This document shows positions 1 through 64,000 of a stretch of DNA of 64,000 bases, one piece after another (position 1 is the first letter of the stretch; each line of letters begins with the position of its first letter). The notes under the pieces are model-generated. The model had not been told where the DNA came from, did not search any database, and saw only the letters and a program-made list of their open reading frames with translations. The DNA comes from a virus. The stretch is from the IMG/VR virus record IMGVR_UViG_3300033067_000817. One strand, given 5' to 3'. The translations under genes and the position numbers were made by a program.

Positions 1-161
1 GGTGATTGTCCCAATATTGTGATTGTGTTACCAGTCAATGCTACCAACAAAGGAGCCTGGCAGGCCTAAAGCTCAGGTGTTAGCTGTGAATATCACAGTA
101 TACCCCTATTCTAAGCTCTAGAATGCATGTATTAGGTTTGTTTACCCATGTGGAGTTGGGT

Positions 162-194
162 ATTGGAGTATACGAAAAGCTCATTGGAGTATAC
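162..194. repeat. direct repeat ATTGGAGTATAC x2 within a GAGTAT/GTATAC-rich leader region (about 150-620)
   Basis: Identical 12-mers at 162-173 and 183-194. More AGTATAC/ATACTC copies at 256-268, 494-500, 508-516, 531-541 and 564-575, some in inverted orientation. Confidence 0.5.
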
Positions 195-622
195 TAAAAT
201 GTGTACATCACCCTAGTTTACTTAGTAAGTAACTAGTTCAACACTACTATTTATACCAGTATACTATCATTATTCATCAATTTGGACAATCAATATACCA
301 TTTATCTATCTTATCCCAACAGACTAGTTCGCTTACGCTACCTAGTCTCATGGTCTTATTCCTTCCTAATGTTATATACAGTTACTATGGGTATAGAAAG
401 AGTGTGCTTTTATTCTTGCTATAGTGTTATTAGCCCAGAACGGCGATTTTCTAATTCCTTATTATCACAATACTTATAACGGTTTACTGTAATGAGTATG
501 TGTAGTATTGATACTCATATCTACTACACTAATATACTCAAGATACAGTACAAGAATACTCATTGATTTAGTAGTTACATTGTGACTACCAATGGGTATT
601 CAGTTATAAGTATTATAATGAG

Positions 623-1585
623 GTGGATGTAACAAAAGAAAGCGGGATTTTCACAATGGTACAATTCAAAGACGTTCAAATTGGTAATCTCTTCGTGTTC
701 ACTGAACATCCTGAACGTATTTATGTCAAAATCAACAACGATACAAGACTTGAGATAAGGCAAAAAGGACTTCAAGGAGCATCTTGCCATACTGCCTACA
801 AAGGTGCAGACATCACTATATTACAAATCAATTCAGTGTCTGGTACACCTAGCAATAAGAAGGTAGAACTCGGCTATACCGATTACGGTGAATTCAGTCA
901 ATTAAATAATGGTGATATATTTACCTGCTATTCAGTGCCCAATCACATACTAGTCAAATTAGGGCCATTGATGGCTATATGCATTAATGGCGAACTCAAG
1001 GGACAGCGTATGGATATGAGTAAAGGAACTACAGTCATTCATACGCTTAGCTTGGACACACATAAAGAGGCTAAACCAGAACAGGCGCCGGCAGCTTTGA
1101 AGCTATTCGAATGCACATTCAAAGAGCTCAAAATTGGTGAGGCATTCCAATGCAAACACTTCAAAGAGACAATATATATCAAGAATAGCGACACTACTGC
1201 TATTGTCATAAAAGGCAAGTACAAACATGCCATTTATGGAATAGACGAAGATCAAGAAATACTACTAGGAGAAATTGATATCAGTTCATTTGAAGAAGAG
1301 GAAGAAGACGAAGATTCAAAAACTAGCCAATCATATAATCAATTCAATTCAAAGGTATTAGTATCGATTACTAAACCTGATTCTACATCAGCCGGTAGCA
1401 GATGTCACATGTGCAATAACTTGCACTATATTGATCACAGCGACAAGAAACAAAAGTCAATCTATATCAAGTTCGAAGGACCTGGATGCACTGGATGGAC
1501 AGCAGATGCAGTTATTTGCAAGTACTGTGCAAAGAAGATTGTCAGCAATATTACACTGACAATTGACCAATTAAACAACATCTGA
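623..1585 (+). CDS. hypothetical protein with C-terminal Cys/His cluster
   Basis: 320-aa ORF. Acidic EEEEEDED stretch. C-terminal CHMCNN..HYIDH..CKYCAKK zinc-ribbon-like motif. Confidence 0.4.
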   Translation: MDVTKESGIFTMVQFKDVQIGNLFVFTEHPERIYVKINNDTRLEIRQKGLQGASCHTAYKGADITILQINSVSGTPSNKKVELGYTDYGEFSQLNNGDIFTCYSVPNHILVKLGPLMAICINGELKGQRMDMSKGTTVIHTLSLDTHKEAKPEQAPAALKLFECTFKELKIGEAFQCKHFKETIYIKNSDTTAIVIKGKYKHAIYGIDEDQEILLGEIDISSFEEEEEDEDSKTSQSYNQFNSKVLVSITKPDSTSAGSRCHMCNNLHYIDHSDKKQKSIYIKFEGPGCTGWTADAVICKYCAKKIVSNITLTIDQLNNI

Positions 1586-1617
1586 TCAACAAACCACAGA
1601 CCGGGAGTTTTCTGATT

Positions 1618-1911
1618 ATGTCACTAGCAGGCAGAACAATGACCATTCGTATTACCAATAAGGACATACAGAATGGCAAAAGAAGAGATGTGAACCAATG
1701 TCCTATTGCACTAGCTGTCAATAGGCATATGAAACAACGTGGCTATAAGCCATTTATAGTCACATTCATTCATATGTTTGACAATGTCGAAGATCAAGGA
1801 ACGTGGGCAAGGCTTCCAGAGAAAGCACAATGCTTCGTATCGAGGTTTGACAATGGTAGACCAATTGGTCCATTCACACTGAAAGTTACGTTCGAACTCA
1901 AAAAGTGGTAA
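1618..1911 (+). CDS. hypothetical protein
   Basis: 97-aa ORF in the + strand gene array, tightly spaced after the previous gene. Confidence 0.3.
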   Translation: MSLAGRTMTIRITNKDIQNGKRRDVNQCPIALAVNRHMKQRGYKPFIVTFIHMFDNVEDQGTWARLPEKAQCFVSRFDNGRPIGPFTLKVTFELKKW

Positions 1912-1941
1912 TCCACAAACCGCGTTTCTAGGAGTAAGACA

Positions 1942-2187
1942 ATGTTCACTAATCTGCCTGATGCAACACATGAACACGGGTTCGTTCGTCATACCTGCAA
2001 AGAATGCAGAGAACAGCCCGGACTCTGTAATGGCAACAAAACAAGCCGGTGCCTATATGGCACTATGCATGGATTCAATCGCAAAGGCGAAAAGATCTTT
2101 GTGTGTCCAATGTATGTCACACAAAACATGCTAAGCAACAGATGTGACATAGTAGAACGCAAGAAAGCATTTGACTCACCAGTGTGA
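1942..2187 (+). CDS. hypothetical Cys-rich small protein
   Basis: 81-aa ORF with CKECREQPGLC..C..C spacing (zinc-binding-like). Confidence 0.3.
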   Translation: MFTNLPDATHEHGFVRHTCKECREQPGLCNGNKTSRCLYGTMHGFNRKGEKIFVCPMYVTQNMLSNRCDIVERKKAFDSPV

Positions 2188-2596
2188 GAAAGGACTAACA
2201 TGACTAAGATAATAGCATGTAGCAAATGTGGTAGCTTGATCTACCTAACGAAATACGGGCCAAGGATATGTTATACTTGCCAAAAGAAAGCTAAATAAAA
2301 AGTCCGCTTCTGTTCTGGTTTCTCATTCCATAACATTTGAAAGGACCAATATGGGCGCAGTCCCTAGTGAAGTTCACGAAGATCTCGACAAGGCAGCAGC
2401 TGATGACAAGGCTGCAAAAGAAGCGCTCCTACAGGAGACCACAGAATTCCTCGAACCTATTGAAGGCTCAGAAGAATTGGTGAATACCAGAGCAGAATGG
2501 CTCGCAAAGTATGAGCCCAAAGCTGTGAGAGCAGCAATGAAGATTCTCGAAAAGCAACAATAGGCTAGGAGTAGCCTACAACAACGGAGAAAGACA

Positions 2597-3085
2597 GTGT
2601 TCAAATACATGACTTTGTATGATTTCTCTGATATGACTGATGAGCAGCTAGAGCTATACATAGCTCGCAGAGCTTATCGTCAACACAGAGAGCAACAAAT
2701 TGCGTGTTCACCATTAGTAAATGGTACACGCACTGACTGCAGTACTGGTGAAGTCAAAAAGGTTAGCTTACATCTAACTCTTGATAAATCACCATTGGAG
2801 CCTAATAAGAAACCAATAGTAACGCTACACGGTGGTGTTACTGGGTACGAATCATTCTATCTCAATGATTATGCCATGGAATGGCTATCAGCCCCAGAGG
2901 TAGAACAATGGGCAGCCTGTATGGGCACCAAAGGCCGGTATGATGAACTACTCATACCAACAACCGAAATGCGCAAAGCATTGCGAGAACTAGGAGTTGA
3001 TATCAGTGAGCCTGACACTGATAAAGACTTAGTCAAATCAGAACCAATTGAGCCAAAGCGAATAGCTGGCTGGGAGAACAAATGA
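2597..3085 (+). CDS. hypothetical protein
   Basis: 162-aa ORF with coding-like composition and no recognised motif. Confidence 0.35.
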   Translation: MFKYMTLYDFSDMTDEQLELYIARRAYRQHREQQIACSPLVNGTRTDCSTGEVKKVSLHLTLDKSPLEPNKKPIVTLHGGVTGYESFYLNDYAMEWLSAPEVEQWAACMGTKGRYDELLIPTTEMRKALRELGVDISEPDTDKDLVKSEPIEPKRIAGWENK

Positions 3086-3278
3086 GCGAAATCGGTCAAC
3101 GCATTACTCAAATGTGCACATTTCGTGATGCACTCCAAGTGGCTAGAAACAACTGCATGAATGACAAGCAGTTCAAGTCACTCAACGCCATGCTCACCAA
3201 TATCACCAAGCAAATTGATAATATCCAGAATCGGGGTAGATATCCCGATAGGAGAACTGACAACAGAGTACGAATCAA

Positions 3279-4010
3279 ATGAAAATACTCGTACTTGGTG
3301 ATGTTCATGCTTATTGGGAGCATATGAACATCGTAATCGCCAATGCATTGAGAAAGCACAAAGACATATGTGCTATCGTACAAGTAGGCGACTTTGGATA
3401 TGCAATGGGAACAAAACCATTTAAGCTATCCAGAGGATTCTATCAATCTGATGATGAACATCAGCATGCCCATTCAATACCCAAATATTGGAATGATGGC
3501 AACCACGAGAATCATGATCTACTAGATCAAGACAAAGGCGCATGGCAGCAAGGCTGGACATACCAGCCTCGTGGTTCAGTAATCACCATCAATAACAGAA
3601 ACATAATGTTCTTTGGTGGTGCTTCATCAATTGACAAATCAACCAGAACACCTGGTGTATCATGGTGGCCTCAAGAATCCATTACAATGGGTCAAACAAT
3701 GAGGGCATTAGAATACAATGGCAAATTGGACATTGTATTCTCGCATGAATTCCCAGCTGCATTCGAATATGACAGCTGGAAGGATAACTTTGGTATGCCT
3801 GATAGGCTATGTCTACAGCAGATCCAAAACAAATACCAACCACCGGTTTGGATATTTGGACATCATCATGAATACCAGTCAAGTAAATACAACGAGACTT
3901 GGTGGGCATGTGCACCGTGTATTGAATACAAGTCCTACATCGTCATAGATCTGGAAGGTCTAGTATTCACACATGAGGAGTGCAATGATACTAGCAGTAA
4001 CAGGACATAG
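3279..4010 (+). CDS. calcineurin-like metallophosphoesterase
   Basis: MKILVLGDVHAYWEH, VQVGDFGY and GNHENHD motifs (GDxH / GDxxD / GNHE metallophosphatase signature). Confidence 0.6.
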   Translation: MKILVLGDVHAYWEHMNIVIANALRKHKDICAIVQVGDFGYAMGTKPFKLSRGFYQSDDEHQHAHSIPKYWNDGNHENHDLLDQDKGAWQQGWTYQPRGSVITINNRNIMFFGGASSIDKSTRTPGVSWWPQESITMGQTMRALEYNGKLDIVFSHEFPAAFEYDSWKDNFGMPDRLCLQQIQNKYQPPVWIFGHHHEYQSSKYNETWWACAPCIEYKSYIVIDLEGLVFTHEECNDTSSNRT

Positions 4011-4506
4011 GCCTGACAAACTTGGTGGATATGCATTATCTGCATATCTACCAGTGTTGCAAACTGCAAAGAGAGCCATTACAAGGCTAAAGCCTGATAT
4101 GGTTCTCACAGGAATGGCGCTGGGATGGGATCAAGCAATAGCAGAAGCATGTGTATCTCTCAAGATACCATTCACTGCTGTTATCCCATCAACTGCACAA
4201 TCATCAAGATGGCCATTCGAGAGTAAAGCCAAATATGATCTATTGCTGGCACAAGCAAAAGATTGTATTGATTACTCAAAACTCACAGGTAATCAAGGTC
4301 TGAATATCTATCAGCTTCTTGATGGCCGTAACCATTGTATGGTTGACAATTGCGATAAGCTATTAACACTATATAATGGTGACAAAAGCGGTGGTACATA
4401 CAATTGTATCATATACGCTCAGAGCAAACAACGTGACATTGTGAATTGTTGGCCAATGTACCAGAAGGTACTAGCAGGAGACAACGATGCGAATTCTATT
4501 GATTGA
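3973..4506 (+). CDS. YpsA/DUF1273 SLOG-family protein
   Basis: AVTGHRPDKLGGY N-terminus, LTGMALGWDQAIAEA and FTAVIPSTAQSSRWPFES..YDLLLAQA blocks that parallel B. subtilis YpsA (ITGYKPFELG, ISGQLGVELWAAEAA, VAVITPFYEQEKNW). Confidence 0.6.
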   Translation: MRSAMILAVTGHRPDKLGGYALSAYLPVLQTAKRAITRLKPDMVLTGMALGWDQAIAEACVSLKIPFTAVIPSTAQSSRWPFESKAKYDLLLAQAKDCIDYSKLTGNQGLNIYQLLDGRNHCMVDNCDKLLTLYNGDKSGGTYNCIIYAQSKQRDIVNCWPMYQKVLAGDNDANSID

Positions 4507-4846
4507 AGATCAAGAAGTACGCATTGCATGGTTCAAGAAGAAATTCAAAGATCACACACTGATCATTGCCAAATCAAGGCAAGAAGCAGAAGAAATCTTT
4601 GAAATGGGAATGCCATATCACATGGCATTTCTTGATCATGATCTCGAAGAGATCAATCCAACTCCTGACAAGACAACATCTGCACTCATTAAACAAAATG
4701 AGCGTGTGAGAGAAGTTTTGAACAATCTATTGGATGGAGTTATCATCCATTCAATCAACTACGATGGTGCACAAAACATCAAATCACTATTGCCAAAAGC
4801 ACAAGTGATTCAGTACCACAAACTTCAAGTTCTAACAGGAGGATAA
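4487..4846 (+). CDS. CheY-like receiver-domain-like protein (degenerate)
   Basis: MRILLIEDQE N-terminus and AFLDHDL segment resemble response-regulator receiver motifs. The acidic pocket is not canonical. Confidence 0.3.
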   Translation: MRILLIEDQEVRIAWFKKKFKDHTLIIAKSRQEAEEIFEMGMPYHMAFLDHDLEEINPTPDKTTSALIKQNERVREVLNNLLDGVIIHSINYDGAQNIKSLLPKAQVIQYHKLQVLTGG

Positions 4847-5151
4847 CTAGCACAAAAGAAGAAAAAATTGTTCTTTTTCGTTTGGTCTTTTCTCGTCTTT
4901 CATGTTAGATTGGAGAATGACAATGAAGATCTGGAATAGCATTTGTGTCACATGCGCACACGTCATTGGATACGCACTGACAGTGATTGTCACATTCACC
5001 GTGTTCTTGATGCTGCACTCATTCCTGCCGTACTGGCTAGCAATGGTGCTGACGTTCACGATCATCGGATGTGGTGCATGGTACATAGGTGGCATGTTGC
5101 GCATGGTCATCGATGCCATCAGAGTGCTGAAGCAAGTTAGCACAATGGCAG

Positions 5152-5667
5152 GTGCTGTCTAGAATCAGCACCATGGAACAGCAAAAACAGCAGAGTGCCA
5201 ATGAGCTGCAAGTTGAGAACTGCAGCATCTTTGACAAAACCAAAGGCATAATTTGCCATCAGGTGAATTGCCAAGGTGTCATGGGCAAAGGATTGGCACT
5301 ACAGATTAGGAACAAGTATCCTAATGTGTATACTGCTTACAAAGACTACTGTGCCTCGTATGCAGACGACAAAGATCATCTGCTAGGTCAGGTACAGCTA
5401 ATAGGCGTTGGCCCAAGCGACGACCTATTCGTTTGCAATGTGTTCGGACAGCTTGGCTATGGACGTGACAAACGGTACACAGACTATGGTGCCGTTACCA
5501 GAGCGTTCAGAGCATTAGCTGGAATTCTGGCACGACTGGAAGAACGTCCTAAGGTATACATTCCATACCTAATGGGATGTGGATTGGCTGGTGGTGATTG
5601 GTTACCATACCAAAACGCCATCAAGACTCACATCCCGGATGCAACAGTGTGTAAGTTCAGACCGTAA
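5152..5667 (+). CDS. macro domain (ADP-ribose binding/processing) protein
   Basis: GIICHQVNCQGVMGKGLALQIRNKYP matches the macro-domain core (xVNAANxxLxxGxGVAGAI). Length 171 aa fits a stand-alone macro domain. Confidence 0.55.
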   Translation: MLSRISTMEQQKQQSANELQVENCSIFDKTKGIICHQVNCQGVMGKGLALQIRNKYPNVYTAYKDYCASYADDKDHLLGQVQLIGVGPSDDLFVCNVFGQLGYGRDKRYTDYGAVTRAFRALAGILARLEERPKVYIPYLMGCGLAGGDWLPYQNAIKTHIPDATVCKFRP

Positions 5668-5859
5668 GGACACAAACAATGCAACTCAAAGTGATTGACA
5701 CAGTGTTACGATGCTGGCGTTGTCAAAGCGCCTGCATTGATCTAACACCATCAAGCAATGGCATCATCTACACTCACGCTTGTGGATTCGTCTACACTGT
5801 GAGTGACAAAGGTGATGTCAAGAGCTTGAGTCCCTGTTCAGGGGATTGCACTATGCAAG

Positions 5860-6336
5860 ATGCTATGTGCAACAGCTGTCATCACTCTGAGTTCAAAGGA
5901 GATTGACATGAAAGAGATGTTTGCGCAAGCAAAACCGTACATGTTTACAGCACTGTGCGTTGTCACAGCGATCTGTACATTTGCGGTTGGTGGATTCATC
6001 TTCGCAGGATTCTTCATGGGACTCGTGACCAGCATTGCGCTGTTCATGAGCATCAGAAAGTTGCCTGCCAAGATCCAACGCTTCATGGCTCGACACCCGT
6101 TCATTTCGGACATGGTGTGCCTGAAGCTGACCGCTGGTATCCTGATGCTGATTGGCACAGGACCCACGATCTTCATGGCCTTGGTCACCCAAATGGTGGT
6201 CATGGGCATCTTACTGGAAACTCTTGATCCCAACATGAAGGATTCAAAGGAATCATGGAAACGACAACGACAATCAACCGGACGAGTTCTTACCCTGTCA
6301 CCGGAATCAGTGACAGTGGTACCCCAACCAGCGTGA
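5860..6336 (+). CDS. putative membrane protein
   Basis: Several hydrophobic helices (FIFAGFFMGLVTSIALFMSI, LTAGILMLIGTGPTIFMALV). Preferred over the overlapping minus-strand ORF because of gene-array polarity. Confidence 0.3.
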   Translation: MLCATAVITLSSKEIDMKEMFAQAKPYMFTALCVVTAICTFAVGGFIFAGFFMGLVTSIALFMSIRKLPAKIQRFMARHPFISDMVCLKLTAGILMLIGTGPTIFMALVTQMVVMGILLETLDPNMKDSKESWKRQRQSTGRVLTLSPESVTVVPQPA

Positions 6337-7059
6337 CCACGAATGCCAAACCGGGCATCAAGGGAACATTGGCAGCAGCAGGCACCATCATCGGAACCAG
6401 CTTCCTGATTGGTGCAAGCGTGGCACTCGCCACCTGGTGCGTCAACCGTGTCCTCGGAGACGGCAAGGAAGCGTTCGACAAGGCTCAACGAGCCAAGCCC
6501 GAATGAGTTGAGCTACTGTAGCTCAACCATGTAAGAAGCAACAATGTAGGTCACAGACACCCCATCCCCTGTGGCCTACATCATAGTTATCACAGACCTC
6601 CTAGCTAACATAGTAATCAATAAAAAGCCAATAAGGAGGCAAAAATGAACGCACAACGTCTGACCCAATTCAACTCCCTACAAGATGAAAGGAGAGCACA
6701 ACTGCGACAAGGAGGATTCATAGCTGTAAAGCTATTCAATCATACAGAGATTCTAATTCAGCGCTATGCGTCTGGTGGAATCTCGGCCATGATCGAACCA
6801 GCCATGTCTCTAGATCAAGAGCAGGCTGCCAAGCTGTACAAACAACTTGGTGATGTCCTCAAGCAGTTCGACAACGAGAACTCATGATTACCAAAATCAT
6901 AGTTATGCTTTTGCTACTAGTAGCAATCAGCATCTGTAATCTCCTGATCCAAAAGATTAGGAGAACAAGAAGGTCTATCCAGCCAGTGGGATAGATATCC
7001 GGGGACTTAAATCTGGCAAGTATCACAGTAAGACACAGGATGAATGATTCGAGGGAGTA

Positions 7060-8793
7060 ATGGCGAAAAGAATAGCCAATAAGGTGCCTAGCAGATCACG
7101 CATTATTCGTGAACTGTATGACATCAATAAGTACGAGGAGTGCATGGCCACCATCGGACTTATCGCATCGTTCTGGCAGCTGCTCGTGAAGCTTGATTCT
7201 GCTTTGGAAGAAGAGCAAATCAAGCATGGCGAAAAAGCCAGAACAAAGGAGCAAATCAAAGCCGACGCAGAGAGAGCTGTCGAAATGCTCCAGGCAGAAC
7301 TCACCAAGCTCACTGAGGAATTTCTTGCTACTCGTACTGAGAACAAGGCATTCCCCTTGGATCGAGTCGTAGGAGACCTGTTCGTAGACGCTGCCCGTGA
7401 GGGCCGTCTTGACAAGGATATTCTCATTAGGGTAGCGCTGGAACAGCAAGCGATTGCTGACGCAGAGTACTCCGAAGAGATCGGGTGGGACAAGGACAAG
7501 CTGAAGCCACGCCTTGTTCCACACGGACGCACACTCCAATGGTCTGAATACCACATTGGAGAGAAACAAGCTGGACACCTGCCGAGATTCCCTGTCTTCG
7601 GCAAAGACGATCATGAGGATTACGATCCCATGATGCGCAGCGGCAGATTCCCCACATTTGCTCCGAAGAAGTATCGGAGGACAATCAAAGGGGAAGAAGT
7701 GTGGATTCCCAATGTCCGCATGATGATGGACGAAGTTCAAGGGTACAAGATGCCGTTGAACTTGCCCATGAGCTGGGATGTTGACGAGAAAGGCAACAAG
7801 ATCAGGGACACTGACTGGGAGCCTTTGCAAGTCATCAAGACAGCAGAGATTGATCTTGAAGAGACGATGTTCAGTAATGAACATGGGGAGAACGTCTGTA
7901 AGATCGTTGAAGTGCATGAGTACCGTGACAGATACGGTAACATCACCGAAGAATGTCATATGCTGGAATTCGAAGAAGAGTTCAAGACGTATGACGAGAT
8001 GAAGGCTCTCATCGAGAGATACCTCAGCCCAGTCGAAAAGGAAAGACCTGAGGTCAAGTTCACTCCCGGTAAGAAAAAGATCGTTTCTTACGGTGTTCCT
8101 TGTCCGGAGCGTACGAAGGACGACAAGAACCGTGTTGACATTGTGATGTCAGCACAGTTCCGCAACTCACCACATTACGAAAAGCTGAAGCGACGAGAAC
8201 GGCTTCACAATCGTTATGTGACAGTTGTGCCTGGTGTCAGAAAGAAAGGCACTTGGCACAATGGCGTGTTCAAGCAAGAGAAGAAAGAAATCGAGTACGT
8301 AGCACGAGGTGGTATTGATTTCAAGGGTAGCAAGGAAGTTGGTGCACCTTACGAGATCAATGGCAACATTGTGACGTACTACGGTTACAATGACACTGCC
8401 GAGTACAACATCGTTGGAATCTGGGCAGAGTTGGCTCGTAAGAGATTCCTCAATGATCTTGAGCATGGCAAAGTGAAGATTTGCCGTGCCATCTCTTACA
8501 AAGATGGTCAGAAAAAGACCAAATGGCAGGCGTATCGTGTCTACAACTATGCCGTGAACAACAAGGCATTGGGCACGAAGACCAAATGCAACGTACTGCT
8601 GTTTTGTGATCTCAACAACAAGTTCAGTTCTCGTGATTTGGCCAAGGGTGGTTTTGATGTTACGGATGTGTTGAAGAACACATTCGGCATTTGGAGCCAC
8701 AAGGACCACGAGAAGTGGATCGAAGAACGTGGATTCAGCACCGATCCGTACACCTTTTACCCCACAATTGATTCAACTAATTTGGAGAAGTAA
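7060..8793 (+). CDS. hypothetical protein (577 aa)
   Basis: Long uninterrupted + strand ORF. No motif recognised. Confidence 0.45.
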   Translation: MAKRIANKVPSRSRIIRELYDINKYEECMATIGLIASFWQLLVKLDSALEEEQIKHGEKARTKEQIKADAERAVEMLQAELTKLTEEFLATRTENKAFPLDRVVGDLFVDAAREGRLDKDILIRVALEQQAIADAEYSEEIGWDKDKLKPRLVPHGRTLQWSEYHIGEKQAGHLPRFPVFGKDDHEDYDPMMRSGRFPTFAPKKYRRTIKGEEVWIPNVRMMMDEVQGYKMPLNLPMSWDVDEKGNKIRDTDWEPLQVIKTAEIDLEETMFSNEHGENVCKIVEVHEYRDRYGNITEECHMLEFEEEFKTYDEMKALIERYLSPVEKERPEVKFTPGKKKIVSYGVPCPERTKDDKNRVDIVMSAQFRNSPHYEKLKRRERLHNRYVTVVPGVRKKGTWHNGVFKQEKKEIEYVARGGIDFKGSKEVGAPYEINGNIVTYYGYNDTAEYNIVGIWAELARKRFLNDLEHGKVKICRAISYKDGQKKTKWQAYRVYNYAVNNKALGTKTKCNVLLFCDLNNKFSSRDLAKGGFDVTDVLKNTFGIWSHKDHEKWIEERGFSTDPYTFYPTIDSTNLEK

Positions 8794-8820
8794 CAAAGAG
8801 AAAAAAAGAGTTCTTTTGTC

Positions 8821-9645
8821 GTGCTTCTCCCAGTTCTGTCAATTAGTGATTCAGGAGCAAATGTGATCAAGGTCGAAGGAAATTACAATCTAGTTTATCC
8901 TGCCGCTTTTCTGGAGAAGAGCGAAGGAAAACTTGCCAGTCGAGAACAGAGTGGTCTCGATCTGTATGCACCGTACAATCGATTAAACGGTGATGTCACT
9001 CGCTACATCGAACTGCTCGGTGATGGCAAGGAAGCCTGTTCGAGAGGCCAAAAGGGCTTTACCGTGCTGTCCATCAAGAAGTTGACTGGCAGCAGTGGTC
9101 CGAACCGCAACACCGGCAGGCGTGAAGAAGAAAGCTTCCGCCTCAGCTGTGTGGACTTCAGCAGAGCTTCCGTCACCGGCAATGGCTGGTGGTCCGTGTT
9201 GTTGATCAACTACGACACGGAAGAGAACTGCGAAGAAGCGAAGGCCAAGATCCAAGAGCTGCGGCCGGATTGCCCGTCTGCTACGCTCTTCGAGATCCAC
9301 GAGTTCGCCAAGACGATCAAGGAACCCACCGAGTTCTCGTTCGCGATCCAAGGCTCCAAGAGCAGCCTGAAGATCATGAAGCCCGAATCGATCGTCAAGG
9401 TCATGGACGAGATGTTCGCTCAGCAGATCAGTGCTACGAAGGTTCTGGAGTGGCAGAAGAAGAATCTGCCCTACAGATTCCTCCCGAAGCAGAACCTAAT
9501 GCTGTATGCTTCGAGCAGCAGCCCCGATGCGGACAAGGCTCTGCGTCCTCTGTGGGCGAACTACAAGCAAGAGAATCAGAACAGCAAGAGCATCAAGAGA
9601 AGCCAGTCTACTCAGTTCCGTGGGACTGAGGACACCTTGGACTGA
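8821..9645 (+). CDS. hypothetical protein (GC-rich gene)
   Basis: 274-aa ORF. Local GC clearly higher than flanking phage sequence. Competing frames are shorter. Confidence 0.35.
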   Translation: MLLPVLSISDSGANVIKVEGNYNLVYPAAFLEKSEGKLASREQSGLDLYAPYNRLNGDVTRYIELLGDGKEACSRGQKGFTVLSIKKLTGSSGPNRNTGRREEESFRLSCVDFSRASVTGNGWWSVLLINYDTEENCEEAKAKIQELRPDCPSATLFEIHEFAKTIKEPTEFSFAIQGSKSSLKIMKPESIVKVMDEMFAQQISATKVLEWQKKNLPYRFLPKQNLMLYASSSSPDADKALRPLWANYKQENQNSKSIKRSQSTQFRGTEDTLD

Positions 9646-9825
9646 GATTCTTACCAGAGAGTTGTTGACTGTAGCACCACGTAACGAGTCTTAGGCAAGC
9701 CTGCATAGTGTCCTAAGAACGGTGCCTGTCACATATAGATGCAGGGTACGGCTCTCTGGTTTCTTATACTACATGTGCTTGAACTATACCATATGTAGTA
9801 TTCATTACGCAAGTAATGTGGAAAG

Positions 9826-9859
9826 AGCCTTATCACCCTAAAAAGTGATAAGGCTTTTC
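9826..9859 (+). terminator. intrinsic terminator hairpin
   Basis: GCCTTATCAC-cctaaaaa-GTGATAAGGC followed by TTTT. Confidence 0.6.
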
Positions 9860-9919
9860 TCATTGCACGTTACTCCCGTGCAGACATTCCAGTTTGTGAT
9901 AGTGCATTGTCTTTCTCCG

Positions 9920-9957
9920 AATAGCTCAGCAGGACCATACTGCTGGGCTATTTTTGT
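9920..9957. terminator. terminator-like hairpin (possibly bidirectional)
   Basis: ATAGCTCAGCAG-gaccatac-CTGCTGGGCTAT followed by TTTTTGTT. Lies between + strand genes and the end of the minus-strand HNH gene. Confidence 0.5.
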
Positions 9958-9959
9958 TG

Positions 9960-10463
9960 CTAAATATTTAGTAAGCCATGATCAAATTCCCAATGACAAT
10001 TGGGACACAGTTGTATAACGTTAGATTTATGATTTACAATACCAATTTTAGTATTATCAGAGAAAGAAGAAATTGGAATACGATGAGCTAATTCAACATG
10101 CTTTGAATAGCCACAACTAGCACAAGGTAATTTAACAAGATCTCGATTCCAACTGCGATTTAAACCTCTTATATTAGCTGCTCTCCAAGAACGATGCTTT
10201 TTGGATACTGAGCGCTTAGAGTAAATCTCAGAAAGAGTCATATTCTCAATAAGATTACGTCTTGTAGTATTAGTTAGAATACAAGTATCACACAAAAAGC
10301 GCGTATTATAATTACGCTTATACTTGTATATCTTACTACATACTTTACAAGATCTATCTATTGGTGGATTTTTTTGTTTACCTCGATTATTGGTTTTTGC
10401 AGCACAACTACGAGAACAAAATCGAGGATTTATAGTGTCTTTAAGACATTCAACACAATTCAT
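9960..10463 (-). CDS. HNH homing endonuclease
   Basis: CPNCHWEFDHG HNH/zinc motif plus additional CxxC pairs. One of only two convincing minus-strand genes. Sits at the edge of the tRNA cluster. Confidence 0.7.
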   Translation of the reverse strand: MNCVECLKDTINPRFCSRSCAAKTNNRGKQKNPPIDRSCKVCSKIYKYKRNYNTRFLCDTCILTNTTRRNLIENMTLSEIYSKRSVSKKHRSWRAANIRGLNRSWNRDLVKLPCASCGYSKHVELAHRIPISSFSDNTKIGIVNHKSNVIQLCPNCHWEFDHGLLNI

Positions 10464-10477
10464 ATATCTGACTTTCT

Positions 10478-10563
10478 AGGTCCCGTTCCGAACACCAGCC
10501 TTCTAAGCTGGACCATAAAACGTTCGGTGGAGGTCAGAGGTTCGATTCCTCCGGGACCTACCA
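10478..10563 (+). ncRNA. atypical tRNA-like RNA (anticodon-arm candidate UCU, no recognisable D-arm)
   Basis: 7-bp acceptor pairing AGGTCCC/GGGACCT, discriminator A and encoded CCA. Anticodon stem-loop CCAGC-cttctaa-GCTGG. T-loop TTCGATT. D region aberrant. Confidence 0.35.
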
Positions 10564-10596
10564 GATATATTTCCGACTTGAACAATCAACTTACAA

Positions 10597-10638
10597 ACAC
10601 CTGGTAGGTCACAGGTTCGAATCCTGTCAGGTGTACCA
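10597..10638 (+). ncRNA. tRNA minihelix-like element (acceptor stem + T-arm only)
   Basis: ACACCTG..ACAGG-ttcgaat-CCTGT-CAGGTGT-A-CCA. Perfect 7-bp acceptor and T-arm, no D or anticodon arms. Confidence 0.35.
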
Positions 10639-10898
10639 ACCAATCATCACTAGGAAAAATCATGAAGCAAATGAAATTTAAAGGTGATGATGAGAACTTC
10701 TTTTACAGTGCTGATATCGCTCAGATGCGTGAAGATCTAAATGCCTATGGCATGGATGCATCTGACAATGATATCAGGCTGGCTTGGGAGAAGTTCTCTA
10801 GCACAATGGCGGCTGGTTGGATGCACTATTCAAAGGATGAGTTAGGCACACTAATCTCATATCTAACCCCCACCGACGAAGAAGAGTCATAGAAATCA

Positions 10899-11243
10899 AT
10901 GGAAAAGTTCATTCTTGGAGCTAATCGTGCACCCACACTGCTGCAAATGCGCGTGCTTGGTATGTGCGCTGTTGGCACATGGGGCGTGGAACTCGAATAC
11001 ATGTACCTTGCTCTCTATGGAGAGAAGGCTGCATACGGTACGATCTTCGGTGCAATCAACACGATGCGTAATCGTGGATGGCTCAAGCGTCACGAAGGTC
11101 GAGACAACAAAACGTGGCGTAGATACAGCATCACGCCGTCTGGGGCTCAAGCCTACGTGAGAGGCCAAAAGCTCTACAAGAGCGCAATCGAGGGTGAGAA
11201 GATTCGCAACAGAACCAAGACTCTACACATGGGAACTGTGTAG
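10899..11243 (+). CDS. PadR-like winged-helix regulator (tentative)
   Basis: GAINTMRNRGWLKRHEGRDNKTWRRYSITPSGAQAY resembles the PadR recognition helix/wing. Confidence 0.35.
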   Translation: MEKFILGANRAPTLLQMRVLGMCAVGTWGVELEYMYLALYGEKAAYGTIFGAINTMRNRGWLKRHEGRDNKTWRRYSITPSGAQAYVRGQKLYKSAIEGEKIRNRTKTLHMGTV

Positions 11244-11251
11244 AGTTTTTT
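11221..11251 (+). terminator. intrinsic terminator
   Basis: CTCTACACA-tgggaac-TGTGTAGAG followed by TTTTTT. Confidence 0.6.
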
Positions 11252-11265
11252 ACTCACCACGTAGA
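11247..11265 (+). repeat. 19-nt intergenic motif TTTTTACTCACCACGTAGA, copy 1
   Basis: Identical copy at 22804-22822. Both lie just after a terminator hairpin. Confidence 0.6.
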
Positions 11266-11272
11266 CGAACAC

Positions 11273-11415
11273 GGGCCTATAGCTCAATCAGTCAACAAAA
11301 CTCATTCGTTGACACTTCATTAGGCGAGTATCTCTATATGAAGTGAAGCAGAGCAAGTCTATAGAAACATGAGGTTTATAGACCGATGGAGGTGCAAGTC
11401 CTTCTAGGCTCACCA
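11273..11415 (+). ncRNA. long tRNA-like stable-RNA candidate E1 (143 nt)
   Basis: Ends pair as a 7-bp acceptor stem (GGGCCTA/TAGGCTC). T-arm-like GGAGG-tgcaagt-CCTTC adjacent to the 3' acceptor strand, discriminator A and encoded CCA. Three internal hairpins (GTCAAC/GTTGAC, CACTTCATA/TATGAAGTG, GTCTATA/TATAGAC). Confidence 0.4.
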
Positions 11416-11421
11416 AAATAC

Positions 11422-11563
11422 GGGCTTGTCGTATAAGTTAGATGGCCTTGACCTTAACATGACCATCATCCATGCTTGAACCCTAGGGCAACACAGCATG
11501 TAGCAATACGCCTCATTGTAAGGATGACAGGAAATCTAGGTGCGAACCCTAGCAAGCCCACCA
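11422..11563 (+). ncRNA. long tRNA-like stable-RNA candidate E2 (142 nt)
   Basis: GGGCTTG/CAAGCCC acceptor closure, CTAGG-tgcgaac-CCTAG T-arm-like hairpin, A-CCA end. Same size and layout as E1. Confidence 0.4.
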
Positions 11564-11566
11564 AAT

Positions 11567-11863
11567 ATGACACTTGTCACAACAAAAAGAGAACAGGACC
11601 TACGGCAATTCGAAGATATTGGTACAGGAACTATGTTTGAGTTCTGTGTATCACAAGACGCAAATGGCAGAGAAAACATCGTAGGATATGGTTTTCCTTC
11701 AAGAGACCATTTCAGCGTCTATAAACGCCTTGGTATTAAACATTCAGCTAACAAGTGTGAAGGTCCCAATGCATCAGACCTAAGCGCAAACCGCCTGGTG
11801 AAGATACCTTGTAGAATCACTGTATTGATCGTCAAGGAAGTCGAAATCACGTACAAAGTATGA
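11567..11863 (+). CDS. hypothetical protein
   Basis: ORF track start 11540 would overlap the RNA element, so the internal ATG at 11567 is preferred. Confidence 0.3.
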   Translation: MTLVTTKREQDLRQFEDIGTGTMFEFCVSQDANGRENIVGYGFPSRDHFSVYKRLGIKHSANKCEGPNASDLSANRLVKIPCRITVLIVKEVEITYKV

Positions 11864-12453
11864 ATACAATAGAAGTCACCACATCGGCGTTTATCTTAGG
11901 AACCATTGGTTTCTGGATAACTACAGGAATATTAACCATATGTATAGGCTTGTTGATTGAGAACAGTCACAAGACCTACTATGGTCTATGTTTCTTTGCA
12001 TTAGTAATATATGGATTTGCGCTGAATTACGGCGGCATTCCATTGTTACCAATAGTAAAAGCCCTGAGTTGGAGTGACTATATCAGAATTATACTATGGT
12101 ATATACTAATTGGTGTAATATGGCTGACGCTTAAGTGGTATGTGTATACCTATAAGTGGCGCCTGAAATACATCAAATATAAAGAAGAATACGCAAAGAA
12201 AGGCAAAGACTTCAAAGAATCTTGGGACCAATACAGAGAGCGTAGATACGATTTACGTACTGTACCAATGTTCAAAGACCACAGAGAAAAGTCAATAGAC
12301 TGGTGCATGTTGTGGCCATTCTCTGTTGTTGGTACTATCTTGTCTGATTGGCTTGAAGGATTTTTCAAGTGGATTGGAGATTTCCTAACTGGAGTCTTCA
12401 ATCAAATCAGCAAACACAACGCACGTGGCCTTGATGAATTCAAGGACGAATAA
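11860..12453 (+). CDS. putative membrane protein
   Basis: 197 aa with four hydrophobic segments. Start overlaps the upstream stop (ATGA). Confidence 0.4.
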   Translation: MNTIEVTTSAFILGTIGFWITTGILTICIGLLIENSHKTYYGLCFFALVIYGFALNYGGIPLLPIVKALSWSDYIRIILWYILIGVIWLTLKWYVYTYKWRLKYIKYKEEYAKKGKDFKESWDQYRERRYDLRTVPMFKDHREKSIDWCMLWPFSVVGTILSDWLEGFFKWIGDFLTGVFNQISKHNARGLDEFKDE

Positions 12454-12459
12454 GAATAA

Positions 12460-12536
12460 GAGAGGGTAGCTCAGTTGGTTAGAGCAACGGATTTTTAATC
12501 CGTAGGTCGAGGGTTCAACTCCCTCCCTTCTCACCA
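12460..12536 (+). tRNA. tRNA-Lys (anticodon UUU)
   Basis: Manual cloverleaf: GAGAGGG acceptor, GCTC-agttggtta-GAGC D-arm, ACGGA-tttttaa-TCCGT anticodon arm, GAGGG-ttcaact-CCCTC T-arm, A-CCA end. Confidence 0.85.
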
Positions 12537-12809
12537 GTATGGGAGCGGCATTCAGTAGGCCTACCCCATGTAGAGTTGAGTCGGATGCGTATGGCGTCAA
12601 CTTGAAAAAATTAACATGGCAGTAATCCTAAGGCATCAGGAACCTGCAAGAAAATAAGATGACATCCCAAACTGAGGATACGATTCATTTTTCGGGTGGA
12701 GACGATGCATAGTAATATGCATCCTTAGGGCAAGACAAAACCACTATAAGACTAGCCTAGTCCTCCATGATCTTGGATAAGAGGCTAACGTCCACCGTTT
12801 TTAGCACAC

Positions 12810-12914
12810 GCCGGGTTGCATGGTGCGACCAAGTATGAGTGCAGAGGTTCGAGTCCTCTACTGCAGGTCAGGTGACACTCCAAAGGCCGGTGGTTCAAGT
12901 CCACAAGCCCGGCA
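12810..12914 (+). ncRNA. tRNA-like element E3 (105 nt)
   Basis: GCCGGGT/GCCCGGC acceptor closure, two T-loop-like hairpins (AGAGG-ttcgagt-CCTCT and GGTGG-ttcaagt-CCACA), no CCA. Confidence 0.3.
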
Positions 12915-13006
12915 CCTACAATAGAAGTCAACACAATTCAACAACGAGGTGTGGCATGAGCACAGTGCATTACCCCAGTGACCTGGGCGAGTTGACTTCT
13001 ATTTAT

Positions 13007-13158
13007 GCTCAGGAAGCATTGCTGGTGATGTATCAGAATGGTAACACGTTCACATGGAGTCCGGGCTCGGCCAACGTTATAACTTTGTAGTGTGTACAGC
13101 TGCAAAGTCGAACTTATATCCATTCGAAAAGGCAGTTCAAATCTGTCCCTGAGCTCCA
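13007..13158 (+). ncRNA. tRNA-like element E4 (152 nt)
   Basis: GCTCAGG/CCTGAGC perfect 7-bp closure, GGCAG-ttcaaat-CTGTC T-arm, T-CCA end, D-arm-like GCAT-tgctggtg-ATGT near the 5' end. Confidence 0.35.
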
Positions 13159-13294
13159 ATACACGTCCTTAGTCAGTATAATGTCAATACTTCTTTGAAA
13201 CTTGTGCTTTAGCAACTATGTTAACTAAGCTGAAGCCTAGTTGTAGATGAACTATCGCTAGCTATATCTAAAACGAAAAGTTATCAAAGAGATT

Positions 13295-13564
13295 GTGGTA
13301 AAAATCCACACTAGGGGCACCAATCCAATGACAAGCAAGAAAAGACTAAGTCCCACTAAGCGTCATAACCTTGCACTCACAGAAGATACTCAGCAAAAGA
13401 TTAGAGATATCATACTGACAATGGGTGCAGCAAACACGGAGGAAGCAGTCCGAAGAGCAATCAATCTATATCACATGATGATTAGGATTGATGAAAAGGA
13501 TGAGATCTTCGTACGGAAAGGCCTAAATGGTCATCCACTACGATTGAGATTTGTAATTACGTAG
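13295..13564 (+). CDS. small ribbon-helix-helix-like protein (tentative)
   Basis: 89 aa. The HNLALTEDTQQKIRDIILTMGAANTEEAVRRAINLY pattern is typical of CopG/Arc RHH. Confidence 0.3.
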   Translation: MVKIHTRGTNPMTSKKRLSPTKRHNLALTEDTQQKIRDIILTMGAANTEEAVRRAINLYHMMIRIDEKDEIFVRKGLNGHPLRLRFVIT

Positions 13565-13654
13565 AAGCTGCGATGACTGGTGGTATCGCGTAGGACTGTA
13601 AATCCTATCCCTTTGTGGTGAACATTGTGAGTTCGAATCTCACCTTCTACACCA
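13561..13654 (+). tRNA. tRNA-Tyr (anticodon GUA), class II with long variable arm
   Basis: GTAGAAG/CTTCTAC acceptor, TAGGA-ctgtaaa-TCCTA anticodon arm, about 19-nt variable arm, GTGAG-ttcgaat-CTCAC T-arm, A-CCA. Confidence 0.75.
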
Positions 13655-13670
13655 AAACAATGGTGTATAT

Positions 13671-14096
13671 ATGACAAACATGCTTATCAAAGCGATTGAA
13701 ATCGCTCTCTGCTTTCACGGACGACAGCTTGACAAAGCAGGCATGCCGTATATACTTCATCCATTGCACGTAATGGATAAAGTCAATGGTATCGAAGCAA
13801 AGATTGTTGCAGTGCTACATGACACAGTTGAAGACACAAACTTAACACTTGAAGCACTTGCCAATGCTGGTTTCGATGACACTATTGTTAACGCCATTGA
13901 TGCTATTTCCAAGCGCAAAGGTGAAACAAACGAGGACTACTGGACTCGTGTAAAGTCCAATAAACTTGCATTGCAAGTAAAACTAGTAGACATAGCTCAC
14001 AATTCATCAGAAGAACGGCTTGCAGCTCTTTCTGATGAGCAAGCTACTTATCTGCGTGATAAGTATGCAAAAGCAAAAGCATTTCTACTAGCATAG
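13671..14096 (+). CDS. RelA/SpoT-type HD-domain (p)ppGpp hydrolase (small alarmone hydrolase)
   Basis: FHGRQLDKAGMPYILHPLHV, AVLHDTVEDT and VKLVDIAHNS match the SpoT hydrolase H..HD..D core (HxGQxR..PYIxHPLxVA, LHDvvEDT, KLADRLHNMRT). Confidence 0.7.
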   Translation: MTNMLIKAIEIALCFHGRQLDKAGMPYILHPLHVMDKVNGIEAKIVAVLHDTVEDTNLTLEALANAGFDDTIVNAIDAISKRKGETNEDYWTRVKSNKLALQVKLVDIAHNSSEERLAALSDEQATYLRDKYAKAKAFLLA

Positions 14097-14100
14097 TACA

Positions 14101-14150
14101 CGGCGGTGTGGCGTAATGGTAGCCGCACGAGGCTACTTCCTACGATGATG
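14101..14150 (+). ncRNA. tRNA 5'-half-like fragment (possible disrupted tRNA)
   Basis: Acceptor-like start plus GCG-taatggtagc-CGC D-arm. No anticodon arm or T-arm can be completed. Abuts and overlaps the end of the HNH gene. Confidence 0.25.
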
Positions 14151-14624
14151 AGTGGGTGTTTGTGTATGACAATTAGGACACAAGAATCGTAGATTTGTAG
14201 CTTCATTATTCAGAAAATCACCATCAATATGGTCTATTTCTAATACAATAGGCTTACCATTCCATAAGTCATGTAGTCCACACCAATCACAAACATGACT
14301 TCTTCCTATAGAAAGAAGTGCACGGCGTAGTAATTTTGTTTTTTGCTTATGCTGATGAACTTCTCGCCTTACTAGAATTTCTTCTGGCTTAAGTTGAGGA
14401 CAAAAAACATTTTTATTCCAAGCACTGCCTTTAAAGTGTGATGTATCAATCTTAAATGATTGAATACATCGTTTAATATAAGTTTGCGTACCACCTGCTT
14501 GTTTAAGCCCTAAAGTACGCAAAACATTAGCATAGCTAGTTGAAGCTTTAACAGCTTGCTCCAGAACAAGACGGGTATATTTTATGGAAGACATAGTAAC
14601 CTCCATAGCTTTTCCGTCTACCAT
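14133..14624 (-). CDS. HNH homing endonuclease
   Basis: CDWCGLHDLWNGKPIVLEIDHIDGDFLNNEATNLRFLCPNCH is a classic HNH motif. Inserted between tRNA genes. Confidence 0.7.
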   Translation of the reverse strand: MVDGKAMEVTMSSIKYTRLVLEQAVKASTSYANVLRTLGLKQAGGTQTYIKRCIQSFKIDTSHFKGSAWNKNVFCPQLKPEEILVRREVHQHKQKTKLLRRALLSIGRSHVCDWCGLHDLWNGKPIVLEIDHIDGDFLNNEATNLRFLCPNCHTQTPTHHRRK

Positions 14625-14625
14625 G

Positions 14626-14701
14626 CCTAGGTAGCCAAATTGGTATAGGCAACACGCTTAGGACGTGTAATTTATGGGTTCGAATCCCATTCTAGGCACC
14701 A
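14626..14701 (+). tRNA. tRNA with anticodon UAG (Leu-type anticodon) but class I short variable arm
   Basis: GCCTAGG/TCTAGGC acceptor, GCC-aaattggtata-GGC D-arm, ACACG-cttagga-CGTGT anticodon arm, 5-nt variable loop, ATGGG-ttcgaat-CCCAT T-arm, A-CCA. Confidence 0.55.
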
Positions 14702-14709
14702 CCAACAAT

Positions 14710-15051
14710 ATGAAAGAAGTCAAAGACATGTACTGGCGTAACGTTGGCATTCTTGTGCTTGTGCTTGCTTCGATCATAGGTCTATCAGCATTTGCTGTTT
14801 TGAGATCTGGATCCACCAAGCATGAGATCAATACAGTAGCGGCCATGGTTACTAAGAACTACACTAGAATCAGCGCCGACACTGTGTCGTACATCGTGGA
14901 CACAGATCACGGTACGTTCCAGACATACGATCATACGTATGTTCAGGATTTGCAACCAGGACATAGGTATGTATTCTCATTGGAAGGAGAATATCATACG
15001 ACTATGTTCTCGCAATACTTCCCAATCATAGTGAGAGTAGTCCCACAATGA
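14710..15051 (+). CDS. secreted/membrane-anchored protein, paralog A
   Basis: Start moved to the ATG after the tRNA. N-terminal hydrophobic segment. C-terminal HRYVFSLEGEYHTTMFSQYFPIIVRVVPQ is paralogous to the next gene. Confidence 0.4.
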   Translation: MKEVKDMYWRNVGILVLVLASIIGLSAFAVLRSGSTKHEINTVAAMVTKNYTRISADTVSYIVDTDHGTFQTYDHTYVQDLQPGHRYVFSLEGEYHTTMFSQYFPIIVRVVPQ

Positions 15052-15410
15052 AAAAGGGATTCACACTAGTAGAGCTAATAGTAGTTATATGCTTGCTAGT
15101 CATATTCCTACTATTCTGCATTCCATATTGCAGTGGAGGTGTAGGTGGCCTTGGTAAACATGATACGGTAACCTGTATCGTGAAATCAAAGCATATTGAT
15201 ACCAGAGGTGGCAAAAGCCATTATATGGTAACAACAACTCAAGGCACATTCGAAGTTGACAATGGCCCAGCACTAGGAGTTTGGAATGCCGATGAGATAT
15301 ACGGCAATATCCTAGTAGAGCATAAGTATCTCTTTGAGATAGCTGGTGCCAAGTTCGTCAATCCAATAGCTCAGTATTATCCATATATAATACGGGCTGA
15401 GGAACAGTAG
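15048..15410 (+). CDS. prepilin-type (type IV pilin-like) N-terminal domain protein, paralog B
   Basis: MKKGFTLVELIVVICLL is a class III signal / N-methylation motif (GFTLVE). C-terminal HKYLFEIAGAKFVNPIAQYYPYIIRAEEQ is paralogous to the previous gene. Confidence 0.45.
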   Translation: MKKGFTLVELIVVICLLVIFLLFCIPYCSGGVGGLGKHDTVTCIVKSKHIDTRGGKSHYMVTTTQGTFEVDNGPALGVWNADEIYGNILVEHKYLFEIAGAKFVNPIAQYYPYIIRAEEQ

Positions 15411-15424
15411 CACACGGTAGAGTG

Positions 15425-15500
15425 GGGGTATAGGCAAATTGGCAAAGCCAGTTGAATTAAGATCAATTGTTTGCGAGTTCGACTCTCGCTGCCCCTACCA
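15425..15500 (+). tRNA. tRNA with anticodon UAA (Leu-type anticodon), short variable arm
   Basis: GGGGGTA/TGCCCCT acceptor (two G-U), GGC-aaattggcaaa-GCC D-arm, GTTGA-attaaga-TCAAT anticodon arm, GCGAG-ttcgact-CTCGC T-arm, A-CCA. Confidence 0.5.
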
Positions 15501-15852
15501 CTTCCGAACAATACTTCCAAAGATTGGAAGTAAACAGAACTCCTTGTAGCAATACAAGTGAGGCCTGCCACAAGCAGGAACTTAAGACTGAGTGTCTTGT
15601 GAGAGATTGATGTTCTAGAGCGTGGTTGCAAAAGGGAGTTTGGCACTCAACACCCTGTCAATTGCAACGCACATATACATGTCATGTAGGAATACATGAA
15701 ACGAGCTTAAAGTTTACTCGTTAAATAACAAACTATAGGCTAGGGCTTGGAGCAATGAAATCATGCCTATGATGGAGCTCCCTGTCCAACATTCTAACGC
15801 CGCCTGCCACTATGGACTCCCTTAGCAGGGCTTGTAAGGTTGAGAGCCTATT

Positions 15853-15884
15853 AGCTCAGTAACGAAAGTTACTGGGCTTTTTTA
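15853..15884 (+). terminator. intrinsic terminator
   Basis: CTCAGTAAC-gaaa-GTTACTGGG followed by CTTTTTT. Confidence 0.55.
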
Positions 15885-16172
15885 ATTGCATAGTGTTGGT
15901 GTTGCCAAAAACATGGCGATGCCATTTACGGGCTAGTAGATAAAATGCCTCAACACCATTCTACTAACTCGTATTTAGTACAAATAAGTTCAAGTAGCTG
16001 AGACGCAACGGTGTATTGCTAGTACATCAACTAGGCTGTTTGGGACAAGTCTAGCTAAAGAAGTGCGTAGTGTCTTGCCGATTGGCGCTAAGACAATGGA
16101 ATCAGGATATTTGTCACTAGCAAGTTTGACAATATCTCTTGGGTTCAAATCCCAAGCTACTCGTTTAAACAG

Positions 16173-16308
16173 ATCAGCAAGTTGTAAAGTAGGACGGAAC
16201 GGATCTGTATCTCATTCTACAGATAAAACTACTTGCCGAAACTAGCAGTGTAAGCCATTCATCGGGTTGCAGAGAGCACTGTTGTGGGTTTGAGTCCCAC
16301 TGCTGATC
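16173..16308 (+). ncRNA. tRNA-like element E5 (136 nt)
   Basis: ATCAGCA/TGCTGAT perfect 7-bp closure, GTGGG-tttgagt-CCCAC T-arm adjacent to the 3' strand, internal hairpin ATCTGTA/TACAGAT. Confidence 0.35.
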
Positions 16309-17006
16309 TTCTCTAACAAAAAGCGTTTTTTCTTTTGTGTCTTTTGTCTCGATCAAGAGTAGAGAGTGTGTGAAAACTGTCCAATGGCACTTAATCAATG
16401 CCTATAGCTTTTCATCTTACAGGAATGAAAAGCCGAAATTAAACGGCATACCTACCTATCAAGGTGAATACAGGTCTGATTAACCAACAAGATAGGACTC
16501 TCTATTCTCCCTACAAAGTCGTGGCAGCGACTATAAATAGCCTTTTAGGCTGCCAGCGCTTCTCCATACAAGGAGAAGGTGAGGGGTCATGAAGCGTCCT
16601 CTGTTACTCTTGGTGGAGTAACAAGATCCTTTTCATAGAGAGTCGAGTCGGGGGATTCCCCGGCTTTGGCATCACCACTCTGTGAAGTAATCGCTGCGAT
16701 AACGCAGATAACAGTTGCATCTTGCTAGTTCCATGCAACTGTTGATTCACTGACTCAAAATAGGAACTAGCACGTACACAAAGCTCAGCGATTTATATTG
16801 CTGGGCTTTATTCATTGCCGAGGTTGTAGGCCAAGCGCTCCAACTGTTCTTGAATATCAGTCAGGAGAGAGGATGTCTAGGGTGAAATTGCATACCTTAG
16901 ATACTGTTCTATACCACGACCATGCAATGCAATGTGCATGCGAGTATAGATTTTCAACAGAGACCATTGGTACAGTCTTCCATCAACCGGCCTTTTTTAG
17001 TACATT

Positions 17007-17083
17007 GGGACTTTAGCTCAGTTGGTTAGAGCGTGCCACTCATAATGGCTTGGTCGTCGGTTCAAGTCCGACAGGTCCCACCA
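17007..17083 (+). tRNA. tRNA-Met or Ile2 (anticodon CAU)
   Basis: GGGACTT/AGGTCCC acceptor, GCTC-agttggttaga-GAGC D-arm, TGCCA-ctcataa-TGGCT anticodon arm, GTCGG-ttcaagt-CCGAC T-arm, A-CCA. Confidence 0.85.
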
Positions 17084-17136
17084 ATCAAAGCTTATAAGCT
17101 TTAAAGTACACATAGCATGGCAAAGGGTCGTGCTCT

Positions 17137-18045
17137 GTGTACTTTTTTTTTGAAAGGAACTCAATGGGAGCTGCTAGTTGGTCTAGTACAGACTGGGACA
17201 CGCACAGAAGTGCAACCTCAGGCAAGACGGTCAAAGAGAATTTCAAGAGTACTACTATCAAGGACTCTTTGAATCCTACCAAGTTCAAATTCAGAGAAGC
17301 AAGAGACTCTGATGTGAACCCTGAATCTACGCCTATCATTTTGGGCAGTGATGTCACTGGCTCAATGGGCGAGATGGCCAACAAGATCATCACTGAAGAT
17401 CTTGGCAAGGTCATGGAACGCTTGTACGCATACAAGCCTGTCACGAATCCAGCCATATGCTGTATGGCTATTGGTGACATCACTTGTGACCAAGCGCCTG
17501 TTCAGGCAACGCAATTCGAGTCTGATATTAGACTCGCAGAGCAAATGAGAGATTTCTACATCGAAGGCCATGGTGGTGGCAATGATGGAGAATCTTACCC
17601 CATAGCGTGGCTATTCGCTTTGGCTAAGGTCAAAGCAGACATCCACAAGAAGCGTGGCAAGAAGGGCTATCTCTTCACCATTGGTGATGAAGCTCCTCTC
17701 GAAACAATGAAGCGTGAACATATCAACCAGTTCCTAGATATAGGAGCTCAAGCTGATATGGATGCCAAAGTCCTGTACGATCAAGTGAGCAGAGATTGGA
17801 ATATCTTCCACTTGATGATCAAGCCTGTTCTTCATCAAAGACCTGAAGAACGCTGGAGAAAGATCATTGGCAATCATTTGATCATGCTCCAAGACTTGAG
17901 CTGTCTAGCTGAAGTCATCACTGCTGCAATCGAATACAACGAGGGCATAAGCACTGACATAGTTGTATCCAGATACAGCGGGGATTCCAGAAAGACTGTG
18001 ATCGACATCACTTCCCAAGTGTCAAAGCCTTTATTGCTTAACTGA
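17137..18045 (+). CDS. von Willebrand factor A (vWA) domain protein
   Basis: LGSDVTGSMGEM MIDAS-type DxTGSM motif at the expected position of a vWA fold. Confidence 0.5.
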   Translation: MYFFFERNSMGAASWSSTDWDTHRSATSGKTVKENFKSTTIKDSLNPTKFKFREARDSDVNPESTPIILGSDVTGSMGEMANKIITEDLGKVMERLYAYKPVTNPAICCMAIGDITCDQAPVQATQFESDIRLAEQMRDFYIEGHGGGNDGESYPIAWLFALAKVKADIHKKRGKKGYLFTIGDEAPLETMKREHINQFLDIGAQADMDAKVLYDQVSRDWNIFHLMIKPVLHQRPEERWRKIIGNHLIMLQDLSCLAEVITAAIEYNEGISTDIVVSRYSGDSRKTVIDITSQVSKPLLLN

Positions 18046-18052
18046 GAACAAG

Positions 18053-19237
18053 ATGAAAGTCTACGCCGTCATTGGAGCTAATTTCGGGGACGAAGGGAAA
18101 GGGAAGATGGTTGACTACTTATGTAGCAAACATCCCAACGCACTCGTTATTAGATTCAATGGCGGCGCTCAAGCTGGGCATACTGTAAAGCTTAAAGACG
18201 GTAAGCGCCATGTCTTTCATCATTTTGGTAGCGGTACACTAAGAGGCCATGCAAGTCACTTTGCAGGACCTTGCATAGTAAATCCTTTAGTATTCCAAAA
18301 GGAATACAAAGAATTAGAACAAAAAGGAATTAATCCCAAGCTAACAGTAAGCTTCACATGTGAAGTGACATGTCCATACGATATGATATTCAATGTTGAA
18401 TTAAATAGAGCTAATGGACATGGTAGCTGTGGATTAGGTATTAGAGAATCCGTCATTAGAAGAAATATGGCTGTTGCTAATGACTCACCTAGTACCTTGC
18501 TATTTGGTCACTTAGCTAACAATGCTGAAATTGATAAATTCTTAAATTATTATAGAGGGATATATTTATATGAACGCCTAGAGCAAACTGGACTTAAGCC
18601 AAGTGACTCATTCTGGCATAAAATACATTCAACAACTATTGCAGATCAGTTTAAAGAAGCATGCAAGTTTATAGTAGATCATACTTATATTCGTGAACCA
18701 ACATCACTGATTAGAAATCACTTTCTAATGCATACTGATCCAGAGGTGATAATATACGAAGGTGCTCAAGGACTTCTACTAGATCAAAGAAATAAAGAGT
18801 TCTTTCCTCATTTAACTCCTAGTAACACAGGAATTAGAAATGTCCTTGATGACACGAGCTGGTATCATTTTGATGATGCAGAGTTCATATATACATCAAG
18901 AGCCTATACAACAAGACATGGCAATGGTCCATTCCCTTGGTATGTAGAAGGCTTATTATATCCTGATGATACCAATGTGCACAATGAACATCAAGGAACT
19001 ATGCGTTTTGGTACTCTAGACACAAATGCATTGTTTGAGCAAATTAATAAAGACGTTAGCAACGAAGTACTTCTTGACATTCCAGGCAAGAATATTAAGC
19101 CTTCAATAGTCACAGCAATCACATGTATGGATCAAGTCGACTTGGAGACAAAGGAAAGAATCCTTTCGGCTCGTGGGCTTGAGACTAAGTACATCTCGTA
19201 TGGGCCAACCGCAGAAGAAACAGTAGAAATCAAATGA
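18053..19237 (+). CDS. purA: adenylosuccinate synthetase homolog (PurA family; PurZ-type not excluded)
   Basis: GDEGKGK P-loop, GGAQAGHT, and HFGSGTL matching the HLIPSG block. Overall collinear with PurA. Confidence 0.8.
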   Translation: MKVYAVIGANFGDEGKGKMVDYLCSKHPNALVIRFNGGAQAGHTVKLKDGKRHVFHHFGSGTLRGHASHFAGPCIVNPLVFQKEYKELEQKGINPKLTVSFTCEVTCPYDMIFNVELNRANGHGSCGLGIRESVIRRNMAVANDSPSTLLFGHLANNAEIDKFLNYYRGIYLYERLEQTGLKPSDSFWHKIHSTTIADQFKEACKFIVDHTYIREPTSLIRNHFLMHTDPEVIIYEGAQGLLLDQRNKEFFPHLTPSNTGIRNVLDDTSWYHFDDAEFIYTSRAYTTRHGNGPFPWYVEGLLYPDDTNVHNEHQGTMRFGTLDTNALFEQINKDVSNEVLLDIPGKNIKPSIVTAITCMDQVDLETKERILSARGLETKYISYGPTAEETVEIK

Positions 19238-20379
19238 CATCAACACAACTTCAGATAGTAAGTAAAGTAGACTATGGAAATATCTTCATGGTCCAGGCCC
19301 TAGAAAAGATTTCGGGTCATAATATTCGTTCAATAAGTGTTGTTAGCAAAGCAAAACTCTTTGCTTGGCTCAGAAAGAAAAAACAAGAATATCAGGCTCT
19401 AGACTTTAGAGCTATTGGTGCTGGTCTACGATATATCTTCAGAGATTACACTATTGTCTATAATGAGATGGACAATGTTGATAACATAGATGACATACAG
19501 GATTTGCTTGAAGGTAACTATGACGATCCTGACGAAAACTGCCAGAGTGATAAATCCAATACTAGGATTTCTATATACTCTGCATCTGTGCATAACTTAG
19601 CTGAGATAACTAAAGAAATCAGAGAAGCGGCACCCGTCAATCCTGCTATCAATACTGTTAGAATATCTCAGTATGCATTAGTAGGAGGAAGAATTGATTC
19701 CAAGACCATATCTTGGGAAATCTCCGATAGACGCACTGTTGTTCATGAACTCTATCCTGAAATAGATATCGAAAAACTGTGCAAAGCATTCATGAAGTCT
19801 AACGACTCGATACTTATCCTATCGGGAGAACCCGGGACTGGCAAGACCACTTTCGTCAAGTATCTTGTCAATCAGTGGCATAAGGACAATCTGGGCAACA
19901 GCTTTATCTATGCAAACAACCTAGATGTCATCAACAAGAGTGAGTTTTGGACCACGATTAGTGGTGAAAATGACTCGCTCTTGATCCTCGATGACATCAG
20001 CTATGACATGATGAGACCACTAGGAGAAGACAAGACGAATATATTCGTCAATAGCCTTCTAGCGTATTGTGATGGTGTAGTGGATGAGAACGCTAAAGTC
20101 ATCATCACAACCAACCAAACAACTGAGAATATCGACCCTGCTTTGCTCAGAGCAGGTAGAGCATTCGATGCTATCCATTTGACATACCTCAATGGAGAAG
20201 AAGCTAGGGCTATTTGGAGAGACATCTTCAACAGAACTGATGAGCTTCCTGCTCAAGCTTATCAGCCCAATGGCGATGTCAAACAATGCGACTTGATGTC
20301 GATACTGGCTCAGAAGATCAACCCGGCTGTGGACAAGACAAGCTACAGAAAGAAACGTACTCTCGTTTCTGTTAGCTAA
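19234..20379 (+). CDS. AAA+/P-loop ATPase
   Basis: Walker A ILSGEPGTGKTTFVKYL and Walker B LLILDDIS. Confidence 0.6.
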   Translation: MTSTQLQIVSKVDYGNIFMVQALEKISGHNIRSISVVSKAKLFAWLRKKKQEYQALDFRAIGAGLRYIFRDYTIVYNEMDNVDNIDDIQDLLEGNYDDPDENCQSDKSNTRISIYSASVHNLAEITKEIREAAPVNPAINTVRISQYALVGGRIDSKTISWEISDRRTVVHELYPEIDIEKLCKAFMKSNDSILILSGEPGTGKTTFVKYLVNQWHKDNLGNSFIYANNLDVINKSEFWTTISGENDSLLILDDISYDMMRPLGEDKTNIFVNSLLAYCDGVVDENAKVIITTNQTTENIDPALLRAGRAFDAIHLTYLNGEEARAIWRDIFNRTDELPAQAYQPNGDVKQCDLMSILAQKINPAVDKTSYRKKRTLVSVS

Positions 20380-20633
20380 CGCATAGGGACAGGATGACAA
20401 TGGGGGCTTATGCTTTCCGGGGGGAAGTGCATATAGCTGTAGTTGTCCTGTCCCTTCTCTCATTGTAGATTGACTCAGTGAGTTATTCTTTCAGAGAAAG
20501 GAGTGTTATCCTTATACGTTGATAACTAACTGAATTACTTTGATACAGATATAAGAGTACCTGCTCAAACCAGGAAGCCATTGTATGTGTAAAAACGTAC
20601 AATGGTTTAACCATTGGAGGTTTAAAGGTAACC

Positions 20634-21041
20634 ATGAAAACAAGTCTTAAAGCTCATTTTGCAACCATCTGGGAAGAAGTCAAAGACATCTTCAAGAACA
20701 TGTTCAGCAACTTCAAGCGAGCATGGAAGATGTGGAGAAATGGCTCTACCACTGAACAGGTAGTAGACCTGGCATTCGCTGGTCTAATTGCTTGGTTCTT
20801 CCCAAACATCGCTGTTGGTATTGCAGCAGCGAACTTCGTTGATGAATCCAACACTGTGTGGTTGGTCATCACTGGTGTGCTATCCTTTGCACTACTAGAA
20901 CTGATCGCAGTAAGCTTCATGGAAATCATCGTCATCTTGGCGATGATTCAATTGGCTTACCGTAGTCGAGAGTATGTGAGGAAGTACAATGCGCGTATCA
21001 ACGGCCTCAAAGCTGAAATGCGCACTGCTAGCGCTACTTGA
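20634..21041 (+). CDS. putative membrane protein
   Basis: Hydrophobic helices (LIAWFFPNIAVGIAAANFV, VWLVITGVLSFALLELIAVSFMEIIVILAMI). Confidence 0.3.
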   Translation: MKTSLKAHFATIWEEVKDIFKNMFSNFKRAWKMWRNGSTTEQVVDLAFAGLIAWFFPNIAVGIAAANFVDESNTVWLVITGVLSFALLELIAVSFMEIIVILAMIQLAYRSREYVRKYNARINGLKAEMRTASAT

Positions 21042-22587
21042 TACCTTAGCTAGTACAGAGTTTCAATGTTTTGTCATAGGTAAAGTTCATAAGCAAGCAA
21101 TTAAATGCGTAACTAGAACTATACCAGAGATAGATCATGATAGCTTTGTGTTAGTTAGAGCTACCAAGAAGAAAGCCAAGCCTGCTCAGCCTGTCTATGA
21201 ACAGTCTAGAGCCCAATCAATGCCACCAGAGTGGCAGGGACACCAGACTACTGAACGAATCATAGTCTACCACGAGGCCTATAAGGCCGGTCCCCACGTA
21301 GAGGCTTACATTGTACTCAACGGTATAGCCTACAACATTGGTGTCAAGCGGCTACGTCCAGAGCATATTCAGAACATCAAGAAACACAAAGATGGGACTC
21401 TAACAAATGGGACCAAAGACTATCTGGTGGGCGTTCTTAGGGACGAATTCCGTGGTGGAGCTTGGCTCGGACAAACTACCGATCATACTCCCGAAGAAGC
21501 AAAAACCGAGTGGACTGCCCATCTATACAATAGTGGTTACGGAAGTGGAGAATCTAGACACGTCCTCGACACAAGGACTGTGGATGTCTTCAAGAGCGGT
21601 AACACAATTGAATGGCGGGATTCCCTGCTCAATCCACACCAGACCGCTTACGTTTTCAGGCTCATGTCCCCCACTGAAAGGCGACCTAAGCCAATCCTTA
21701 AACTAGGCTTCAAAGAGCATCAAGACATTGAAGTCAAGGATAGGCTGCATCTTAAGCCTCACATCGGAACTCACGAATTCAGTAGGTTCCGAAAGCTAGT
21801 AGGCGAAGATGGCATCGTTACAGTTAAACATGACGGGGCTTCTGCATACTTTGAGATCAATCAGAAAGGCATGAGCTTCTGGTCTCCAAGAGTATCAAAA
21901 GAAACCGGCCGTAGGATTAACTATAACGCTAAAGTCAAAGATCTCATTCATCATACCTCTGATAAGAGAATCACTGGTATGGGTGAGCTTGAGTACTATG
22001 ACAGAAGAAACAATCGTCTACTCAAAGCACATGAAGTAGGCGGTATCCTCAATAGCAATGGCCCAATGCCAAGCTACATTGAGCCTCAGTTCATCATTTA
22101 CAGGATCGACAAGGTAGACCGAAAGGATATTCATGCAGTTGACTATCGGCAAAATCTTGATCATATCAGGGATACTGTTTATAGTATACAGGATCCTCGG
22201 ATACAAGCCCCGATTCTCGTTGACTGGCATGATGCTGAAGAAGTTGCAAAGAGCAGGGAGGGCCTAGTAGGTGTCCCTAGCGGTCTATCTATTCTCGATG
22301 GCCGAAAGTATAAGCCCAGAGTGGATTTATACGATTGGACTGTTGAGACTATCGGACTCGAAGACGGCCCAAAGGGTGGCATCTCGGGGGTTGTATGGTT
22401 CACAAATGAACAGGGTGACCGATATAAGATCGGTGCATCTTCAATGGGGTCCAGAGATGAAGTAAAACACATCATGGATCATCCAGAGCAATACATAGGT
22501 AAGGTAGCCAAAGTAAGTTCATATTCAGGTCACGAAGGTAGAGCAGCAAAATTCGAACAGTGGCATCTAGACAAAGGAGTCAATTGA
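20989..22587 (+). CDS. nucleotidyltransferase-superfamily ligase-like protein (possible RNA ligase)
   Basis: Candidate motif I VTVKHDGAS, motif III GMGELEYY, motif IV SREGLVGV and motif V DGRKYKPR with ligase-like spacing. Start uncertain because of overlap with the upstream ORF. Confidence 0.4.
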   Translation: MRVSTASKLKCALLALLDTLASTEFQCFVIGKVHKQAIKCVTRTIPEIDHDSFVLVRATKKKAKPAQPVYEQSRAQSMPPEWQGHQTTERIIVYHEAYKAGPHVEAYIVLNGIAYNIGVKRLRPEHIQNIKKHKDGTLTNGTKDYLVGVLRDEFRGGAWLGQTTDHTPEEAKTEWTAHLYNSGYGSGESRHVLDTRTVDVFKSGNTIEWRDSLLNPHQTAYVFRLMSPTERRPKPILKLGFKEHQDIEVKDRLHLKPHIGTHEFSRFRKLVGEDGIVTVKHDGASAYFEINQKGMSFWSPRVSKETGRRINYNAKVKDLIHHTSDKRITGMGELEYYDRRNNRLLKAHEVGGILNSNGPMPSYIEPQFIIYRIDKVDRKDIHAVDYRQNLDHIRDTVYSIQDPRIQAPILVDWHDAEEVAKSREGLVGVPSGLSILDGRKYKPRVDLYDWTVETIGLEDGPKGGISGVVWFTNEQGDRYKIGASSMGSRDEVKHIMDHPEQYIGKVAKVSSYSGHEGRAAKFEQWHLDKGVN

Positions 22588-22760
22588 TATGTTTTTAATC
22601 GCAGTGTTGATTTGCTTTGGCCTTCCCACTTTGGTCATGATCATAGCTGATAGCAGAAAAGGAAAACCATGATTCCAATATGGTTATAATACCTAGCTGT
22701 TATATCATCAATTGTAATAGCAATTATAGGTATTATTTACTTGATGAAAAGTGATTAAAG

Positions 22761-22798
22761 GTAGCAAGACAATCATTGTTTTGTTACCTTTTTTTTTA
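22761..22798 (+). terminator. intrinsic terminator
   Basis: GTAGCAA-loop-TTGTTAC followed by a 9-T run. Confidence 0.55.
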
Positions 22799-22803
22799 TT
22801 CAA

Positions 22804-22822
22804 TTTTTACTCACCACGTAGA
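22804..22822 (+). repeat. 19-nt intergenic motif TTTTTACTCACCACGTAGA, copy 2
   Basis: Identical to 11247-11265. Directly after the terminator. Confidence 0.6.
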
Positions 22823-23325
22823 TGTGCGGCTTTAACGTTCAAAGGTTATCTAATAAGCTAACTGATGAGCGTTTTTTTATAGCATACAGGTTACCCTAGG
22901 TGGTCTAAGCCCTCACGGGCTTGTTGTTTTTCCTTTTGTTTTTGTTGGTGTCAACTATGTGTGACAAAACTAACCAAGAAGCATTCATGACAGGTATAGC
23001 CTTAGGACTAATCTTACTAATACTAAAATACCTGTTCTTTTGATTTGTCCTTTTTTTTGAGATATGTCTAAAAAACTCACAAAAACCGATTCTGTCGATA
23101 TATTCGATATTGGTGATAAGAACGTCCTATTTGTCGAAAGTGATTATGGCAATTACGTTGCTATACAGCGTACTGGCTGGACACTTGAACTATATGACGG
23201 GAGTCTAAATGACTATCTCAACGAACACGAGATATCACGAAAGCCCCGCCGTTTGGGGTTGCGTGATGTCGGTACATACTTTGGCACAACTGTAAAAATC
23301 GTAGAACAAAAGACGAGCAAGTCCA

Positions 23326-23943
23326 ATGACTGATACTGAACTAATCAAAAGTCTAGTCCCTGTCATACCTTCACCTAAGATGAAGATTGATGCCAAGGTT
23401 AGCAGAACTGACATTGTTAACATAGTTCATGGTAAGCTCGTTGCAAAAGCTGAAGTTGCAAGAGAATTAGCACACAAAGAGTACAAAGAATATACCGAGA
23501 AAATTGAAGAAGAAATACCCAAAATTCTTCAAAAGGTATTCAAAAGATCTGTTTTAGCTTTAAAAGCCTTAGGTCTCAAAGGTGAAGCTATATATAATAA
23601 CAACAGTGACTATGAAGGTGGTATATCGATGACCTTCAACGCTCACGTAGCAAAAAAAGGCGAAACAAGAAGAGCTGCACACATATCTCTATCTAGACAA
23701 GAGGTTATTAGCCTAGCTCCCGAGTTAGGTGAGATGTATAAAGCTCAAGAAAAGCTGTATAGAGCTACTGTTAAAGCAGACGAAATCTTTAGCAAGACTA
23801 TGCACAATAAGAGCAACATCAACGTGGCGCTCGCAGAATCTATACTCAATAGCTCTGACCAAGGCAAGCAAATGCTTGAACAGCTCGATCAAATCTGTGA
23901 TCAGTTTGACGATAAGCTGAACAACAGACAACTCAAACAATGA
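23326..23943 (+). CDS. hypothetical protein
   Basis: 205-aa ORF, Lys/Glu-rich, helical-looking. Overlaps neighbouring genes by 4-8 nt. Confidence 0.35.
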   Translation: MTDTELIKSLVPVIPSPKMKIDAKVSRTDIVNIVHGKLVAKAEVARELAHKEYKEYTEKIEEEIPKILQKVFKRSVLALKALGLKGEAIYNNNSDYEGGISMTFNAHVAKKGETRRAAHISLSRQEVISLAPELGEMYKAQEKLYRATVKADEIFSKTMHNKSNINVALAESILNSSDQGKQMLEQLDQICDQFDDKLNNRQLKQ

Positions 23944-24494
23944 ACATTTGGTTTACTGCAGACTTGCACTTAGGTCATACTAACATATTGAAGCATCAGC
24001 CCAATAGGGCGTTTGCTTCTATAGAAGAGCATGACCAGCATATAGTAGACCATTGGAATAGCCACGTAGACGATCGAGATCAAGTTTACTTCTTAGGTGA
24101 CTTAACTATGAAGCCTAATGGCGATGATGCAAAGACCTTGCTTGATCGTCTCAAAGGTAACATATATGTCATCAGAGGTAATCATGATTACGCTCTTAGA
24201 GAAGCTTTTGACAATAACCTACTGTCTTCAAGAATACAAGACCTAGGTTACTATCATAAGCTTAGACACAATAAGAAGAAGATTATATTGTGTCACTTTC
24301 CATTCTGGTCATGGGATGGAATGAGAATAAGACCAGAGCGGCCAGAAAATGAGCCTAAGAAAGATGGCTCTTGGCATCTACATGGTCACAGTCATGGCAA
24401 GTCACCTACGATCTTTGACAGATTAGATGTAGGCTGGGACTGTCATAACAAGATACTGCATATAGACGACATTTGGAAAATTCTGGATCAGTAA
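23940..24494 (+). CDS. metallophosphoesterase
   Basis: MNIWFTADLHLGH, YFLGDLT and IRGNHDY motifs. Confidence 0.6.
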   Translation: MNIWFTADLHLGHTNILKHQPNRAFASIEEHDQHIVDHWNSHVDDRDQVYFLGDLTMKPNGDDAKTLLDRLKGNIYVIRGNHDYALREAFDNNLLSSRIQDLGYYHKLRHNKKKIILCHFPFWSWDGMRIRPERPENEPKKDGSWHLHGHSHGKSPTIFDRLDVGWDCHNKILHIDDIWKILDQ

Positions 24495-24550
24495 TGATCT
24501 TTTGTTGATTTTCCTTTCGTTTTTTGCTAATAATCTGTGTTGATTACATA

Positions 24551-24650
24551 TTCAATCCAGGACGTCGTGAGTTCGAGTCTCACCGAGAGCTTGCTCTTGT
24601 AACTCAGTTGGTAGAGTGCCCGGCCAAACCAAGTCAACACATTTGCACAA
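24551..24650 (+). ncRNA. permuted tRNA-like module Y-a (Y-RNA/YrlA-like candidate)
   Basis: GTGAG-ttcgagt-CTCAC T-arm, then acceptor-like hairpin CGAGAG-cttg-CTCTTG, then D-arm ACTC-agttggta-GAGT. The anticodon-stem position is left open. Bracketed by motif copies. Confidence 0.45.
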
Positions 24651-24851
24651 TTAATCTATACTGATTACATTTTTGACATAAAATAGCTGTCTCAAAAACA
24701 GCTTTAAAATCAGTATCTTTAACCCCTGGGTAGTATAACTCTTAATACCTCAGTTTGTGATTTCGCATTTCCCCCCACAGGAACAAGCAACCACAAATTG
24801 TGATGCTGGTGAAAATCCAGCCCTGGGGACCACCTCGCACAACAGAACAAA

Positions 24852-25073
24852 ATGTTTACTCTTAAAAAGAAACAACCGAAGTCTGTAGATAGTATTATTG
24901 CTCAATTTGCCACTGTGGTCAATGAGCTAGAACAAGCAAGCTTACATCATGATTCTCAATATGAAGCTATTGCTACTAGAATACAAGACCTAGAGCGTGC
25001 AAAGACTGGACATGAAGAAGAAGGCAAGCGTGCCAGATCTATCATGCAGAAAGTTAAAGCACTTATCAGCTAA
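24852..25073 (+). CDS. small hypothetical protein (73 aa)
   Basis: Helical, Lys/Glu-rich ORF embedded in the ncRNA array. Coding status uncertain. Confidence 0.3.
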   Translation: MFTLKKKQPKSVDSIIAQFATVVNELEQASLHHDSQYEAIATRIQDLERAKTGHEEEGKRARSIMQKVKALIS

Positions 25074-25160
25074 GGAAGATTAACCCTAATTGGTAAGGGC
25101 CTGGCCTAGAAAGTCAGCGGCTTCACGGCCTTGAGGGTTCGAGTCCTTCATCTTCCACCA
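25074..25160 (+). tRNA. class II tRNA (Ser/Leu-type long variable arm; anticodon read as AGA, uncertain)
   Basis: GGAAGAT/ATCTTCC acceptor, CCC-taattggtaa-GGG D-arm, CTGGC-ctagaaa-GTCAG anticodon arm, about 15-nt variable arm, GAGGG-ttcgagt-CCTTC T-arm, A-CCA. Confidence 0.5.
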
Positions 25161-25170
25161 ATCAGATCAT

Positions 25171-25247
25171 GCTACAATAGCTCAGCTAGATAGAGCGCTG
25201 GCTTGAAACACCAGAGGTCGGAGGTTTAATTCCTTCTTGTAGCACCA
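25171..25247 (+). tRNA. tRNA-Phe (anticodon GAA)
   Basis: GCTACAA/TTGTAGC acceptor, TA-GCTC-agctagata-GAGC D-arm, anticodon loop ttGAAac, GGAGG-tttaatt-CCTTC T-arm, A-CCA. Confidence 0.75.
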
Positions 25248-25272
25248 AAGCATTAATCTGTATTGATTACAT

Positions 25273-25440
25273 TATCACTTGGAGATCGTGATGTAGGTTC
25301 GATTCCTACACTCTATTAATAGAGTTCGTCTAACGGTAGGACCCGTAAAAAATCAATACTCTTTTAGCACAATCCTGAAAGACCCGGTTCAGCCGTGGTT
25401 GCCACAAACGGTGAAAAAAGCTAGTGGCCAGGATCCAATT
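25273..25440 (+). ncRNA. permuted tRNA-like module Y-b (Y-RNA/YrlA-like candidate)
   Basis: ATCAC/GTGAT hairpin, GTAGG-ttcgatt-CCTAC T-arm, ACTCTA-ttaa-TAGAGT closed acceptor-like helix, GTC-taacggtag-GAC D-arm, then about 100 nt with further hairpins. Between motif copies 3 and 4. Confidence 0.45.
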
Positions 25441-25460
25441 TTAATCTACGTTGAATACAT

Positions 25461-25563
25461 TCACTATTAATGAAGAGAACCGGGTTCGATTCCCGGAGGA
25501 TCCACCATTTAGGGGTCCTTAGCTCAATGGTAGAGCGTAAAAACTTCAACGTTTTTCGTACAA
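25461..25563 (+). ncRNA. permuted tRNA-like module Y-c
   Basis: CCGGG-ttcgatt-CCCGG T-arm, AGGATCC-accatttag-GGGTCCT acceptor-like helix (loop contains ACCA), GCTC-aatggta-GAGC D-arm, AAAAAC-ttcaac-GTTTTT hairpin. Between motif copies 4 and 5. Confidence 0.4.
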
Positions 25564-25855
25564 TTAATCTATGTTGATTACATTTTTCTGCAAAAAAAGG
25601 CCCCGGGGTTCGACTCCCTGGTTTATCCGGTTGAGGCTCAAACAATCAACATTCTTTTGAACAATTAATCTGCATTGATTACATCCCTTATTTTTTTGGA
25701 AAATCCAATCAATGCTCTTAACGTACAAGTAATCTGTAAAGACTACATGGTTAAGTTGGTTCTAATCCAACACGGGTATTGCAAAATATCCGGTTAGGTG
25801 AAATTCCTAACGAAAGTCTTTACAATTCATCTTTAAATCTGTTTGGATACAAGTA

Positions 25856-27520
25856 ATGAGAAAACTAAACACTTCACGAGTCATAGGTCAAAAGGGCGAT
25901 CTTCAGTTTGACGGTTCAGGTAATCACACTATCGACCTAGTCGCAAATGGTGCTGACAAGCTAATCCAAAAGAACGACAAATCAGTTGTACTACGTTATA
26001 AGAAACTAGTACAAGACTCTTATCAACAAGACCCGGCTCTCACCCTGAAGATTGGTAGATACTTCAGAGATGATGAGAATGGTCAGAACCTAAAAGAGCA
26101 GCCGCTTCTGATGCTAGCTGTGCTTGACGGCCAGATCACTGATGAAGAAATTCAATCAGTTCTGACTGTTCATCCGCTAAGAACTCAAGATGGCGCTAGA
26201 CCTCTGGATGAAACACCTCTGCTTGAGCTTGTCAAGATATTGGCATGGCACAAGTATCTGAACAGCAAAGATTCAAAGCTTTCCCCCGATATGTTATCGG
26301 TATGGGCTAAGATCTTCAAGGTCAAAGCTGATGAAAACATTGACAACCTACTTGCTGAAGTCATCAAGCTAAAGAACACTCGTGTTCAGTATGACACAGA
26401 AAACAAGCTACAAGTTGGTATTGTTGATGTTATTGGTATTATTAGGAACCGTGCTGATTTTCCTAAGGCTGTCAAAGACGAATACGCGGGCTACCTTTAT
26501 CCTCTCAAGAGAGGTCAAAACTATAAAGCACGCCCTGTTAGCGAAGTAGCCAAGAAGTGGAACAAGTTCTTCAAGGGTGAACTATCTGAGAATGAAGTTC
26601 CCCAAGGTATTGACTTCCTTAAGGCTCTCAATAGCAAGAACAAGGCCGCTTGCCTTAAGCTCCTTCAAGAGGGTAAGATTAGCAATGCACAGCTTAAGAT
26701 TAACCTTAAGAACATTGTTGAGCTAGTTGGCGAAGATGAAGTTACCAAGCTAATCACCAAGCGCAACTGGAATCTATTCCCTCACGACATTCTTGCAATG
26801 GGTATGGCATTCTATCAAGGAACTGCTCATACTGGCAAGTCTGCCGCTAAAGCAAACATGGCAGAGATCATGTTTGGTAAGCTCCTAGCTGAGTACAAGA
26901 CCAAAGTGAAGAACTCGGTCCTGTTCTTTGCTGACGTTTCTGGTAGCATGTGCCAGCCCTTGTCGAAGAAGAGTACGATCAATCAAGACGACTTTGCCTT
27001 CTTCATGAGCTTCTTTGCTGCCAATGTTAGTGACCATAAGGTCCTAGCACAGTTTGGTTCTACTGCACACCTTATGGAGTGCTCTAAGAATCCGACGTTA
27101 AAAGAATTCATTGAGACACCCAGAGCAGGCGACTGCAGTACAAATATGTACGGGTGTGTCGTTGAAGTTGCAAACTACTTCAAGAAGGTTAAGAAGCAAG
27201 CCCCCAAGGTCTTAGCCTTCATAAGTGATATGCAATTTGATAGCTGCGCACGTCCTCACTATTCCAGCAATAAGTCTAATACGGTATCAGCAGCATTGCT
27301 CTACTATGAACAGACTACTGGTGTCAAACCACAATTGGTTTTCTGGAATGTCGCAGCATCAACCGTTCCTGCTACAGAGCAAGACGGCGTTCTTTTGTTA
27401 TCTGGCTTCAGTGCCAATACCGCAGACATCGTCTTCGGTATAATCAATACATCGACGGAAGAAAACCGCCAGATGTCTACTCAAGACCTCCTGAATAGTA
27501 TTAACAATACTTATCAGTAA
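25856..27520 (+). CDS. rsr: Ro60/TROVE-domain protein with C-terminal vWA (Rsr-like)
   Basis: EQPLLMLAVLDGQ parallels Ro60 QEPMLFALAICSQ. C-terminal blocks VLFFADVSGSM, AGDCSTNM, VLAFISDMQF, QLVFWNVAAS and LLLSGFSANTADIV are collinear with the Ro60 vWA/MIDAS region (LLAVDVSASM, AGGTDCSLPM, VFIVFTDNETF, LIVCGM, LDMCGFDTGALDVI). Confidence 0.75.
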   Translation: MRKLNTSRVIGQKGDLQFDGSGNHTIDLVANGADKLIQKNDKSVVLRYKKLVQDSYQQDPALTLKIGRYFRDDENGQNLKEQPLLMLAVLDGQITDEEIQSVLTVHPLRTQDGARPLDETPLLELVKILAWHKYLNSKDSKLSPDMLSVWAKIFKVKADENIDNLLAEVIKLKNTRVQYDTENKLQVGIVDVIGIIRNRADFPKAVKDEYAGYLYPLKRGQNYKARPVSEVAKKWNKFFKGELSENEVPQGIDFLKALNSKNKAACLKLLQEGKISNAQLKINLKNIVELVGEDEVTKLITKRNWNLFPHDILAMGMAFYQGTAHTGKSAAKANMAEIMFGKLLAEYKTKVKNSVLFFADVSGSMCQPLSKKSTINQDDFAFFMSFFAANVSDHKVLAQFGSTAHLMECSKNPTLKEFIETPRAGDCSTNMYGCVVEVANYFKKVKKQAPKVLAFISDMQFDSCARPHYSSNKSNTVSAALLYYEQTTGVKPQLVFWNVAASTVPATEQDGVLLLSGFSANTADIVFGIINTSTEENRQMSTQDLLNSINNTYQ

Positions 27521-27548
27521 TCTGAAGTAGAGCTCGTTTGCCCCTTAG

Positions 27549-27581
27549 GGAGTCAAGACCACAATCTTGACTCCTTTTTTT
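27549..27581 (+). terminator. intrinsic terminator after the Ro60 gene
   Basis: GGAGTCAAG-accacaat-CTTGACTCC followed by TTTTTTT. Confidence 0.65.
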
Positions 27582-27663
27582 AAATGAGCTGGCTAATGTA
27601 GTCTGTTTGTTGCATTGTCCATTTCTTTTTTTGACTCTTTCCGTAACATACTTAGGAACAAAC

Positions 27664-28503
27664 ATGGAACTTGTTAAAGACACTCCGTACAAAAAGCAAT
27701 TTAATCCGCTTCACCCAATGTGCCCGTTCGAGCGAGAGCTCAAGGATGGACACTATATCTCCACTAACAAGTGGAAGCCCGGCTTCGAATGGATCGAACA
27801 AGATCCTACTACTGTCGCATTCGAGATCCCGAAAGGGACGGCTTGTGGTTATGACATTCTACAAAATGAGAAGAATGGCAGCAAAGCTAGAATGATGATG
27901 GCCTTCAGCCGTAGAATGTACGGATTGGAGCCGGGATCTCTTCTATCGGCTATCACAATGTGGAGCCAAGACAAGTTCTTTTCCCTTCCTAATAGGAACG
28001 AAGTCGGCACGCACTTCGGTATTGCTACGAGAGACAGATTCGGGTATAATAGATTCTATACTTTGGAAGCCCTTAAGTCCAAAGTTCGTTGTACTCAGTT
28101 CAATCACCAAAAGAAAGCTGATGGGACTCCGTATCCTAAGGATCCTACTGCTATTTCTATATGGCTAAAGGAAGACTTAAGAAGCAGAATGGACGAAGCT
28201 TTTTCTGACTTCTCAAACGCTAAAAACAATTATCCCTATGGGATAACTACTGTCTCTGAACAAGATCGCCCTTATGGCATCATGTTCACAAACAAAGAAG
28301 GTAGATACGCTAGAGTCACTTGTGACATGTTCGATTGGTTCTATAACCCTGAGCCTACTCTCTCGGTTCTCGAACTAAACAAGAAGGAAGAACGAAGAGA
28401 AGCCAGAAGAGCTAGATGGAATTCTTTGAGTGTCGAAGAGCAAGAAAGAATCAAAGCCGAATCCAAGCGAAGATCCGCAGAAGCGATCACAGCTCCGAGA
28501 TAA
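27664..28503 (+). CDS. hypothetical protein with basic C-terminus
   Basis: Start set at MELVKD (a plausible RBS precedes it). C-terminal KKEERREARRARW..KRRSAEA. Confidence 0.4.
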   Translation: MELVKDTPYKKQFNPLHPMCPFERELKDGHYISTNKWKPGFEWIEQDPTTVAFEIPKGTACGYDILQNEKNGSKARMMMAFSRRMYGLEPGSLLSAITMWSQDKFFSLPNRNEVGTHFGIATRDRFGYNRFYTLEALKSKVRCTQFNHQKKADGTPYPKDPTAISIWLKEDLRSRMDEAFSDFSNAKNNYPYGITTVSEQDRPYGIMFTNKEGRYARVTCDMFDWFYNPEPTLSVLELNKKEERREARRARWNSLSVEEQERIKAESKRRSAEAITAPR

Positions 28504-28874
28504 CTGCTGTTGGATTAAATGTGTAACGAAACCAGACCTCTTTTTCCGGTCTGTTGGTTTCTGTGACAAACATTGGAAAGAATATCTAGAGTTAAAAGAT
28601 CAAAAGACTGGATTGCTAAATGTCGTTCATAGCGAATGTCGAAACATTTTACAAGATAAGATTCAGGAAAGCACCGACGTCAGTATCCCACCTGTTTAGT
28701 GTCCCGGAAGAAGATCCGAAAGATCACGTCTTTGAATGTGTAGCAGGTAATGACGTAGAATACTTCATAGTTACTCAAGGTCCTCAATCTTTGATCGTTC
28801 GTTTGGCAGACGAATCTGAAAAAGAATTCATCAAAAAGGGCACTCTGCCCAGTCCGGGAGTGGAAGGCTAGGAA

Positions 28875-29414
28875 ATGCAAAAGAATTCGTTCGGTGGGTA
28901 CTTTAGTGTCGTGGGTGTAAAAACTCCGGTCCCTAATGAAAAGGGCAAATTCAACGTTACCGCTACGTTAATCTCTCAAGTTGGATCTATATTCAACACT
29001 GAGACTAACAAATACGAACAAGAAGTCCGCGAAGTAGACGTCTTGTTTGTTGACCTAAGTGAAAAGCACTTACGGATTATTGCTCCGAATTCAGAGATAT
29101 TCATCAACGGTGGCAATGTCATATCCTATAGAAGCCCCTGGTCTTATGATAGCAATAAGTTCCAAGAGCTATTGAACGACAAAGATCCTAGCAGCCCTAA
29201 GACCAATAGAGAGCATATGATTCAAAAGATCATGAACTCTCTGAAGGTTACGCTGCCCGACGACAATCACGAAGATATCCAAAGAGAACTTAATATTGCT
29301 ATTCAGTTCGACAGAAGAGTCACGATCGTTCGTTGCAAGCCCAGTGACTGGTCCCTTCAGGCGAATCCTGCACAAGTCAGTGCGGGTGTGAAAGTCGAAA
29401 GTTTGGAAGACTAG
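28875..29414 (+). CDS. hypothetical protein
   Basis: 179-aa ORF in the operon array. Confidence 0.35.
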   Translation: MQKNSFGGYFSVVGVKTPVPNEKGKFNVTATLISQVGSIFNTETNKYEQEVREVDVLFVDLSEKHLRIIAPNSEIFINGGNVISYRSPWSYDSNKFQELLNDKDPSSPKTNREHMIQKIMNSLKVTLPDDNHEDIQRELNIAIQFDRRVTIVRCKPSDWSLQANPAQVSAGVKVESLED

Positions 29415-29858
29415 ATGATTTGCTATGATCCTAGAATCATTAAGATTTGTGAAGAGCTATTAAGCTTTCTTAAGTCTGATGATGAAGAAAGGACCATACA
29501 CAGAGTCCTTGTCAAGAAACAGAAACGAGAATCCAGCTCGTTTGCTGAGATAGAGATAGGGTTTATAACAGTGCGGCTGGTTTATAAACCTTTGACGATC
29601 GTTAACAACTCTGAAGTAGGATCTAGCGAAGGTGGCAGTGTCTTCATATACCTTCCATTCAGTGAGAATGGTGGTAAGTTTGACACTAAGATCGAGATCA
29701 AAGCCTACTATAGTGAACGTGGTAACGATAAAAAACTGACAGCTAATGTCTCTAATGAGTACAGAAGCTCCAGTGTTGGACCTAAGAGAGTTGTACACAA
29801 CGTACAAGTGTCTACAACAGACCCGACCAAGATTGTAGGCCTGCCAAGCCTAGACTGA
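29415..29858 (+). CDS. hypothetical protein
   Basis: 147-aa ORF. Starts 1 nt after the upstream stop. Confidence 0.35.
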   Translation: MICYDPRIIKICEELLSFLKSDDEERTIHRVLVKKQKRESSSFAEIEIGFITVRLVYKPLTIVNNSEVGSSEGGSVFIYLPFSENGGKFDTKIEIKAYYSERGNDKKLTANVSNEYRSSSVGPKRVVHNVQVSTTDPTKIVGLPSLD

Positions 29859-29870
29859 CCGGAGTATCCT

Positions 29871-31460
29871 ATGCCCGATCAAAAGACTGCCCCAAAAGCA
29901 GTCACGTTGCGTCATATTGTTCTTACTAATGAAGTCAAAAACACCGGATCCATTATCAAGCTAGACAAGATTCCCATTGCTGATACTGTTCTTAGTCCTG
30001 AGTTTCAAAAGTATGGTGGAGTTATATCCTTCAATGGTATAACTGTTTATGACAACTGGAAGAATGTGATTAAAGGAATAGAAGTCCCGCCTGTTCCTAT
30101 CACTTTCGAGATGTCTGACAACTCCATTGCTATCCTACATCCGATAGCTGTTAGAGCTAATCACGTAGCAAAAACACTACATGATGTCAAGACTAACGAG
30201 AAGACAGTAGTTCACCTTCAGCGTTCTGTTCAGCAGTACTACAAGGAACTATGCTCTACATTGTTCGGTAAAGGTGGGATCTTTAATAGATCTATCTTAG
30301 GTCCTAGACTCAAGAGCAGCTTCAGAGCTGTCATCATTCCGGGTGTCTACAACAAAGACATCATGGGTGAGTCATACACTTGGGTTGGCATACCTGGTGT
30401 CATATTTGACAAACTCAAGATGTCTGAAGGCGACTTAGTAATTATCGGTAGAGATCCTACTATTTGGATGGGCTCTATCGAATTACTACACGCTTATCGG
30501 GTTGATCACAACGCTATTGAGATTCACCCGATCATTCTTCCTCAGCTTGGTGGTGACCACGATGGTGACCAATGTTGGGGTTTCTATCCTAAACAAGACT
30601 TAGTCAAGGATCAAGAAGTTGCAGGATTCACAAGAAAACACGCTAAGTGGGGAAAAAACTTCAACGACGAACAAGATGTCACTGACATTGACTTTGGAAA
30701 CTTCGGGGCTGACGAGAGAGCAAGAATTAGAACTACGGGACTCTCTGTCGGACCACTTGAAATCCTACGTGAGGAACATAAAGGGCCCATTCTATCGGAC
30801 ATTATTTCCTCTGGTCTTGACAGGGTACTCGACTATTGTTCTAAAGGAAAGCGAAACCGAGGTAAAGTCTCTAATACAGATGAACTTCGAGACATCGCAA
30901 AAACACTTTCTGTCGATGACTGGAAACTCCACGCCGAAATGATCAACCTAGCCCAAGTGGCTATGAAGATCTATATGGGCCCTGTAGGCTTACTAGCACT
31001 AAGACTACTTATCATTGGACATGCTCACCCTGAAGTCCAAGAGTCTGCTCACATGCTTGCAGAGCGTTGTGCACAGGGTCTCCTTGATGCTAAGCACTTG
31101 ACGTATGAGCAAGCTGCTAACTTCAAACCAGCCGAGATCTTCAAGATCTTGAATCTAGAAATCCCTGAATTAGATACTGCTGAAAAGATTCTCAAAGCTA
31201 TTCAAGAGATTATTCCTTGTGATAATGCTTCATTGCCTATAATACAACACATACTTAATGACTCTAGAGGAGTTAAAAAGATGTGCCAAGAATTATTCCC
31301 ACTGTTTGAGGGTATTACCTCAACAGCCGATTTAGATCAAAATGGTTATATGCCAGAGTGTGTATTGAATAACGATTTCCCAGTTGCTGATGATATCGTT
31401 ACTTATGCATTCGTGGAAGGTTTAAAATGTTCGACCACGACGCTAATGACGAAGCCCTAG
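29871..31460 (+). CDS. multisubunit RNA polymerase beta-prime-like fragment (catalytic DxDGD region)
   Basis: RDPTIWMGSIELLHAYRVDHNAIEIHPIILPQLGGDHDGDQ is collinear with bacterial beta-prime [42 protein letters not shown]. Confidence 0.65.
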   Translation: MPDQKTAPKAVTLRHIVLTNEVKNTGSIIKLDKIPIADTVLSPEFQKYGGVISFNGITVYDNWKNVIKGIEVPPVPITFEMSDNSIAILHPIAVRANHVAKTLHDVKTNEKTVVHLQRSVQQYYKELCSTLFGKGGIFNRSILGPRLKSSFRAVIIPGVYNKDIMGESYTWVGIPGVIFDKLKMSEGDLVIIGRDPTIWMGSIELLHAYRVDHNAIEIHPIILPQLGGDHDGDQCWGFYPKQDLVKDQEVAGFTRKHAKWGKNFNDEQDVTDIDFGNFGADERARIRTTGLSVGPLEILREEHKGPILSDIISSGLDRVLDYCSKGKRNRGKVSNTDELRDIAKTLSVDDWKLHAEMINLAQVAMKIYMGPVGLLALRLLIIGHAHPEVQESAHMLAERCAQGLLDAKHLTYEQAANFKPAEIFKILNLEIPELDTAEKILKAIQEIIPCDNASLPIIQHILNDSRGVKKMCQELFPLFEGITSTADLDQNGYMPECVLNNDFPVADDIVTYAFVEGLKCSTTTLMTKP

Positions 31461-31742
31461 AAAAGGCATTGCTCACTATAAGAGCTAACAACACTGTTAA
31501 AGCTGAAGAAGAAAAGCTTATACCCGAACATGTTAAACTAGGGTATATAGAGCTAAACGCAGTTGACTTAAGGTCTGTAACAGGAGAAGCAGTCCAGATT
31601 TATCTTTATTACACAACGATTTCTAATCTAGAAAGCTATTCTGGTAAAGTACATACAAATGTATTTGAAGAGCTAGATCAGAGCACAAGAAAGACTAGAT
31701 TACTTATTGATGGTACTCTAATAGTGACTCCTGATATGCCCT

Positions 31743-32387
31743 ATGCTAGATTTGTGGAAGACAGCATATCACAAGTCTTTAAAAAGATCAAAGAAGCTAA
31801 AGACTATGCAGACAGCCACTAATTGCACTACACTAGAAGAGCTCAAGAAATGTGCTGATGCATGTAATCTTTGTGAGATATCAAAGAACAGAACTCAAGC
31901 CGTTTTTAGCAACAAAGCTAATAAGCCTTGCAAAATTATGTTCATTGGTGAAGCACCAGGTTTTAATGAAGACATAGATGGTGAGCCGTTTACTGGTGAG
32001 TCCGGTCAAATGCTTACTAGAATGATTACCAATGGTCTTAAGCTCACCCGTGATGATATATACCTAGCTAATATACTCAAATGTAGGCCTCCCGATAATC
32101 GGGAGCCTTCTCCTGAAGAGACTGCCAATTGCACACCGTGGCTAGACAGACAAATTGAGCTTGTCGACCCTAGGATTATCTTCACTTTAGGTAATCATGC
32201 TACGAAGCATGTACTCAAAACAAAAGTAGGCATCAGTAAGTTACGAGGTACGATAATTCCGCAAGGCAATAGAATAATTGCCCCGCTGTATCATCCAGCT
32301 TATCTACTTCGTAATCCTGATGCAAAATCCCAATTCTGGGAAGATGTACAACGAGCAATAGCTTACAATGAAGTACCAGTCGTCTAA
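31743..32387 (+). CDS. udg: uracil-DNA glycosylase, family 4
   Basis: GEAPG motif (FIGEAPGFNED), PFTGESGQML, and the HPAYLLRNP HPS/A-type motif B. Confidence 0.75.
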   Translation: MLDLWKTAYHKSLKRSKKLKTMQTATNCTTLEELKKCADACNLCEISKNRTQAVFSNKANKPCKIMFIGEAPGFNEDIDGEPFTGESGQMLTRMITNGLKLTRDDIYLANILKCRPPDNREPSPEETANCTPWLDRQIELVDPRIIFTLGNHATKHVLKTKVGISKLRGTIIPQGNRIIAPLYHPAYLLRNPDAKSQFWEDVQRAIAYNEVPVV

Positions 32388-32651
32388 TACGAAAAAATCT
32401 ATACTAAAGTCTCTCAAACGTAAGAGACTTTGGATAACTTACTTCAGCGTGGTATTTATACCAGTTGTTGGTATAACATTGGCATTCTCAGCAATAAGAA
32501 TGCTAAATGAAGACAGTGACATAGCTATGTATGGTGGAATCATTGTTGCTTTGTCAGCAGTGTTTTGGACACTATACAGCATCAATAAAGTGATTAACAC
32601 AATCACGGACCTTCAAAAGCAAATCGACAAACAAGAGAGCAAAACCAAACT

Positions 32652-33608
32652 ATGAAAAGAATCCTCACGCTTCTAGCAATCTTTCTTTTTGCCAGCTGCA
32701 CCAGAGTCAAGCCTGGTTGGGTTGGTATCGTAGTCAACAACTCGGGCACTGCTCGTGGTGTTCAAGACTATCCTGTGAGAGTTGGCCGTGTTTGGTACAA
32801 CCCTTTCAATGAAGATGTCTATGAGTTCCCTACGTTCAGCCAGAACGTGAAGTGGACTGCCACGCTTGGTGATGATGGTACTGACGATAGCATTACCTTT
32901 AACTCTATTGAAGGTATGAAGATCAACACTGATGTTGCTCTTAGCTATTCGATCAATGGTGATGACGTTCCCAAGATCTTCGTCAAGTTCCGCAATGGGC
33001 ACATTGATGAGATTACCCATAAGTACGTCAAAAACAAGATCCAAGAGGCTTTTGTTCTTCATGCTTCTCACATGACTATCAATGATATCATAGGTCCTAG
33101 AAAGCAAGAGCTTATTGAAGAATCTATGAAGACGATTAGAAAAGAATTCGAAAATAGCGGCTTTATCTTCGATACTATCTCTTTCGTTGGCGATATGAGA
33201 CTTCCTGAGTCTATTGTTCAGTCTATCAACGCTACTGCTACCGCTTATCAAGCTGCTATTGCTGCTCAAAACAAAGTCAAATTGGCTACTGCTGAGGCTG
33301 ATCAGGCTATTCAAACTGCTCGTGGTCGTGCCGAGTCTAATAAGGCTGAAGCTGCCGCAGAAGGTGAAGCTATTAAGTCTAGAGCCAATGCACAAGCAGA
33401 AGCTAATCTTGCTATAGCAAAAGCTGAAGCTGATGCCATCCTTGTCAAGGCAAGAGCACAAGCTGAGTCTAATAGACTACTAGCTGCTTCTACCACTCCA
33501 GAGCTTATCAATTACACTACTATCACTAAGTGGAACGGACAGATGCCGACCTTTATGGGTGGCAATGGTGTTACTCCTTTCATTGACCTAAGCAAGGTTG
33601 CTAAGTAA
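32652..33608 (+). CDS. SPFH/band-7 (stomatin/prohibitin/HflKC-like) lipoprotein
   Basis: Lipoprotein-like signal MKRILTLLAIFLFASC, SPFH core, and a C-terminal Ala/Glu-rich coiled coil (AEAAAEGEAIKSRANAQAEANLAIAKAEADAILVKARAQAE). Confidence 0.7.
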   Translation: MKRILTLLAIFLFASCTRVKPGWVGIVVNNSGTARGVQDYPVRVGRVWYNPFNEDVYEFPTFSQNVKWTATLGDDGTDDSITFNSIEGMKINTDVALSYSINGDDVPKIFVKFRNGHIDEITHKYVKNKIQEAFVLHASHMTINDIIGPRKQELIEESMKTIRKEFENSGFIFDTISFVGDMRLPESIVQSINATATAYQAAIAAQNKVKLATAEADQAIQTARGRAESNKAEAAAEGEAIKSRANAQAEANLAIAKAEADAILVKARAQAESNRLLAASTTPELINYTTITKWNGQMPTFMGGNGVTPFIDLSKVAK

Positions 33609-34148
33609 TAATGTGGTTAAAAGAACTGTTTTGTATTCATGACTTTGGCAACAGTAGAAGAGTCAAAACATTTCCACCCCTTACAGAAGAACAGTTAATA
33701 GCTCTTTACCATGATCATACATTCAAAAGGGTCAGCAAAAAAGAGCTATACGGATATACTTTATACATTTATGAATGCAAAAAATGTGACAAAGTAAAGC
33801 AGAGAGAGGAACTAGGATGGCAGGCCAGATCTTCCTAATCTTTATGTAGCATTGCTAGTTATAATGCTAGGCATCGGACTTTTTACTGGGTACCAAGTAG
33901 GGCAATCTGGTGCCCATGAAGCTGCTATAAAAGAAGGTCATGCTTATTATAAGTTTGACCAAAAGACTGGCAAAACTACTTTCATTTGGGGAGATCAAAA
34001 ATGACTAACACATTAAAAGGATGGTGGATTGGAATAGAAGATGATCTATCTCATTATTATCATAATAGCAGTAATTACCCAATCTGTAAAATGATAAGCA
34101 CAGAGTACGGTGTCACAGTTAAAGATGCTCCGGTAAGACGAGGAGAGT

Positions 34149-36029
34149 ATGGTGGCAGACCTGACAAGTTCTGCGAAGTGTGTAAAACACTTGGAAAGAA
34201 GCCTTGGAATAATGAGCAATTCGAAACAAGAGATCCTCGACGACATAGCCTGGAGTAAGATGAAGCCGCTTGGTATGACTACCACGCTTCAGGCTAGAGT
34301 TCCCTTAAAAGGTAACGTCATGGAGACCGTTTACCTTGCCCTACATCATACTGGCAATAAAAAGCATGCAGAGATCGAGATAGTTGTCCCTATCTTTAGT
34401 GATAACGTTATTCACTGGAGAAACTCAAAGAAAGCACTGTTGTACCTAGGAGATATCCTAGTTGACTCTGATTTCCAAATATCTATGGATATGAAGGAAG
34501 AGTCAGAGCGTATGGAGGTTCACTATACTACTCCATATCAGACTGCTATCAAGAGCATAGAGACGGCTCTAGGTCATGCACTAAGAAACTGGTTCTATGG
34601 ACAAGACCCGGAGATACAGCATGATACCGTGCAGCTTCAAATTGATGCTTGGTTTGCTAATGGCCCGGAATGGCGGGTTTTAAAGCTATCACCTATTGCA
34701 CAAGAAGATCAAAACAATGGTATCATTATCAAATCTAATCAGCTGATTACTTCCCACGCAGAGAGACTAAAAGCTCGCATATTCAACCCTGAACTCTGGT
34801 CTACTATTGACCTCAACTCTACCTCCATAGGTGAGTATGTCAATGAGTCCTTCAGACTATCCAATGGAGCCTCTATACAGGGCCCTGAGGTGATTCCTAG
34901 CCCCAAGAACGAGTTCTACTGCAAAGTCCTGGCTAAACACGCTATAGGCCTTGGTATGAACCCCAAGAGGGCTTATACCCTTAGGAACATATACGAGCAG
35001 ACAGTTGACCTAGTTAACACTGAAGACCCTATTGTTACTAGATACGAACCTGATGAGAAAGTCAAGCTTAATGGTGTCAATCTTCTGACTGCATTGATGC
35101 ACCTTGAGCATCATACTTATGAAGATGGTATAGCCATTTCTCAACGTGCTGCTAGATTAATGAAAGCTAGTCGCATTATTGTTCAGCTTATTGAATCTGA
35201 CTTGCCGGTTACTTGCCTAGTAGAGCCTGGTGATAGTGTTGATAGCAATTCAGTTATTGCTCTCGATGGTGAGCATCATGTACTTGCTAGTAAGTTGATT
35301 TTCCCAGGTATTGTTGAGGCTGTTGAGATTTTCCAAGGTAAGCGGTTTGGTATCATAACCAATAGATGCTGGATAAAGTATCGTAGCTTCTATCCTATGG
35401 AAAATGGAGATAAGATCTCCAACAGACACGGCGGCAAGGGTGTCATAACCATCATACCTGATAAGGACATGCCGTGGTGTCCTGATACTGGGCAGCAGAT
35501 TGATATCTGCATTGGCCCTGAGTCTGTTATCAACAGAAAAGCAATGAGTGTCATGTGGGAAATGATGCTCTGCAAAAGACAATGGCAAGAGCTAAGAGGT
35601 CAAAGACCTACTAAGCAAATCAAAGTTCCTTTGACTGTTGAAGTTGATGGCAAAGTGACTTGGCCTACTGACGATGATCATAACTTTGAGAAGTTGGCAC
35701 ATCAGTATGGACAGAAATTACCTCTAGTGTACAAGGGACAACAACTTCCTGAGCTAGTGTTCTTTGGTCACATGTTCTGGATGAGACTTGACAAGTTCTC
35801 TAGAGAAATAGTGTCAGCAGTTGGCAACAAGAAGAAGACCAATAGCTTCGGTGCTACTATAGACAATGCAAAGTTGTCTGGTCAAAGATGCAATCTCGCT
35901 AAGATACTAGCCATGACCGGACGCAACATGGGTGTTTTGCCCTATGATGTCATAGACTCCAATATGAGTGGTAGAAGATTCTTTACAAATCTCGTACACT
36001 CAATAAGAAACGAATCTTTCCATGAGTGA
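34149..36029 (+). CDS. multisubunit RNA polymerase beta-like fragment (C-terminal half)
   Basis: NRHGGKGVITIIPDKDMPWCPDTGQQIDICIGPESVINRKAMSVMWEMM is collinear with the bacterial beta block [41 protein letters not shown]. Confidence 0.7.
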   Translation: MVADLTSSAKCVKHLERSLGIMSNSKQEILDDIAWSKMKPLGMTTTLQARVPLKGNVMETVYLALHHTGNKKHAEIEIVVPIFSDNVIHWRNSKKALLYLGDILVDSDFQISMDMKEESERMEVHYTTPYQTAIKSIETALGHALRNWFYGQDPEIQHDTVQLQIDAWFANGPEWRVLKLSPIAQEDQNNGIIIKSNQLITSHAERLKARIFNPELWSTIDLNSTSIGEYVNESFRLSNGASIQGPEVIPSPKNEFYCKVLAKHAIGLGMNPKRAYTLRNIYEQTVDLVNTEDPIVTRYEPDEKVKLNGVNLLTALMHLEHHTYEDGIAISQRAARLMKASRIIVQLIESDLPVTCLVEPGDSVDSNSVIALDGEHHVLASKLIFPGIVEAVEIFQGKRFGIITNRCWIKYRSFYPMENGDKISNRHGGKGVITIIPDKDMPWCPDTGQQIDICIGPESVINRKAMSVMWEMMLCKRQWQELRGQRPTKQIKVPLTVEVDGKVTWPTDDDHNFEKLAHQYGQKLPLVYKGQQLPELVFFGHMFWMRLDKFSREIVSAVGNKKKTNSFGATIDNAKLSGQRCNLAKILAMTGRNMGVLPYDVIDSNMSGRRFFTNLVHSIRNESFHE

Positions 36030-37263
36030 TGAACTTAATGTACTATTTACAATACCTATCAATAAGCTAGGCTTTGGAATGTTCTCTTTAGGAGTGATTA
36101 AAGCTCTTCAAGATGCAAACATGAAAATAGGCATTATACCTATTAATGCTAACTTAGATCCAGATCTAAACGAAATCCTAGAAGATATAGAGTATAATAA
36201 AGAAGAATTTCAAGCTTTATTAGACAATGGTAAGGATCTTAATTTTATCAAAGAAGCTAGCCATAATATCGTGATCTGGCATCCACAAGGATGTGATACT
36301 TATCTACAAAAAGATAAAATCAATATATTATGGACTCACTTTGAGACCACATATTTAAGTGATAAAACAATACACTCTGTATCTTTGTTTGATAAGATAT
36401 TAGTTTGCTCACACGCTGCAGAAATAATACTAAATAGCTTAGTAGGCAATAAAACTATATCACTATATGGGCCAGTAATACCAGCTTATTTAGACTATAA
36501 GCCTAGTCCACTAACTATTATAGGCTCTATTAATCAATTTATAGATACCGAGAATAGAGCTATATGTGTATCATCAGGCAAGTGGGAAAAAAGGAAAAAC
36601 CACATGATGATCGTAGATAGCTTTGTAGAAAATAGTGGTATACTCTTAGGCGTATGGAGTAACCCATTCACAGGTGGACTCAAAGAACCAATAGAATACC
36701 TTACATTACATGGGTGGTATGCAGTTGGTCAGTTTATGTTTGAAGGCTCTAAAGAGCCAGCTACGGTATTCAAAAACAAACATAATAAACAGTCAGCAAT
36801 AGTAATGTTCCCTTACATCAAGAGATATAGGGATGTACTAAGGCTATTTAAGACAGGTCATATATATATTGCCATCTCGTCAGGTGAAGGATGGGATATG
36901 CCCGCTGTAGAGGCATCTTCACTTGGTTTACTATGTATATTGTCAAATAACACTGCTCATGAGCTATATGACTCTTATCAAGCAATAGGCAATCCAACAC
37001 AACTTGACATAATTAGCTCAGTGCCATGTAGAAGAAAGCTAGCTATTGATGGAAAATGGTTTCATGGAGAAGGCTACTGGTGGGAACCACATGAAGCAAG
37101 CTACAACCAAATTTTAGCATTTTCTATTGAAACTGCAGAGAATGCTATTAAGAAAAATGACCTTAGCATCGTACCACTTAGGGTAATAAGAACACTAAAC
37201 GCAATGACACTGTTGCTAGATATAGATAAGATTCTATGGGACTCCAAGAGATCGAAGACTTAA
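36022..37263 (+). CDS. hypothetical protein
   Basis: 413-aa ORF, start overlapping the RNAP fragment stop. No motif recognised. Confidence 0.4.
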   Translation: MSDELNVLFTIPINKLGFGMFSLGVIKALQDANMKIGIIPINANLDPDLNEILEDIEYNKEEFQALLDNGKDLNFIKEASHNIVIWHPQGCDTYLQKDKINILWTHFETTYLSDKTIHSVSLFDKILVCSHAAEIILNSLVGNKTISLYGPVIPAYLDYKPSPLTIIGSINQFIDTENRAICVSSGKWEKRKNHMMIVDSFVENSGILLGVWSNPFTGGLKEPIEYLTLHGWYAVGQFMFEGSKEPATVFKNKHNKQSAIVMFPYIKRYRDVLRLFKTGHIYIAISSGEGWDMPAVEASSLGLLCILSNNTAHELYDSYQAIGNPTQLDIISSVPCRRKLAIDGKWFHGEGYWWEPHEASYNQILAFSIETAENAIKKNDLSIVPLRVIRTLNAMTLLLDIDKILWDSKRSKT

Positions 37264-37736
37264 TTAACCGATACGGGGCTATTGGTAAAGGACTAGACAA
37301 TGCAGAGGCATTGCTTATTCTGTCAGCTCCAATTGGCAAAGACACAATACTAGATCCTAAGTCTGAAGAAGCCAATATTCTATCAGCTATATGGAACAAG
37401 CTTGGTATAGATCGTGATAACTGGTTTATTACTTTTCCTACTGATAATAACCAGCGTTTATGCGATATCACTAAATTGATTTCTCCTAAGATAGTAGTTT
37501 GTTGTGGTGCACAAGCTTTGAAAGCATTTGTTGGCCCATCAGTTGCTGAATCTATTAAAGACAAGGGTAAGTTGGTTGTTGATTGTCCATACGTTATATG
37601 GTATACTTATGACATAAGTATGTATGTAGCAAACAAAGCTGCATATCCTAAAGAGGCAGTTACAATAGCTGCCAATATGATGAGACACTGGCAGGATATT
37701 AAGAAGGATTTAGATAGTGTCTTAGGTTTCGTATGA
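37236..37736 (+). CDS. divergent UDG-superfamily-like protein (tentative)
   Basis: ILSAPIGKDT, LGIDRDNWFITFP and ISPKIVVCCGAQALKAF are collinear with the family-4 UDG at 31743 (GEAPGFNED, LKLTRDDIYLANI, VDPRIIFTLGNHATKHV). Catalytic motifs degenerate. Confidence 0.35.
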   Translation: MGLQEIEDLINRYGAIGKGLDNAEALLILSAPIGKDTILDPKSEEANILSAIWNKLGIDRDNWFITFPTDNNQRLCDITKLISPKIVVCCGAQALKAFVGPSVAESIKDKGKLVVDCPYVIWYTYDISMYVANKAAYPKEAVTIAANMMRHWQDIKKDLDSVLGFV

Positions 37737-38276
37737 GATTTTACATATATGATGAATTTGTTATTGAGATTAGCGATACGTCATATATAACAGATGACAT
37801 ATGGGAACAGATAAAGCATTTACCTAAACAAGACCTGAAAGTGACCGTGTCAATATTAAGGACATTTTCACAGCATAGTTGCAAAGTTATAATATGAATT
37901 TAAAGAATAAAACCCTAGAAGACATGGCCAAGCGAGTTTTAGGCAAGCCAGAGACTACACAAGAAGAGCTTTTAACGCTATTCAATATTGATCTTAGAAT
38001 GATTCCTGATCAATTAGTAGTATCTGCTGCAGAAACTAGACAAGTACGTCAATACGAATCAAATAACTATCACTGCTCTTTGTCGTATGACTTGTCAAGT
38101 CTTAAGCAATACATAGTTGATGAAGTTGCCAAAGCTGATGACAAGGATAAAGTCGAAGTCTTTGTTAACTTGAAAAAGTCAACTTTGCAGATGATATCTG
38201 ACAAGTATGCTAAGACTGAAGATTACCTTAGAGGTATGATTCAAAAACAAGAAGCAGAGGATGGGATTAAACGATA

Positions 38277-38918
38277 ATGGATGATAATCTAAACATATTC
38301 ACTGGTAGAGTAACATTTTGTAAAGAAAAACGTGCTGGCACCAATAGCTTTGGTACAATAAGCTTGCGCATTATGCAAGATATTAAGACCTTCCAGCTAG
38401 GTGCCAAGACGATGTTCATTAGCGATCCTACCATATGGGTTAGTGTCAAGGCTAACTATAATGGAAATGCCCTTCAAGACAAAGAGCAAGTAGTTTTGAA
38501 TGAAGGTACCGCTGGTAAGTACATCATTATTAGTGGAGCAAAGCTTTCTGACTATGAGTCGATAGCCAAGGACAGCGCAGGTTTAGCTATACCTGGAGCT
38601 CCTAAGGAAACTAAGTTTACAATAGAATGTAGCCCTAGCAATTGCTCATTCTCTAATACGCCTTATAAAGCAGAAAATACATCTATTCTGATTGGCTATA
38701 TCACAGATATACTAGGCCCTAATCAGATTAGAATCAAAATTCCGTATAGAGCCAAGACAGAGACTAAGTATCGTAAAGCTGATATTTATGTTGAAGACAG
38801 TTCAACTTTAAGCATGAACAAGCGAGTTCTGATAACAGGCTCTGTCTTTGGCAAGACACCTGACCCATCTAAGAAAGATGCGGTCTATGTCGTTGCAGAA
38901 AGTATAACAACACTATGA
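38277..38918 (+). CDS. hypothetical protein
   Basis: 213-aa ORF in the operon array. Confidence 0.35.
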   Translation: MDDNLNIFTGRVTFCKEKRAGTNSFGTISLRIMQDIKTFQLGAKTMFISDPTIWVSVKANYNGNALQDKEQVVLNEGTAGKYIIISGAKLSDYESIAKDSAGLAIPGAPKETKFTIECSPSNCSFSNTPYKAENTSILIGYITDILGPNQIRIKIPYRAKTETKYRKADIYVEDSSTLSMNKRVLITGSVFGKTPDPSKKDAVYVVAESITTL

Positions 38919-39235
38919 CAAAACCGAATGTAACCCTATTAGGGTGTAGAGTTCTAGTTCAGAAGACTGAACCTGACAGTACTTCAATTGGTGGTATATT
39001 ACTACCTCCTTCTCAAATCAAGAGAAATACCGAAACCGGTATAGCTATTGAGGTTGGCAAAGGCTATACTATGCAAGATGGTAAAATAATACCACTTACA
39101 GTAAAGGCTGGGGACAATCTCATCTATAACCGAATCGGTAGCGTAGAAGTCAAGATAGATGGCAAAGAATATATCATAGTCAATGAGACTGATATTCTAG
39201 CAGTAGTACACGAGAGCAAGAAGTCAAAAGTATAA
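38915..39235 (+). CDS. GroES-like co-chaperonin (Cpn10 fold)
   Basis: LLGCRVLVQKTEPDSTSIGGILLP..KAGDNLIYNR..IIVNETDILAVV is collinear with GroES (PLHDRVIVKR..ETKSAGGIVL..VGDIVIFN..LIMSESDILAIV). Confidence 0.55.
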   Translation: MTKPNVTLLGCRVLVQKTEPDSTSIGGILLPPSQIKRNTETGIAIEVGKGYTMQDGKIIPLTVKAGDNLIYNRIGSVEVKIDGKEYIIVNETDILAVVHESKKSKV

Positions 39236-39255
39236 TAGTATCTAGCACAATGAAA

Positions 39256-39290
39256 AGACTGGGCGAAAGCTCAGTCTTTTTTTTTGGATT
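39256..39290 (+). terminator. intrinsic terminator
   Basis: AGACTGGGC-gaaa-GCTCAGTCT followed by a 9-T run. Confidence 0.65.
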
Positions 39291-39296
39291 CTGAAC

Positions 39297-40757
39297 ATGA
39301 TTGAGCCAACACCAGCATTATTCTATCAGATAATATCTGAGACTTTTAAAGAAAAAGCAGTCTTTGCTACCAAAGCAGTATCTAGGATAGAGTTAGTTGA
39401 TCCTAAAAATAAGCAAGTCCCTACTATGTGTATAGGCAAAGAGGGCATTATTTTTATCAACTCTGGATTCTGGTCCAAGATGATCAGAAACAAGCTAGAC
39501 GCTAAGATTGTATTACTACATGAGATGTTTCACAGCGTATTAGGTGATACATCAAAAGACATAACTGACAAAGTAGAGCACTGGTTTGCTAACATGTCTA
39601 TGGACATGAGAATCAATGCAGCTATTACACAATGCTTCCTAACTCCACAAGAGTTTACAGAACAAAGAATGGAAGCTGCAGTTCTATGTCAAATGTACAA
39701 AGAGAGTGGTATATATGGTCTACTAAGGCCATTCTCTATATTCGGTAAGAATAGCAAGTATCAAGCTATTTATGCTGGGTTATACAACAACAATAAGATG
39801 TTGCAAAACCAACAGCTAACCGAAAAGACCATGGAAATCTTTGACTCTGAAGAGAGTATCAGAGAAGCTTTAAAGCTATTGATTCCAAAAGATAAGCGTC
39901 CTCAGTTCCTTGAGATTGTCTTCTTAGGTACTCATAAGACTGGAGACGAAGAAGCAGACAAAGGCGCCGGTGAGGATAAAGAAGTAATAACTGTTGATAA
40001 AACAGGTGAAGCTGAAGGAGAACAACCTTTAGATATAGGCGAAATAGACGATGGCCTTAAAGAGGCAATCCAAGAAGCACTTGGTGACAAGCTAGAGAAC
40101 GCTAAGGCTGCAGGCTTAAGCGGAGTCTTGACAGAGAATCTAGTTAGAGTCATTAAGGCTGCTCGTCCTATGAGCCTTAAGAACTTAGACCAGTTCTCAT
40201 GCAGCAAAAAAGTTAACGAGATGAAGACTATGTTTAAGAAGCAACATAGTGTATCATCTGTTATACCAGTCAAGCCTACCACAAGAGATCTTGTTCTCTT
40301 ATCAGCTGGCATGCACAGTGGCATCTGGAGAAACAAGAAAGAGAAAGACCATAACTTAAATAGAAACGTTGCAATATATGTAGACGTTTCTGGTTCAGTT
40401 ACTCACTGGATACCTAAGTTACTTGGCCTTATCGCTACTATTAATAATGAGATCAAGACTATCTATGCTTTTAGCACAGAAGTACATGAACACTCAACTG
40501 CAGAAATATCAACAGGCAAGTACAAGACAACCGGTGGTACTGACTTCGGTTGCATCTTTACGCATGCCTTTGAAAACAACATAGATAAAATCATTGTTAT
40601 GACAGATGGCTATGCTGGCATAGGCTGTCACACAGAAGAAGAAATTAAGAAGCGCATTAAAGATGTAGCTGTTGTATACTTTGGTGATGGTATCACTAAA
40701 GACAATTTCTTTGAAAAGACTTACAAGAAAAGCTTTCTGATAGAAGAACTAATGTAA
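39297..40757 (+). CDS. putative HExxH metallopeptidase-like N-domain + vWA domain protein (MoxR partner)
   Basis: HEMFH zinc-binding-like motif near the N-terminus. C-terminal VDVSGSV MIDAS motif. Translationally coupled (TAATG) to the downstream AAA ATPase. Confidence 0.6.
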   Translation: MIEPTPALFYQIISETFKEKAVFATKAVSRIELVDPKNKQVPTMCIGKEGIIFINSGFWSKMIRNKLDAKIVLLHEMFHSVLGDTSKDITDKVEHWFANMSMDMRINAAITQCFLTPQEFTEQRMEAAVLCQMYKESGIYGLLRPFSIFGKNSKYQAIYAGLYNNNKMLQNQQLTEKTMEIFDSEESIREALKLLIPKDKRPQFLEIVFLGTHKTGDEEADKGAGEDKEVITVDKTGEAEGEQPLDIGEIDDGLKEAIQEALGDKLENAKAAGLSGVLTENLVRVIKAARPMSLKNLDQFSCSKKVNEMKTMFKKQHSVSSVIPVKPTTRDLVLLSAGMHSGIWRNKKEKDHNLNRNVAIYVDVSGSVTHWIPKLLGLIATINNEIKTIYAFSTEVHEHSTAEISTGKYKTTGGTDFGCIFTHAFENNIDKIIVMTDGYAGIGCHTEEEIKKRIKDVAVVYFGDGITKDNFFEKTYKKSFLIEELM

Positions 40758-42430
40758 TGGGAACTGTATTTCAAAAACTTGGTGTTTACGGTCTAGCAGA
40801 AGAAAAAGAGAACGCGTTACTTGCAAGTCTCTTTACAGGAGATCCGGCTCTTTTGATTGGCCCTCAAGGCACGTCTAAGACCGGCCTCATTGAGGCTTTA
40901 GGCTCAGCCTTTAGAGAGCGTTCTAAGAGGGAGGCTAATAAGAACCCTGGCAAAGAAACTAAGATCTTCGAATATCATATCTATGACGCAAGTAAGATGC
41001 AATTCGAAGACTTGGTCGGCTTTCCCAATGTTGCCAAGATGCAAGAAGGCAAAATTGAGTACATTAGCACTCCTCAGTCTGCTTGGGGTAAAGAACTAGT
41101 CGGATTCGACGAGTTCAACAGACAAGACCCTTCGAGACAAAACAATATCTTCGAGATGATTAGATCTAGAAGACTGATGGGTCTTCCTACTGGCACCAAG
41201 TGGATCATCAACTGCATGAACCACTTTGGTATGGCTGGTACCGAGCAACTAGACGATGCTCTAGTTGATAGACACCAATGGTTCATCTATATCGATAGAT
41301 TCACTAGCATGAGCAGCTATGACCAAGAACTAATCGTTCAACATGCTGGCGCTAGTGACGGTATCGGTATTAAGCACTGGACCGGAGAAGCGGGCATTTG
41401 GGATACCTTCGATGGTAAGAACCAAGATGGTACCTGGATCGTAAATGACAAGCTCGCTGATTGTGGTGATGAGATCACTGCCATCATGACTAAGGCAGCA
41501 GTAATCTACAAGACGCTGACTAACGAAGTGTCCAAAGGATACACGGTCTTTATCTCCAAGTTCTGGAAGCAACTTTCCAAGGCAATGGATGACAAGGACT
41601 GGAAGATCGAGTTGTCTGGTAGACGTGCTGGCATGACCCTCAGAGCACTTCTAGCTTATCGCTCTGTCGAGCTAGCCAAGTGCGAAGTCTATCCGAGACT
41701 GTGCCCTATGGCTACTAAGGACTTCTTCCGAGTCGTCTTTAAGATGGTCTTGCCCATTGGCGTTGCTAGCTCTACAAGCGCTGGTATGGACTCCAATGCA
41801 CTGAATGCTGTTAATGCTAACATTGACTCATTCAATGAGTTCTTCGAAGAAAAGAACCAAGAAAAGGCGATTTCTTCTATTGAAATCATTCATGAGTTGC
41901 TTACCACAAGCAACATCAATAGAAAGATCTATTTGTTGACTCACAAGGTCAATGATAATATCGCTAAGAGCCAAGTCTGGGATGAAATTATCAGAACCTC
42001 TGGCAATATTGATACCTATGAAGGTCTTAGAAACAGCATTACTGTAAGCGTCATTGCTCACATGATGACTATCAATCCTAAGATCGTTCCTGTCAATATG
42101 CAAGCATTGTTGGTCCAAAATGCCCACAAGACTTTGAGCTTTGACAAGATCTACAATGGAATCATCCTAGGAGGTCAAATGGCCTTCTATGCAGATGAGA
42201 TCACTAAGATCATCGATAGCTATGACGACATACTAGTCAAGCTACAGGCAAAGTGCTTATTTGAACAACAATGTGCTGCACATAAGAGTAGTACAATCAA
42301 TAGAAATACTTTTAAGAGTATTGCTAACAGTGTTATTGCCGAATGCGATAGTCTTGTACACATGTTAAAAGAAAGATCTATAACTGATGAAGCTGCAAAC
42401 AGCGGTGATGCGCTTATCCTCCCCATCTAA
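40757..42430 (+). CDS. MoxR-like AAA+ ATPase
   Basis: LLIGPQGTSKTGLIEAL Walker A and DEFNRQDP Walker B-like. Start overlaps the upstream stop. Confidence 0.65.
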   Translation: MGTVFQKLGVYGLAEEKENALLASLFTGDPALLIGPQGTSKTGLIEALGSAFRERSKREANKNPGKETKIFEYHIYDASKMQFEDLVGFPNVAKMQEGKIEYISTPQSAWGKELVGFDEFNRQDPSRQNNIFEMIRSRRLMGLPTGTKWIINCMNHFGMAGTEQLDDALVDRHQWFIYIDRFTSMSSYDQELIVQHAGASDGIGIKHWTGEAGIWDTFDGKNQDGTWIVNDKLADCGDEITAIMTKAAVIYKTLTNEVSKGYTVFISKFWKQLSKAMDDKDWKIELSGRRAGMTLRALLAYRSVELAKCEVYPRLCPMATKDFFRVVFKMVLPIGVASSTSAGMDSNALNAVNANIDSFNEFFEEKNQEKAISSIEIIHELLTTSNINRKIYLLTHKVNDNIAKSQVWDEIIRTSGNIDTYEGLRNSITVSVIAHMMTINPKIVPVNMQALLVQNAHKTLSFDKIYNGIILGGQMAFYADEITKIIDSYDDILVKLQAKCLFEQQCAAHKSSTINRNTFKSIANSVIAECDSLVHMLKERSITDEAANSGDALILPI

Positions 42431-44426
42431 GGGAGAATTTGGCTATACACACTTGAAAGAAAGTGTGCTTTATGCCAATTTTGACTTTGTATGGCAAGAC
42501 TTGTCGTGGTTCATAGCTAATGGTGAATTCGAAGATCCTTGCATCTGGCTAAATCCCACCGACTCAACGTTATTTAACAATACCCAAATCATTATGAAAA
42601 GCACATTTAAAGATGGCGCTTTTCCTATGGATGATATTGATATTACGTTGGCTCCGATTTCTGCAAATAATAGATTTGCTCTTAAAAAGGTAGTCTATGA
42701 CGATGTAGCAAATCCGTCTAGAAAGTATGTTATCATAACTAAGAACACAAAGACCGAAGATTTCTACAAAGAACTTCGAGACTATTGTGTTATTAAGACT
42801 TATGCTCAATATACTAAAGCTCTAGACTGGCTCATAATGAAAGTGAATGGCAAAAATTCATTTGCAGCTCAAAAAGAAATGATGGCCAAGCTAACTAACA
42901 AGGTTGCTAATGGTACAGCTCAAGTTAATCAACATCTAGTTGATTACTTCAACAGCTTCATGAATAGAGCTTCATCTGTTAAACTTAATGTCATTCTTCC
43001 ATTTGATGACACGGATCTACTTAACTTCTATCATGAAGTTTACTCTACTGATCCAGGATTTGGTGCTAACAAATTAGTGTTCTTTGATGAAAGATCAGTG
43101 CTAGCTTCAAGTAGAAACTCTTCAATTAAAGATCTTAGGGAAAACATGTGCGTCTATCTAGGCAGAACAAAAGCTGCTGATTTAGGTGCAAATTTCTTCC
43201 TAGTGACTCATACTGGAGAGAAAAACTGCTCTATACTAGAATTCGTAATGACTTCAGATTATTCGTCCTTCCACATTAAGTGTGTAGGCGATATAACTGA
43301 GAAAAATGGACGATCACCTAGCTTAACTTCAGACATAGTCAAATCTAACAAGATTTGTCAAGAAGTTCGTAAGTTCCTAAAGATATCCGAAGATAATGAA
43401 ATTCCAGGATGCGTTGAAAACATTGATATCGAACATATCGATGCTGTTATGACATTCTTAGATAATCATTGTTCATCTTCTCCATCATTTGATATTCTTG
43501 ACAAGGCAAGATATAACATAAATGACTGGAGTGGCAAATTCACTAATACAGTCAAGGTTAAGATTTCCAAGCCTGAGTGTATATACTTAAGTGCATTTGA
43601 AGGTAAACTAGAGGATCTTACTAATCAACGAATAACTGAATTCAATAACTGCATTAGCAAGTTTAGCGATCAGTGGATCCAATATAAAGATCCATTTGAG
43701 AAGTCTAGGGTTGCTGATAGAAAAGATCAGTTAGCTAATAGAATCGGTGAAGTTTACACAATCTTAAAGAATCCAATTAAGGCACATATACACCTTATGT
43801 TGGGCAACTCTAAGATAGACCGTCCTTATGTCATATTGACTAGTGACTCTGGTGAGGTCAGACCTGACCCTGCTAGGAAGTTCACTAGCACATTTGATAT
43901 GAGCACCTCGGTTAGTAGAAATGACCCGGTGATATTGCCAGACTTTAGTTGCTTACCTATTTTGATAGCCTTAAGAGGGCTATTGAAAGAGTGGAGTGCA
44001 GTCTTTGAACAAGCTGAGATTAGATTCAGTAAAATGAAAGTAGCCTATGATGATCCAGAGTCTGTCTCTAACAAGAGAACACGCATCCATAGAATGCTTA
44101 ATTTAATGTATAAGAATCTCTGCGAGGAAAATGGACTTCCTTATGTTGAGCTAACTGACTTAACCTCAATGAACGCTAGCGGTAGGTCAAACTTCATAAT
44201 TTGGCACAATAGTGTCAAACATACAGTTGACTTGAATGCTTTACGAGATTTTCAGCTATTGAATACACTGTATTACATAGCTATGAACGAAATGATTGAA
44301 AACGGAACTTTCTTTAATACAAAAGGAAGTAGCAATATCTTGGCTAGACCAGCAGATACTGCGGCATCCGTTTTAAGAGACAATTCATATTTATACTGGA
44401 AGTTAATGAGATCTATATATGCCTGA
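42387..44426 (+). CDS. hypothetical large protein (679 aa)
   Basis: Long ORF with no recognised motif. Could be another RNAP subunit fragment or a structural protein. Confidence 0.45.
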   Translation: MKLQTAVMRLSSPSKGEFGYTHLKESVLYANFDFVWQDLSWFIANGEFEDPCIWLNPTDSTLFNNTQIIMKSTFKDGAFPMDDIDITLAPISANNRFALKKVVYDDVANPSRKYVIITKNTKTEDFYKELRDYCVIKTYAQYTKALDWLIMKVNGKNSFAAQKEMMAKLTNKVANGTAQVNQHLVDYFNSFMNRASSVKLNVILPFDDTDLLNFYHEVYSTDPGFGANKLVFFDERSVLASSRNSSIKDLRENMCVYLGRTKAADLGANFFLVTHTGEKNCSILEFVMTSDYSSFHIKCVGDITEKNGRSPSLTSDIVKSNKICQEVRKFLKISEDNEIPGCVENIDIEHIDAVMTFLDNHCSSSPSFDILDKARYNINDWSGKFTNTVKVKISKPECIYLSAFEGKLEDLTNQRITEFNNCISKFSDQWIQYKDPFEKSRVADRKDQLANRIGEVYTILKNPIKAHIHLMLGNSKIDRPYVILTSDSGEVRPDPARKFTSTFDMSTSVSRNDPVILPDFSCLPILIALRGLLKEWSAVFEQAEIRFSKMKVAYDDPESVSNKRTRIHRMLNLMYKNLCEENGLPYVELTDLTSMNASGRSNFIIWHNSVKHTVDLNALRDFQLLNTLYYIAMNEMIENGTFFNTKGSSNILARPADTAASVLRDNSYLYWKLMRSIYA

Positions 44427-44982
44427 CGATAGTGCTGACTCTGATGAGTTACCAAAAACGCTGAGTGATGTAATAGACACGATTGAGTCAATCGAAAACA
44501 CAAGATTTCCAACAATCAAGACCTTCTTGGAAATAGATCAATATTTTGGTCAATTTACAGAAGCTCTTGCTATTGTAAAGTCTTATGAAAGTGAGAATGA
44601 CTACAATTTGTCAAAGATGAATAGCGACCTTCTAAAGCTATCCGCCATTAGGGTCAGCACTTCTCAGCTTGTAGGCTTCTTGCAGGGCTATGCAAGAAGA
44701 TCTGAAGATGAACGTAAGATAGTCAAGAGTCATTATGCAGCTGCCATTAAGCGAGCTAGAGACAACCTTAGTAAACAAGGTGTCACTATTAAGCTAAATG
44801 ATACAGATGCAGAAGATAACTCAAGAATCTTAGCAAAAGCCCAATATCAGGAAGCAGCAGACGCTGAGACCATTAGTAGAATGGTATCACAATCATGGTA
44901 TGCCATAGGTGACTTTTGCAATATACTGAACGCATCAATTAATAGAGAACACCAGGAACTGACGAAGCTAGGGCTAAAATAG
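44419..44982 (+). CDS. hypothetical protein
   Basis: 187-aa ORF overlapping neighbours by a few nt. Confidence 0.35.
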   Translation: MPDDSADSDELPKTLSDVIDTIESIENTRFPTIKTFLEIDQYFGQFTEALAIVKSYESENDYNLSKMNSDLLKLSAIRVSTSQLVGFLQGYARRSEDERKIVKSHYAAAIKRARDNLSKQGVTIKLNDTDAEDNSRILAKAQYQEAADAETISRMVSQSWYAIGDFCNILNASINREHQELTKLGLK

Positions 44983-45165
44983 GATGTGGTTTGCTAAGTA
45001 TAATAGGAATTCACCCAAACTAGGGCCATTTAAAACCCAAGAAGAAGGGTGGATTAAGCTAGTTGATGCAAAGACTGGCGAAGTAGACGTAGAGTCACAA
45101 GTTTGGTTTGTAGAAGACAATCCTGTACAATCCGGAAATAAAACCGAGATTAAACAGATGTACCC

Positions 45166-45768
45166 ATGTCAAGTGGTACCAAGAGTCAGGAACTACAAGG
45201 TTGTATAGGAGTTAACCAAATGGACAAGTCTCCCAAGAACAAAGACGACGAGAATCTCATAAACAACGAGCTCTTAGAGCAAATTCAGGACGAGACTTTA
45301 GGTCCAAATGGGAGTAGGATACTTCGAAACTACTTCGATAACTTTACTAAGTCTGAACCTAATTGTGCTAGGTCTATTAACAGAGTTATACACATTTATG
45401 GGACAGTACTATTAAACTCAGCTGTACAGCGTCTTGCTGTCGAAGGTCAAGAGATCCCTACTGAGCAAGTTAAGGAATACGCCGATCTTATCGGTGATTC
45501 TCTTAGAATGGTCATGGCTGCTGGCATGATCTATGGTAAGGCTCGTTTAGACCATGAGTTCATGAAGACAATACGCGGCTCTGAGCTAGAAGCCAGAATA
45601 TGCGAAATTCAGAACTTAGCTGAACAGTCAGCACAGGCAATAGATCTAAATGAGATGATGAAGAACAATATCACTCCAAAGGATCTGTTAGCACAGCTCT
45701 TCGATATTGAATTTGAAGAAGAAGATGACGAAGAAGATCCACCTGATAATTTGGAGCTAAATGGATAA
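45166..45768 (+). CDS. hypothetical protein with acidic C-terminus
   Basis: 200 aa. C-terminal EFEEEDDEEDPPDNLELNG. Confidence 0.35.
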   Translation: MSSGTKSQELQGCIGVNQMDKSPKNKDDENLINNELLEQIQDETLGPNGSRILRNYFDNFTKSEPNCARSINRVIHIYGTVLLNSAVQRLAVEGQEIPTEQVKEYADLIGDSLRMVMAAGMIYGKARLDHEFMKTIRGSELEARICEIQNLAEQSAQAIDLNEMMKNNITPKDLLAQLFDIEFEEEDDEEDPPDNLELNG

Positions 45769-46261
45769 CAAGCGAAAAATAGGTGATGACCTAGAAGACC
45801 GGGTTCTCAAGAAATTGGGGCCCGGTTTCACTTTAAATGGTAACTCTGGTGCTACCTTTAGTAATGGCGACATTAGGCACAGAAACCTAGTTGTTGAGTG
45901 TAAAGTAAAGAACAGCACTGAAGGGTTTACCTCTCCGTTAGCTGAACTCAAGAAGCTTTGGGCTTTAGCCAAGAAGGAATGCAAGGATTGGCTCTATATT
46001 GAACAAAACCAAGATAATAAGATAATGGTCTTGGTTGAGTTTGATGCTTTCCTTGAAATGACTGAAGATTGGCGTAAAAAGCAAGTTACTGAGCCTACAT
46101 TTAAGGAATCTGATAATGAGTACCTAAATGGAAGCTATAACTACTGTCAAGAGTGTGATGCTTCAATTAAACCTGGTGAAGGATACTGCAAATCATGCGT
46201 GGAGCACTTTCGAGATACTGGCAAAGGGTCAAACTCCGTAGGTCTAATCTGGCTAGATTAG
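45761..46261 (+). CDS. Hjc-like Holliday-junction resolvase / PD-(D/E)xK nuclease with C-terminal zinc ribbon
   Basis: GDDLEDRVLKKLG and GDIRHRNLVVECKVK match the archaeal Hjc core (G..AERELI..L...G, D..A...IEVK). C-terminal CQECD..CKSC. Confidence 0.5.
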   Translation: MDNKRKIGDDLEDRVLKKLGPGFTLNGNSGATFSNGDIRHRNLVVECKVKNSTEGFTSPLAELKKLWALAKKECKDWLYIEQNQDNKIMVLVEFDAFLEMTEDWRKKQVTEPTFKESDNEYLNGSYNYCQECDASIKPGEGYCKSCVEHFRDTGKGSNSVGLIWLD

Positions 46262-46483
46262 AAGCTGAATTAGAGGCTGCAGATAGAGATTATACCTACT
46301 ATAGGGATCGACTATTTGCTGCCACGATAGCTAATATAAAAGGAGAGCCTTTTGAGATAATCTATAAAGCATGGAAAGATTCAGCTAATAGATTTATAAA
46401 AGCACAAAAAGCTTGTCCAGTAGTTATCTGGCCTCAGCGTTGGTTCTATTATCTCACAGGTCACACATTGTCAATGTTTTGAG

Positions 46484-46520
46484 GGCTTAATGTCCTAAAA
46501 AAGTGGTCCTAAATTCAGAG
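46484..46520 (+). promoter_or_regulatory. bipartite promoter-like motif GGCTTAATGTCC-N15-AAATTCAGA, copy 1
   Basis: Same two boxes with identical 15-nt spacing occur at 59192-59227. Located 14 nt upstream of the DNA ligase start. Confidence 0.5.
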
Positions 46521-46533
46521 AAAGTCAAGGGGT

Positions 46534-47691
46534 ATGTCAAAAAACGTAGATTTTTCAGTTATTGGTAAGGTAGTTTATTCTAATAGCAAGCACGGTAAGA
46601 TAAAAACGTGGTCTTGTGATGTTTTTCAAGATAAAGTTAAAAAAGAAGTAAAGCTAATTATCCAATCAGCTACAGGTCTTGAATCTAAGAAGATTGTTAA
46701 CGAAGAAGTCATTTCTGGCAAAAATATTGGTAGAGCCAATGAAACGACTCCACTAGAACAAGCCCAACTAGAGGCTTTATCGAGATATAAGGAAAAGTTC
46801 GATAAAGGCTATGACCTAGGAATGCCTAAGTCTGATATTCAAAGGAATACACTAGGATTCCCTATGCCTATGCTAGCATACCCACTAGACAAGGTAAAAG
46901 ATGGACTATTATTCCCATGTATTGTACAGCCTAAGTTAGATGGACATAGATGCATGATCGACATGGTTAAGAAGCAAATGTATAGCCGTGGAGGTCAAGT
47001 TATTGATACAATGCAGCATATACTAAAGGCTGCAGAAATAGCTTCTATACCATATGTACATAACGAAGTAGTAATAGATGGTGAACTATATATACATGGC
47101 AATAAGCTACAAGATACAACAGCACTAATTAAGAAGTATAGACCTGGTGAGTCTGAGAAAGTAAAGTATGTAATATATGATATATTCTATACTAAAAATC
47201 CTCACTATGGTGAACGACTACAGCTACTAGAGAAAACATTTAGCAAGATAAGTAACTCTTCTATAGAACTAATACCATCATACATAGCTAATAACATTGA
47301 AGAGGTAATGCAATTAAGAGATGATGCTATATCTGAAGGCTATGAAGGTGTAATGTATAGAAGGCTAGACTGTGCATATGAACCAGGTCATAGAAGCTAT
47401 GGGTTATTGAAGGTTAAGAAGTTCTATGATGCTGAATATAAAGTTATTGATATTGTCCCTAGTAAAGAACGCACAGTTAATAACGAGGAGCGAGTGTATG
47501 GTCTGTTGGTTTGCCGTACTAATGGAAAAGACTTTACCGTAACTGCCCCAGGTACTGCAGAAGAAAAAGCAGAAATCCTAGCAAACAAATCACAGTATAT
47601 AAACAAGCTCGTTACAGTTAAGTATGCTAGTATGTCAAAAGATAAACTACCACAGCATCCTGTAGCTTTAAGATTTAGAGAAGACGTATGA
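46534..47691 (+). CDS. lig: ATP-dependent DNA ligase
   Basis: Motif I KLDGHRCM, motif III DGELYIHG, motif IV EGVMYRR and motif V LLKVKKF in canonical order and spacing. Confidence 0.8.
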   Translation: MSKNVDFSVIGKVVYSNSKHGKIKTWSCDVFQDKVKKEVKLIIQSATGLESKKIVNEEVISGKNIGRANETTPLEQAQLEALSRYKEKFDKGYDLGMPKSDIQRNTLGFPMPMLAYPLDKVKDGLLFPCIVQPKLDGHRCMIDMVKKQMYSRGGQVIDTMQHILKAAEIASIPYVHNEVVIDGELYIHGNKLQDTTALIKKYRPGESEKVKYVIYDIFYTKNPHYGERLQLLEKTFSKISNSSIELIPSYIANNIEEVMQLRDDAISEGYEGVMYRRLDCAYEPGHRSYGLLKVKKFYDAEYKVIDIVPSKERTVNNEERVYGLLVCRTNGKDFTVTAPGTAEEKAEILANKSQYINKLVTVKYASMSKDKLPQHPVALRFREDV

Positions 47692-48044
47692 AGACTACAC
47701 ATCAAGCTGTCTATGACAATGCAGGACAAGTCCTAAAAGTAGGAGACATGGTTGTCTACCAATACGATAGACAGTTTAATAGAAAATATATAGGAAAGAT
47801 AATTCGTATATCAGACCATGTAACTTCAAAGCTACATAGGGTTTTAATAACCATAAGTGTCATACAACAAGGTAGTGAACTTAGAACTCCTGGATTTGAG
47901 TATGATATATACTCTGATGTAGTAACTTTAATCAATCCTAATGCATTGAATGAATTAGTAGAAGCTAATAGGAAGATTGAATACCTTACTAAGGAACTAG
48001 AGAAGCTAGAAGCTAAGCTAGCCACACTAGAAGTCAAGCAATAG
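47688..48044 (+). CDS. hypothetical protein with C-terminal coiled coil
   Basis: C-terminal heptad LTKELEKLEAKLATLEVKQ. Confidence 0.35.
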   Translation: MKTTHQAVYDNAGQVLKVGDMVVYQYDRQFNRKYIGKIIRISDHVTSKLHRVLITISVIQQGSELRTPGFEYDIYSDVVTLINPNALNELVEANRKIEYLTKELEKLEAKLATLEVKQ

Positions 48045-48238
48045 TATGTCAATAGAAAAAATAGATGACGCAGGCGATAAAGATAGCTTCACCGAGTTAA
48101 TAGAACTCGTCACAGTCTTCCTACAGTCTAATGATACACCTATTAAAGATAGATTATTAGTTGAACGTAAAATTAAAGAATACCAAGATAAGAATACACA
48201 GGACTGGCTACTTAATTTGTTGCTAGCAGTACATAAGA

Positions 48239-56623: not shown

Positions 56624-59018
56624 GAAGCTCCTTAAAGATCCAATAGTGACAGAGAACGCTCTTAAGGTATTAGAAGAACGGTACTTAGCTAAGAATGATT
56701 TCGGTGAGATCATCGAAACTCCTAAGCAAATGTACATGAGAGTAGCTGAAGCTGTTGCTTCTGCTGAAGAAGATGACAAGGCTAGAACCTATTATGCTCA
56801 TATGTTTTATAACATAATGGCATCTAATGAGTTCATGCCTAATAGTCCTACGCTGATGAATGCTGGACGTAGACTAGGAATGTTATCAGCATGCTTTGTG
56901 TTACCTGTAGAGGATGACCTTGATAAGATCTTCGATTCTGTTAAAGCTACTGCAATGGTCCAAAGGGCGGGCGGGGGAACCGGCTATAATTTTAGCAATC
57001 TGCGTCCTAACGGTAGCATTGTTAAGTCTAGTGGGGGCACTACTGCTGGCCCTCTTTCTTTCATAGACGTATTCTCACAAGCTACCAGTACAATACAACA
57101 GGGCGCGTTCCGTCGTGGTGCCAATATGGGCATCATGAATATAGACCATCCTGATATCATTGCATTCATTCAAGCTAAAGAAGATCTAACTCGTTGGCAG
57201 AACTATAACATCTCTGTTGGTATGACAGATGAGTTCATGTCAACACTAGAGACTCAACCTAGAATGCAACACAGAGTTTACCATAAGGAATGGGGTACTG
57301 GTGGTCTCTATAAGAAAGATGGCAAAGTTATAGCCATTAAAGACTACAGTACAGAAGGTAAAACACCTGATGCACCTTATGAAAAATGGACTGTAGGTGA
57401 TACATGGGATTTGATATGCAAGAGAGCCTGGTCTACTGGTGAGCCAGGCTTGTTCTTTATAGATGAAGCCAATAGATTTGATCCTATTGCACATCTTGGT
57501 AGAATAACAAGCACTAATCCATGTGGAGAACAACCACTACACGCGTGGGATTCTTGCAACCTTGGTAGCATTAACCTATCGCTAATGGTTGACGACCAAG
57601 GCTTTGACTGGGATCAGTTCAGACATGTTATACAGTTAGGAGTTAGATTCCTAGATAACGTAGTAACAGTTAACAACTATCCATTGCCACAGATCCGTGA
57701 GATGTCTAGCAAGACTAGACGTATTGGTTTAGGTGTAATGGGTTTTGCTGACTTACTATTTAAGCTAGGTATACCATATAACTCTGAGTCTGCAACGCTT
57801 TTAGCAGAGTCTCTTAGCAACTTCTTAAAGACAGAAGCCGAGCAAGAGTCTCAACATCTTGGTAAGATAAAAGGTAACTATGGAGCATACATAGGTTCAA
57901 AACATCATAAGAAAGATGTGCCTATGCGTAATTCATATGTAACTACTATTGCTCCTACTGGTACTATTAGTATCATAGCTAATTGCTCTGGTGGTATTGA
58001 ACCTATATTCGGTTTATCATTCAAGCGTACGGTAATGCCTGATGCTAATGGTGTCTTCAAAGAAATGTATGAAGACAATCCACACTGGCTCAAGGCTTTA
58101 TCTAAGCTAGACCCAGATAAAGCTAAGCGCTATAGAGAAGCAGCTAGAGCTCATGGCTATTTGCCAGATGATATAGTTAGAGCAGACTCAGTAGGTCAAG
58201 AGCTTCAAAGTGTATTTGTTACTGCACATGAGATAGAACCTCTAGAGCATGTAGCTATGCAGGCTGCATGGCAAACTCATATTGATAGTGCTGTATCAAA
58301 GACTATCAATATACCTCATGATGCAGATATAAGAGTAGTATCAGATGCCTATTGGGAAGCTTACTGGACTAAATGCAAAGGTATTACAGTCTATCGTGAT
58401 GGCTGCAGAGACAATGTGGCTGGCATGAAGCAGCCTATGAGTATTGAAAAGCCAACTGAACTTCATACTGTTGAATCTTCAGGTATAGTTAACCCCAAGC
58501 CACCTGAGTCTCCATCAGGTAGTATTCCTACAGATGTCTTCCAATCATTTAGGACTCAGATCAAAACACAATTCGGTAATCTGCATGTGCACACCGTGCT
58601 CAACGAACAGGGCACAGCAGAGACAGAAGTCTTTGCCCAGCTCGGTAAGGCAGGAGACCTCATTGCAGCAGACCTCGAAGCAATCTGCCGGTTGGCATCG
58701 ATGGCTCTTAAGAATGGTGCCTCGATTGAGAAAGTAATAGAGCAATTAGAAGGCATTGGTACTACACATATCATGCCTAGTGAACATGGTAAGATCACAT
58801 CAATGCCTGACGCACTAGCTAAGGCTCTAAAGAAGTATGTCAAACATAAACACTCCAGAGAAAATGTATCCGCTACAGGTGATACACCTGTTACAAAAAG
58901 CGGACGAGATAAGACAGAGTCAAGCTATGGAATCAAATGCCCCGCATGTAGTATCGGTACCCTTGCCTTCCAAGAGGGATGCAAGAAGTGCCACAGCTGT
59001 GGATTTTCAGCCTGTTAA
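56556..59018 (+). CDS. nrdJ: ribonucleotide reductase, class II (adenosylcobalamin-dependent, NrdJ-like) with C-terminal zinc ribbon
   Basis: NALKVLEERYLAKNDFGEIIETPKQMYMRVA N-terminal block, TNPCGEQPL active-site motif, SCNLGSINL, and C-terminal CPACS..CKKCHSC. Start chosen at the internal ATG 56556 (ORF track starts at 56451). Confidence 0.85.
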   Translation: MTQQTPQPKQPTSPTKTSTILDEKLLKDPIVTENALKVLEERYLAKNDFGEIIETPKQMYMRVAEAVASAEEDDKARTYYAHMFYNIMASNEFMPNSPTLMNAGRRLGMLSACFVLPVEDDLDKIFDSVKATAMVQRAGGGTGYNFSNLRPNGSIVKSSGGTTAGPLSFIDVFSQATSTIQQGAFRRGANMGIMNIDHPDIIAFIQAKEDLTRWQNYNISVGMTDEFMSTLETQPRMQHRVYHKEWGTGGLYKKDGKVIAIKDYSTEGKTPDAPYEKWTVGDTWDLICKRAWSTGEPGLFFIDEANRFDPIAHLGRITSTNPCGEQPLHAWDSCNLGSINLSLMVDDQGFDWDQFRHVIQLGVRFLDNVVTVNNYPLPQIREMSSKTRRIGLGVMGFADLLFKLGIPYNSESATLLAESLSNFLKTEAEQESQHLGKIKGNYGAYIGSKHHKKDVPMRNSYVTTIAPTGTISIIANCSGGIEPIFGLSFKRTVMPDANGVFKEMYEDNPHWLKALSKLDPDKAKRYREAARAHGYLPDDIVRADSVGQELQSVFVTAHEIEPLEHVAMQAAWQTHIDSAVSKTINIPHDADIRVVSDAYWEAYWTKCKGITVYRDGCRDNVAGMKQPMSIEKPTELHTVESSGIVNPKPPESPSGSIPTDVFQSFRTQIKTQFGNLHVHTVLNEQGTAETEVFAQLGKAGDLIAADLEAICRLASMALKNGASIEKVIEQLEGIGTTHIMPSEHGKITSMPDALAKALKKYVKHKHSRENVSATGDTPVTKSGRDKTESSYGIKCPACSIGTLAFQEGCKKCHSCGFSAC

Positions 59019-59191
59019 TGAGCCAATGAAAAGCAACACAAGCTTATTCGATCTTATTCAAGATAACACTAGTCAACTAGTAGATGTCTATATCAAGATT
59101 GAAGCTATGCCAATAGATGAGATAGCAGAGATGCAAAACTCTTTAGATTCTTATGCAATAAATATCATAGGTATAAGAGTAGCAAACTAAA

Positions 59192-59227
59192 GGCTTAATG
59201 TCCAGTTTTTTAGTAGAAAAATTCAGA
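59192..59227 (+). promoter_or_regulatory. bipartite promoter-like motif GGCTTAATGTCC-N15-AAATTCAGA, copy 2
   Basis: Same boxes and 15-nt spacing as 46484-46520. About 10 nt upstream of the ORF at 59236. Confidence 0.5.
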
Positions 59228-59478
59228 AAGAAAAAATGACACCTATAGAAGCAGCTCAAGCTATACATAGCCTTACTGAAAAGATTAAGCCTATGGCTGA
59301 GTCTATACAAAAGGCTGGGTATCTTACTGGAAGTGGACCTGAGTTTCGTAGATCATTGTTAGTAGTAGAGTTAGCAGACATAAACAATAAGTTTACTAAC
59401 AACCCTATACATATGATTTGCAAGAAGAAACTAAGGAGCACTGCGCCTTACAAGAAGTGTAAGGTTAGCGGCAAATAA

Positions 59479-59874
59479 ATGAAACGAAGCATTCTTAAGG
59501 AATGCCTAAGGATATCTAAGCTACATAATACCCCTGAATCTCACCCCGACTGGGGGAGCTATCATCACTATTCATTTATCATTCAAAAGAATAAGATAAT
59601 AGAGTGGGGAACAAATAGCGGGGGTGGTGGTCTAAACCATTGGGGTTTCAAATCCAATAGGCATAAGATACATTCAGAAACACGGGCCTTCACAAGGGCC
59701 CGTGGTCTTTTAGATAAGAACAAGTCCTTTGAAGTAGTCAACATACGACTCAACAAGCTAGGAGACCTCAGAGTCTCAGCACCTTGTAAGTGTTGCTGTC
59801 GCTTCTTGCAAGCTATGGACTGTAGTAAGATATGGTTTAGCACTGAAGCTGGGTGGGCTTCTATGAAAGTTTGA
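59479..59874 (+). CDS. cytidine/deoxycytidylate deaminase-fold zinc-binding protein
   Basis: HSETRAF (H-x-E) and SAPCKCCCRFL (PCxxC) zinc-ligand motifs with CDA-like spacing. Confidence 0.5.
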   Translation: MKRSILKECLRISKLHNTPESHPDWGSYHHYSFIIQKNKIIEWGTNSGGGGLNHWGFKSNRHKIHSETRAFTRARGLLDKNKSFEVVNIRLNKLGDLRVSAPCKCCCRFLQAMDCSKIWFSTEAGWASMKV

Positions 59875-60624
59875 TATGGCAAAGATAAACATTCAAGAAA
59901 ACAAACGTATACTTTTTAGTAGTATCCAACCTGGATGTATATTTCTATACTACAAGGTTGCCTATATTAAAATTGTAGAAGTATACTCTAAAAACTGTGT
60001 TGATTTAAATACTGGTTTTGGATATAAGCTTGACCCTAAATGTCCTATACTATTGCCACAAGAAGCTACAATAGAAATCAAAATAACATGAGCAAACTAA
60101 ACATTATAACTTCAGTAAAGCCCACTATACCTTGGGTAGACTTTGGAAAGCTATCTCCAGGACAGGTATTTAAATGGGCTGGTGAGTTAAACAAAACCTA
60201 CATGAAGCTATATAAAACAGAGTCTTCAATGAATGCTGTTGATCTTACTACTGGTTATTGCACAGACTTTGAACCAGACGCAGGCGTCTTGGCTACTAGT
60301 AAAGCTACATTGGGTGTGGAGTTTCCTGCATGAGTAAGTTAGTTACAAAAATCCAAGTCCCTAAGTGTAAAGACATTGAACTTGAATATCTTAGACCAGG
60401 TGATGTCTTTATGTTTAATAATAAGCTTCATATAATGACTAGTGCATCTAGTACTCCTAGATATATTAAAGCATTAGACTTAGAAGACTTTACTATATGG
60501 GACTTGCAAAAACAAGACATAGTAGTCCCTGTTGAAAGTGCAGTGCTAGATATCAAGAAGTGATGACTGTTTTTGTTTTTCCTTTTTGATTTGATCATTC
60601 CTTTGGTAAGTAAGTAAAAATAAT

Positions 60625-61920
60625 ATGGCTAAGACATCAACACAAAACAAGAACTGTTCACACTGCGGCTCCAAGTGGAAGAAGGCACACAAGCCTAACT
60701 GCTCACGTCCTAATGCACGTAGAGCACCCAAGGCCCCGGTGCCGGTTCCTCATCACGTTCAAGCTACGATGAACTTCCCGACTCATACACAGACCTGTGG
60801 TCCTGTCTCTACTCAGACAGCATTGACCCAGAGCTTCGTCAAGAGAATGCCGGGCACTCCTGCTAATCCTCCTGCTGTAGCTAAGAAGCTAGTCAATAGA
60901 GTCGTTTGGATTCTTGATGATAGTGGTTCGATGGCAGGCCTAAGAGAAAAGGCTCTTCAATACATTGAACGTGACATGCTAGACTTCAAGGCAGCTGCCA
61001 AGACCAATGATCAGCCGACCTATATGAGTGTTTATCAGTTCTCTGATAATGTCGTAAAGCTAATGGATCAAGTATACTTTGAAGCTGCATCTATGCCAGC
61101 AACAAACAATACATCTGGCATGACAGCTTTATATGACGCTATTGGCATGGCTATTCAAGATATAAATAGACAAGCCGACATTAATGATTCTAATGTTAGT
61201 GTTCTTATTAAGATCATAACTGACGGTCAAGAAAATGCGTCTCATCATTTCAAGCGAGATCAACTTATAGCTATGATCAAAGCTGGACATGACACCGGCC
61301 GCTGGAGCATTGGCTATAGTGGTCCTCTAGGCTGCAGAGCTTACGCAGCAGGCTTAGGTATTCCTGATGGTAACATCTTGGAATGGGAACAAACTGTAGC
61401 AGGTGTAGGCATAATGGCAGCTGCAAACTACTCAGCTACCCAAAGCTATATGTCCACCAGATCTGCTGGTGGTACTGCTATCAGTGGCATGTACTCCACT
61501 GACTTATCTAAGGTCAACGCTAACACCCTCAATCAAATGACTGACTTGTCTTCAGAGTTCCATTGCTGGACTGTTGATAAGGGCGAAGTTGAGATCAGCG
61601 ACTTCGTTAACAGCAAGCTCAATGCTAACTCTGTCCTATCTAAGAAGGTTGGTGGTGTTATCCAATTGGGTCGTGCCTATTACCAGCTCACTAAGACTGA
61701 GAAGGTACAGGCTGCTAAGGACATGCTCCTACTTAACAAGGCTACTGGCCGCATCTATGGTGGTGCACAAGCCCGTACGCTTATAGGCCTTCCTGCTAAT
61801 GTTGATATCAAGGTGACGCCTGGTAACCATGCGAACTTTGATGTCTTCGTTAGAAGCACTTCTACTAACCGTAAACTCGTAAGAGGTACGAAGCTCTTGT
61901 ACCGGACTGGCGCTGTGTAA
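60625..61920 (+). CDS. vWA domain protein with basic, Cys-containing N-terminus
   Basis: VVWILDDSGSMAGL MIDAS motif. N-terminal CSHCGSKWKKAHKPNC. Confidence 0.5.
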   Translation: MAKTSTQNKNCSHCGSKWKKAHKPNCSRPNARRAPKAPVPVPHHVQATMNFPTHTQTCGPVSTQTALTQSFVKRMPGTPANPPAVAKKLVNRVVWILDDSGSMAGLREKALQYIERDMLDFKAAAKTNDQPTYMSVYQFSDNVVKLMDQVYFEAASMPATNNTSGMTALYDAIGMAIQDINRQADINDSNVSVLIKIITDGQENASHHFKRDQLIAMIKAGHDTGRWSIGYSGPLGCRAYAAGLGIPDGNILEWEQTVAGVGIMAAANYSATQSYMSTRSAGGTAISGMYSTDLSKVNANTLNQMTDLSSEFHCWTVDKGEVEISDFVNSKLNANSVLSKKVGGVIQLGRAYYQLTKTEKVQAAKDMLLLNKATGRIYGGAQARTLIGLPANVDIKVTPGNHANFDVFVRSTSTNRKLVRGTKLLYRTGAV

Positions 61921-62570
61921 TGGCGAGCTCAAATGTAATTCTACCTACAGTTAAAAGTAAAGGTGAGAAAGAAAGATCTATTGCAGTAGCTAAAGATGTA
62001 TTAGAACAACTTAAGCTAGGCAAGTTTATTGCTGCTCATGTTTATGTAGATCCAAAGTACTCTCAAAATGTTGAGGCCGGCTGGAACGGACCCGCTTGTA
62101 CTTTAGATGTACAAAAAGCTCTTAAGCAAAACAAGATAGTAAAATGTCATGTTTGTGCAATGGGCTCTGTCTTTATGTCATATGCTAATCTGTACAATAG
62201 CGTTACTACAGATGACATACATACAAGCAACGGTGTGTCTACATCCTCAATGTATGATACATTAAAAGATACTTTTACATTAAAAGAATGCATTCTAATA
62301 GAATGGGCATATGAAAAAGGTATGTCGGATATTCTATCTTTTAATCTTAAAAGCTCCGATGCCGAAGGCTATATTATAGCTTGGAATACAGACTATTATC
62401 ACAGTGAGTCACTAGATGAGGCTATTAATTCTGATTCTGCTATAGTCATTACATGTGAAGAGCTAAATAAGGCTAAGAAATTTGGCACGAAGTATCGAGG
62501 CTCTCGTAATAGACTAGAAGCTATTATGAAAAAGATAATTAGAGACAAAGGAGTCTTTGGCTTCAAATGA
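61920..62570 (+). CDS. hypothetical protein
   Basis: 216-aa ORF. Start overlaps the upstream stop (TAATG). Confidence 0.35.
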   Translation: MASSNVILPTVKSKGEKERSIAVAKDVLEQLKLGKFIAAHVYVDPKYSQNVEAGWNGPACTLDVQKALKQNKIVKCHVCAMGSVFMSYANLYNSVTTDDIHTSNGVSTSSMYDTLKDTFTLKECILIEWAYEKGMSDILSFNLKSSDAEGYIIAWNTDYYHSESLDEAINSDSAIVITCEELNKAKKFGTKYRGSRNRLEAIMKKIIRDKGVFGFK

Positions 62571-63367
62571 ATAAAGAAGTAAAAGCCAAATGGCTTAAGG
62601 CTTTGAAGGCTAAGCGTAACGGCAAGAAGGTCTATAGAAAAGCCAAAGGCTCGCTTAGACATCGTGGTGGATACTGTTGCTTAGGTGTATTATGCAACAT
62701 ATCTAAGCTCGGCAAATGGGACGAAGACAACTACTATATTACCGAAAAAGACTTAGACAACACTGAGCTTCCAAAGGATGTCTCTTGCTGGGCAAAGATA
62801 AGTCCCGATGAGGAGATTGATCTTATTAGACTGAACGACGATCACGACAAAGGATGGAAGCAAGTAATAGCATACATAGAAAATAATCTATGAGACTATC
62901 GGGACAGTAGATCCTACATAAGTATAGTATAGATAGGGGATGTAATTAAATACAGCGATCGATACCTGGCGCAAGTGTATCAACAAGATCATCTTCACAC
63001 CCCTGCGCTACATCGTTAACTCTATCTATAAAGACCCCTATACTTTAGTAGGAACTCTGGGATGGAGGGCATCATTAACTAACAACTAATGTTGAGGCAC
63101 GCCACGCGTGTCGGGCCCGATGGTCATGAGATACATAAATGAGTAGGCAAACAGGGGATTAAACCCATACGTAAGGGGCCATAGGTTATAGCGCTTGGAC
63201 ATTTAAAAGAGGACTGTAGTGCACTGTTCAGAAGCTCCCTAAGTGAAACCAAGTAAAATATCCGACTGGCAAGTCTAGAACTACATGCTATGGTGTGATG
63301 CCGTAGCTGCCTACTTGTTTTTTTATACTTACAGAATACATAGTTAAACAAATCAAAGGAATAATAT

Positions 63368-63769
63368 ATGATAACAGATACAATTGAAATAGTTTCTAAG
63401 GTCATTCATGCTAAGTATAAAAGTAGCCAGTTGACTAAGAAAGATATTGCAGAGAAAACCAATTTAGCGCTTAACACAATCAACAACGCTATCACTGGTA
63501 AGAATATGACACTAAACTCTATGCTCCTTATAATGGATGCATTGGGTATGAATATGAAGGACCTAGTTGACGAAGCCGAAAAGCTAGGCCTTAAGTTTCC
63601 AAAGCCAGGGGCTAAGCCCGTTGGGGTTAATGTCCCTGAGGTTAAGAAACTCCTAGATCAAGGGCAGTCTACCATGCAGGTAGCTGCAAAGATAGGCGTA
63701 GAAGAAAAAGAACTAAAGGAAATAGTTCAAGCTTCTTCACCCGAGATGAGCATGTTCGAGATCAAGTAA
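63368..63769 (+). CDS. XRE-family helix-turn-helix regulator
   Basis: LTKKDIAEKTNLALNTINNAITGK helix-turn-helix. Confidence 0.5.
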   Translation: MITDTIEIVSKVIHAKYKSSQLTKKDIAEKTNLALNTINNAITGKNMTLNSMLLIMDALGMNMKDLVDEAEKLGLKFPKPGAKPVGVNVPEVKKLLDQGQSTMQVAAKIGVEEKELKEIVQASSPEMSMFEIK

Positions 63770-64000
63770 GATCAATGTAGCACTAGCAAACTAGTGTTAC
63801 ATTTAAGGTAGCCGGTTCCTATGACATACCAATATCGTGACCACTCTTTATCCTCTTACGATACTTATCTAATGGCTAGAGAGTATCTTGAAAAGGAAAA
63901 TGTAGAAGTTTCAAAAGAAAACTTCAGGGCTTTATGCAATACATTGGTGACATATATGTCATTGTATTATAAAGCTGCCAGAGAAAGCATAGCCAATGAT

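What the first reader, a model, noticed from the sequence alone, without database searches (positions are those of the whole stretch)
3973..5667. Cluster of signalling / ADP-ribose-related small proteins: YpsA-SLOG, receiver-like domain, macro domain
Three consecutive genes encode a DUF1273/YpsA SLOG protein (predicted nucleotide or ADP-ribose-derivative binder), a degenerate CheY-like receiver, and a macro domain. Macro domains reverse ADP-ribosylation (for example DarG against DarT) and bind ADP-ribose-derived signals. SLOG proteins are implicated in nucleotide-signal sensing. Together they suggest a phage counter-defence or host-manipulation module aimed at ADP-ribosylation or NAD-derived signalling.
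Basis: partly seen in the sequence, partly recalled or inferred. Interest (0 to 1): 0.55.

Follow-up and report, generated by a model that had tools for sequence, protein, structure and literature searches.

The report
Phage ADP-ribose-derivative processing gene cassette
An uncultivated phage carries a tight operon of four small enzymes (a phosphoesterase, a YpsA-type SLOG protein, a receiver-like "cREC" protein and a macro domain). All four belong to families already predicted, and for the macro family partly shown, to process ADP-ribose-derived molecules in phage-host conflicts, so this is a real but not unprecedented module.

Summary
All three domain calls are correct. ORF 3985-4506 is a YpsA/YoqJ-clade SLOG protein. 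ORF 4487-4846 is not a degenerate CheY but a full member of the cREC family (PF20274, "cyclic-phosphate processing receiver"). ORF 5173-5667 is an ALC1-like macro domain whose relatives include SCO6735, DarG, yeast Poa1 and macros sitting in Adps-macro-Namat-type operons.

A possible 79-codon membrane ORF lies between cREC and macro. An overlapping upstream metallophosphoesterase (3279-4010) is the best-conserved partner: 5 of 9 distinct close-homologue clusters carry cREC and/or this macro family within about 5 kb, against 2 of 60 distant ones. Three of the nine also carry NAMPT-like and four Nudix genes.

I read the locus as one co-transcribed cassette that processes phospho- or cyclic-phospho-ADP-ribose derivatives or ADP-ribose adducts, serving counter-defence and the NAD economy, with links to RNA repair in relatives. 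Substrates are inferred, not shown.

The Aravind laboratory described this kind of neighbourhood computationally in 2021-22. A 2026 preprint shows a phage macro acting as an ADPR-1''-phosphate phosphatase. cREC and phage YpsA remain untested.

Verdict: new member of a known kind, moderate interest.

The parts
3279..4010 (+). Calcineurin-like metallophosphoesterase (243 aa) of a distinct subfamily with an invariant SWWPQESIT motif.
   Evidence: Pfam Metallophos at 1.2e-10 and phrog_1649 at 4e-30. The metal-binding residues D8, H10, D38, N75, H76, H156, H195 and H197 are invariant in alignment A4. The closest solved relative by profile is the Dbr1 catalytic domain (4peh, 6e-10); the next is LpxH at 3e-3. 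Close homologues lie next to cREC and/or the same macro family in 5 of 9 distinct clusters. Its 3' end overlaps the YpsA start by 26 nt.
3985..4506 (+). YpsA/YoqJ-clade SLOG protein (173 aa)
   Evidence: PF06908 at 35.1 bits against a cut-off of 27.7. There are 1104 homologous clusters, several of which JGI names 'phage-like protein YoqJ'; among the 120 listed, one is a fusion to NADAR. The family invariants TGHRP, GMAxGWD, R115 and GGT are all present. Profile against 2nx2 gives 7e-14. The AF2 model has pLDDT 94.9 and TM 0.82 to 2nx2, followed by ShosA/DprA, Moco-carrier and LOG.
4487..4846 (+). cREC (cyclic-phosphate-processing receiver family) protein, 119 aa, stand-alone
   Evidence: PF20274 at 28.3 bits against a cut-off of 27. 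Full HMMER search finds 285 homologues at E<=1e-3, the best at 47% identity. The family invariants D8, R12, D52 and H88 and the near-invariants E7, D50, H51, S89, N91 and G94 are all present; only the family's near-invariant Gly at position 64 is replaced (Thr here). The AF2 model has pLDDT 94.6 with a REC fold. An AGGAG Shine-Dalgarno is present, and the start overlaps the YpsA stop by 20 nt.
4923..5162 (+). Possible small two-TM protein (79 aa from ATG 4923; the ORF is open from 4902). Uncertain.
   Evidence: GGAGA lies 6 nt upstream of ATG 4923. It is not called on the Logan contig L063. It has no family hit and no homologue in the loci fetched up to that point. The codon-usage score is about 0, against 0.13-0.18 for the four enzyme genes.
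5173..5667 (+). Macro domain protein (164 aa) of the ALC1-like class, in the SCO6735/BT1257/Adpp-like family
   Evidence: phrog_335 at 2.5e-33. There are 759 homologous clusters, and the 164-aa protein from ATG 5173 is on record from a JGI source (P0151). All family invariants are present (Q30, N32, G38, G40, A42, Q93, G97, T103, Y105, P131, C136, G140, W143). Identity is 34% to the macro inside the PRPS-like - macro - NAMPT-like operon of Vibrio phage K354. Identity is 40-46% to the macros next to MPE homologues in L131, L133 and L134. A 7-bp hairpin (5151-5157 / 5166-5172) sits directly before the ATG.
5679..5906 (+). Possible Cys-rich (zinc-ribbon-like) 75-aa ORF. Uncertain.
   Evidence: AAGGA lies 8 nt upstream. 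It has no significant family hit and is not called on the Logan contig L063. It has no homologue in the loci fetched up to that point. Coding score is about 0.
5908..6336 (+). 142-aa membrane protein of unknown function; last tightly packed gene of the run
   Evidence: AAGGAG lies 6 nt upstream. It is called as a gene on the identical Logan contig. It has no family hit and no homologue in the loci fetched up to that point.

Best explanation
The genes from 3279 to at least 5667 form one co-transcribed phage cassette of four small enzymes that act together on ADP-ribose-derived molecules carrying a substituent, phosphate or cyclic phosphate on the second (1''/2'') ribose.

Most likely division of labour:
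- cREC, a receiver-fold protein with its own conserved Asp/His/Arg pocket, opens a cyclic phosphate. Candidates are ADP-ribose-1'',2''-cyclic phosphate or an RNA 2',3'-cyclic end.
- The macro domain removes what is attached at C1''. Phosphate is the preferred candidate, as for Poa1 and the phage Adpp. Thymine-linked DNA, as for SCO6735, is the alternative.
- The Dbr1-like metallophosphoesterase cleaves a further phosphoester.
- The YpsA-type SLOG protein binds or trims the nucleotide moiety.

The purpose is to neutralise or recycle products of host NAD-consuming defences or toxins (RES-type NADases, ADP-ribosyltransferases) and by-products of NAD-dependent RNA repair. This would protect the phage's NAD economy and nucleic acids.

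Shown: the gene order and overlaps, the family memberships and folds, conservation of family active-site residues, and recurrent linkage of the phosphoesterase subfamily with cREC, this macro family, Nudix and NAMPT.

Inferred: every substrate, the order of reactions, and the counter-defence role.
For: Operon structure:
- MPE/YpsA and YpsA/cREC overlap by 26 and 20 nt. The remaining gaps are at most 76 nt.
- Shine-Dalgarno sites are present, and there is no + strand terminator-like site in 1500-7500.

Family membership and intact motifs. Folds.

Macro residues:
- The macro keeps the positions that SCO6735 needs: N27, K34, Q85 and the G126/G128 loop correspond to N32, K39, Q93 and GCGLAGG here (PMC9411070).
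- It is 34% identical (E 5e-27) to the macro in the PRPS-like - macro - NAMPT-like operon of Vibrio phage K354.
- That is the architecture in which Adpp was shown to dephosphorylate ADPR-1''P (bioRxiv 10.64898/2026.01.28.702374).

Linkage of the phosphoesterase:
- Of 9 distinct clusters of close MPE homologues, 3 carry cREC and 3 carry this macro family within about 5 kb. Five carry one or the other (L131 has both), mostly directly adjacent. The figure is 2 of 60 for distant homologues.
- Examples: L122 is cREC-MPE-HNH-Nudix-x-NAMPT. L134 is macro-x-MPE-Nudix-x-NAMPT. L131 is macro...cREC-MPE.

Other context:
- The closest cREC homologue (45% identity) lies in a syntenic relative within HAD_SAK - RNA ligase - Metallophos - x - cREC.
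- Macro homologues lie next to PNKP, HAD_SAK and RlaP.
- A SLOG-like gene sits directly upstream of cREC in L099 and L110.
- One YpsA homologue is fused to NADAR.

Published predictions for these families in phages: PMC7824862, PMC9503650.
Against: No biochemical test exists for cREC or for phage YpsA/YoqJ proteins.

The exact four-gene combination was not found elsewhere.
- The closest YpsA and macro homologues sit in unrelated contexts.
- Only 1 distinct phage among 62 YpsA loci has this macro within 6 kb.
- Only 2 of 49 cREC loci have it within 7 kb.

The 64-kb window, plus 5.5 kb upstream, has no detectable NAMPT, Adps, Nudix, RNA ligase, KptA/Tpt1, sirtuin or PNKP. The source of any phospho-ADP-ribose would therefore have to be the host or an unseen part of the genome.

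The close MPE loci are related phages, so part of the linkage may be shared ancestry.

The macro residues do not discriminate phosphatase from glycohydrolase activity.
Confidence: 0.5

Rival explanations
1. RNA-repair accessory set. cREC and the phosphoesterase heal RNA ends, turning 2',3'-cyclic phosphate into 2'- or 3'-phosphate and then OH, after host anticodon nucleases or ribozyme cleavage. The macro clears ADP-ribose-1''-phosphate left by Tpt1/KptA-type 2'-phosphate removal. The cassette's primary substrate would be RNA rather than free NAD-derived metabolites.
For: The nearest cREC homologue sits in a HAD_SAK - RNA ligase - Metallophos - x - cREC operon of a syntenic relative. RNA ligase homologues lie near cREC in L085/086, L108 and L109, and near MPE plus macro in L128 and L129. 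Macro homologues lie beside PNKP, HAD_SAK and RlaP. The MPE's closest solved relative is the RNA debranching enzyme Dbr1. The window carries 7 tRNA genes, a Ro60-like protein and a Pistol ribozyme, whose cleavage leaves a cyclic phosphate. This role is predicted in PMC7824862 and PMC9503650.
Against: No RNA ligase, PNKP, HAD_SAK, KptA/Tpt1 or sirtuin was detected in the window or in 5.5 kb upstream. In the closest MPE loci the partners are Nudix and NAMPT, which are NAD-salvage genes rather than ligases.
Confidence: 0.2
2. The macro alone is the functional anti-defence gene. It would be a stand-alone antitoxin-like DNA de-ADP-ribosylase against DarT2-type toxins, as PhiKZ AdfM and SCO6735 are. 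The neighbouring genes would be independent accessory genes.
For: SCO6735 and DarG are among the best solved matches (2e-18 and 1.9e-16). The residues needed by SCO6735 for T-ADPr-DNA hydrolysis are conserved, including K39, where the family consensus has Ala (PMC9411070). A phage precedent exists in AdfM (PMC13309987). NCBIfam DarG gives a partial hit at 6.4e-13.
Against: The DarG/TARG1 catalytic lysine is replaced by Gln, and the DarG C-terminal DarT-binding domain is absent (48.7 bits against a cut-off of 250). Family members occur inside NAD-reconstitution-type operons and next to phosphoesterases, which points to phospho-ADP-ribose substrates. The overlapping reading frames argue for joint expression with the neighbours.
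Confidence: 0.12
3. Degradation or sequestration of TIR/Thoeris-type signals (glycocyclic ADPR isomers, His-ADPR). The YpsA SLOG protein would act as binder or N-glycosidase, and the macro and phosphoesterase would finish the breakdown.
For: SLOG domains of ThsA bind gcADPR, and viral YpsA-clade SLOGs were predicted to degrade such signals (PMC9503650). The YpsA fold and nucleotide-loop motifs are intact.
Against: No direct evidence supports this reading. In the Foldseek PDB search (top 50 listed), the relatives after YpsA are ShosA/DprA, Moco-carrier and LOG, and ThsA is not among them. YpsA is the least conserved member of the neighbourhood. cREC and a cyclic-phosphate theme do not fit glycosidic cADPR isomers.
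Confidence: 0.08
4. Chance juxtaposition. Four common phage accessory genes happen to be neighbours in a variable early region, with no shared pathway.
For: Each family is abundant in phages: macro in 949 INPHARED records, YpsA in 1104 clusters, cREC in 285 representatives. Contexts of the nearest YpsA and macro homologues differ. BLAST clustering of cREC neighbourhoods found no dominant partner.
Against: The MPE subfamily is specifically enriched for cREC or macro neighbours: 5 of 9 close clusters against 2 of 60 distant ones. The partnership persists through different gene orders. Start and stop codons overlap in this locus. SLOG-cREC adjacency recurs in L099 and L110.
Confidence: 0.1

Closest known systems
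cREC-containing NAD+/ADP-ribose and RNA-repair gene neighbourhoods of (jumbo) phages, described computationally by Iyer, Burroughs, Aravind and colleagues (PMC7824862, 2021; PMC9503650, 2022)
   Same: The domain families match: cREC, Macro, YpsA-clade SLOG and calcineurin-like phosphoesterase. The partners seen in relatives match too: Nudix, NAMPT/NadV, RNA ligase, HAD 'Swiss-army-knife' and MazG. cREC is stand-alone and never found with a histidine kinase. The location is early or nucleotide-metabolism regions of large phages.
   Different: The passages I read in those papers do not mention this arrangement (MPE - YpsA - cREC - small TM ORF - macro in one overlapping operon) or the SWWPQESIT/Dbr1-like MPE subfamily as the conserved partner. 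No sirtuin, KptA, 2H or Nudix is present in this window.
NARP1-AP and its macro-domain phosphatase Adpp (Vibrio phage Gary; bioRxiv 10.64898/2026.01.28.702374)
   Same: The macro belongs to the same Poa1-related family. It is 34% identical to the macro in the PRPS-like - macro - NAMPT-like operon of Vibrio phage K354. In relatives the macro-MPE pair lies beside NAMPT-like and Nudix genes.
   Different: No Adps or Namat gene is in the window. The partners here are cREC, a metallophosphoesterase and YpsA. Identity to the tested Gary protein itself was not measured.
SCO6735 / BT1257, DarG2 and phage AdfM: ALC1-like macro hydrolases that remove thymidine-linked ADP-ribose from DNA (PMC9411070, PMC13309987)
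   Same: These are the best solved-structure matches by profile (1.5e-21 to 1.9e-16). The Asn, the Gln of SCO6735, Lys34 and the GCGLAGG phosphate loop are conserved.
   Different: The catalytic Lys of DarG, TARG1 and AdfM is absent. There is no DarT-binding domain and no DarT partner. The genomic context points to phosphoester chemistry.
Yeast tRNA-splicing by-product pathway: Tpt1 makes ADP-ribose-1'',2''-cyclic phosphate, Cpd1 (2H) converts it to ADP-ribose-1''-phosphate, and Poa1 (macro) converts that to ADP-ribose. This is established knowledge; Poa1 structures are 6lfq-6lfu.
   Same: A cyclic-phosphate-opening enzyme is paired with a Poa1-related macro phosphatase. The family profile matches Poa1 at 9.4e-13.
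   Different: The 2H enzyme would be replaced by the unrelated cREC fold. No Tpt1/KptA was found. Two further proteins (MPE, YpsA) have no counterpart in the yeast pathway.
B. subtilis YpsA and the SPbeta prophage protein YoqJ (PMC6459960)
   Same: The fold matches (TM 0.82 to 2nx2) and the GxD/E ligand motif is present. Several homologues carry the JGI name YoqJ-like.
   Different: There is no gpsB partner. The cell-division role of YpsA rests on residues reported as not conserved in YoqJ. The ligand is unknown for both proteins.
RNA lariat debranching enzyme Dbr1 (PDB 4peh and others)
   Same: It is the closest solved relative of the phosphoesterase subfamily across the whole catalytic domain (6e-10).
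   Different: There is no Dbr1 C-terminal domain. The first metal ligand is Asp rather than the Cys reported for Dbr1 (from my own knowledge). The subfamily has its own SWWPQESIT motif. Similarity may be mostly the shared metallophosphoesterase core.

Membership tests
YpsA clade of the SLOG superfamily (Pfam PF06908) | Profile score above the curated cut-off | tested here: met
   35.1 bits against a cut-off of 27.7. PF06908 is also precomputed on the identical JGI protein.
YpsA clade of the SLOG superfamily (Pfam PF06908) | SLOG Rossmannoid fold closest to YpsA | tested here: met
   AF2 pLDDT 94.9. Foldseek top hit is 2nx2 at TM 0.82 and rmsd 2.5 A, followed by ShosA/DprA, Moco-carrier and LOG.
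YpsA clade of the SLOG superfamily (Pfam PF06908) | GxD/E substrate-binding motif (G53/E55 of B. subtilis YpsA; PMC6459960) | tested here: met
   LGWD aligns with YpsA LGVE. G47 and D49 are invariant in 55 homologues.
YpsA clade of the SLOG superfamily (Pfam PF06908) | Binding or turnover of an NAD/ADP-ribose-derived ligand | not testable with these tools
   The ligand is unknown even for B. subtilis YpsA.
cREC (Pfam PF20274) | Profile score above the curated cut-off | tested here: met
   28.3 bits against a cut-off of 27, which is marginal for this sequence. All 68 aligned homologues hit PF20274, the best at 4.5e-18.
cREC (Pfam PF20274) | Receiver (CheY-like) fold | tested here: met
   pLDDT 94.6. 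All listed Foldseek PDB hits are receiver domains at TM 0.57-0.70 and 12-23% identity.
cREC (Pfam PF20274) | Conserved acidic residues of the receiver pocket, plus family-specific polar residues | tested here: met
   E7, D8, D50, H51, D52, R12, H88, S89 and N91 are all present.
cREC (Pfam PF20274) | Never with a histidine kinase; found with NAD/ADP-ribose or RNA-repair genes | tested here: met
   No HisKA or HATPase kinase was found among the ORFs of at least 120 aa in the window. Neighbours here are macro, YpsA and MPE. In relatives they are RNA ligase, Nudix and NAMPT.
cREC (Pfam PF20274) | Cyclic-phosphate phosphoesterase activity | not testable with these tools
   This is a prediction only (PMC7824862, PMC9503650). 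The PDB fold search returned only classical receiver-type domains, none annotated as cREC.
Canonical two-component receiver (Pfam PF00072) | Conserved Lys of the active-site quintet, and a partner kinase | tested here: not met
   No Lys appears among the columns conserved at 90% or more in alignment A1. This protein does not reach PF00072 at E<=1. No kinase is in the window.
Macro domain, ALC1-like class (SCO6735/BT1257/Adpp-like family) | Recognisable macro domain | tested here: met
   Pfam Macro is below its cut-off (18.8 against 22). The family profile matches solved macro domains at 1.5e-21 to 2e-8, and phrog_335 matches at 2.5e-33.
Macro domain, ALC1-like class (SCO6735/BT1257/Adpp-like family) | SCO6735 functional residues N27, K34, Q85 and the G126/G128 loop (PMC9411070) | tested here: met
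   N32, K39, Q93 and GCGLAGG align with them.
DarG / TARG1 / AdfM type macro hydrolase | Catalytic lysine (DarG K80, TARG1 K84, AdfM K78) | tested here: not met
   The aligned position is the family-invariant Gln93.
DarG antitoxin (NCBIfam NF048014) | Full-length match including the DarT-binding domain, with an adjacent DarT | tested here: not met
   48.7 bits against a cut-off of 250, with only residues 17-62 matched. The protein is 164 aa. No ART/DarT gene was detected nearby.
NARP1-AP (Adps - Adpp - Namat) | Macro phosphatase encoded inside an Adps/Namat operon | tested here: not met
   A homologous macro in such an operon exists in Vibrio phage K354 at 34% identity. No PRPS-like or NAMPT-like gene is in the window or in 5.5 kb upstream.
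Calcineurin-like metallophosphoesterase (PF00149) | Metal-binding motifs DxH, GD, GNH(E/D), H and GHxH | tested here: met
   D8/H10, G37-D38, G74-N75-H76, H156 and G194-H195-x-H197 are invariant in A4. Pfam gives 42.5 bits against a cut-off of 21.5.
Dbr1 lariat debranching enzyme | Dbr1 C-terminal domain and Cys as the first metal ligand (from my own knowledge) | tested here: not met
   The protein is 243 aa, and the match covers only the catalytic domain (chain residues 11-258 of 356). Motif I is GDVH.

The most novel reading that the evidence does not exclude
The Dbr1-like SWWPQESIT phosphoesterase, cREC and the Adpp/SCO6735-like macro, joined here by a YoqJ-type SLOG protein, form a conserved but uncharacterised phage pathway. 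It would linearise and dephosphorylate cyclic or phospho-ADP-ribose species, or 2'-phospho-ADP-ribosylated RNA. It would feed NAD salvage and defeat RES-type or other non-canonical NAD-cleaving defences. cREC would be the first receiver-fold domain shown to act as a hydrolase.
Probability: 0.3. Interest if true: 0.65.

Novelty: new member of a known kind. Interest (0 to 1): 0.4.

Why it matters
NAD and ADP-ribose chemistry has become a central battleground between bacteria and phages, through Thoeris, DSR, SIR2-HerA, aRES, DarTG and the NARP pathways. Two of the four families here, cREC and the phage YpsA/YoqJ SLOG proteins, have no tested activity.

This locus packs them into one overlapping operon with a macro domain whose relatives have tested activities. 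The comparative data single out a specific phosphoesterase subfamily as their steady partner next to NAMPT and Nudix genes. That gives a compact, clonable four-gene system for asking two questions: what cREC does, and which ADP-ribose derivative the set handles.

If the answer is ADPR-1''P or ADP-ribose cyclic phosphate, it would add a route by which phages without NARP1 handle RES-type NAD cleavage. If nothing of the kind is found, the locus is simply one more accessory-gene island.

Tried and rejected
- Megablast of the locus against INPHARED phages found nothing. tblastn of cREC against phages found nothing.
- The word-indexed 5.8-billion-protein search found only the cREC protein itself. 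The exhaustive HMMER search was needed.
- The search for related loci with cREC alone and with the 68-sequence alignment failed. A 14-sequence alignment worked.
- BLAST single-linkage clustering of cREC neighbourhoods was too insensitive to give a dominant partner.
- Contexts of further cREC homologues (P0003-P0005) were uninformative. So were those of the nearest macro (P0152, P0154, P0157) and YpsA (P0272) homologues.
- The two metallophosphoesterases of the window are not orthologues of the one in the RNA-ligase operon of L064.
- NCBIfam added nothing decisive.
- The promoter and terminator scan was at background level.
- The window and the Logan contig are identical over 14.8 kb, so no polymorphism-based test of the small ORFs was possible. 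The small ORFs have no homologues and ambiguous coding scores.
- Literature searches on DUF488 and on phage Dbr1-like enzymes gave nothing usable. The 2016 RNA-repair paper is not held.
- The canonical response-regulator reading was rejected: no conserved Lys, no kinase, no PF00072 hit. The DarG reading was also rejected: no catalytic Lys and no DarT-binding domain.

Full report
WHAT IS THERE

The window reads as part of an uncultivated tailed-phage-like genome.
- Almost every ORF is on the + strand, and there are seven tRNA genes.
- It carries split multisubunit RNA-polymerase beta-like genes, a DnaE-type polymerase, ClpP, ribonucleotide reductase, RecA/UvsX-like, DNA ligase and a reverse transcriptase.
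- No known phage is close. There is no megablast hit, and the best DnaE match is 36% identical.
- The same sequence exists as a 73.4-kb JGI contig and a 71.2-kb Logan contig. It is identical over the 14.8 kb compared.

The genes in and around the finding's coordinates, all on the + strand, are as follows.
- A metallophosphoesterase (MPE), 3279-4010.
- A YpsA-type protein, 3985-4506. Its start is at ATG 3985 behind GAGGAG. This matches the 173-aa JGI-source protein P0271 and the gene called on the Logan contig.
- A receiver-like protein, 4487-4846.
- A possible 79-codon two-TM ORF, 4923-5162.
- A macro-domain protein, 5173-5667. The start is ATG 5173, matching the 164-aa JGI-source protein P0151.
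- A possible Cys-rich 75-codon ORF, 5679-5906.
- A 142-aa membrane protein, 5908-6336.

MPE and YpsA overlap by 26 nt, and YpsA and the receiver-like gene by 20 nt. The other gaps are at most 76 nt. No + strand terminator-like site occurs between 1500 and 7500. The four enzyme genes have clearly positive codon-usage scores (0.13-0.18). The three small or membrane ORFs score about 0 and have no homologues in any locus fetched by that point. They remain unresolved.

YpsA.
- Pfam PF06908 is above its cut-off.
- There are 1104 homologous clusters. Most of those listed are stand-alone proteins of 155-190 aa, and JGI names several 'phage-like protein YoqJ'. Among the 120 listed, one is fused to NADAR.
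- All family-invariant residues are present: TGHRP, GMAxGWD with the GxD/E motif, R115 and GGT.
- A family profile matches the YpsA crystal structure at 7e-14.
- The AF2 model (pLDDT 94.9) superposes on 2nx2 at TM 0.82. The other SLOG families follow.

Receiver-like protein.
- It passes the Pfam cut-off for PF20274, cREC_REC, narrowly.
- An exhaustive HMMER search finds 285 relatives. Nearly all of those listed are stand-alone proteins of 88-152 aa. All 68 that I aligned hit PF20274, and 26 also hit PF00072.
- The family has its own constellation. D8, R12, D52 and H88 are invariant. E7, D50, H51, S89, N91 and G94 are near-invariant. There is no conserved Lys.
- The window protein has every one of these residues.
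- Its model (pLDDT 94.6) has a receiver fold. All listed PDB neighbours are receiver domains at 12-23% identity.
- It is therefore a bona fide cREC, not a decayed CheY.

Macro domain.
- It falls below Pfam's cut-off (18.8 against 22) but is beyond doubt a macro domain.
- phrog_335 matches at 2.5e-33, and there are 759 homologous clusters.
- A profile of 57 members matches BT1257 (1.5e-21), SCO6735 (2e-18), DarG (1.9e-16 and 1.8e-14), yeast Poa1 (9.4e-13) and TARG1 (2e-8).
- The aligned catalytic Lys of DarG and TARG1 is the family-invariant Gln93, as in SCO6735.
- The residues that SCO6735 needs (N27, K34, Q85, the G126/G128 loop; PMC9411070) are all conserved here.

THE MISSED PARTNER

The upstream MPE has all the metal-binding motifs and an invariant SWWPQESIT motif that defines a subfamily. 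By profile its closest solved relative is the catalytic domain of the RNA debranching enzyme Dbr1 (6e-10). The next is LpxH at 3e-3. It lacks the Dbr1 C-terminal domain.

I fetched 88 loci encoding relatives from IMG/VR and metagenomes. I scanned their flanks with HMMs built from my cREC, macro and YpsA alignments.
- Among 9 distinct clusters of close homologues, 3 carry cREC, 3 carry this macro family and 5 carry one or the other. The partner is mostly immediately adjacent.
- Among 60 distant clusters, only 2 carry one or the other.
- L122 is Ro60-like ... small TM - cREC - MPE - HNH - Nudix - x - NAMPT.
- L126 is cREC - x - MPE - rIIA-like.
- L131 is macro ... cREC - MPE - x - rIIA-like.
- L133 and L134 are macro - x - MPE - Nudix - x - NAMPT ... 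rIIA-like.
- The Pfam checks are, and the maps.
- The macros in these loci are 40-46% identical to the window's.

The partnership persists while the gene order changes, which is the usual mark of functional coupling. These phages are related, however, so the counts are not fully independent.

OTHER CONTEXT

- The nearest cREC homologue (45% identity) lies in a phage syntenic with window 20.5-31.4 kb. There it sits in HAD_SAK - RNA ligase - Metallophos - x - cREC. That Metallophos is not an orthologue of either MPE in the window.
- Macro homologues lie beside PNKP, HAD_SAK and RlaP (L072) or a kinase (L071).
- In Vibrio phage K354 the macro lies inside a PRPS-like - macro - NAMPT-like operon after rIIA/rIIB. 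It is 34% identical to the window's macro (E 5e-27).
- A SLOG-like gene lies directly upstream of cREC in L099 and L110.
- YpsA is the loosest member. Of 62 YpsA loci, only one distinct phage has this macro within 6 kb. The closest YpsA homologue sits among ThyX and RNR genes.
- The window, plus 5.5 kb upstream on the Logan contig, has no detectable NAMPT, Nudix, PRPS-like, RNA ligase, PNKP, HAD_SAK, KptA, sirtuin or histidine kinase.

WHAT THE LITERATURE SAYS

- The Aravind laboratory named cREC. It noted that cREC never accompanies histidine kinases and predicted that it opens cyclic phosphates on RNA ends or on ADP-ribose-1'',2''-cyclic phosphate. It described cREC links to RNA ligases, Nudix, sirtuins, MazG and calcineurin-like enzymes in phages.
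- The same group found that viral SLOG domains are mostly of the YpsA clade and tend to be linked or fused to Macro and NADAR. It stated that cREC, NADAR and SLOG were experimentally uncharacterised (PMC7824862, PMC9503650).
- SCO6735 removes thymidine-linked ADP-ribose from DNA using Gln85 (PMC9411070).
- PhiKZ AdfM is a Lys-type macro that counters DarT2 (PMC13309987).
- A 2026 preprint shows that a Poa1-like phage macro, Adpp, encoded between Adps and Namat, converts ADPR-1''-phosphate made by RES-type defence proteins into ADPR, so that NARP1 can rebuild NAD (10.64898/2026.01.28.702374).
- I found no experimental paper on cREC or on phage YoqJ-like proteins.

HOW IT MOST LIKELY WORKS

I commit to a single co-transcribed cassette that processes ADP-ribose derivatives substituted at the 1''/2'' position.
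- cREC opens a cyclic phosphate.
- The macro removes the C1'' substituent. Phosphate is favoured by context, and thymine-DNA is the alternative.
- The Dbr1-like MPE cleaves another phosphoester.
- YpsA binds or trims the nucleotide.

The role would be counter-defence and NAD economy, overlapping with RNA repair. Confidence is about 0.5 for the joint-function, ADP-ribose-derivative reading, and much lower for any particular substrate.

Shown: the anatomy, families, folds, conserved residues and recurrent linkage. Inferred: all chemistry and the biological role.

The rivals are an RNA-end-healing set (0.2), a stand-alone anti-DarT macro with unrelated neighbours (0.12), degradation of Thoeris-type signals (0.08), and chance juxtaposition (0.1).

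COMPARISON, NOVELTY AND VERDICT

Each protein is a member of an already defined family, and this kind of neighbourhood has been published as a computational prediction. The locus is not DarG: there is no catalytic Lys, no DarT-binding domain and no DarT. It is not NARP1-AP: there is no Adps or Namat. It is not a two-component receiver.

New here:
- the particular four-gene overlapping arrangement;
- the recognition that a specific phosphoesterase subfamily is the steady partner of cREC and this macro family, next to NAMPT and Nudix genes in several relatives.

I rate it a new member of a known kind, with interest 0.4. It is useful as a compact test bed for the untested cREC and YoqJ families, but it would not surprise a specialist.

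Noticed in passing
window 16517-16584 (+): A full-length Pistol self-cleaving ribozyme (Rfam RF02679, 55.1 bits against a gathering score of 34.5). It lies in a 1.5-kb ORF-poor stretch between tRNA-Leu and tRNA-Met. Its cleavage would leave a 2',3'-cyclic phosphate, the kind of end cREC is predicted to open.
   Followed up: partly
window 12460-25247 (+): ARAGORN finds seven tRNA genes: Lys, Tyr, Leu x2, Met, Ser and Phe. Rfam does not report the 94-nt tRNA-Tyr at 13561-13654 at gathering score.
   Followed up: no
window 18053-19237 (+) and 13671-14096 (+): An adenylosuccinate-synthetase homologue (Pfam 2.6e-40). It scores far below the NCBIfam cut-offs for both PurA and PurZ (PurZ 44.7 bits against 300). 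An HD-domain protein lies at the second position. A possible link to modified-purine metabolism was not resolved.
   Followed up: no
window 25856-27520 (+); L122 1610-3136; L125 1797-3449: A Ro60/TROVE-vWA-like 'RNA-binding protein' (DUF7788, phrog_850) lies just after two tRNA genes. Pfam supports a Ro60/TROVE-like gene a few genes upstream of cREC-MPE in L122. A gene with a similar N-terminus lies in the same position in L125, by eye only and not tested.
   Followed up: partly
window 23940-24494 (+); L128 4579-5001; L129 4027-4686: A second, unrelated metallophosphoesterase. In L128 and L129 its homologues lie directly upstream of homologues of the first MPE, with a macro gene nearby. In the syntenic relative L064 this genome region holds the RNA ligase - Metallophos - cREC operon.
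   Followed up: partly
L122 4150-4413, L126 3619-3873, L131 5218-5655, L134 4047-4331: A conserved protein with a LARAEAV...PTVD motif, about 85-95 aa in three loci and 146 aa as predicted in L131. It occurs in exactly the five MPE clusters that also carry cREC or macro. It has no homologue in the window and no Pfam hit.
   Followed up: partly
window 29871-31460 and 34149-36029 (+): Two separate genes with similarity to the RNA polymerase beta subunit (phrog_2987 and phrog_2986; Pfam Rpb2 domain 6). This suggests a phage-encoded split multisubunit RNA polymerase.
   Followed up: no
window 50302-51444 (+): A reverse transcriptase (RVT_1, 4.6e-23) sits among replication and recombination genes. 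Its type (DGR, retron-like or other) was not examined.
   Followed up: no
window 9960-10463 (-) and 14133-14624 (-): The only sizeable minus-strand ORFs with a family hit. Both encode HNH endonucleases, presumably homing elements. An HNH gene also interrupts cREC-MPE-Nudix in L122.
   Followed up: no
P0160, P0166, P0168 (homologues, not in the window): Macro-family members at 46-50% identity are fused to a DUF488-N3a domain (PF22751). The meaning of this fusion was not worked out.
   Followed up: partly

What the first reader, a model, noticed from the sequence alone, without database searches (positions are those of the whole stretch)
11273..16308. Five 105-152-nt tRNA-like long elements with perfect acceptor closure and T-arm but expanded bodies
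E1 (11273-11415), E2 (11422-11563), E3 (12810-12914), E4 (13007-13158) and E5 (16173-16308) each begin and end with 7 complementary nucleotides. A canonical T-arm lies immediately before the 3' strand, and most have a discriminator plus encoded CCA. Their interiors are 60-90 nt too long for a tRNA and fold into 2-3 extra hairpins. E1 and E2 are adjacent, nearly equal in size and share layout. They are too short for group I introns. They resemble the small stable RNAs in the phage T4 tRNA cluster (species 1 and 2) that mature via tRNA-processing enzymes. They could also be decoys for anticodon nucleases or tRNA-binding proteins.
Basis: partly seen in the sequence, partly recalled or inferred. 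Interest (0 to 1): 0.7.

Follow-up and report, generated by a model that had tools for sequence, protein, structure and literature searches.

The report
tRNA-shaped RNAs in phage tRNA island
A phage tRNA gene cluster holds several 105-152-base genes that keep only the top half of a tRNA (acceptor stem, T-arm, mostly CCA) around a rebuilt body; they are neither normal nor intron-bearing tRNAs, most resemble the unexplained small stable RNAs of phage T4, and their function is unknown.

Summary
E1, E2 and E4 have a 7-bp acceptor closure, a T-arm directly before the 3' strand, and a discriminator plus CCA. E3 and E5 are weaker: E3 ends in ACC only, and E5 has no CCA and an atypical T-loop. The closures are not chance.

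None is an ordinary tRNA, with or without an intron. ARAGORN, Rfam and in-silico deletion scans all fail to recover a canonical anticodon arm.

No orthologues of E1-E5 exist in any collection searched, so covariation is limited to the E1/E2 pair. These two keep every shared helix paired despite many differences.

Three points of context matter:
- The island is being remodelled by HNH endonuclease-plus-tRNA cassettes that leave tRNA half-relics.
- A neighbouring element of the same kind, A (10478-10563, anticodon loop of tRNA-Arg UCU), is conserved in a distant relative with two compensatory pairs.
- The phage also encodes a Ro60 homologue preceded by seven Y-RNA-like genes.

Best reading (confidence 0.45): these are tRNA-derived RNAs, cut out by the host tRNA-processing enzymes, that cannot decode and act as tRNA mimics, like T4 RNA C/D. 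Main rival (0.3): neutral relics of cassette traffic.

Verdict: a new variant of a known kind, of moderate interest.

The parts
11273..11415 (+). E1. A tRNA-shaped element: 7-bp acceptor stem, 4-bp D-stem (GCUC/GAGC) enclosing two hairpins of about 65 nt in all, a 9-bp hairpin before the T-arm, T-arm GGAGG-UGCAAGU-CCUUC, and ACCA.
   Evidence: the minimum-free-energy fold equals the tRNA-constrained fold; Rfam tRNA 27.1 bits, below the cut-off; no ARAGORN call.
11422..11563 (+). E2. Same architecture as E1: D-stem GUAU/AUAC enclosing two hairpins, T-arm CUAGG-UGCGAAC-CCUAG, and ACCA. Its 3' end lies 5 nt before the ATG of ORF 11569-11863.
   Evidence: With the D-loop insert trimmed, ARAGORN sees a cloverleaf, but its anticodon arm is defective.
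12810..12914 (+). E3. 8-bp closure plus a 4-bp T-stem, ending ACC-U. Its internal hairpin AGAGG-UUCGAGU-CCUCU is a near-copy of the T-arm of element A.
   Evidence: (17 nt at 94% identity to A).
13007..13158 (+). E4. 7-bp Watson-Crick closure, T-arm GGCAG-UUCAAAU-CUGUC, and UCCA. The interior is only partly structured. One hairpin, UCGAA-CUUAUAUCCA-UUCGA, carries a UAU anticodon-like triplet in a 10-nt loop.
   Evidence: the centroid fold keeps only the acceptor stem, the T-arm and one 10-bp hairpin.
16171..16310 (+). E5. 9-bp closure, T-arm GUGGG-UUUGAGU-CCCAC, no CCA.
15991..16163 (+). E6, not in the finding. T-arm CUUGGG-UUCAAAU-CCCAAG and a closure AAGUAGC/GCUACUC with one mismatch; no CCA. 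It sits directly upstream of E5.
   Evidence: ARAGORN calls it only at 80% of its threshold with intron mode.
10478..10563 (+). A, not in the finding. A non-canonical tRNA-Arg(UCU)-like gene: 8-bp acceptor stem, 4-bp T-stem, canonical anticodon loop CUUCUAA, no D-arm. Instead, a long-range helix (positions 11-16 with 45-50) encloses the anticodon arm. It ends ACCA.
   Evidence: An orthologue in relative L158 differs at 5 positions, 4 of them forming two compensatory pairs. The HNH gene and A are shared as one cassette at 76-81% nucleotide identity.
10564..10638 (+). B. The 3' remnant of a tRNA gene (variable loop, T-arm, CAGGUGU, ACCA) left behind after A. It begins with the family motif TATTTCCGnCT.
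   Evidence: 87.5% identity to the 3' half of tRNA-Arg in L154. An analogous remnant follows A in L158.
24724..24832 (+). E7, not in the finding. A 105-nt tRNA-shaped element with a normal-sized D-arm, a long 9-bp-plus arm in the anticodon position, T-loop UGAAAAU, and ACCA. It lies inside the Y-RNA array.
   Evidence: (Rfam tRNA 26.9 bits with a 38-nt insert).
9960..10463 (-). HNH-type endonuclease gene of the HNH+A cassette.
   Evidence: weak HNH_2 hit; shared with L158.
14133..14624 (-). HNH endonuclease gene. It lies between a stretch that looks like a tRNA 5' half (14102-14132) and the complete tRNA-Leu(UAG) at 14625-14701.
   Evidence: (Pfam HNH and HNH_3). The same layout, 5' half then minus-strand ORF then variant tRNA, occurs in L159 and L155.
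24530..25824 (+). Array of seven Y-RNA-like genes: about 24536-24641, 24657-24717, 25259-25360, 25447-25553, 25570-25653, 25671-25716 and 25735-25824. Each starts with nnnnUGAUUACAU. Three of them carry a circularly permuted tRNA-like domain.
   Evidence: 9 motif matches, none of 100 shuffles reached 9; Rfam YrlA at 42.1 and 36.9 bits, E 1.5e-7 and 4.9e-6, below the cut-off of 69; 7/7-paired terminal stems that differ in sequence in all seven. The array is conserved upstream of the homologous gene in relatives.
25856..27520 (+). Ro60 (TROVE plus vWA) homologue.
   Evidence: AlphaFold2 model, mean pLDDT 82.9; the top 12 Foldseek matches in the PDB are all Ro60/TROVE, E 1e-10 to 9e-7.

Best explanation
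E1, E2 and E4, and less surely E3 and E5, are tRNA-derived genes that kept only the top half of a tRNA. That half is the 7-bp acceptor stem stacked on a T-arm, plus a discriminator base and, in three cases, CCA. The D-arm and anticodon half has been replaced by other hairpins.

Inferred mechanism:
1. They are transcribed with the tRNA island.
2. The acceptor/T-arm minihelix with its 3' NCCA is what RNase P and the 3'-end trimming and CCA-adding enzymes recognise, so the host tRNA-processing enzymes should cut them out at both ends.
3. This should leave stable RNAs of 105-150 nt.
4. They have no 7-nt anticodon loop in tRNA geometry, so they probably cannot decode.
5. They would then act as tRNA mimics that occupy or divert tRNA-binding proteins. 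E2 may also define the 5' end of the mRNA that starts 5 nt downstream.

They are the counterpart of T4 RNA C and RNA D. They belong to a wider tRNA-mimicry repertoire in this phage, which also has seven Y RNAs and a Ro60 homologue.

Shown here: the anatomy, non-random closure, failure of every tRNA and intron test, and maintained pairing between E1 and E2. Inferred: transcription, processing, stability and function.
For: - Closure and T-arm are far beyond chance.
- Three of the five carry an encoded NCCA, like all seven ARAGORN-called tRNAs of this window.
- No canonical tRNA is called in any mode. No single or double deletion restores one consistent anticodon arm. They are therefore not recently interrupted tRNA genes.
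- E1 and E2 share the same length (139 and 138 nt to the discriminator), the same layout (a D-stem enclosing two hairpins, a third hairpin, a UGC T-loop), the same leader (AAYAC-GGGC) and the same trailer (CACCAAA). They differ at 3 acceptor pairs, 3 of 4 D-stem pairs and 2 T-stem pairs, yet every pair still forms. Their inserts show no detectable sequence similarity.
- In both E1 and E2, the loop of the first inserted hairpin is complementary to the loop of the hairpin before the T-arm, using different sequences (CUCAU/AUGAG in E1; CCUUA..CAUG with UCAU..UAAGG in E2). 58 and 42 of 1000 shuffles did as well.
- Element A, of the same genome and the same kind, is conserved in a relative whose proteins are only about 40-50% identical, with two compensatory pairs. 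Non-canonical tRNA-shaped genes are therefore maintained in this phage family.
- Relatives carry comparable long elements: L155 2587-2697, and L159 9722-9840 with a hairpin inserted in its D-loop.
- T4 provides a precedent: two adjacent stable RNAs of 119 and 139 nt in the tRNA cluster, one with a T-arm.
Against: - No orthologue of any of E1-E5 was found, so there is no real covariation test.
- E1 and E2 might be two different tRNA genes that were invaded independently. In that case their differences would not be compensatory changes.
- Folding z-scores are unremarkable for E2, E4 and E5, and much of the E4 interior is not confidently structured.
- In relative L155, tRNA genes that are plainly broken still keep perfectly complementary acceptor halves, so closure alone does not prove function.
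- An intrinsic terminator lies 20 nt upstream of E1 (11220-11252), and no promoter was identified.
- No expression data exist.
Confidence: 0.45

Rival explanations
1. Neutral relics. E1-E5 are tRNA genes wrecked by repeated insertion and imprecise loss of homing-endonuclease cassettes in a hypervariable tRNA island. They keep matching acceptor strands and a T-arm only because the damage is internal. They have no function of their own, although they may still be transcribed and trimmed.
For: - The island holds two HNH genes next to tRNA fragments.
- B is a 3' remnant left after the HNH+A cassette, and L158 has a different remnant after the same cassette.
- L155 shows an outer tRNA split by an inner tRNA-Lys, and another split by tRNA-Met plus an HNH gene that has lost its anticodon 3' strand. 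Both still have perfect acceptor complementarity.
- L159 has a 5' tRNA half, then a minus-strand ORF, then a variant tRNA-Lys.
- E3 contains a copy of A's T-arm.
- Homing endonucleases in phage tRNA clusters are established (T4 SegB, PMC2330249).
Against: - Removing one or two blocks never restores a canonical tRNA. The interiors are therefore old or heavily rebuilt, yet all five closures and T-arms are intact.
- E1 and E2 share an architecture without sharing insert sequence.
- No HNH gene or cassette motif (TATTTCCGnCT) adjoins E1, E2, E4 or E5.
Confidence: 0.3
2. Working tRNAs of unusual architecture. Some of the elements, E4 in particular, are aminoacylated and decode despite their expanded bodies, as element A (Arg UCU) may do.
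For: - A has a canonical anticodon loop (CUUCUAA). Its 6-bp long-range helix plus 5-bp anticodon stem reproduce the length of the normal D-stem/anticodon-stem stack. It is conserved with compensatory changes. It is also the only tRNA-Arg(UCU)-like gene found in this window or in the L158 locus, whereas the other relatives examined (L153, L154, L155/L156, L159) carry canonical tRNA-Arg(UCU) genes.
- Relatives carry ARAGORN-called tRNAs with extra arms, for example a 94-nt tRNA-Ile(UAU) in L159.
- E4 shows CUUAUAU in a hairpin loop, and the window has no tRNA-Ile(UAU).
Against: - No element E1-E5 has a 7-nt loop with U33 and a purine at position 37 on a 5-bp stem in the anticodon position. The E4 loop is 10 nt, the E1 loop 9-13 nt, and the E2 loop lacks U33.
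- ARAGORN and Rfam reject all of them.
Confidence: 0.1
3. tRNAs with a new kind of small intron. The extra 60-90 nt would be spliced out to give ordinary tRNAs.
For: The E1 and E2 inserts sit at one defined place in the D-loop and are closed by the D-stem. With that insert trimmed, E2 is called a cloverleaf.
Against: - The inserts are too short for group I or group II introns, and Rfam finds neither.
- The tRNA-Tyr of the island has a long variable arm, which is the bacterial type. A bacterial host would lack the archaeal-type splicing endonuclease (plus general knowledge).
- No RNA ligase or splicing endonuclease was seen among the 36 ORFs scanned.
- Even after the best deletions the anticodon arm stays defective, and the called identity changes from one variant to the next.
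Confidence: 0.03
4. Mainly processing punctuation. The elements exist to direct RNase P and RNase Z cuts that separate and shape neighbouring mRNAs, and the excised RNA is a by-product.
For: ORFs start very close behind tRNA-type 3' ends in this island: 5 nt after E2, 9 nt after tRNA-Leu (14701 to 14711), 16 nt after tRNA-Tyr and 23 nt after B, with no room for a leader.
Against: E1, E3, E4 and E5 have no ORF directly downstream. A bare minihelix would be enough, so this does not explain the 60-90-nt bodies or the shared E1/E2 architecture.
Confidence: 0.1

Closest known systems
Phage T4 species 1 and species 2 stable RNAs (rnaC, 139 nt; rnaD, 119 nt)
   Same: They are encoded inside a phage tRNA cluster as an adjacent pair 6 nt apart, as E1 and E2 are. 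Sizes fall in the same 119-139 nt range. rnaC has a canonical T-arm (CCGGG-UUCGAAU-CCCGG) near its 3' end. Their function is still unknown (my own knowledge).
   Different: There is no sequence similarity. The ends of T4 rnaC do not form a clean 7-bp acceptor stem with an encoded CCA in the annotated sequence. E1, E2 and E4 are much more tRNA-like at their ends, and E1 and E2 keep a D-stem.
YrlA-type bacterial and phage Y RNAs (Rfam RF02553; Chen et al. 2014, PMC4201824)
   Same: They are tRNA mimics built from an acceptor-like stem, a T-arm and a D-arm. They cannot decode. M. smegmatis YrlA is cleaved by RNase P and receives CCA (PMC4201824). This genome carries seven Y-RNA-like genes next to a Ro60 homologue.
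   Different: In YrlA the tRNA-like domain is circularly permuted: the RNA ends form the Ro60-binding stem, and the acceptor stem is capped by a loop. In E1-E5 the RNA ends form the acceptor stem. E1-E5 lack the nnnnUGAUUACAU motif, give no YrlA hit, and lie 9-14 kb from the Ro60 gene.
tRNA gene fragments left by homing-endonuclease cassettes in phage tRNA clusters (T4 SegB, PMC2330249)
   Same: The setting is the same: free-standing HNH genes among the tRNA genes, with 5' and 3' tRNA halves beside them in this window and in its relatives.
   Different: E1, E2, E4 and E5 have both halves in register and are closed. They have no adjoining endonuclease gene, and deleting the insert does not turn them back into a tRNA.
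Non-canonical tRNAs: D-arm-lacking mitochondrial tRNAs, and 8/4 or 9/3 'allo-tRNAs' (my own knowledge)
   Same: Element A and E3 split the 12 stacked base pairs as 8 (acceptor) plus 4 (T-stem). A lacks a D-arm but keeps a canonical anticodon loop.
   Different: E1-E5 have no canonical anticodon loop. The topology of A, a helix between positions 11-16 and the variable region that encloses the anticodon arm, is not one I can assign to a described class. I did not test this against the literature.
tmRNA
   Same: Its 5' and 3' ends form an acceptor stem with a T-arm and CCA around a large insert.
   Different: ARAGORN finds no tmRNA, and Rfam finds none over E1-E5. There is no G3-U70 pair (E1 has G3-C70, E2 has G3-C70). 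The elements are a third the size of a tmRNA, and no tag reading frame is evident.

Membership tests
Canonical tRNA (Rfam RF00005 / ARAGORN) | Score at or above the curated threshold for the cloverleaf model | tested here: not met
   E1 scores 27.1 bits against a cut-off of 29, with two large insertions. E2-E5 give no hit even at E up to 10. ARAGORN calls none of them at its default threshold.
Canonical tRNA (Rfam RF00005 / ARAGORN) | 5-bp anticodon stem with a 7-nt loop, U33 and a purine at position 37 | tested here: not met
   Constrained and free folds give loops of 9-13 nt (E1), a loop without U33 (E2), a T-arm copy (E3), a 10-nt loop (E4) and no candidate (E5).
Canonical tRNA (Rfam RF00005 / ARAGORN) | 7-bp acceptor stem, T-arm, discriminator and CCA | tested here: met
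   Met in full by E1, E2 and E4. E3 has ACC only and an 8/4 split. E5 has no CCA.
Intron-containing tRNA (group I intron in the anticodon loop, or any single removable insert) | An intron family match, or a canonical tRNA once the insert is removed | tested here: not met
   No intron family in Rfam. ARAGORN intron mode at default threshold finds nothing. In 40,659 single-deletion variants there were no calls for E1, E3, E4 or E5, and inconsistent calls for E2. Double deletions give many different 'anticodons'.
T4 species 1/2 stable RNAs (rnaC/rnaD) | Encoded within a phage tRNA cluster, 119-139 nt, as an adjacent pair | tested here: met
   T4 annotation and sequence compared with E1/E2, which are 143 and 142 nt and 6 nt apart.
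T4 species 1/2 stable RNAs (rnaC/rnaD) | Sequence homology to rnaC or rnaD | tested here: not met
   Only 7-9-nt word matches, E 0.06 or worse.
T4 species 1/2 stable RNAs (rnaC/rnaD) | Accumulates as a stable RNA matured by tRNA-processing enzymes | not testable with these tools
   Needs RNA data or RNase P assays.
YrlA / Y RNA (RF02553), asked of E1-E5 | Terminal stem formed by the RNA ends that carries the conserved Ro60-binding strand, with a permuted tRNA-like domain | tested here: not met
   No YrlA hit in 11000-17500 at E up to 10. The family motif is absent there: the only match in that range is a 3-mismatch hit inside the HNH gene. In E1-E5 the RNA ends form the acceptor stem.
YrlA / Y RNA (RF02553), asked of the units at 24530-25824 | Rfam gathering score of 69 bits | tested here: not met
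   42.1 and 36.9 bits (E 1.5e-7 and 4.9e-6). I therefore call them Y-RNA-like and do not file them as curated family members.
YrlA / Y RNA (RF02553), asked of the units at 24530-25824 | Encoded next to a Ro60 gene; covarying terminal stem; T-arm, acceptor-like stem-loop and D-arm in permuted order | tested here: met
   Ro60 fold of ORF 25856-27520. Seven 7/7-paired terminal stems with different sequences. Permuted order read. The same arrangement occurs in relatives.
tmRNA | ARAGORN or Rfam tmRNA model; G3-U70; tag reading frame | tested here: not met
   No tmRNA call. E1 and E2 have G3-C70.
Relic of a tRNA gene split by an HNH cassette | An endonuclease gene and/or a complete replacement tRNA between two matching tRNA halves | tested here: not met
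   Met by L155 897-1143 and 1970-2582, and in part by window 14102-14701 (a 5' half, the HNH gene and a complete replacement tRNA-Leu, but no matching 3' half) and by A/B. E1, E2, E4 and E5 contain neither an endonuclease gene nor a replacement tRNA. E3 contains only a T-arm copy.

The most novel reading that the evidence does not exclude
E1 and E2, together with A and E7, would represent an undescribed class of phage RNAs built on a tRNA scaffold. The acceptor/T-arm half would be kept so that host tRNA enzymes mature and stabilise the RNA. The D-arm and anticodon half would be replaced by purpose-built modules: in E1 and E2, two hairpins enclosed by the D-stem, one of which kisses the loop of a third hairpin. 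Such RNAs would act against host tRNA-targeting defences, or together with the phage's own Ro60/Y-RNA particle. A sharper version of the same reading is that A is a working tRNA-Arg with a new fold, in which the D-stem is formed with the variable region and encloses the anticodon arm.
Probability: 0.15. Interest if true: 0.75.

Novelty: new variant of a known kind. Interest (0 to 1): 0.5.

Why it matters
Phage T4's two tRNA-cluster stable RNAs have had no known function for about fifty years (my own knowledge). A second, unrelated phage lineage with clearer examples (perfect acceptor stem, T-arm, encoded CCA, rebuilt body) suggests that tRNA-shaped non-decoding RNAs are a recurrent phage device and not a T4 oddity. 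It also offers sharper substrates for testing what they bind.

The setting adds weight. The same genome invests in a Ro60 homologue with seven Y RNAs and carries a conserved non-canonical tRNA-Arg, so it is a natural system for studying tRNA mimicry.

The finding has a practical side too. Standard tRNA finders miss all of these elements. In my IMG/VR sample, 35 of 101 well-formed T-arms followed by an acceptor strand and ACCA were not called by ARAGORN.

If the elements are only relics, they still document how endonuclease cassettes churn phage tRNA islands.

Tried and rejected
- **Group I or group II introns and known ribozymes inside the elements.** Rfam shows none. The only ribozyme in the region is a pistol ribozyme at 16517-16584, outside the elements.
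- **Archaeal-type bulge-helix-bulge introns.** Set aside, because the island's tRNA-Tyr has the bacterial long variable arm.
- **The UGC T-loop as a family signature.** Rejected, because it is common in ARAGORN-called phage tRNAs and in tRNA-Tyr and tRNA-Leu.
- **E1-E5 as Y RNAs.** They have no Y-RNA motif and no YrlA hit.
- **Homologue hunts that found nothing:**
  - GenBank phages by megablast and blastn.
  - IMG/VR by an exact E1 3' end, an exact anticodon-arm stretch of element A and a Y-array pattern.
  - IMG/VR and metagenome contigs by a degenerate E1/E2 3'-end pattern. Hits were ordinary or unrelated tRNA-type genes.
  - Neighbouring genes: the nearest PurZ-like homologue is 44% identical, HD-domain relatives are at most 42% identical and not syntenic, and ORF 11860-12453 has no homologue at all.
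- **Population variants.** The Logan contig is identical to the window over the 27.4 kb compared. L157 is identical to L155 apart from one base.
- **ARAGORN at 80% threshold with introns.** It 'calls' E2, E4, E6 and E7, but it also makes many calls on the opposite strand, so I gave this no weight.
- **Folding z-scores.** Too modest to argue either way.
- **Promoter scan.** Fewer sigma-70-like sites than in shuffles, so it was uninformative. The phage encodes its own multisubunit RNA polymerase.

Full report
**What the window is.** It is a phage genome fragment. It encodes subunits like those of a multisubunit RNA polymerase, a DNA polymerase III alpha subunit, ribonucleotide reductase, RecA, a DNA ligase, a retron-type reverse transcriptase and an adenylosuccinate-synthetase-like protein. 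The same sequence exists as a 71-kb Logan contig that is identical over the 27.4 kb compared. The lineage is isolated: the nearest homologue of the adenylosuccinate-synthetase-like protein among 5.8 billion proteins is 44% identical. ARAGORN finds seven tRNAs, five of them between 12.4 and 17.1 kb.

**Checking the observation.** I wrote a scanner for a 7-bp closure, a 5-bp T-stem and a T-loop of the form T[TG][CT]RANN placed directly before the 3' strand. For lengths of 95-200 nt it returns E1, E2, E4 and E5 on the + strand and nothing on the - strand. Dinucleotide shuffles average 0.32 hits. The island is rich in T-arms, so I also asked a conditional question: with the T-arm and 3' strand fixed, how often does a shuffled upstream 200 nt supply a matching 5' strand? 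The answer is 2-8% per element, so five closures cannot be chance.

- E1 and E2 end in ACCA and E4 in UCCA, like the true tRNAs of the window.
- E3 ends ACC-U. It is best drawn with an 8-bp acceptor stem and a 4-bp T-stem.
- E5 closes over 9 bp, has the T-loop UUUGAGU and has no CCA.
- Free folding reproduces the tRNA-like frame for E1, E3, E4 and E5.
- More elements of the kind lie outside the reported list: A (10478-10563), E6 (15991-16163) and E7 (24724-24832).

**Are they tRNAs, with or without introns?** No.

- Rfam gives E1 27.1 bits against the tRNA model, below the cut-off of 29 and with two large insertions. It gives nothing for E2-E5 even at E = 10, and no intron or ribozyme family over any element.
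- ARAGORN at its default threshold calls none, with or without intron search.
- I deleted every possible block of 3-119 nt from each element (40,659 variants). ARAGORN found no tRNA for A, E1, E3, E4 or E5, and a scatter of mutually inconsistent calls with defective stems for E2.
- Trimming the D-loop inserts of E1 and E2 to normal size and also deleting within the next hairpin gives calls in a few per cent of variants, but with many different 'anticodons'. This shows only that the frame is tRNA-like and that no natural anticodon arm is present.

**Anatomy of E1 and E2.** Both read, from 5' to 3': acceptor stem (7 bp), two bases, a 4-bp D-stem, a D-loop replaced by two hairpins (about 65 nt), one base, a third hairpin, a 3-4-nt spacer, a T-arm with a UGC T-loop, the acceptor 3' strand, A, CCA. 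They are 139 and 138 nt long to the discriminator, lie 6 nt apart, and share the leader AAYAC and the trailer CACCAAA.

| Helix | E1 | E2 |
|---|---|---|
| Acceptor stem | GGGCCUA/UAGGCUC | GGGCUUG/CAAGCCC |
| D-stem | GCUC/GAGC | GUAU/AUAC |
| T-stem | GGAGG/CCUUC | CUAGG/CCUAG |

Every pair is kept despite changes at eight pairs, while the inserts have no detectable similarity. If the two are old paralogues, this is the signature of selection on structure. If they are two different tRNA genes altered independently, it is not. I cannot decide between these with two sequences.

In both elements the loop of the first inserted hairpin can pair with the loop of the third hairpin through different sequences (58 and 42 of 1000 shuffles did as well). 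This hints at a loop-loop contact that would bury the 'anticodon-position' loop.

**The island is being remodelled.** Homologues of the Ro60-like protein led to syntenic relatives: L153, L154, L155/L156/L157, L158 and L159-L162. Their tRNA islands show how tRNA halves arise.

- In L155, a 5' tRNA half (GGGTCTA...) is separated from its matching 3' half (...TAGACCC-ACCA) by a complete tRNA-Lys.
- Also in L155, another 5' half (GGGCAGT...) is separated from its 3' half (...ACTGCCC-ACCA) by a complete tRNA-Met and an HNH gene. This outer gene has lost its anticodon 3' strand.
- L159 has a 5' half, then a minus-strand ORF, then a variant tRNA-Lys.
- The window has the same layout at 14102-14701 (5' half-like stretch, HNH gene, tRNA-Leu) and at 9960-10638 (HNH gene, A, 3' remnant B).
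- The HNH+A block is shared with L158 at 76-81% nucleotide identity, although the rest of the two genomes is only about 30-55% identical at the protein level. In L158 it is followed by a different tRNA 3' remnant.

These are homing-endonuclease cassettes of the kind known from the T4 tRNA cluster (SegB, PMC2330249). This makes 'relic' a serious rival for E1-E5, and E3, with its embedded copy of A's T-arm, looks partly like one. Against the relic reading for E1, E2, E4 and E5: they contain no endonuclease gene, no replacement tRNA and no cassette motif; deleting the insert does not restore a tRNA; and yet closure and T-arm are intact in all of them.

**One element of the kind has comparative support.** A and its L158 orthologue differ at five positions. 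Four of these form two compensatory pairs: G3-C80 becomes A-U in the acceptor stem, and C16-G45 becomes U-A in a long-range helix (11-16 with 45-50) that encloses the anticodon arm. A has the canonical loop CUUCUAA, an 8-bp acceptor stem with a 4-bp T-stem, and no D-arm. The window and the L158 locus show no canonical tRNA-Arg(UCU), whereas the other relatives examined do. A may therefore be a working tRNA-Arg of unusual fold. At the least, it shows that non-canonical tRNA-shaped genes are maintained in this family. Relatives also carry long closed elements:

- L155 2587-2697: an 8/4 frame with a 7-bp stem and the loop AUUAAAA.
- L159 9722-9840: a hairpin inserted in the D-loop and an 8-nt 'anticodon' loop.

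**The tRNA-mimicry context.** Between 24530 and 25824 lie seven units that each start with nnnnUGAUUACAU. In each, the 7 nt formed by the variable bases and the following UGA (AGA in the seventh unit) pair perfectly with a downstream complement, a different sequence in every unit.

- Three units contain a T-arm, a capped acceptor-like stem and a D-arm in circularly permuted order.
- Two units hit Rfam YrlA (42.1 and 36.9 bits, E 1.5e-7 and 4.9e-6), below the gathering score.
- The gene just downstream (25856-27520) folds as Ro60: the AlphaFold2 model has a mean pLDDT of 82.9, and the twelve best PDB matches are all Ro60/TROVE proteins, including the Thermus phage phiLo Ro60.
- The same motif and YrlA hits precede the homologous gene in relatives.

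This matches published knowledge that YrlA-type Y RNAs mimic tRNA and sit next to Ro60 genes in bacteria and phages, and that one of them is cut by RNase P and receives CCA (PMC4201824). E1-E5 are not Y RNAs: they lack the motif, give no YrlA hit, and their ends form the acceptor stem. E7 lies inside the array, so the phage clearly makes tRNA look-alikes of several designs.

**Comparison with T4.** T4 rnaD (119 nt) and rnaC (139 nt) are adjacent, 6 nt apart, at the end of the tRNA cluster next to the segB homing endonuclease gene. rnaC has a canonical T-arm. The layout matches E1/E2. The sequences do not match, and the T4 RNAs lack the clean 7-bp acceptor stem with encoded CCA.

**Verdict.** The elements are real and tRNA-derived. 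They are neither tRNAs nor intron-bearing tRNAs.

- Most likely (0.45): they are excised by the tRNA-processing enzymes as stable, non-decoding tRNA mimics.
- Main rival (0.3): they are neutral relics of cassette traffic.
- Smaller possibilities: unusual working tRNAs (0.1), mainly mRNA punctuation (0.1, not exclusive of the best reading) and a new kind of intron (0.03).

No expression or orthologue data exist, so function is inferred, not shown.

Noticed in passing
window 24530-25824 and 25856-27520: Seven Y-RNA-like genes lie directly upstream of a Ro60 (TROVE plus vWA) homologue. They share the repeat nnnnUGAUUACAU and have covarying 7-bp terminal stems. Three carry a permuted tRNA-like domain, and two give sub-threshold Rfam YrlA hits. 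The arrangement is conserved in relatives L153, L155, L158 and L159. In the fourth unit the acceptor-loop region encodes ACCA.
   Followed up: yes
window 10478-10563; L158 2019-2104: Element A is a non-canonical tRNA-Arg(UCU)-like gene. It has an 8-bp acceptor stem, a 4-bp T-stem and no D-arm, and a long-range helix encloses the anticodon arm. Two compensatory pairs separate the two orthologues. It travels with an HNH gene as a cassette.
   Followed up: yes
L155 897-1143 and 1970-2582; L159 3573-4043; window 14102-14701: These are nested or split tRNA genes. A 5' half and a matching 3' half are separated by a complete tRNA, with or without an HNH gene. In L155 897-1143 the ends of the insert form an 8-bp helix (GCATCTAG/CTAGATGC) next to the anticodon stem.
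   Followed up: partly
window 10566-10578 and 14604-14616; L155 1075, 2537 and 9443; L154 5500; L159 2525: A conserved linear motif, TATTTCCGnCT, follows the inner tRNAs or HNH genes. In L155 9442-9506 and L159 2505-2587 it begins a roughly 61-nt mini tRNA-like element without a D-arm that ends in ACCA, directly after tRNA-Arg.
   Followed up: partly
window 16517-16584: Pistol ribozyme (Rfam, 55.1 bits, above the gathering score). It sits in a 1.5-kb non-coding stretch between E5 and tRNA-Met.
   Followed up: no
window 12918-13005; L155 2706-2770: Long-stem closed hairpin elements (13-bp and 12-bp closing helices; folding z-score -3.4 for the window copy) lie between tRNA-like elements in both phages.
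   Followed up: no
window 12537-12809 and 15501-15990: Long non-coding stretches with no Rfam match. An intrinsic terminator lies at 15853-15885.
   Followed up: no
window 18053-19237 and 13671-14096: An adenylosuccinate-synthetase-like gene (possibly PurZ) and a small HD-domain gene. Together they might indicate a 2-aminoadenine (Z) genome. I did not examine this.
   Followed up: no
window 50302-51444: A retron-type reverse transcriptase (NCBIfam retron St85 family, E 2.4e-43, below the cut-off) in a phage genome. I did not look for an associated non-coding RNA.
   Followed up: no
IMG/VR loci L033-L152, for example L093 6050-6206, L059, L095, L133: 101 well-formed UGC-type T-arms are followed by an acceptor strand and ACCA. 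ARAGORN does not of them, and about ten of those close at 98-224 nt. Several have a tRNA-Leu-like D-arm and very long extra arms. Long tRNA-like genes missed by tRNA finders may therefore be common in phages.
   Followed up: partly
window 25074-25160: ARAGORN calls a tRNA-Ser with anticodon AGA. Rfam scores it at only 34 bits. This is an unusual anticodon for a bacterial-type tRNA.
   Followed up: no

What the first reader, a model, noticed from the sequence alone, without database searches (positions are those of the whole stretch)
24495..27590. Ro60/TROVE gene preceded by an array of circularly permuted tRNA-like modules: candidate phage Y-RNA/Ro60 system
The ORF at 25856-27520 is collinear with Ro60 in both the TROVE region and the C-terminal vWA/MIDAS region. 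Immediately upstream, three units (24551-24650, 25273-25440, 25461-25563) share an unusual order. Each has a canonical T-arm (5-bp stem, TTCGAKT loop), then a 6-7-bp acceptor-like helix closed by a short loop, then a canonical D-arm. The anticodon-stem position is left open. That is a tRNA-like domain permuted relative to a real tRNA. Bacterial YrlA-type Y RNAs bound by Ro60/Rsr have been reported with the same architecture (T-arm and D-arm mimic, closed acceptor stem). Every unit is bracketed by a conserved 20-nt element TTAATCTNNNNTGATTACAT. There are at least 6 good copies, each with a TAATC/GATTA hairpin and a freely varying 6-nt loop. Two bona fide tRNAs (class II and Phe) sit in the same array, and the whole locus ends in a clean terminator at 27549-27581. 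The repeated motif could be a per-unit promoter for the phage RNAP, an RNase processing site, or a protein-binding hairpin.
Basis: partly seen in the sequence, partly recalled or inferred. Interest (0 to 1): 0.9.

Follow-up and report, generated by a model that had tools for sequence, protein, structure and literature searches.

The report
Phage Ro60-like protein with seven Y-RNAs
A large phage encodes a distant structural relative of the Ro60 RNA-binding ring protein, and just upstream of it seven small RNAs that share one conserved "handle" but carry different inner modules, three of them tRNA mimics; this points to a previously unrecognised branch of the Ro60/Y-RNA system.

The parts
24532..24650 (+). 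Unit U1, a Y-like RNA with a tRNA-like core. AAUCU 24532-24536; terminal helix 24537-24545 with 24632-24640; ACAU 24546-24549; T-arm 24567-24583; closed acceptor-like hairpin 24584-24599; D-arm 24602-24617; tail AUUUGCACAA.
   Evidence: Rfam YrlA 42.1 bits, full length. R1 95.3 bits. Helix and coordinates.
24653..24726 (+). Unit U2, a short Y-like RNA. Handle plus one internal hairpin (24685-24703). Terminal helix 24658-24666 with 24708-24716.
   Evidence: Fold z-score -3.36. R1 37.9 bits. Perfect distal complement.
24723..24833 (+). tRNA-like RNA with a 9-bp extended anticodon-type arm, ending in ACCA. It lacks the handle, and whether it belongs to the system is uncertain.
   Evidence: Rfam tRNA 26.9 bits, below the gathering score of 29. 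Fold.
24852..25073 (+). Small ORF (73 aa) of unknown function, inside the RNA array.
   Evidence: phrog_2380, E 1.4e-14, unknown function.
25074..25160 (+). tRNA-Ser(AGA), class II.
   Evidence: ARAGORN. Rfam tRNA 34.1 bits.
25171..25247 (+). tRNA-Phe(GAA). Its 3' end lies only 6 nt before the TAATCT of U3.
   Evidence: ARAGORN. Rfam tRNA 62 bits.
25255..25369 (+). Unit U3, a Y-like RNA with a tRNA-like core. Helix 25260-25268 with 25351-25359; V hairpin 25274-25292; T-arm 25293-25309; acceptor-like hairpin 25310-25325; D-arm 25328-25342.
   Evidence: Fold z-score -2.88. R1 90.8 bits. Coordinates.
25372..25434 (+). Structured element without the handle, lying between U3 and U4. It may be a terminator or a processing hairpin.
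   Evidence: Fold (z-score -1.35, weak). Comparable hairpins precede TAATCT in L003, L005 and L006.
25443..25562 (+). Unit U4, a Y-like RNA with a tRNA-like core. Helix 25448-25455 with 25545-25552; T-arm 25480-25496; acceptor-like hairpin 25497-25519, whose loop begins ACCA directly after the 3' acceptor strand; D-arm 25522-25536.
   Evidence: Rfam YrlA 36.9 bits, plus a partial hit to permuted tmRNA. Fold z-score -3.42. R1 99.3 bits.
25566..25662 (+). Unit U5. Handle plus a T-arm-like hairpin only (25603-25621). Helix 25571-25579 with 25644-25652.
   Evidence: R1 51.8 bits..
25667..25725 (+). Unit U6, a minimal unit with the handle only. Helix 25672-25680 with 25707-25715.
   Evidence: R1 35.1 bits..
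25731..25833 (+). Unit U7. Variant handle (GUAAUCU ... GACUACAU) closing three hairpins (25755-25771, 25773-25792, 25794-25810). Helix 25736-25744 with 25815-25823.
   Evidence: Fold z-score -5.50. R1 29.3 bits. The C-G compensation at helix position 8 is.
25856..27520 (+). Ro60-like protein (554 aa): a helical (HEAT-like) N-terminal region plus a C-terminal vWA domain with a MIDAS motif (D360-x-S362-x-S364, T429, D458).
27547..27586 (+). Intrinsic terminator-like hairpin (12-bp stem) followed by a T-run, closing the locus.

Best explanation
The locus encodes a divergent Ro60-like ring protein and seven cognate Y-RNA-like small RNAs.

Each RNA brings its own 5' and 3' ends together in a 9-bp helix. 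The helix is flanked by invariant single-stranded AAUCU (5') and ACAU (just inside the helix), by an A-rich opposite strand, and by a U-rich/GUACAA tail. This shared handle is the most likely docking site for the Ro60-like protein.

The interior of each RNA is a swappable module:
- three complete tRNA-elbow mimics (T-arm, closed acceptor stem, D-arm; the anticodon-stem position opens into the handle);
- one T-arm only;
- one three-hairpin module;
- two minimal RNAs.

By analogy with bacterial Rsr/YrlA/PNPase, these modules would tether or gate one protein towards different partners or substrates. The likely setting is surveillance, turnover or repair of structured RNAs, especially tRNAs, during infection.

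Shown by computation: the anatomy, the covariation, the protein fold, the gene-RNA linkage, and the handle-clade correspondence. Inferred: expression as discrete RNAs, protein binding to the handle, and the biological role.
For: Protein:
- Its profile finds TROVE/Ro60 chains in the PDB (2e-7 to 5e-3).
- The AF2 model (pLDDT 82.5) matches Ro60 structures over about 560 aligned columns. The Foldseek top 10 are all Ro60/TROVE at E 2e-11 to 7e-8, and the next hit is at 1e-2.
- The MIDAS residues are invariant.

RNAs:
- There are 7 units in the window, all on the gene's strand.
- In the terminal helix, 96.7% of cells are paired, 7 of 9 pairs show double changes, and 0 of 500 shuffles reach the observed values.
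- Pair 25-47 was not used to pick the units, and it also co-varies.
- In 240 unrelated contigs, only 7 of 268 chance copies of the motif (2.6%) have a distal complement, against 17 of 17 here.
- For the tRNA-like units, RNAalifold recovers the closing helix, the T-arm and the acceptor hairpin, and 17 of 20 pairs show compensatory changes.
- Rfam YrlA gives full-length matches at 42.1 and 36.9 bits.

Linkage:
- All 8 loci of the protein clade for which DNA was available carry at least one unit directly upstream of the gene.
- In 80 distant DUF2828/DUF7788 viral loci, 141 helix-ACAGCAA units lie on the gene strand against 7 on the other strand, and 54 of 80 loci have at least one.
- 64% of units that lie outside the gene are within 500 nt of it, a zone that holds 15% of the flanking DNA.
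- Several of these units carry permuted T/acceptor/D cores.
- Handle A (AAUCU-helix-ACAU) is exclusive to the close clade (21 on + and 1 on -, none on the gene strand of distant loci). Handle B (helix-ACAGCAA) is exclusive to the distant clade (146 on + and 8 on -).

Precedent: phage Ro60 proteins with adjacent Y-like RNAs are known (PMC4201824). Phage phiLo Ro60 binds two upstream Yrl RNAs and host PNPase (PMC12135203).
Against: - There is no expression or binding data of any kind.
- There is no Pfam TROVE hit and no NCBIfam hit.
- Rfam YrlA scores are below the gathering score.
- The canonical GNCGAAN0-1G Ro-binding motif is absent.
- The model's pTM is only 0.59, and global TM-scores to Ro60 are about 0.45, so closure of the ring is not established.
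- The KVP40 homologue has no such RNA nearby, so the association is not universal.
- Seven of the nine helix pairs were used to pick the units, so their pairing statistics are partly circular. The independent controls are and pair 25-47.
Confidence: 0.75

Rival explanations
1. The RNAs work independently of the neighbouring protein. They would be phage tRNA mimics or decoys, for example for host tRNA-targeting nucleases, modification enzymes or RNase P. They sit next to the gene only because both live in tRNA islands.
For: DUF2828/DUF7788 genes are embedded in dense tRNA arrays: 174 Rfam hits, almost all tRNAs, in 17 loci, and the same in KP2025. The units in the window are interleaved with tRNA-Ser, tRNA-Phe and a tRNA-like RNA.
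Against: Four of the seven units are not full tRNA mimics yet keep the handle. The other tRNA cluster of the window (12.4-17.1 kb) has no units. Units concentrate within 500 nt of the gene. Handle type switches with protein clade, as expected for a co-evolving protein-RNA pair.
Confidence: 0.12
2. The conserved 20-nt element is a signal rather than a protein handle. It would be a short promoter for the phage's own RNA polymerase, or an endonuclease processing site, that punctuates a polycistronic tRNA/sRNA transcript. On this view the helix merely defines RNA ends.
For: (T)AATCT also sits 3-25 nt upstream of the start codon of the Ro-like gene in all six loci examined. Hairpins or terminators precede it in several loci. 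The phage encodes a multisubunit RNA polymerase. Only 6 nt separate tRNA-Phe from the TAATCT of U3, which favours co-transcription followed by processing.
Against: TAATCT is not enriched in the window (27 on + and 26 on -, against 24 expected) and does not precede other genes or the other tRNAs. Nothing upstream of TAATCT is conserved. A signal role for AAUCU does not explain the invariant ACAU or the co-varying helix. This rival is compatible with the best explanation for the AAUCU part and does not exclude it.
Confidence: 0.08
3. The tRNA-like units are circularly permuted tRNA genes, or tRNA-gene debris from recombination in a tRNA island. They would either be matured into ordinary tRNAs or be non-functional.
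For: The order T-arm, acceptor, D-arm is that of a permuted tRNA. In U4 the acceptor loop starts with ACCA, as at a tRNA 3' end, and it partly matches the permuted tmRNA model.
Against: No anticodon loop can form, because the anticodon-stem position opens into the 5'/3' terminal helix. ARAGORN finds no tRNA, tmRNA or permuted tmRNA in the units. Compensatory changes in the helix, T-arm and acceptor hairpin, across loci whose proteins are only 40-45% identical, argue against decay.
Confidence: 0.03

Closest known systems
Bacterial and phage Rsr (Ro60) with YrlA/YrlB Y RNAs (Chen et al. 2014, PMC4201824; Rfam RF02553)
   Same: The small RNAs lie on the same strand, next to a Ro60-fold gene. The 5' and 3' ends pair into a terminal helix with a conserved motif just inside the 5' strand. 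The permuted tRNA-like domain has a T-arm, a closed acceptor stem and a D-arm. Smaller partner RNAs without the tRNA domain (like YrlB) are also present.
   Different: The protein is not recognised by the Pfam TROVE model. The RNAs score 37-42 bits against a gathering score of 69. The 5' motif is YUGAWUACAU preceded by an invariant AAUCU, instead of GNCGAAN0-1G. There are seven paralogous RNAs in tandem rather than one or two. The second helix of the YrlA consensus is absent.
Thermus phage phiLo Ro60 with Yrl1/Yrl2 (PMC12135203; PDB 9KOP, 9L5Y)
   Different: Sequence identity is only 14-16%. phiLo Ro60 is a TROVE-annotated protein with CGAA-motif RNAs, and it has two RNAs rather than seven. 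No tRNA-like modules are reported in the passages read.
DUF2828 (PF11443) + DUF7788 (PF25043) proteins of phage tRNA islands (PHROG 850 'RNA-binding protein'; for example Klebsiella phage KP2025 XCO36286.1 and KVP40.0300)
   Same: They are the nearest sequence relatives beyond the 9-member clade and share the vWA/MIDAS domain. They are flanked by same-strand small RNAs that have a terminal helix plus a conserved single-stranded motif, and some of these carry permuted tRNA-like cores.
   Different: The window's protein lacks a detectable DUF2828 N-domain hit and is about 70 aa longer. Its RNAs use the handle AAUCU-helix-ACAU instead of helix-ACAGCAA. I found no paper in the searched library that links DUF2828/DUF7788 to Y RNAs.
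Permuted (two-piece) tmRNA genes and circularly permuted tRNA genes
   Same: The T-arm and 3' acceptor strand lie upstream of the 5' acceptor strand. U4 has ACCA after the 3' acceptor strand.
   Different: There is no tag reading frame, no pseudoknots and no anticodon loop. ARAGORN finds none.

Membership tests
Ro60/TROVE protein family | Sequence match to the TROVE domain model (Pfam PF05731) | tested here: not met
   Pfam scan at E up to 1 gives DUF7788 (1e-11) and a weak vWA_Ro60 match (0.0021, below cutoff), with no TROVE hit. NCBIfam gives no hit.
Ro60/TROVE protein family | Helical HEAT-repeat ring followed by a vWA domain, collinear with solved Ro60 structures | tested here: met
Ro60/TROVE protein family | MIDAS motif (DxSxS ... 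T ... D) in the vWA domain | tested here: met
   D360, S362, S364, T429 and D458 are invariant across 45 aligned relatives.
Ro60/TROVE protein family | Binds Y RNA and misfolded RNA | not testable with these tools
   Needs EMSA, RIP or a structure of the complex.
YrlA-type Y RNA (Rfam RF02553; Chen et al. 2014) | Score at or above the Rfam gathering threshold (69 bits) | tested here: not met
   U1 scores 42.1 bits and U4 scores 36.9 bits, both full length. There was no hit in the gathering-threshold scan.
YrlA-type Y RNA (Rfam RF02553; Chen et al. 2014) | GNCGAAN0-1G motif near the 5' end | tested here: not met
   The positionally equivalent sequence is (G/A)YRYUGAUUACAU, or UGAAUACAU in U4. 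The motif definition is from PMC4201824.
YrlA-type Y RNA (Rfam RF02553; Chen et al. 2014) | Internal tRNA-like domain in the order T-arm, closed acceptor stem, D-arm | tested here: met
   Met for U1, U3 and U4. Not met for U2, U5, U6 and U7.
YrlA-type Y RNA (Rfam RF02553; Chen et al. 2014) | Encoded within 4 kb of, and on the same strand as, a Ro60 orthologue | tested here: met
   All seven units lie 23-1324 nt upstream of the gene on the + strand. The caveat is that the protein is Ro60-like by fold and not an orthologue by sequence.
DUF2828/DUF7788 phage 'RNA-binding protein' family (PHROG 850) | Match to DUF7788 and to PHROG 850 over most of the length | tested here: met
   DUF7788 at 1e-11 over residues 358-536. 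PHROG 850 at 3.7e-29 over residues 12-527.
DUF2828/DUF7788 phage 'RNA-binding protein' family (PHROG 850) | N-terminal DUF2828 (PF11443) domain | tested here: not met
   There is no PF11443 hit for the window protein or its 9 close homologues, whereas all distant relatives have one.

The most novel reading that the evidence does not exclude
DUF2828/DUF7788-type proteins would form a second, so far unrecognised branch of Ro60-like RNPs. The branch includes this divergent clade, is widespread in phage tRNA islands, and is present in cultured Klebsiella phages. Each clade has its own co-evolving class of Y-like RNAs: the handle AAUCU-helix-ACAU here, and helix-ACAGCAA elsewhere. The phage arrays, seven RNAs here and up to about ten in other loci, would act as a toolkit of adaptor RNAs. 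The adaptors would direct one ring protein to several different RNA substrates or partner enzymes during infection, possibly to protect or recycle phage tRNAs when the host attacks them.
Probability: 0.45. Interest if true: 0.8.

Novelty: new variant of a known kind. Interest (0 to 1): 0.66.

Why it matters
Ro60/Y-RNA particles are conserved from bacteria to humans, yet their functions remain poorly defined. In bacteria they are known with one or two Y RNAs per locus.

This locus gives a natural experiment: one Ro60-fold protein and seven RNAs that keep an identical handle but exchange their effector module. That is what the "Y RNA as modular tether or gate" model predicts.

The locus also connects a large family of unknown function (DUF2828/DUF7788) to Ro60 biology. 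That family is common in phage tRNA islands and is annotated at best as "RNA-binding protein".

It supplies two simple sequence signatures for finding its RNA partners, which Rfam-based annotation currently misses or mis-calls as giant tRNAs.

Cultured phages such as Klebsiella phage KP2025 would make the idea testable.

Tried and rejected
Rejected. It is broken in U4, U7 and the L001 units, while the long-range helix is compensated in each case.
- **TAATCT as a general phage promoter.** Rejected for the window. There are 27 copies on + and 26 on -, against 24 expected, and none lies before other genes or the 12-17 kb tRNA cluster.
- **Sigma-70 promoter scan.** Not enriched: 9 found against a mean of 6.1 in shuffles.
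- **Units as ordinary, intron-containing or permuted tRNAs or tmRNAs.** ARAGORN finds none. With introns allowed and a lowered threshold it gives only a spurious "tRNA-Cys" that bridges U4 and U5.
- **Close relatives in cultured phages.** The DNA search found only tRNA-Phe matches. The protein search found only 25-31% identity over the vWA domain.
- **IMG/VR scan for the close clade.** It returned only distant DUF2828/DUF7788 relatives.
- **Pattern scans of viral and metagenome collections with TAATCTNNNNTGNTTACAT.** I reused them as a negative control.
- **KVP40 homologue.** No Y-like RNA within 5 kb.
- **The 532-aa ORF with a KxDG motif as an RNA ligase.** No support from Pfam, PHROGs, NCBIfam or PDB sequences.
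- **Literature.** The supplement of Chen et al. 2014 and two reviews could not be read.


Full report
**What is in the sequence.** The window is from a large phage. It carries seven ARAGORN-called tRNA genes, a pistol ribozyme and an RNA polymerase beta'-like ORF, and it has no close relative among deposited phages. The flagged ORF (25856-27520, 554 aa) is real and ends before a clean terminator at 27547-27576. Two real tRNAs lie upstream, class II Ser(AGA) and Phe(GAA). The 20-nt motif occurs seven times, all on the + strand, within 24530-25748, and no shuffle reaches the observed count.

**The protein.**
- Pfam finds no TROVE domain. It finds only DUF7788 (1e-11, C-terminal vWA region) and a weak vWA_Ro60 match. 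NCBIfam finds nothing. PHROG 850, annotated "RNA-binding protein", matches residues 12-527 at 3.7e-29.
- A search of 5.8 billion protein clusters gives only nine close homologues (39-44% identity, all from metagenomes). Beyond those come distant DUF2828+DUF7788 proteins.
- A profile of 45 relatives finds, as its best matches among PDB sequences, the phage phiLo Ro60/TROVE protein (2e-7), human Ro60 (1e-3) and Xenopus Ro60 (5e-3).
- The AlphaFold2 model (pLDDT 82.5) matches Ro60 structures over about 560 aligned columns. The Foldseek top 10 are all Ro60/TROVE, E 2e-11 to 7e-8, and the next hit is at 1e-2.
- The MIDAS residues D360, S362, S364, T429 and D458 are invariant.
- The protein is therefore Ro60-like by fold and by remote homology. 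By sequence criteria it is not a member of the TROVE family.

**The RNAs.**
- A script found a perfect 7/7 Watson-Crick complement for all 7 window copies. It found the same for 9 of the 10 copies in five homologous loci fetched through the close protein homologues. The tenth (L005 5577) was confirmed by reading the sequence and by a second script.
- Folding extends the helix to 9 bp.
- On a 17-unit alignment, 96.7% of cells are paired, 7 of 9 pairs show changes on both sides, and no shuffle or slid register comes close.
- Seven of those pairs were used to select the 3' strand, so I sought independent controls. Pair 25-47 was not selected for, and it co-varies (UA, AU, CG, UG). Among 268 chance copies of the motif in 240 unrelated contigs, only 7 (2.6%) have such a complement.
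- The local TAATC/GATTA hairpin is broken in U4, U7 and the L001 units, exactly where the long-range helix is compensated. The hairpin model is rejected.

**Anatomy of a unit.**
- Each unit reads: invariant (U)AAUCU, 9-bp helix 5' strand, invariant ACAU, a variable interior, an A-rich stretch, the helix 3' strand, and a tail close to UUUUGUACAA.
- U1, U3 and U4 contain a T-arm with a UUCGAKU loop, a closed acceptor-like hairpin, and a D-arm with the GG dinucleotide.
- Across eight such units from four loci, RNAalifold recovers the closing helix, the T-arm and the acceptor hairpin, and 17 of 20 pairs show compensatory changes.
- Rfam's YrlA model aligns U1 and U4 end to end at 42.1 and 36.9 bits, below the gathering score of 69. 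It places the handle opposite the YrlA 5' motif region.
- U5 keeps only a T-arm. U7 has three hairpins. U2 and U6 are minimal.
- The covariance model R1, built from the tRNA-like units, finds all seven units and nothing else in the 64 kb window. The next hit scores 21 bits.
- ARAGORN does not turn any unit into a tRNA or tmRNA.

**Linkage to the gene.**
- All eight loci of the protein clade for which DNA was available carry one to seven units directly upstream of the gene. (T)AATCT also precedes the gene's start codon in the six loci first examined.
- TAATCT alone is not enriched in the window. The other tRNA cluster lacks the units. So this is not a general promoter or a general feature of tRNA islands.

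**A wider pattern.**
- In 80 IMG/VR loci that encode distant DUF2828+DUF7788 proteins, R1 hits fall 39 of 39 on the gene's strand. The alignments show real permuted T/acceptor/D cores.
- Those RNAs share a different handle: a terminal helix (often AGAC.../...GUCU) followed by ACAGCAA.
- A script counts 141 such units on the gene strand against 7 on the opposite strand, in 54 of 80 loci. Of these, 21 have a T-loop and 120 are short.
- 64% of the units that lie outside the gene are within 500 nt of it, a zone that holds 15% of the flanking DNA.
- Rfam YrlA again matches below threshold (36.9 and 32.3 bits).
- These genes sit in dense tRNA arrays.
- In cultured Klebsiella phage KP2025, two unannotated units follow the "DUF2828 protein" gene. 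KVP40 has none nearby.
- Handle A is confined to the close clade and handle B to the distant one. That is the pattern expected if protein and RNA handle co-evolve.

**Mechanism.**
- Shown by computation: a Ro60-fold protein gene is tightly linked to a family of small structured RNAs with a conserved terminal handle and exchangeable interiors.
- Inferred, by analogy with Rsr/YrlA/PNPase and with phiLo Ro60/Yrl/PNPase (PMC4201824, PMC12135203): the protein binds the handle. The interiors tether or gate it towards partners or substrates, the tRNA-elbow mimics being suited to enzymes that recognise tRNA. The system would then act in RNA surveillance or repair during infection.
- A metallophosphoesterase gene lies directly upstream. 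The tRNA-island setting fits an RNA-end-healing or tRNA-centred role, but this is only context.
- It is unresolved whether the units are separate transcripts or are cut from a precursor shared with the tRNAs. The 6-nt gap between tRNA-Phe and the TAATCT of U3 favours processing.

**Comparison and novelty.**
- Phage Ro60 genes with adjacent Y-like RNAs are established (22 phages in PMC4201824; phiLo in PMC12135203; a TROVE protein with a tRNA-like partner in some jumbo phages in PMC7824862).
- The system here fails the sequence-level membership tests for both TROVE and YrlA, although it shares their architecture.
- New elements are the DUF2828/DUF7788-related protein lineage, the distinct handle motifs, and the multi-member modular arrays.
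- I found no paper in the searchable library that links DUF2828 or DUF7788 to Y RNAs. That library is incomplete.
- Verdict: a new variant of a known kind. Confidence is about 0.75 for the RNP reading and lower for any specific biological role.

Noticed in passing
window 16517-16584 (+): A pistol ribozyme scores 55.1 bits against a gathering score of 34.5. It lies inside a second tRNA cluster (Lys, Tyr, Leu, Leu, Met at 12460-17083) that has none of the Y-like units.
   Followed up: no
window 18053-19237 (+): This ORF is an adenylosuccinate-synthetase homologue (Pfam 2.6e-40). In phages such genes can be PurZ, which marks DNA containing 2-aminoadenine. I did not examine this.
   Followed up: no
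window 19234-20379 (+); L003 3948-5048, L004 1554-2591, L005 2197-3282, L006 135-1196: An AAA/nSTAND3-type ATPase gene is syntenic upstream of the Ro60-like gene in the window and in four related loci. In L004 it lies directly before the RNA array. Any functional link to the vWA/MIDAS domain is untested.
   Followed up: partly
window 20989-22587 (+): A 532-aa ORF carries a VKHDGAS sequence that resembles ligase motif I (KxDG). It has no hit in Pfam, PHROGs, NCBIfam or PDB sequences.
   Followed up: partly
window 23940-24494 (+); L005 225-884: A calcineurin-like metallophosphoesterase gene (phrog_547, 1.6e-46) lies immediately upstream of the RNA array, and one is also present in a related locus. 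It could be an RNA-end-healing enzyme, but this is speculative.
   Followed up: partly
window 24723-24833 (+); L006 5722-5840; L003 5566-5678: These are structured, tRNA-like RNAs that end in ACCA but have greatly enlarged middle regions. They lack the handle, and their role is unknown.
   Followed up: partly
window 25074-25160 (+): tRNA-Ser has the anticodon AGA (A34), which is unusual for bacteria. It scores only 34.1 bits on Rfam tRNA.
   Followed up: no
window 25372-25434 (+): A structured element without the handle lies between U3 and U4. Comparable GC-rich hairpins precede TAATCT in L003, L005 and L006.
   Followed up: partly
L005 4920-5560: A stretch of about 640 nt with no called gene lies between a short Y-like unit and a tRNA-like unit. 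No Rfam family matches it at the gathering threshold.
   Followed up: partly
L017 7577-8173 (+): A ROOL RNA (207.7 bits) lies in the tRNA island next to a DUF2828/DUF7788 gene.
   Followed up: no
L001 5638-5778; L089 3110-3541 (Klebsiella phage KP2025, record 140087-140518): tRNA finders stitch false giant tRNAs across these loci. Rfam calls a 141-nt 'tRNA' running from the D-arm of one Y-like unit to the T-arm of the next. The KP2025 record annotates a 432-nt 'tRNA-Arg' that overlaps the start of the DUF2828 CDS.
   Followed up: partly
L001 8100-9005, L005 3567-4871, L330 2738-3592: A Band_7/SPFH-domain gene neighbours the Ro60-like gene in three related loci. The ORF in the equivalent window position (27664-28503) has no family hit.
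   Followed up: no

What the first reader, a model, noticed from the sequence alone, without database searches (positions are those of the whole stretch)
46484..59227. Bipartite conserved motif with fixed spacing upstream of two genes (candidate phage promoter)
GGCTTAATGTCC, then exactly 15 nt, then AAATTCAGA occurs at 46484-46520 (before the DNA ligase) and at 59192-59227 (before ORF 59236). Each copy is 10-14 nt from the start codon. Two boxes with identical spacing is the signature of a promoter, possibly for the phage-encoded multisubunit RNAP, or of a regulatory protein site.
Basis: seen in the sequence. Interest (0 to 1): 0.6.

Follow-up and report, generated by a model that had tools for sequence, protein, structure and literature searches.

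The report
Conserved promoter-like motif in phage clade
The two identical two-box sequences are real members of a short, one-directional DNA signal found between gene blocks in a group of uncultivated large phages; it is most likely a phage-specific promoter, which is an ordinary kind of element, and no transcription start has been mapped.

Summary
GGCTTAATGTCC-N15-AAATTCAGA occurs exactly twice in the window (46484-46519 and 59192-59227, + strand), against 0 expected by chance. The two boxes are 21/21 identical while the spacers match at 1 of 15 positions.

It is more than a two-copy coincidence. I found 12 further copies in 8 related, syntenic metagenomic phage contigs (ligase 41-46% identical where listed, DnaE 54-56%). 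The family consensus is GGCTTAATRYCC, then an A/T-rich spacer, then A3-8T1-5C, then rAAAG. Every copy lies on the coding strand. Every copy starts at or just after the end of an upstream ORF, or overlaps it. One copy always lies ahead of the ligase-RecA-RT-DnaE-RNR block.

A relaxed two-part pattern gives 10 coding-strand hits and 0 on the other strand in 0.21 Mb of clade DNA (0.63 expected). It gives 1 hit in 2.2 Mb of unrelated phage DNA. No RNA fold, hairpin or Rfam family fits.

The best explanation is a clade-specific promoter read by a phage-encoded specificity factor or by the phage's own multisubunit RNA polymerase.

Caveats:
- The exact N15 spacing is not conserved across the family (11-18 nt).
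- One relative's copy is followed at once by a strong terminator.
- No transcription start site and no recognising protein are known.

It is a new member of a known kind, of modest interest.

The parts
46484..46495 (+). Box 1, copy 1: GGCTTAATGTCC. It begins 1 nt after the TGA of ORF 46195-46482.
   Evidence: Exact match. Family consensus is GGCTTAATRYCC with G1, C3, T4, A6, T8 and C11 invariant in 13 aligned sites.
46496..46510 (+). Spacer, copy 1 (TAAAAAAGTGGTCCT), holding an A6 tract at 46497-46502.
   Evidence: An A6 or T5-6 tract starts 13-16 nt after the start of box 1 in 8 of 12 sites. The spacer resembles those of L064 1272 and L067 9744.
46511..46519 (+). Box 2, copy 1: AAATTCAGA. With the preceding T it forms a -10-like TAAATT at 46510-46515, 17 nt after the TTAATG of box 1.
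   Evidence: The family equivalent is A3-8T1-5C.
46520..46533 (+). Purine-rich stretch GAAAGTCAAGGGGT. It contains the recurrent rAAAG piece and an AAGGGG Shine-Dalgarno-like sequence before the ligase ATG.
   Evidence: rAAAG(S) recurs 0-4 nt after box 2 in most family members.
46534..47691 (+). ATP-dependent DNA ligase gene, the first gene of the ligase-RecA-RT-DnaE-ClpP-RNR block downstream of copy 1.
   Evidence: Pfam PF01068 and PF14743, PHROG 114. Synteny in L063, L064, L067, L092, L093 and L096.
45761..46261 (+). RusA-like resolvase gene. It is the conserved neighbour that anchors the homologous junction in relatives.
   Evidence: PHROG 2002 and 244. tblastn gives 50-67% identity in six relatives. 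The element lies just after this gene (L067, L092, L093) or just before it (L064, L096).
59192..59203 (+). Box 1, copy 2: GGCTTAATGTCC. It begins 1 nt after the TAA of ORF 58837-59190.
   Evidence: Exact match.
59204..59218 (+). Spacer, copy 2 (AGTTTTTTAGTAGAA), holding a T6 tract at 59206-59211.
   Evidence: It matches the copy 1 spacer at only 1 of 15 positions.
59219..59227 (+). Box 2, copy 2: AAATTCAGA. A -10-like AAAATT lies at 59218-59223.
59236..59478 (+). 80-aa ORF of unknown function, the first of a run of tightly packed small ORFs (59236-60563) downstream of copy 2.
   Evidence: No Pfam or PHROG hit and no homolog in the relatives fetched.

Best explanation
The two sites belong to a clade-specific promoter class.

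Proposed mechanism (inferred):
- Box 1 (GGCTTAATRYCC) is the specificity element. A phage-encoded protein reads it on double-stranded DNA. That protein could be a specificity subunit of the phage's own divergent multisubunit RNA polymerase, or a sigma-like or activator factor acting on host polymerase.
- The A/T-rich spacer and the A-run/T-run box (AAATTC in this genome) supply the easily melted, -10-like region.
- Transcription starts in or just after box 2. It runs into the purine-rich rAAAG leader and the downstream gene block: the ligase-RecA-RT-DnaE-ClpP-RNR block for copy 1, and the small-ORF block after RNR for copy 2.

What is shown: the existence of the element, its conservation, strand bias, placement, lack of RNA structure and clade specificity.

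What is inferred: promoter activity, the start site and the identity of the reader protein.
For: 1. Selection on the boxes. They are 21/21 identical while the spacers match at 1/15. Box 1 is nearly invariant in 13 aligned sites from 9 genomes (a 14th, degenerate copy is not in that alignment) whose ligase and DnaE proteins are only 41-56% identical.
2. Specificity and direction. The two-part pattern gives 10 hits on the coding strand and 0 on the other in 209,557 bases. Shuffles give 0.63 for both strands together, with a maximum of 3. There is 1 hit in 2.2 Mb of unrelated DnaE-encoding phage loci.
3. Placement.
- Seven of the eight exact GGCTTAAT 8-mers in the window, L063, L064 and L067 start within -6 to +5 nt of an upstream ORF's end.
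- The remaining copies begin a few to about 12 nt after an upstream gene's stop or overlap it.
- In 9 of 14 sites the next start codon follows box 2 by about 8-19 nt, leaving no room for a separate promoter.
- A copy precedes the ligase block in the window and in all six relatives where that junction was recovered, although its position moves around the RusA-like gene.
- Other copies sit after RNR (window, L094, L095) or before the VWA/AAA block (L063, L064).
4. One copy (L094) is followed by tRNA-Val and then a gene, so the element is not tied to translation initiation.
5. The constraint looks DNA-level, not RNA-level.
- A6 and T5-6 tracts interchange at the same offset.
- Positions 9-10 of box 1 are GT or AC, the same base-pair step read on opposite strands, in 11 of 13 sites.
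- RNAalifold predicts 0 pairs. Single-sequence folds have z-scores of 0 to -0.6.
6. The geometry is compatible with a promoter. TTAATG-17 nt-TAAATT at site 1, and an xAAAAT-like hexamer 11-18 nt after box 1 in all sites.
7. There is precedent. Phage sigma-dependent promoter classes are few per genome, lie at module starts and contain TAATG: phiEco32 tAATGTAtA with 6 promoters, and phage 7-11 GTAAtg-(16)-aCTA with 8 promoters (PMC8948821). In RNAP-encoding jumbo phages a highly conserved motif marks promoters (PMC7598289).
8. The phage encodes beta- and beta'-like subunits.
Against: - No transcription start or expression data exist for this uncultivated clade.
- The distance from box 1 to the -10-like hexamer ranges over 11-18 nt across the family and varies within single genomes (L063 11-15, L064 14-17). 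That is looser than a rigid bipartite promoter.
- The L064 1272 copy is followed immediately by a 16-bp terminator hairpin (-27.5 kcal/mol, z = -6.8). The homologous junction in the window holds only a terminator.
- The ATG inside box 1 of the L063 20096 copy is the start codon of a conserved small gene, so that copy lies inside coding sequence.
- With a start site about 7 nt after box 2, the leader at site 2 would be only about 6 nt long. In L095 the GGAG ribosome-binding site would then lie upstream of the start.
- No sigma-like or helix-turn-helix candidate reader was found among the window proteins scanned.
- Only 2 copies occur in 64 kb.
- The ORFs abutting both window copies (46195-46482 and 58837-59190) have no homologs in the relatives, so they are unverified genes.
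Confidence: 0.55

Rival explanations
1. It is an operator rather than the promoter core. Box 1 would be the binding site of a phage DNA-binding regulator (activator or repressor) that switches the replication/recombination block and the next block on or off, while a weak, unrecognised promoter nearby does the initiating.
For: - Box 1 is far better conserved than an ordinary -35 element.
- Its spacing to the A/T box is loose, as expected if two different proteins read the two parts.
- The low copy number and the fixed association with particular gene blocks suit a regulon.
- The constraint appears to be DNA-level.
Against: - Box 1 is not palindromic or repeated, unlike typical dimeric operators (read).
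- All 14 copies have the same orientation relative to the genes, which a simple repressor site does not require.
- In 9 of 14 sites the whole intergenic region is the element itself, leaving no room for another promoter.
- Sigma-70-type matches in the region are at shuffle background (55 found, 55.1 expected), and neither site is called.
Confidence: 0.15
2. It is an RNA-level signal in polycistronic transcripts. The single-stranded sequence would be read by a phage RNA-binding protein or endoribonuclease to cut, stabilise or translationally control the downstream message, as T4 RegB and RegA do with their sites.
For: - All copies are on the sense strand and intergenic.
- Box 1 hugs the upstream stop codon and box 2 lies 8-19 nt from the next start codon in most sites.
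- The L064 copy sits between a stop codon and a terminator, so there it would be transcribed as a 3' untranslated region.
- The short-leader problem of the promoter model disappears.
Against: - There is no conserved structure.
- A-runs and U-runs interchange in the spacer, and GU/AC alternate in box 1. These are equivalent on duplex DNA but not in RNA.
- The L094 copy precedes a tRNA about 75 nt away, not a start codon.
- No RegA-like, RegB-like or other RNA-binding or nuclease family was found next to the sites.
- Sequence-specific unstructured 12-nt RNA sites are much rarer than promoters. This last point is a prior, not a test.
Confidence: 0.15
3. It is a termination or pause signal without a hairpin, for the phage polymerase, marking the ends of transcription units.
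For: - Box 1 is anchored to the upstream gene's stop more tightly than to the downstream start.
- At one junction the element and an intrinsic terminator are interchangeable or co-occur: L063 has the element only, L064 has the element plus a terminator, and the window has a terminator only.
- Several copies carry a T5-6 run just after box 1.
Against: - Half of the copies have an A-run in place of the T-run.
- There is no hairpin.
- In 9 of 14 sites a gene starts 8-19 nt after box 2 with no room for a new promoter, so efficient termination would silence the ligase and the other downstream genes.
- The L094 copy is followed by a tRNA and a gene.
Confidence: 0.05
4. It has no function of its own. 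It would be a scar or boundary sequence left by duplication, module exchange or a small mobile cassette.
For: - The position of the copy shifts by one gene around the RusA-like gene among relatives.
- L063 carries a tandem pair, at 9885 and 9949.
- Different junctions carry it in different genomes.
Against: - Box 1 is nearly invariant across genomes whose proteins are about 50% identical, while the spacers are saturated with change. Neutral scars would have decayed.
- Strict orientation and placement.
- Absence from 2.2 Mb of other phages.
- Mobility of a regulatory cassette is compatible with the promoter model rather than a true alternative to it.
Confidence: 0.04

Closest known systems
Late promoters of Salmonella phage 7-11, read by phage sigma factor gp47: GTAAtg-(16)-aCTA (PMC8948821)
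   Same: - Two boxes, with the upstream box containing TAATG.
- Spacer of about 16-17 nt (TTAATG-17-TAAATT at window site 1).
- Few copies per genome (8).
- Located at the starts of gene modules.
- Much better conserved than host promoters.
   Different: - The downstream box differs (aCTA versus A-run/T-run + C).
- Here box 1 is longer and G/C-clamped (GGC...CC).
- Spacing is loose across this family.
- No sigma gene was found in the window.
- The phages are unrelated.
Middle/late promoters of phage phiEco32, read by phage sigma gp36: single element tAATGTAtA with the start site 6-8 bp downstream (PMC8948821)
   Same: - They share the TAATGT core with box 1 (TTAATGTC).
- One dominant, highly conserved element with non-conserved surroundings.
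- Six copies per genome, at module starts.
- If box 1 worked this way, the loose spacing to box 2 would not matter.
   Different: - 5 of 13 family members have TAATAC rather than TAATGT.
- A start site 6-8 nt after box 1 would fall in the A6/T6 tract, which is untested.
- No gp36-like protein was identified.
Promoters of jumbo-phage multisubunit RNAPs: vRNAP early motifs (about 10 nt, AT-rich, near -10), phiKZ late T(-3)ATG(+1), and AR9 late AACA-N6-T(A/G) (PMC7598289)
   Same: - The phage encodes split beta/beta'-like subunits.
- As with early vRNAP promoters, a highly conserved motif is detectable by sequence alone upstream of operons.
- Box 1 contains AATG, close to the phiKZ TATG.
   Different: - Box 1 is not AT-rich.
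- TATG is absent, and the ATG is missing in 5 of 13 sites.
- No AACA-N6-T(A/G) occurs at either site (read).
- Copy number is far lower than for jumbo-phage early promoters.
- The RNAP subunits match the phiKZ/AR9 ones only in their catalytic cores.
T4 middle promoters: MotA box (a/t)(a/t)(a/t)TGCTTtA at -30 plus a sigma-70 -10 element (from established knowledge)
   Same: - GGCTTAA resembles TGCTTTA.
- An activator-type upstream box would replace the -35 element, followed by a -10-like A/T hexamer.
   Different: - The MotA box lies about 12 nt upstream of the -10 element. Here the gap from GGCTTAA to the -10-like hexamer is about 16-23 nt.
- No MotA or AsiA homolog was seen among the window proteins scanned.

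Membership tests
Sigma-70-type bipartite promoter | -35 hexamer close to TTGACA and -10 hexamer close to TATAAT (at least 9 of 12 matches) | tested here: not met
   The consensus scan of 44001-64000 lists 55 sites against 55.1 expected, and neither 46487 nor 59195 is among them. TTAATG matches TTGACA at 3 of 6 positions. TAAATT and AAAATT match TATAAT at 4 and 3 of 6 (read).
Sigma-70-type bipartite promoter | Spacer of 17 +/- 1 nt between the two hexamers in all members | tested here: not met
   The spacer is 17 nt at window site 1. Across the family the best xAAAAT-like hexamer lies 11-18 nt after box 1, which is 14-21 nt after TTAATG.
Jumbo-phage virion-RNAP early promoter | An AT-rich, highly conserved motif of about 10 nt centred near -10, with many copies upstream of early operons | tested here: inconclusive
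   A highly conserved motif exists, but it is G/C-clamped and rare (2 copies in 64 kb). The start site is unknown, so its position relative to -10 cannot be judged. The definition is from PMC7598289.
phiKZ non-virion RNAP late promoter | T(-3)ATG(+1), with all four bases required | tested here: not met
   Box 1 has TAATG, not TATG. Five of 13 members have TAATAC or TTATAC and so lack the ATG. The definition is from PMC7598289.
AR9 non-virion RNAP late promoter | A(-11)ACA-N6-T(A/G)(+1) in uracil-containing DNA | tested here: not met
   No AACA occurs in either 36-nt site or its leader. The phage also encodes a UDG-superfamily protein (31743-32387), which argues against uracil DNA.
Promoter class dependent on a phage-encoded sigma factor (phiEco32 gp36 or 7-11 gp47 type) | A phage gene for a sigma-family protein | tested here: inconclusive
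   None of the 40 window proteins scanned against Pfam had a Sigma70 region 2 or 4 or other sigma hit. However, not every window ORF was scanned. About 9 kb of the 73,430-bp source contig was unavailable, as was any genome sequence beyond it.
Promoter class dependent on a phage-encoded sigma factor (phiEco32 gp36 or 7-11 gp47 type) | Transcription start sites 6-9 bp downstream of the conserved element | not testable with these tools
   This needs 5'-end mapping, and no expression data are available for this clade.
T4 MotA-dependent middle promoter | MotA box TGCTTtA about 12 +/- 1 nt upstream of a -10 element | tested here: not met
   The gap from GGCTTAA to TAAATT is 19 nt at site 1, and 16-23 nt across the family.
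Intrinsic (hairpin) terminator | A G+C-rich stem-loop followed by a U-run | tested here: not met
   Folds of both sites have z-scores of -0.6 and 0.0. The terminator scan calls neither site. The alignment gives 0 conserved pairs. True terminators in the same genomes fold at -22 to -27 kcal/mol.
Structured cis-regulatory RNA (any Rfam family) | A match to a covariance model, or a conserved secondary structure | tested here: not met
   The Rfam gathering scan of the whole window finds only tRNAs and a Pistol ribozyme elsewhere. RNAalifold on the 13 sites gives no structure.

The most novel reading that the evidence does not exclude
Box 1 plus the A/T box could be the promoter of this clade's own highly divergent multisubunit RNA polymerase, read by an unidentified specificity subunit. 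It would then be a sequence-defined, non-AT-rich, two-part promoter for a phage multisubunit RNAP driving replication genes. For the known jumbo phages, promoters of that class (middle/late) could not be predicted from sequence (PMC7598289). It would also give a handle for finding the promoter-recognition subunit, by looking for co-variation with the GTCC and ACCC box variants.
Probability: 0.25. Interest if true: 0.6.

Novelty: new member of a known kind. Interest (0 to 1): 0.35.

Why it matters
If it is a promoter, the motif marks transcription-unit starts in a clade of uncultivated large phages. Contigs carrying related DnaE genes reach about 196 kb. The clade combines several unusual features: split multisubunit RNAP genes, a retron-type reverse transcriptase, a Ro60-like protein, a Pistol ribozyme and many tRNAs.

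A 12-nt specificity box conserved across about 50% protein divergence is a practical handle. It can be used to annotate operons in these genomes, to fish out the protein that reads it, and to test whether replication genes are transcribed by the phage polymerase or by a redirected host polymerase.

As a kind of element it is ordinary. Phage-specific promoters with a conserved box at module boundaries are well known.

Tried and rejected
- Recent duplication: rejected. The spacers match at only 1 of 15 positions and the flanks do not align.
- Paralogy of ORF 59236 with ORF 2597, suggested by repeat D16: rejected. The proteins are unrelated.
- Exact motif in public DNA: none found in IMG/VR or in GTDB genomes. 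The two metagenome hits have an 18-nt spacer and cellular contexts, so I take them as chance.
- Source contig: it is known only through identical proteins on a 73,430-bp JGI contig. Its DNA could not be fetched.
- Close relatives in GenBank phages or IMG/VR: none. Megablast gave nothing, tblastn with the RNAP beta-like protein gave nothing, and DnaE hits were 38% identical or less. I used those loci as a negative control.
- A conserved mini-ORF starting at the ATG in box 1: rejected. The lengths range from 2 to 18 codons, the sequences are unrelated, and the ATG is absent in 5 sites.
- The TAATG in box 1 as a general stop-start coupling signal: it holds in only 3 of 14 sites.
- RNA hairpin or structure: rejected.
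- Sigma-70 promoter: the scan is at background and calls neither site.
- Other general intergenic motifs in the window. TGTAGCA has no shared extended context. The CCAATATATTGG palindrome is frequent in the relatives' RT-DnaE spacers but has no exact copy in the window.
- Literature search for the box sequence itself: only irrelevant primer hits.

Full report
**1. The observation**

A search for GGCTTAATGTCC-N15-AAATTCAGA with up to three mismatches returns exactly two matches. Both are perfect and both are on the + strand, at 46484-46519 and 59192-59227. None of 100 dinucleotide-preserving shuffles gave a match. Copy 1 ends 14 nt before the ATG of an ATP-dependent DNA ligase gene (46534-47691; Pfam PF01068 at 1.9e-23, PHROG 114 at 1.6e-77). 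Copy 2 ends 8 nt before the ATG of an 80-aa ORF with no family hit (59236-59478). Each copy begins 1 nt after the stop codon of an upstream ORF (46195-46482 and 58837-59190).

The two 15-nt spacers agree at a single position and the flanks do not align. The 21/21 identity of the boxes is therefore maintained by selection rather than left by a recent duplication. The window holds no degenerate third copy:
- A two-box scan allowing up to 7 mismatches and spacers of 13-17 nt gives only shuffle-level background.
- A weight matrix built later from 13 family members scores the two sites at 21-23 bits. Nothing else scores above 16 bits.

**2. The genome**

Nearly all genes are on the + strand. The window encodes:
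- a beta-like RNAP fragment (34149-36029; Rpb2_6 at 3.3e-17) and a beta'-like fragment (29871-31460), which match phiKZ/AR9-type PHROGs and solved RNAPs, including AR9 nvRNAP 7S00_C, only in the catalytic cores;
- DnaE, class II RNR, RecA, ClpP, GroES, UDG, a retron-type RT, a Ro60/vWA-like protein, seven tRNAs and a Pistol ribozyme.

Nothing similar exists in GenBank phages or IMG/VR. Megablast found nothing, tblastn with the beta-like protein found nothing, and DnaE hits were 38% identical or less. Identical ligase and DnaE proteins sit on a 73,430-bp JGI contig whose DNA I could not fetch. The nearest cellular DnaE sequences are from Planctomycetota, at about 41-42% identity.

**3. Relatives and the wider family**

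Ligase and DnaE homologs (ligase 41-46% identical where listed, DnaE 54-56%) led to eight syntenic contigs from Logan and JGI assemblies: L063, L064/L065, L067/L068, L092, L093, L094, L095 and L096. They carry 12 more copies of the element:

| Copy | Sequence |
|---|---|
| L063 1060 | GGCTTAATGGCC-taattttcgt-AAAAAATTC |
| L063 9885 | GCCTTAATGTCA-gctttttcttccc-AAAATTC |
| L063 9949 (degenerate tandem copy, 14 nt before the ligase start) | AGCTTTATGCCC-...-AAAAATTTTC |
| L063 20096 | GGCTTAATGTCA-...-AAAAATTTTTC |
| L064 1272 | GGCTTAATACCC-caaaaaagtcatcc-TAAAATC |
| L064 9406 | GGCTTAATGTCA-...-AAAATTTTC |
| L067 9744 | GGCTTAATACCT-aaaaaaggcaatc-TAAAAC |
| L096 3795 | GGCTTAATGTCC-aggttttttattggcc-AAAAAAAATC |
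| L092 4268 and L093 3939 | GGCTTATACCC-...-AAAAAATTTTC |
| L094 7841 | GGCTAATACCC-...-AAAAATTTTC |
| L095 6770 | GCCTTAATCCC-...-AAAAAAAATTT |

In the 13-site alignment, G1, C3, T4, A6, T8 and C11 of box 1 are invariant. Positions 9-10 are GT (6 sites) or AC (5 sites). Box 2 survives only as A3-8T1-5C. It is usually followed within 0-4 nt by rAAAG(S).

**4. Is it more than chance, and is it specific?**

A relaxed two-part pattern (box 1 regex plus A3+T2+[CG] within 35 nt) was tested three ways:
- In the 209,557 bases of clade DNA it gives 10 hits on the coding strand and none on the other.
- One hundred dinucleotide shuffles give 0.63 for both strands together, with a maximum of 3.

Of the eight exact GGCTTAAT 8-mers in the window, L063, L064 and L067, seven start within -6 to +5 nt of an upstream ORF's end.

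**5. Placement**

A copy lies ahead of the ligase-RecA-RT-DnaE-ClpP-RNR block in the window and in all six relatives where that junction was recovered. Its position shifts from just after the conserved RusA-like gene (L067, L092, L093) to just before it (L064, L096). In the window and in L063 it lies after that gene with one small ORF in between.

Other copies follow RNR (window copy 2, L094, L095) or precede the VWA/AAA block (L063 1060, L064 1272). In 9 of 14 sites the next start codon follows box 2 by about 8-19 nt, so the element fills the whole intergenic space. In L094 the element is followed by tRNA-Val (7941-8015) and then a gene.

**6. What it is not**

- It is not a structured RNA. 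Single-sequence folds have z-scores of -0.6 and 0.0. RNAalifold on the 13 sites predicts no pairs. Rfam finds nothing at either site.
- It is not a hairpin terminator. Real terminators in these genomes fold at -22 to -27 kcal/mol.
- It is not a sigma-70 consensus promoter. The scan is at background (55 found, 55.1 expected) and calls neither site.
- It does not encode a conserved peptide. The ORFs opened by the ATG in box 1 are 2-18 codons long and unrelated, and five sites have no ATG.

**7. DNA level or RNA level?**

Two features favour recognition of duplex DNA:
- A6 and T5-6 tracts interchange at the same offset after box 1.
- The GT/AC alternation at positions 9-10 is the same base-pair step read on opposite strands.

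Both are equivalent in duplex DNA but not in RNA. I regard this as supportive, not decisive.

**8. Best explanation**

The element is most likely a clade-specific promoter. Box 1 would be the specificity element. The A/T-rich spacer and the A-run/T-run box would be the melting, -10-like region. The purine-rich rAAAG stretch would be the initial transcribed sequence or leader. The geometry at window site 1 (TTAATG-17 nt-TAAATT) fits a sigma-family layout.

Experimentally defined analogues exist. phiEco32 gp36 promoters are a single element, tAATGTAtA, with the start 6-8 bp downstream and six copies. Phage 7-11 gp47 promoters are GTAAtg-(16)-aCTA, with eight copies at module starts (PMC8948821). 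For RNAP-encoding jumbo phages, a review notes that a highly conserved motif marks vRNAP early promoters, whereas middle and late promoters (phiKZ TATG, AR9 AACA-N6-TA/G) are short and hard to predict (PMC7598289).

The present motif matches none of these definitions (see the membership table), so I claim a functional analogy, not membership. Which polymerase reads it is unknown. No sigma-like or HTH protein was found among the window proteins scanned.

**9. Evidence against, and rivals**

The -10-like hexamer lies 11-18 nt after box 1, and this varies within single genomes.
- The L064 1272 copy is followed at once by a 16-bp terminator hairpin (-27.5 kcal/mol, z = -6.8). The homologous junction in the window has only a terminator, and L063 has only the element.
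- The L063 20096 copy overlaps the start of a conserved small gene. That gene is also present in the window at about 56229-56530.
- If the start site follows box 2, the leaders are very short.
- The ORFs abutting the two window copies are unverified.

The rivals kept are an operator for a phage regulator (0.15), an RNA-level processing or translational-control site (0.15), a non-hairpin termination or pause signal (0.05) and a functionless boundary scar (0.04).

**10. Verdict**

The promoter or regulatory-site interpretation is partly supported: the element is real, conserved, directional and placed like a promoter. The fixed-spacing argument does not generalise, however, and the link to the phage RNAP is untested. 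It is a new member of a known kind of element, of modest interest. Its main value is as an annotation and experimental handle for an unusual, uncultivated phage clade.

Noticed in passing
window 16517-16584 (+): Pistol self-cleaving ribozyme (Rfam RF02679): 55.1 bits against a gathering score of 34.5, full-length match. It lies in the tRNA-rich non-coding region.
   Followed up: no
window 24541, 24662, 25264, 25452, 25575, 25676 (+); also L092 22764/22976, L094 14601-15228, L096 21054-21731: A second conserved repeat family, wTTAATCT-N5-TGATTACAT. It can form a hairpin (TAATC/GATTA arms with a variable loop). Each copy is followed 15-35 nt later by a tRNA T-arm-like GGTTCGAwTCC. All window copies lie directly upstream of the Ro60/vWA-like gene 25856-27520. 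ARAGORN and Rfam do not call them. They may be tRNA-like or Y-RNA-like genes, or a small-RNA promoter class.
   Followed up: partly
window 50302-51444 and 51650-52209: A reverse transcriptase whose best match is the retron St85-type RT (148 bits, below the cutoff of 235). It is conserved next to DnaE in all relatives. A 560-nt non-coding, hairpin-rich region follows it. In relatives the same region carries 2-3 copies of the palindrome CCAATATATTGG, which has no exact copy in the window.
   Followed up: partly
window 39254-39285: A textbook intrinsic terminator (GACTGGGCGAAAGCTCAGTC followed by a T10 run; -22.5 kcal/mol, z = -4.9) right after the GroES (Cpn10) gene 38915-39235. It sits at the junction where L063 and L064 carry copies of the motif.
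   Followed up: yes
window about 56229-56530: A conserved small gene (about 100 aa; 60% identical to the L063 and L064 homologs) lies between ClpP and RNR. It overlaps the mechanically called RNR start at 56451, so the true RNR start is probably further downstream. Several relatives' RNR genes carry an intein with an HNH domain.
   Followed up: partly
window 18053-19237: An adenylosuccinate-synthetase-like gene: Pfam PF00709 at 2.6e-40, NCBIfam PurA at 112 bits and PurZ at 45 bits. Both NCBIfam scores are far below their cutoffs. Whether it is a PurZ-type enzyme for 2-aminoadenine DNA is open.
   Followed up: partly
window 12460-25247: Seven tRNA genes (Lys, Tyr, Leu x2, Met, Ser, Phe) and many further tRNA-like fragments (D-arm and T-arm words) are scattered through the non-coding stretches between 9.6 and 25.9 kb.
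   Followed up: no
window 4868, 22776, 22921, 24502, 60570 (+): A T-rich intergenic repeat, TTGTTGTTTTTCCTTTTGTTTTT. All five copies lie between genes. Its function is unknown.
   Followed up: no
window 52210-55659: The closest cellular relatives of the phage DnaE are from Planctomycetota (and one Chlamydiales MAG), at about 41-42% identity. This is a weak hint about the host lineage.
   Followed up: no
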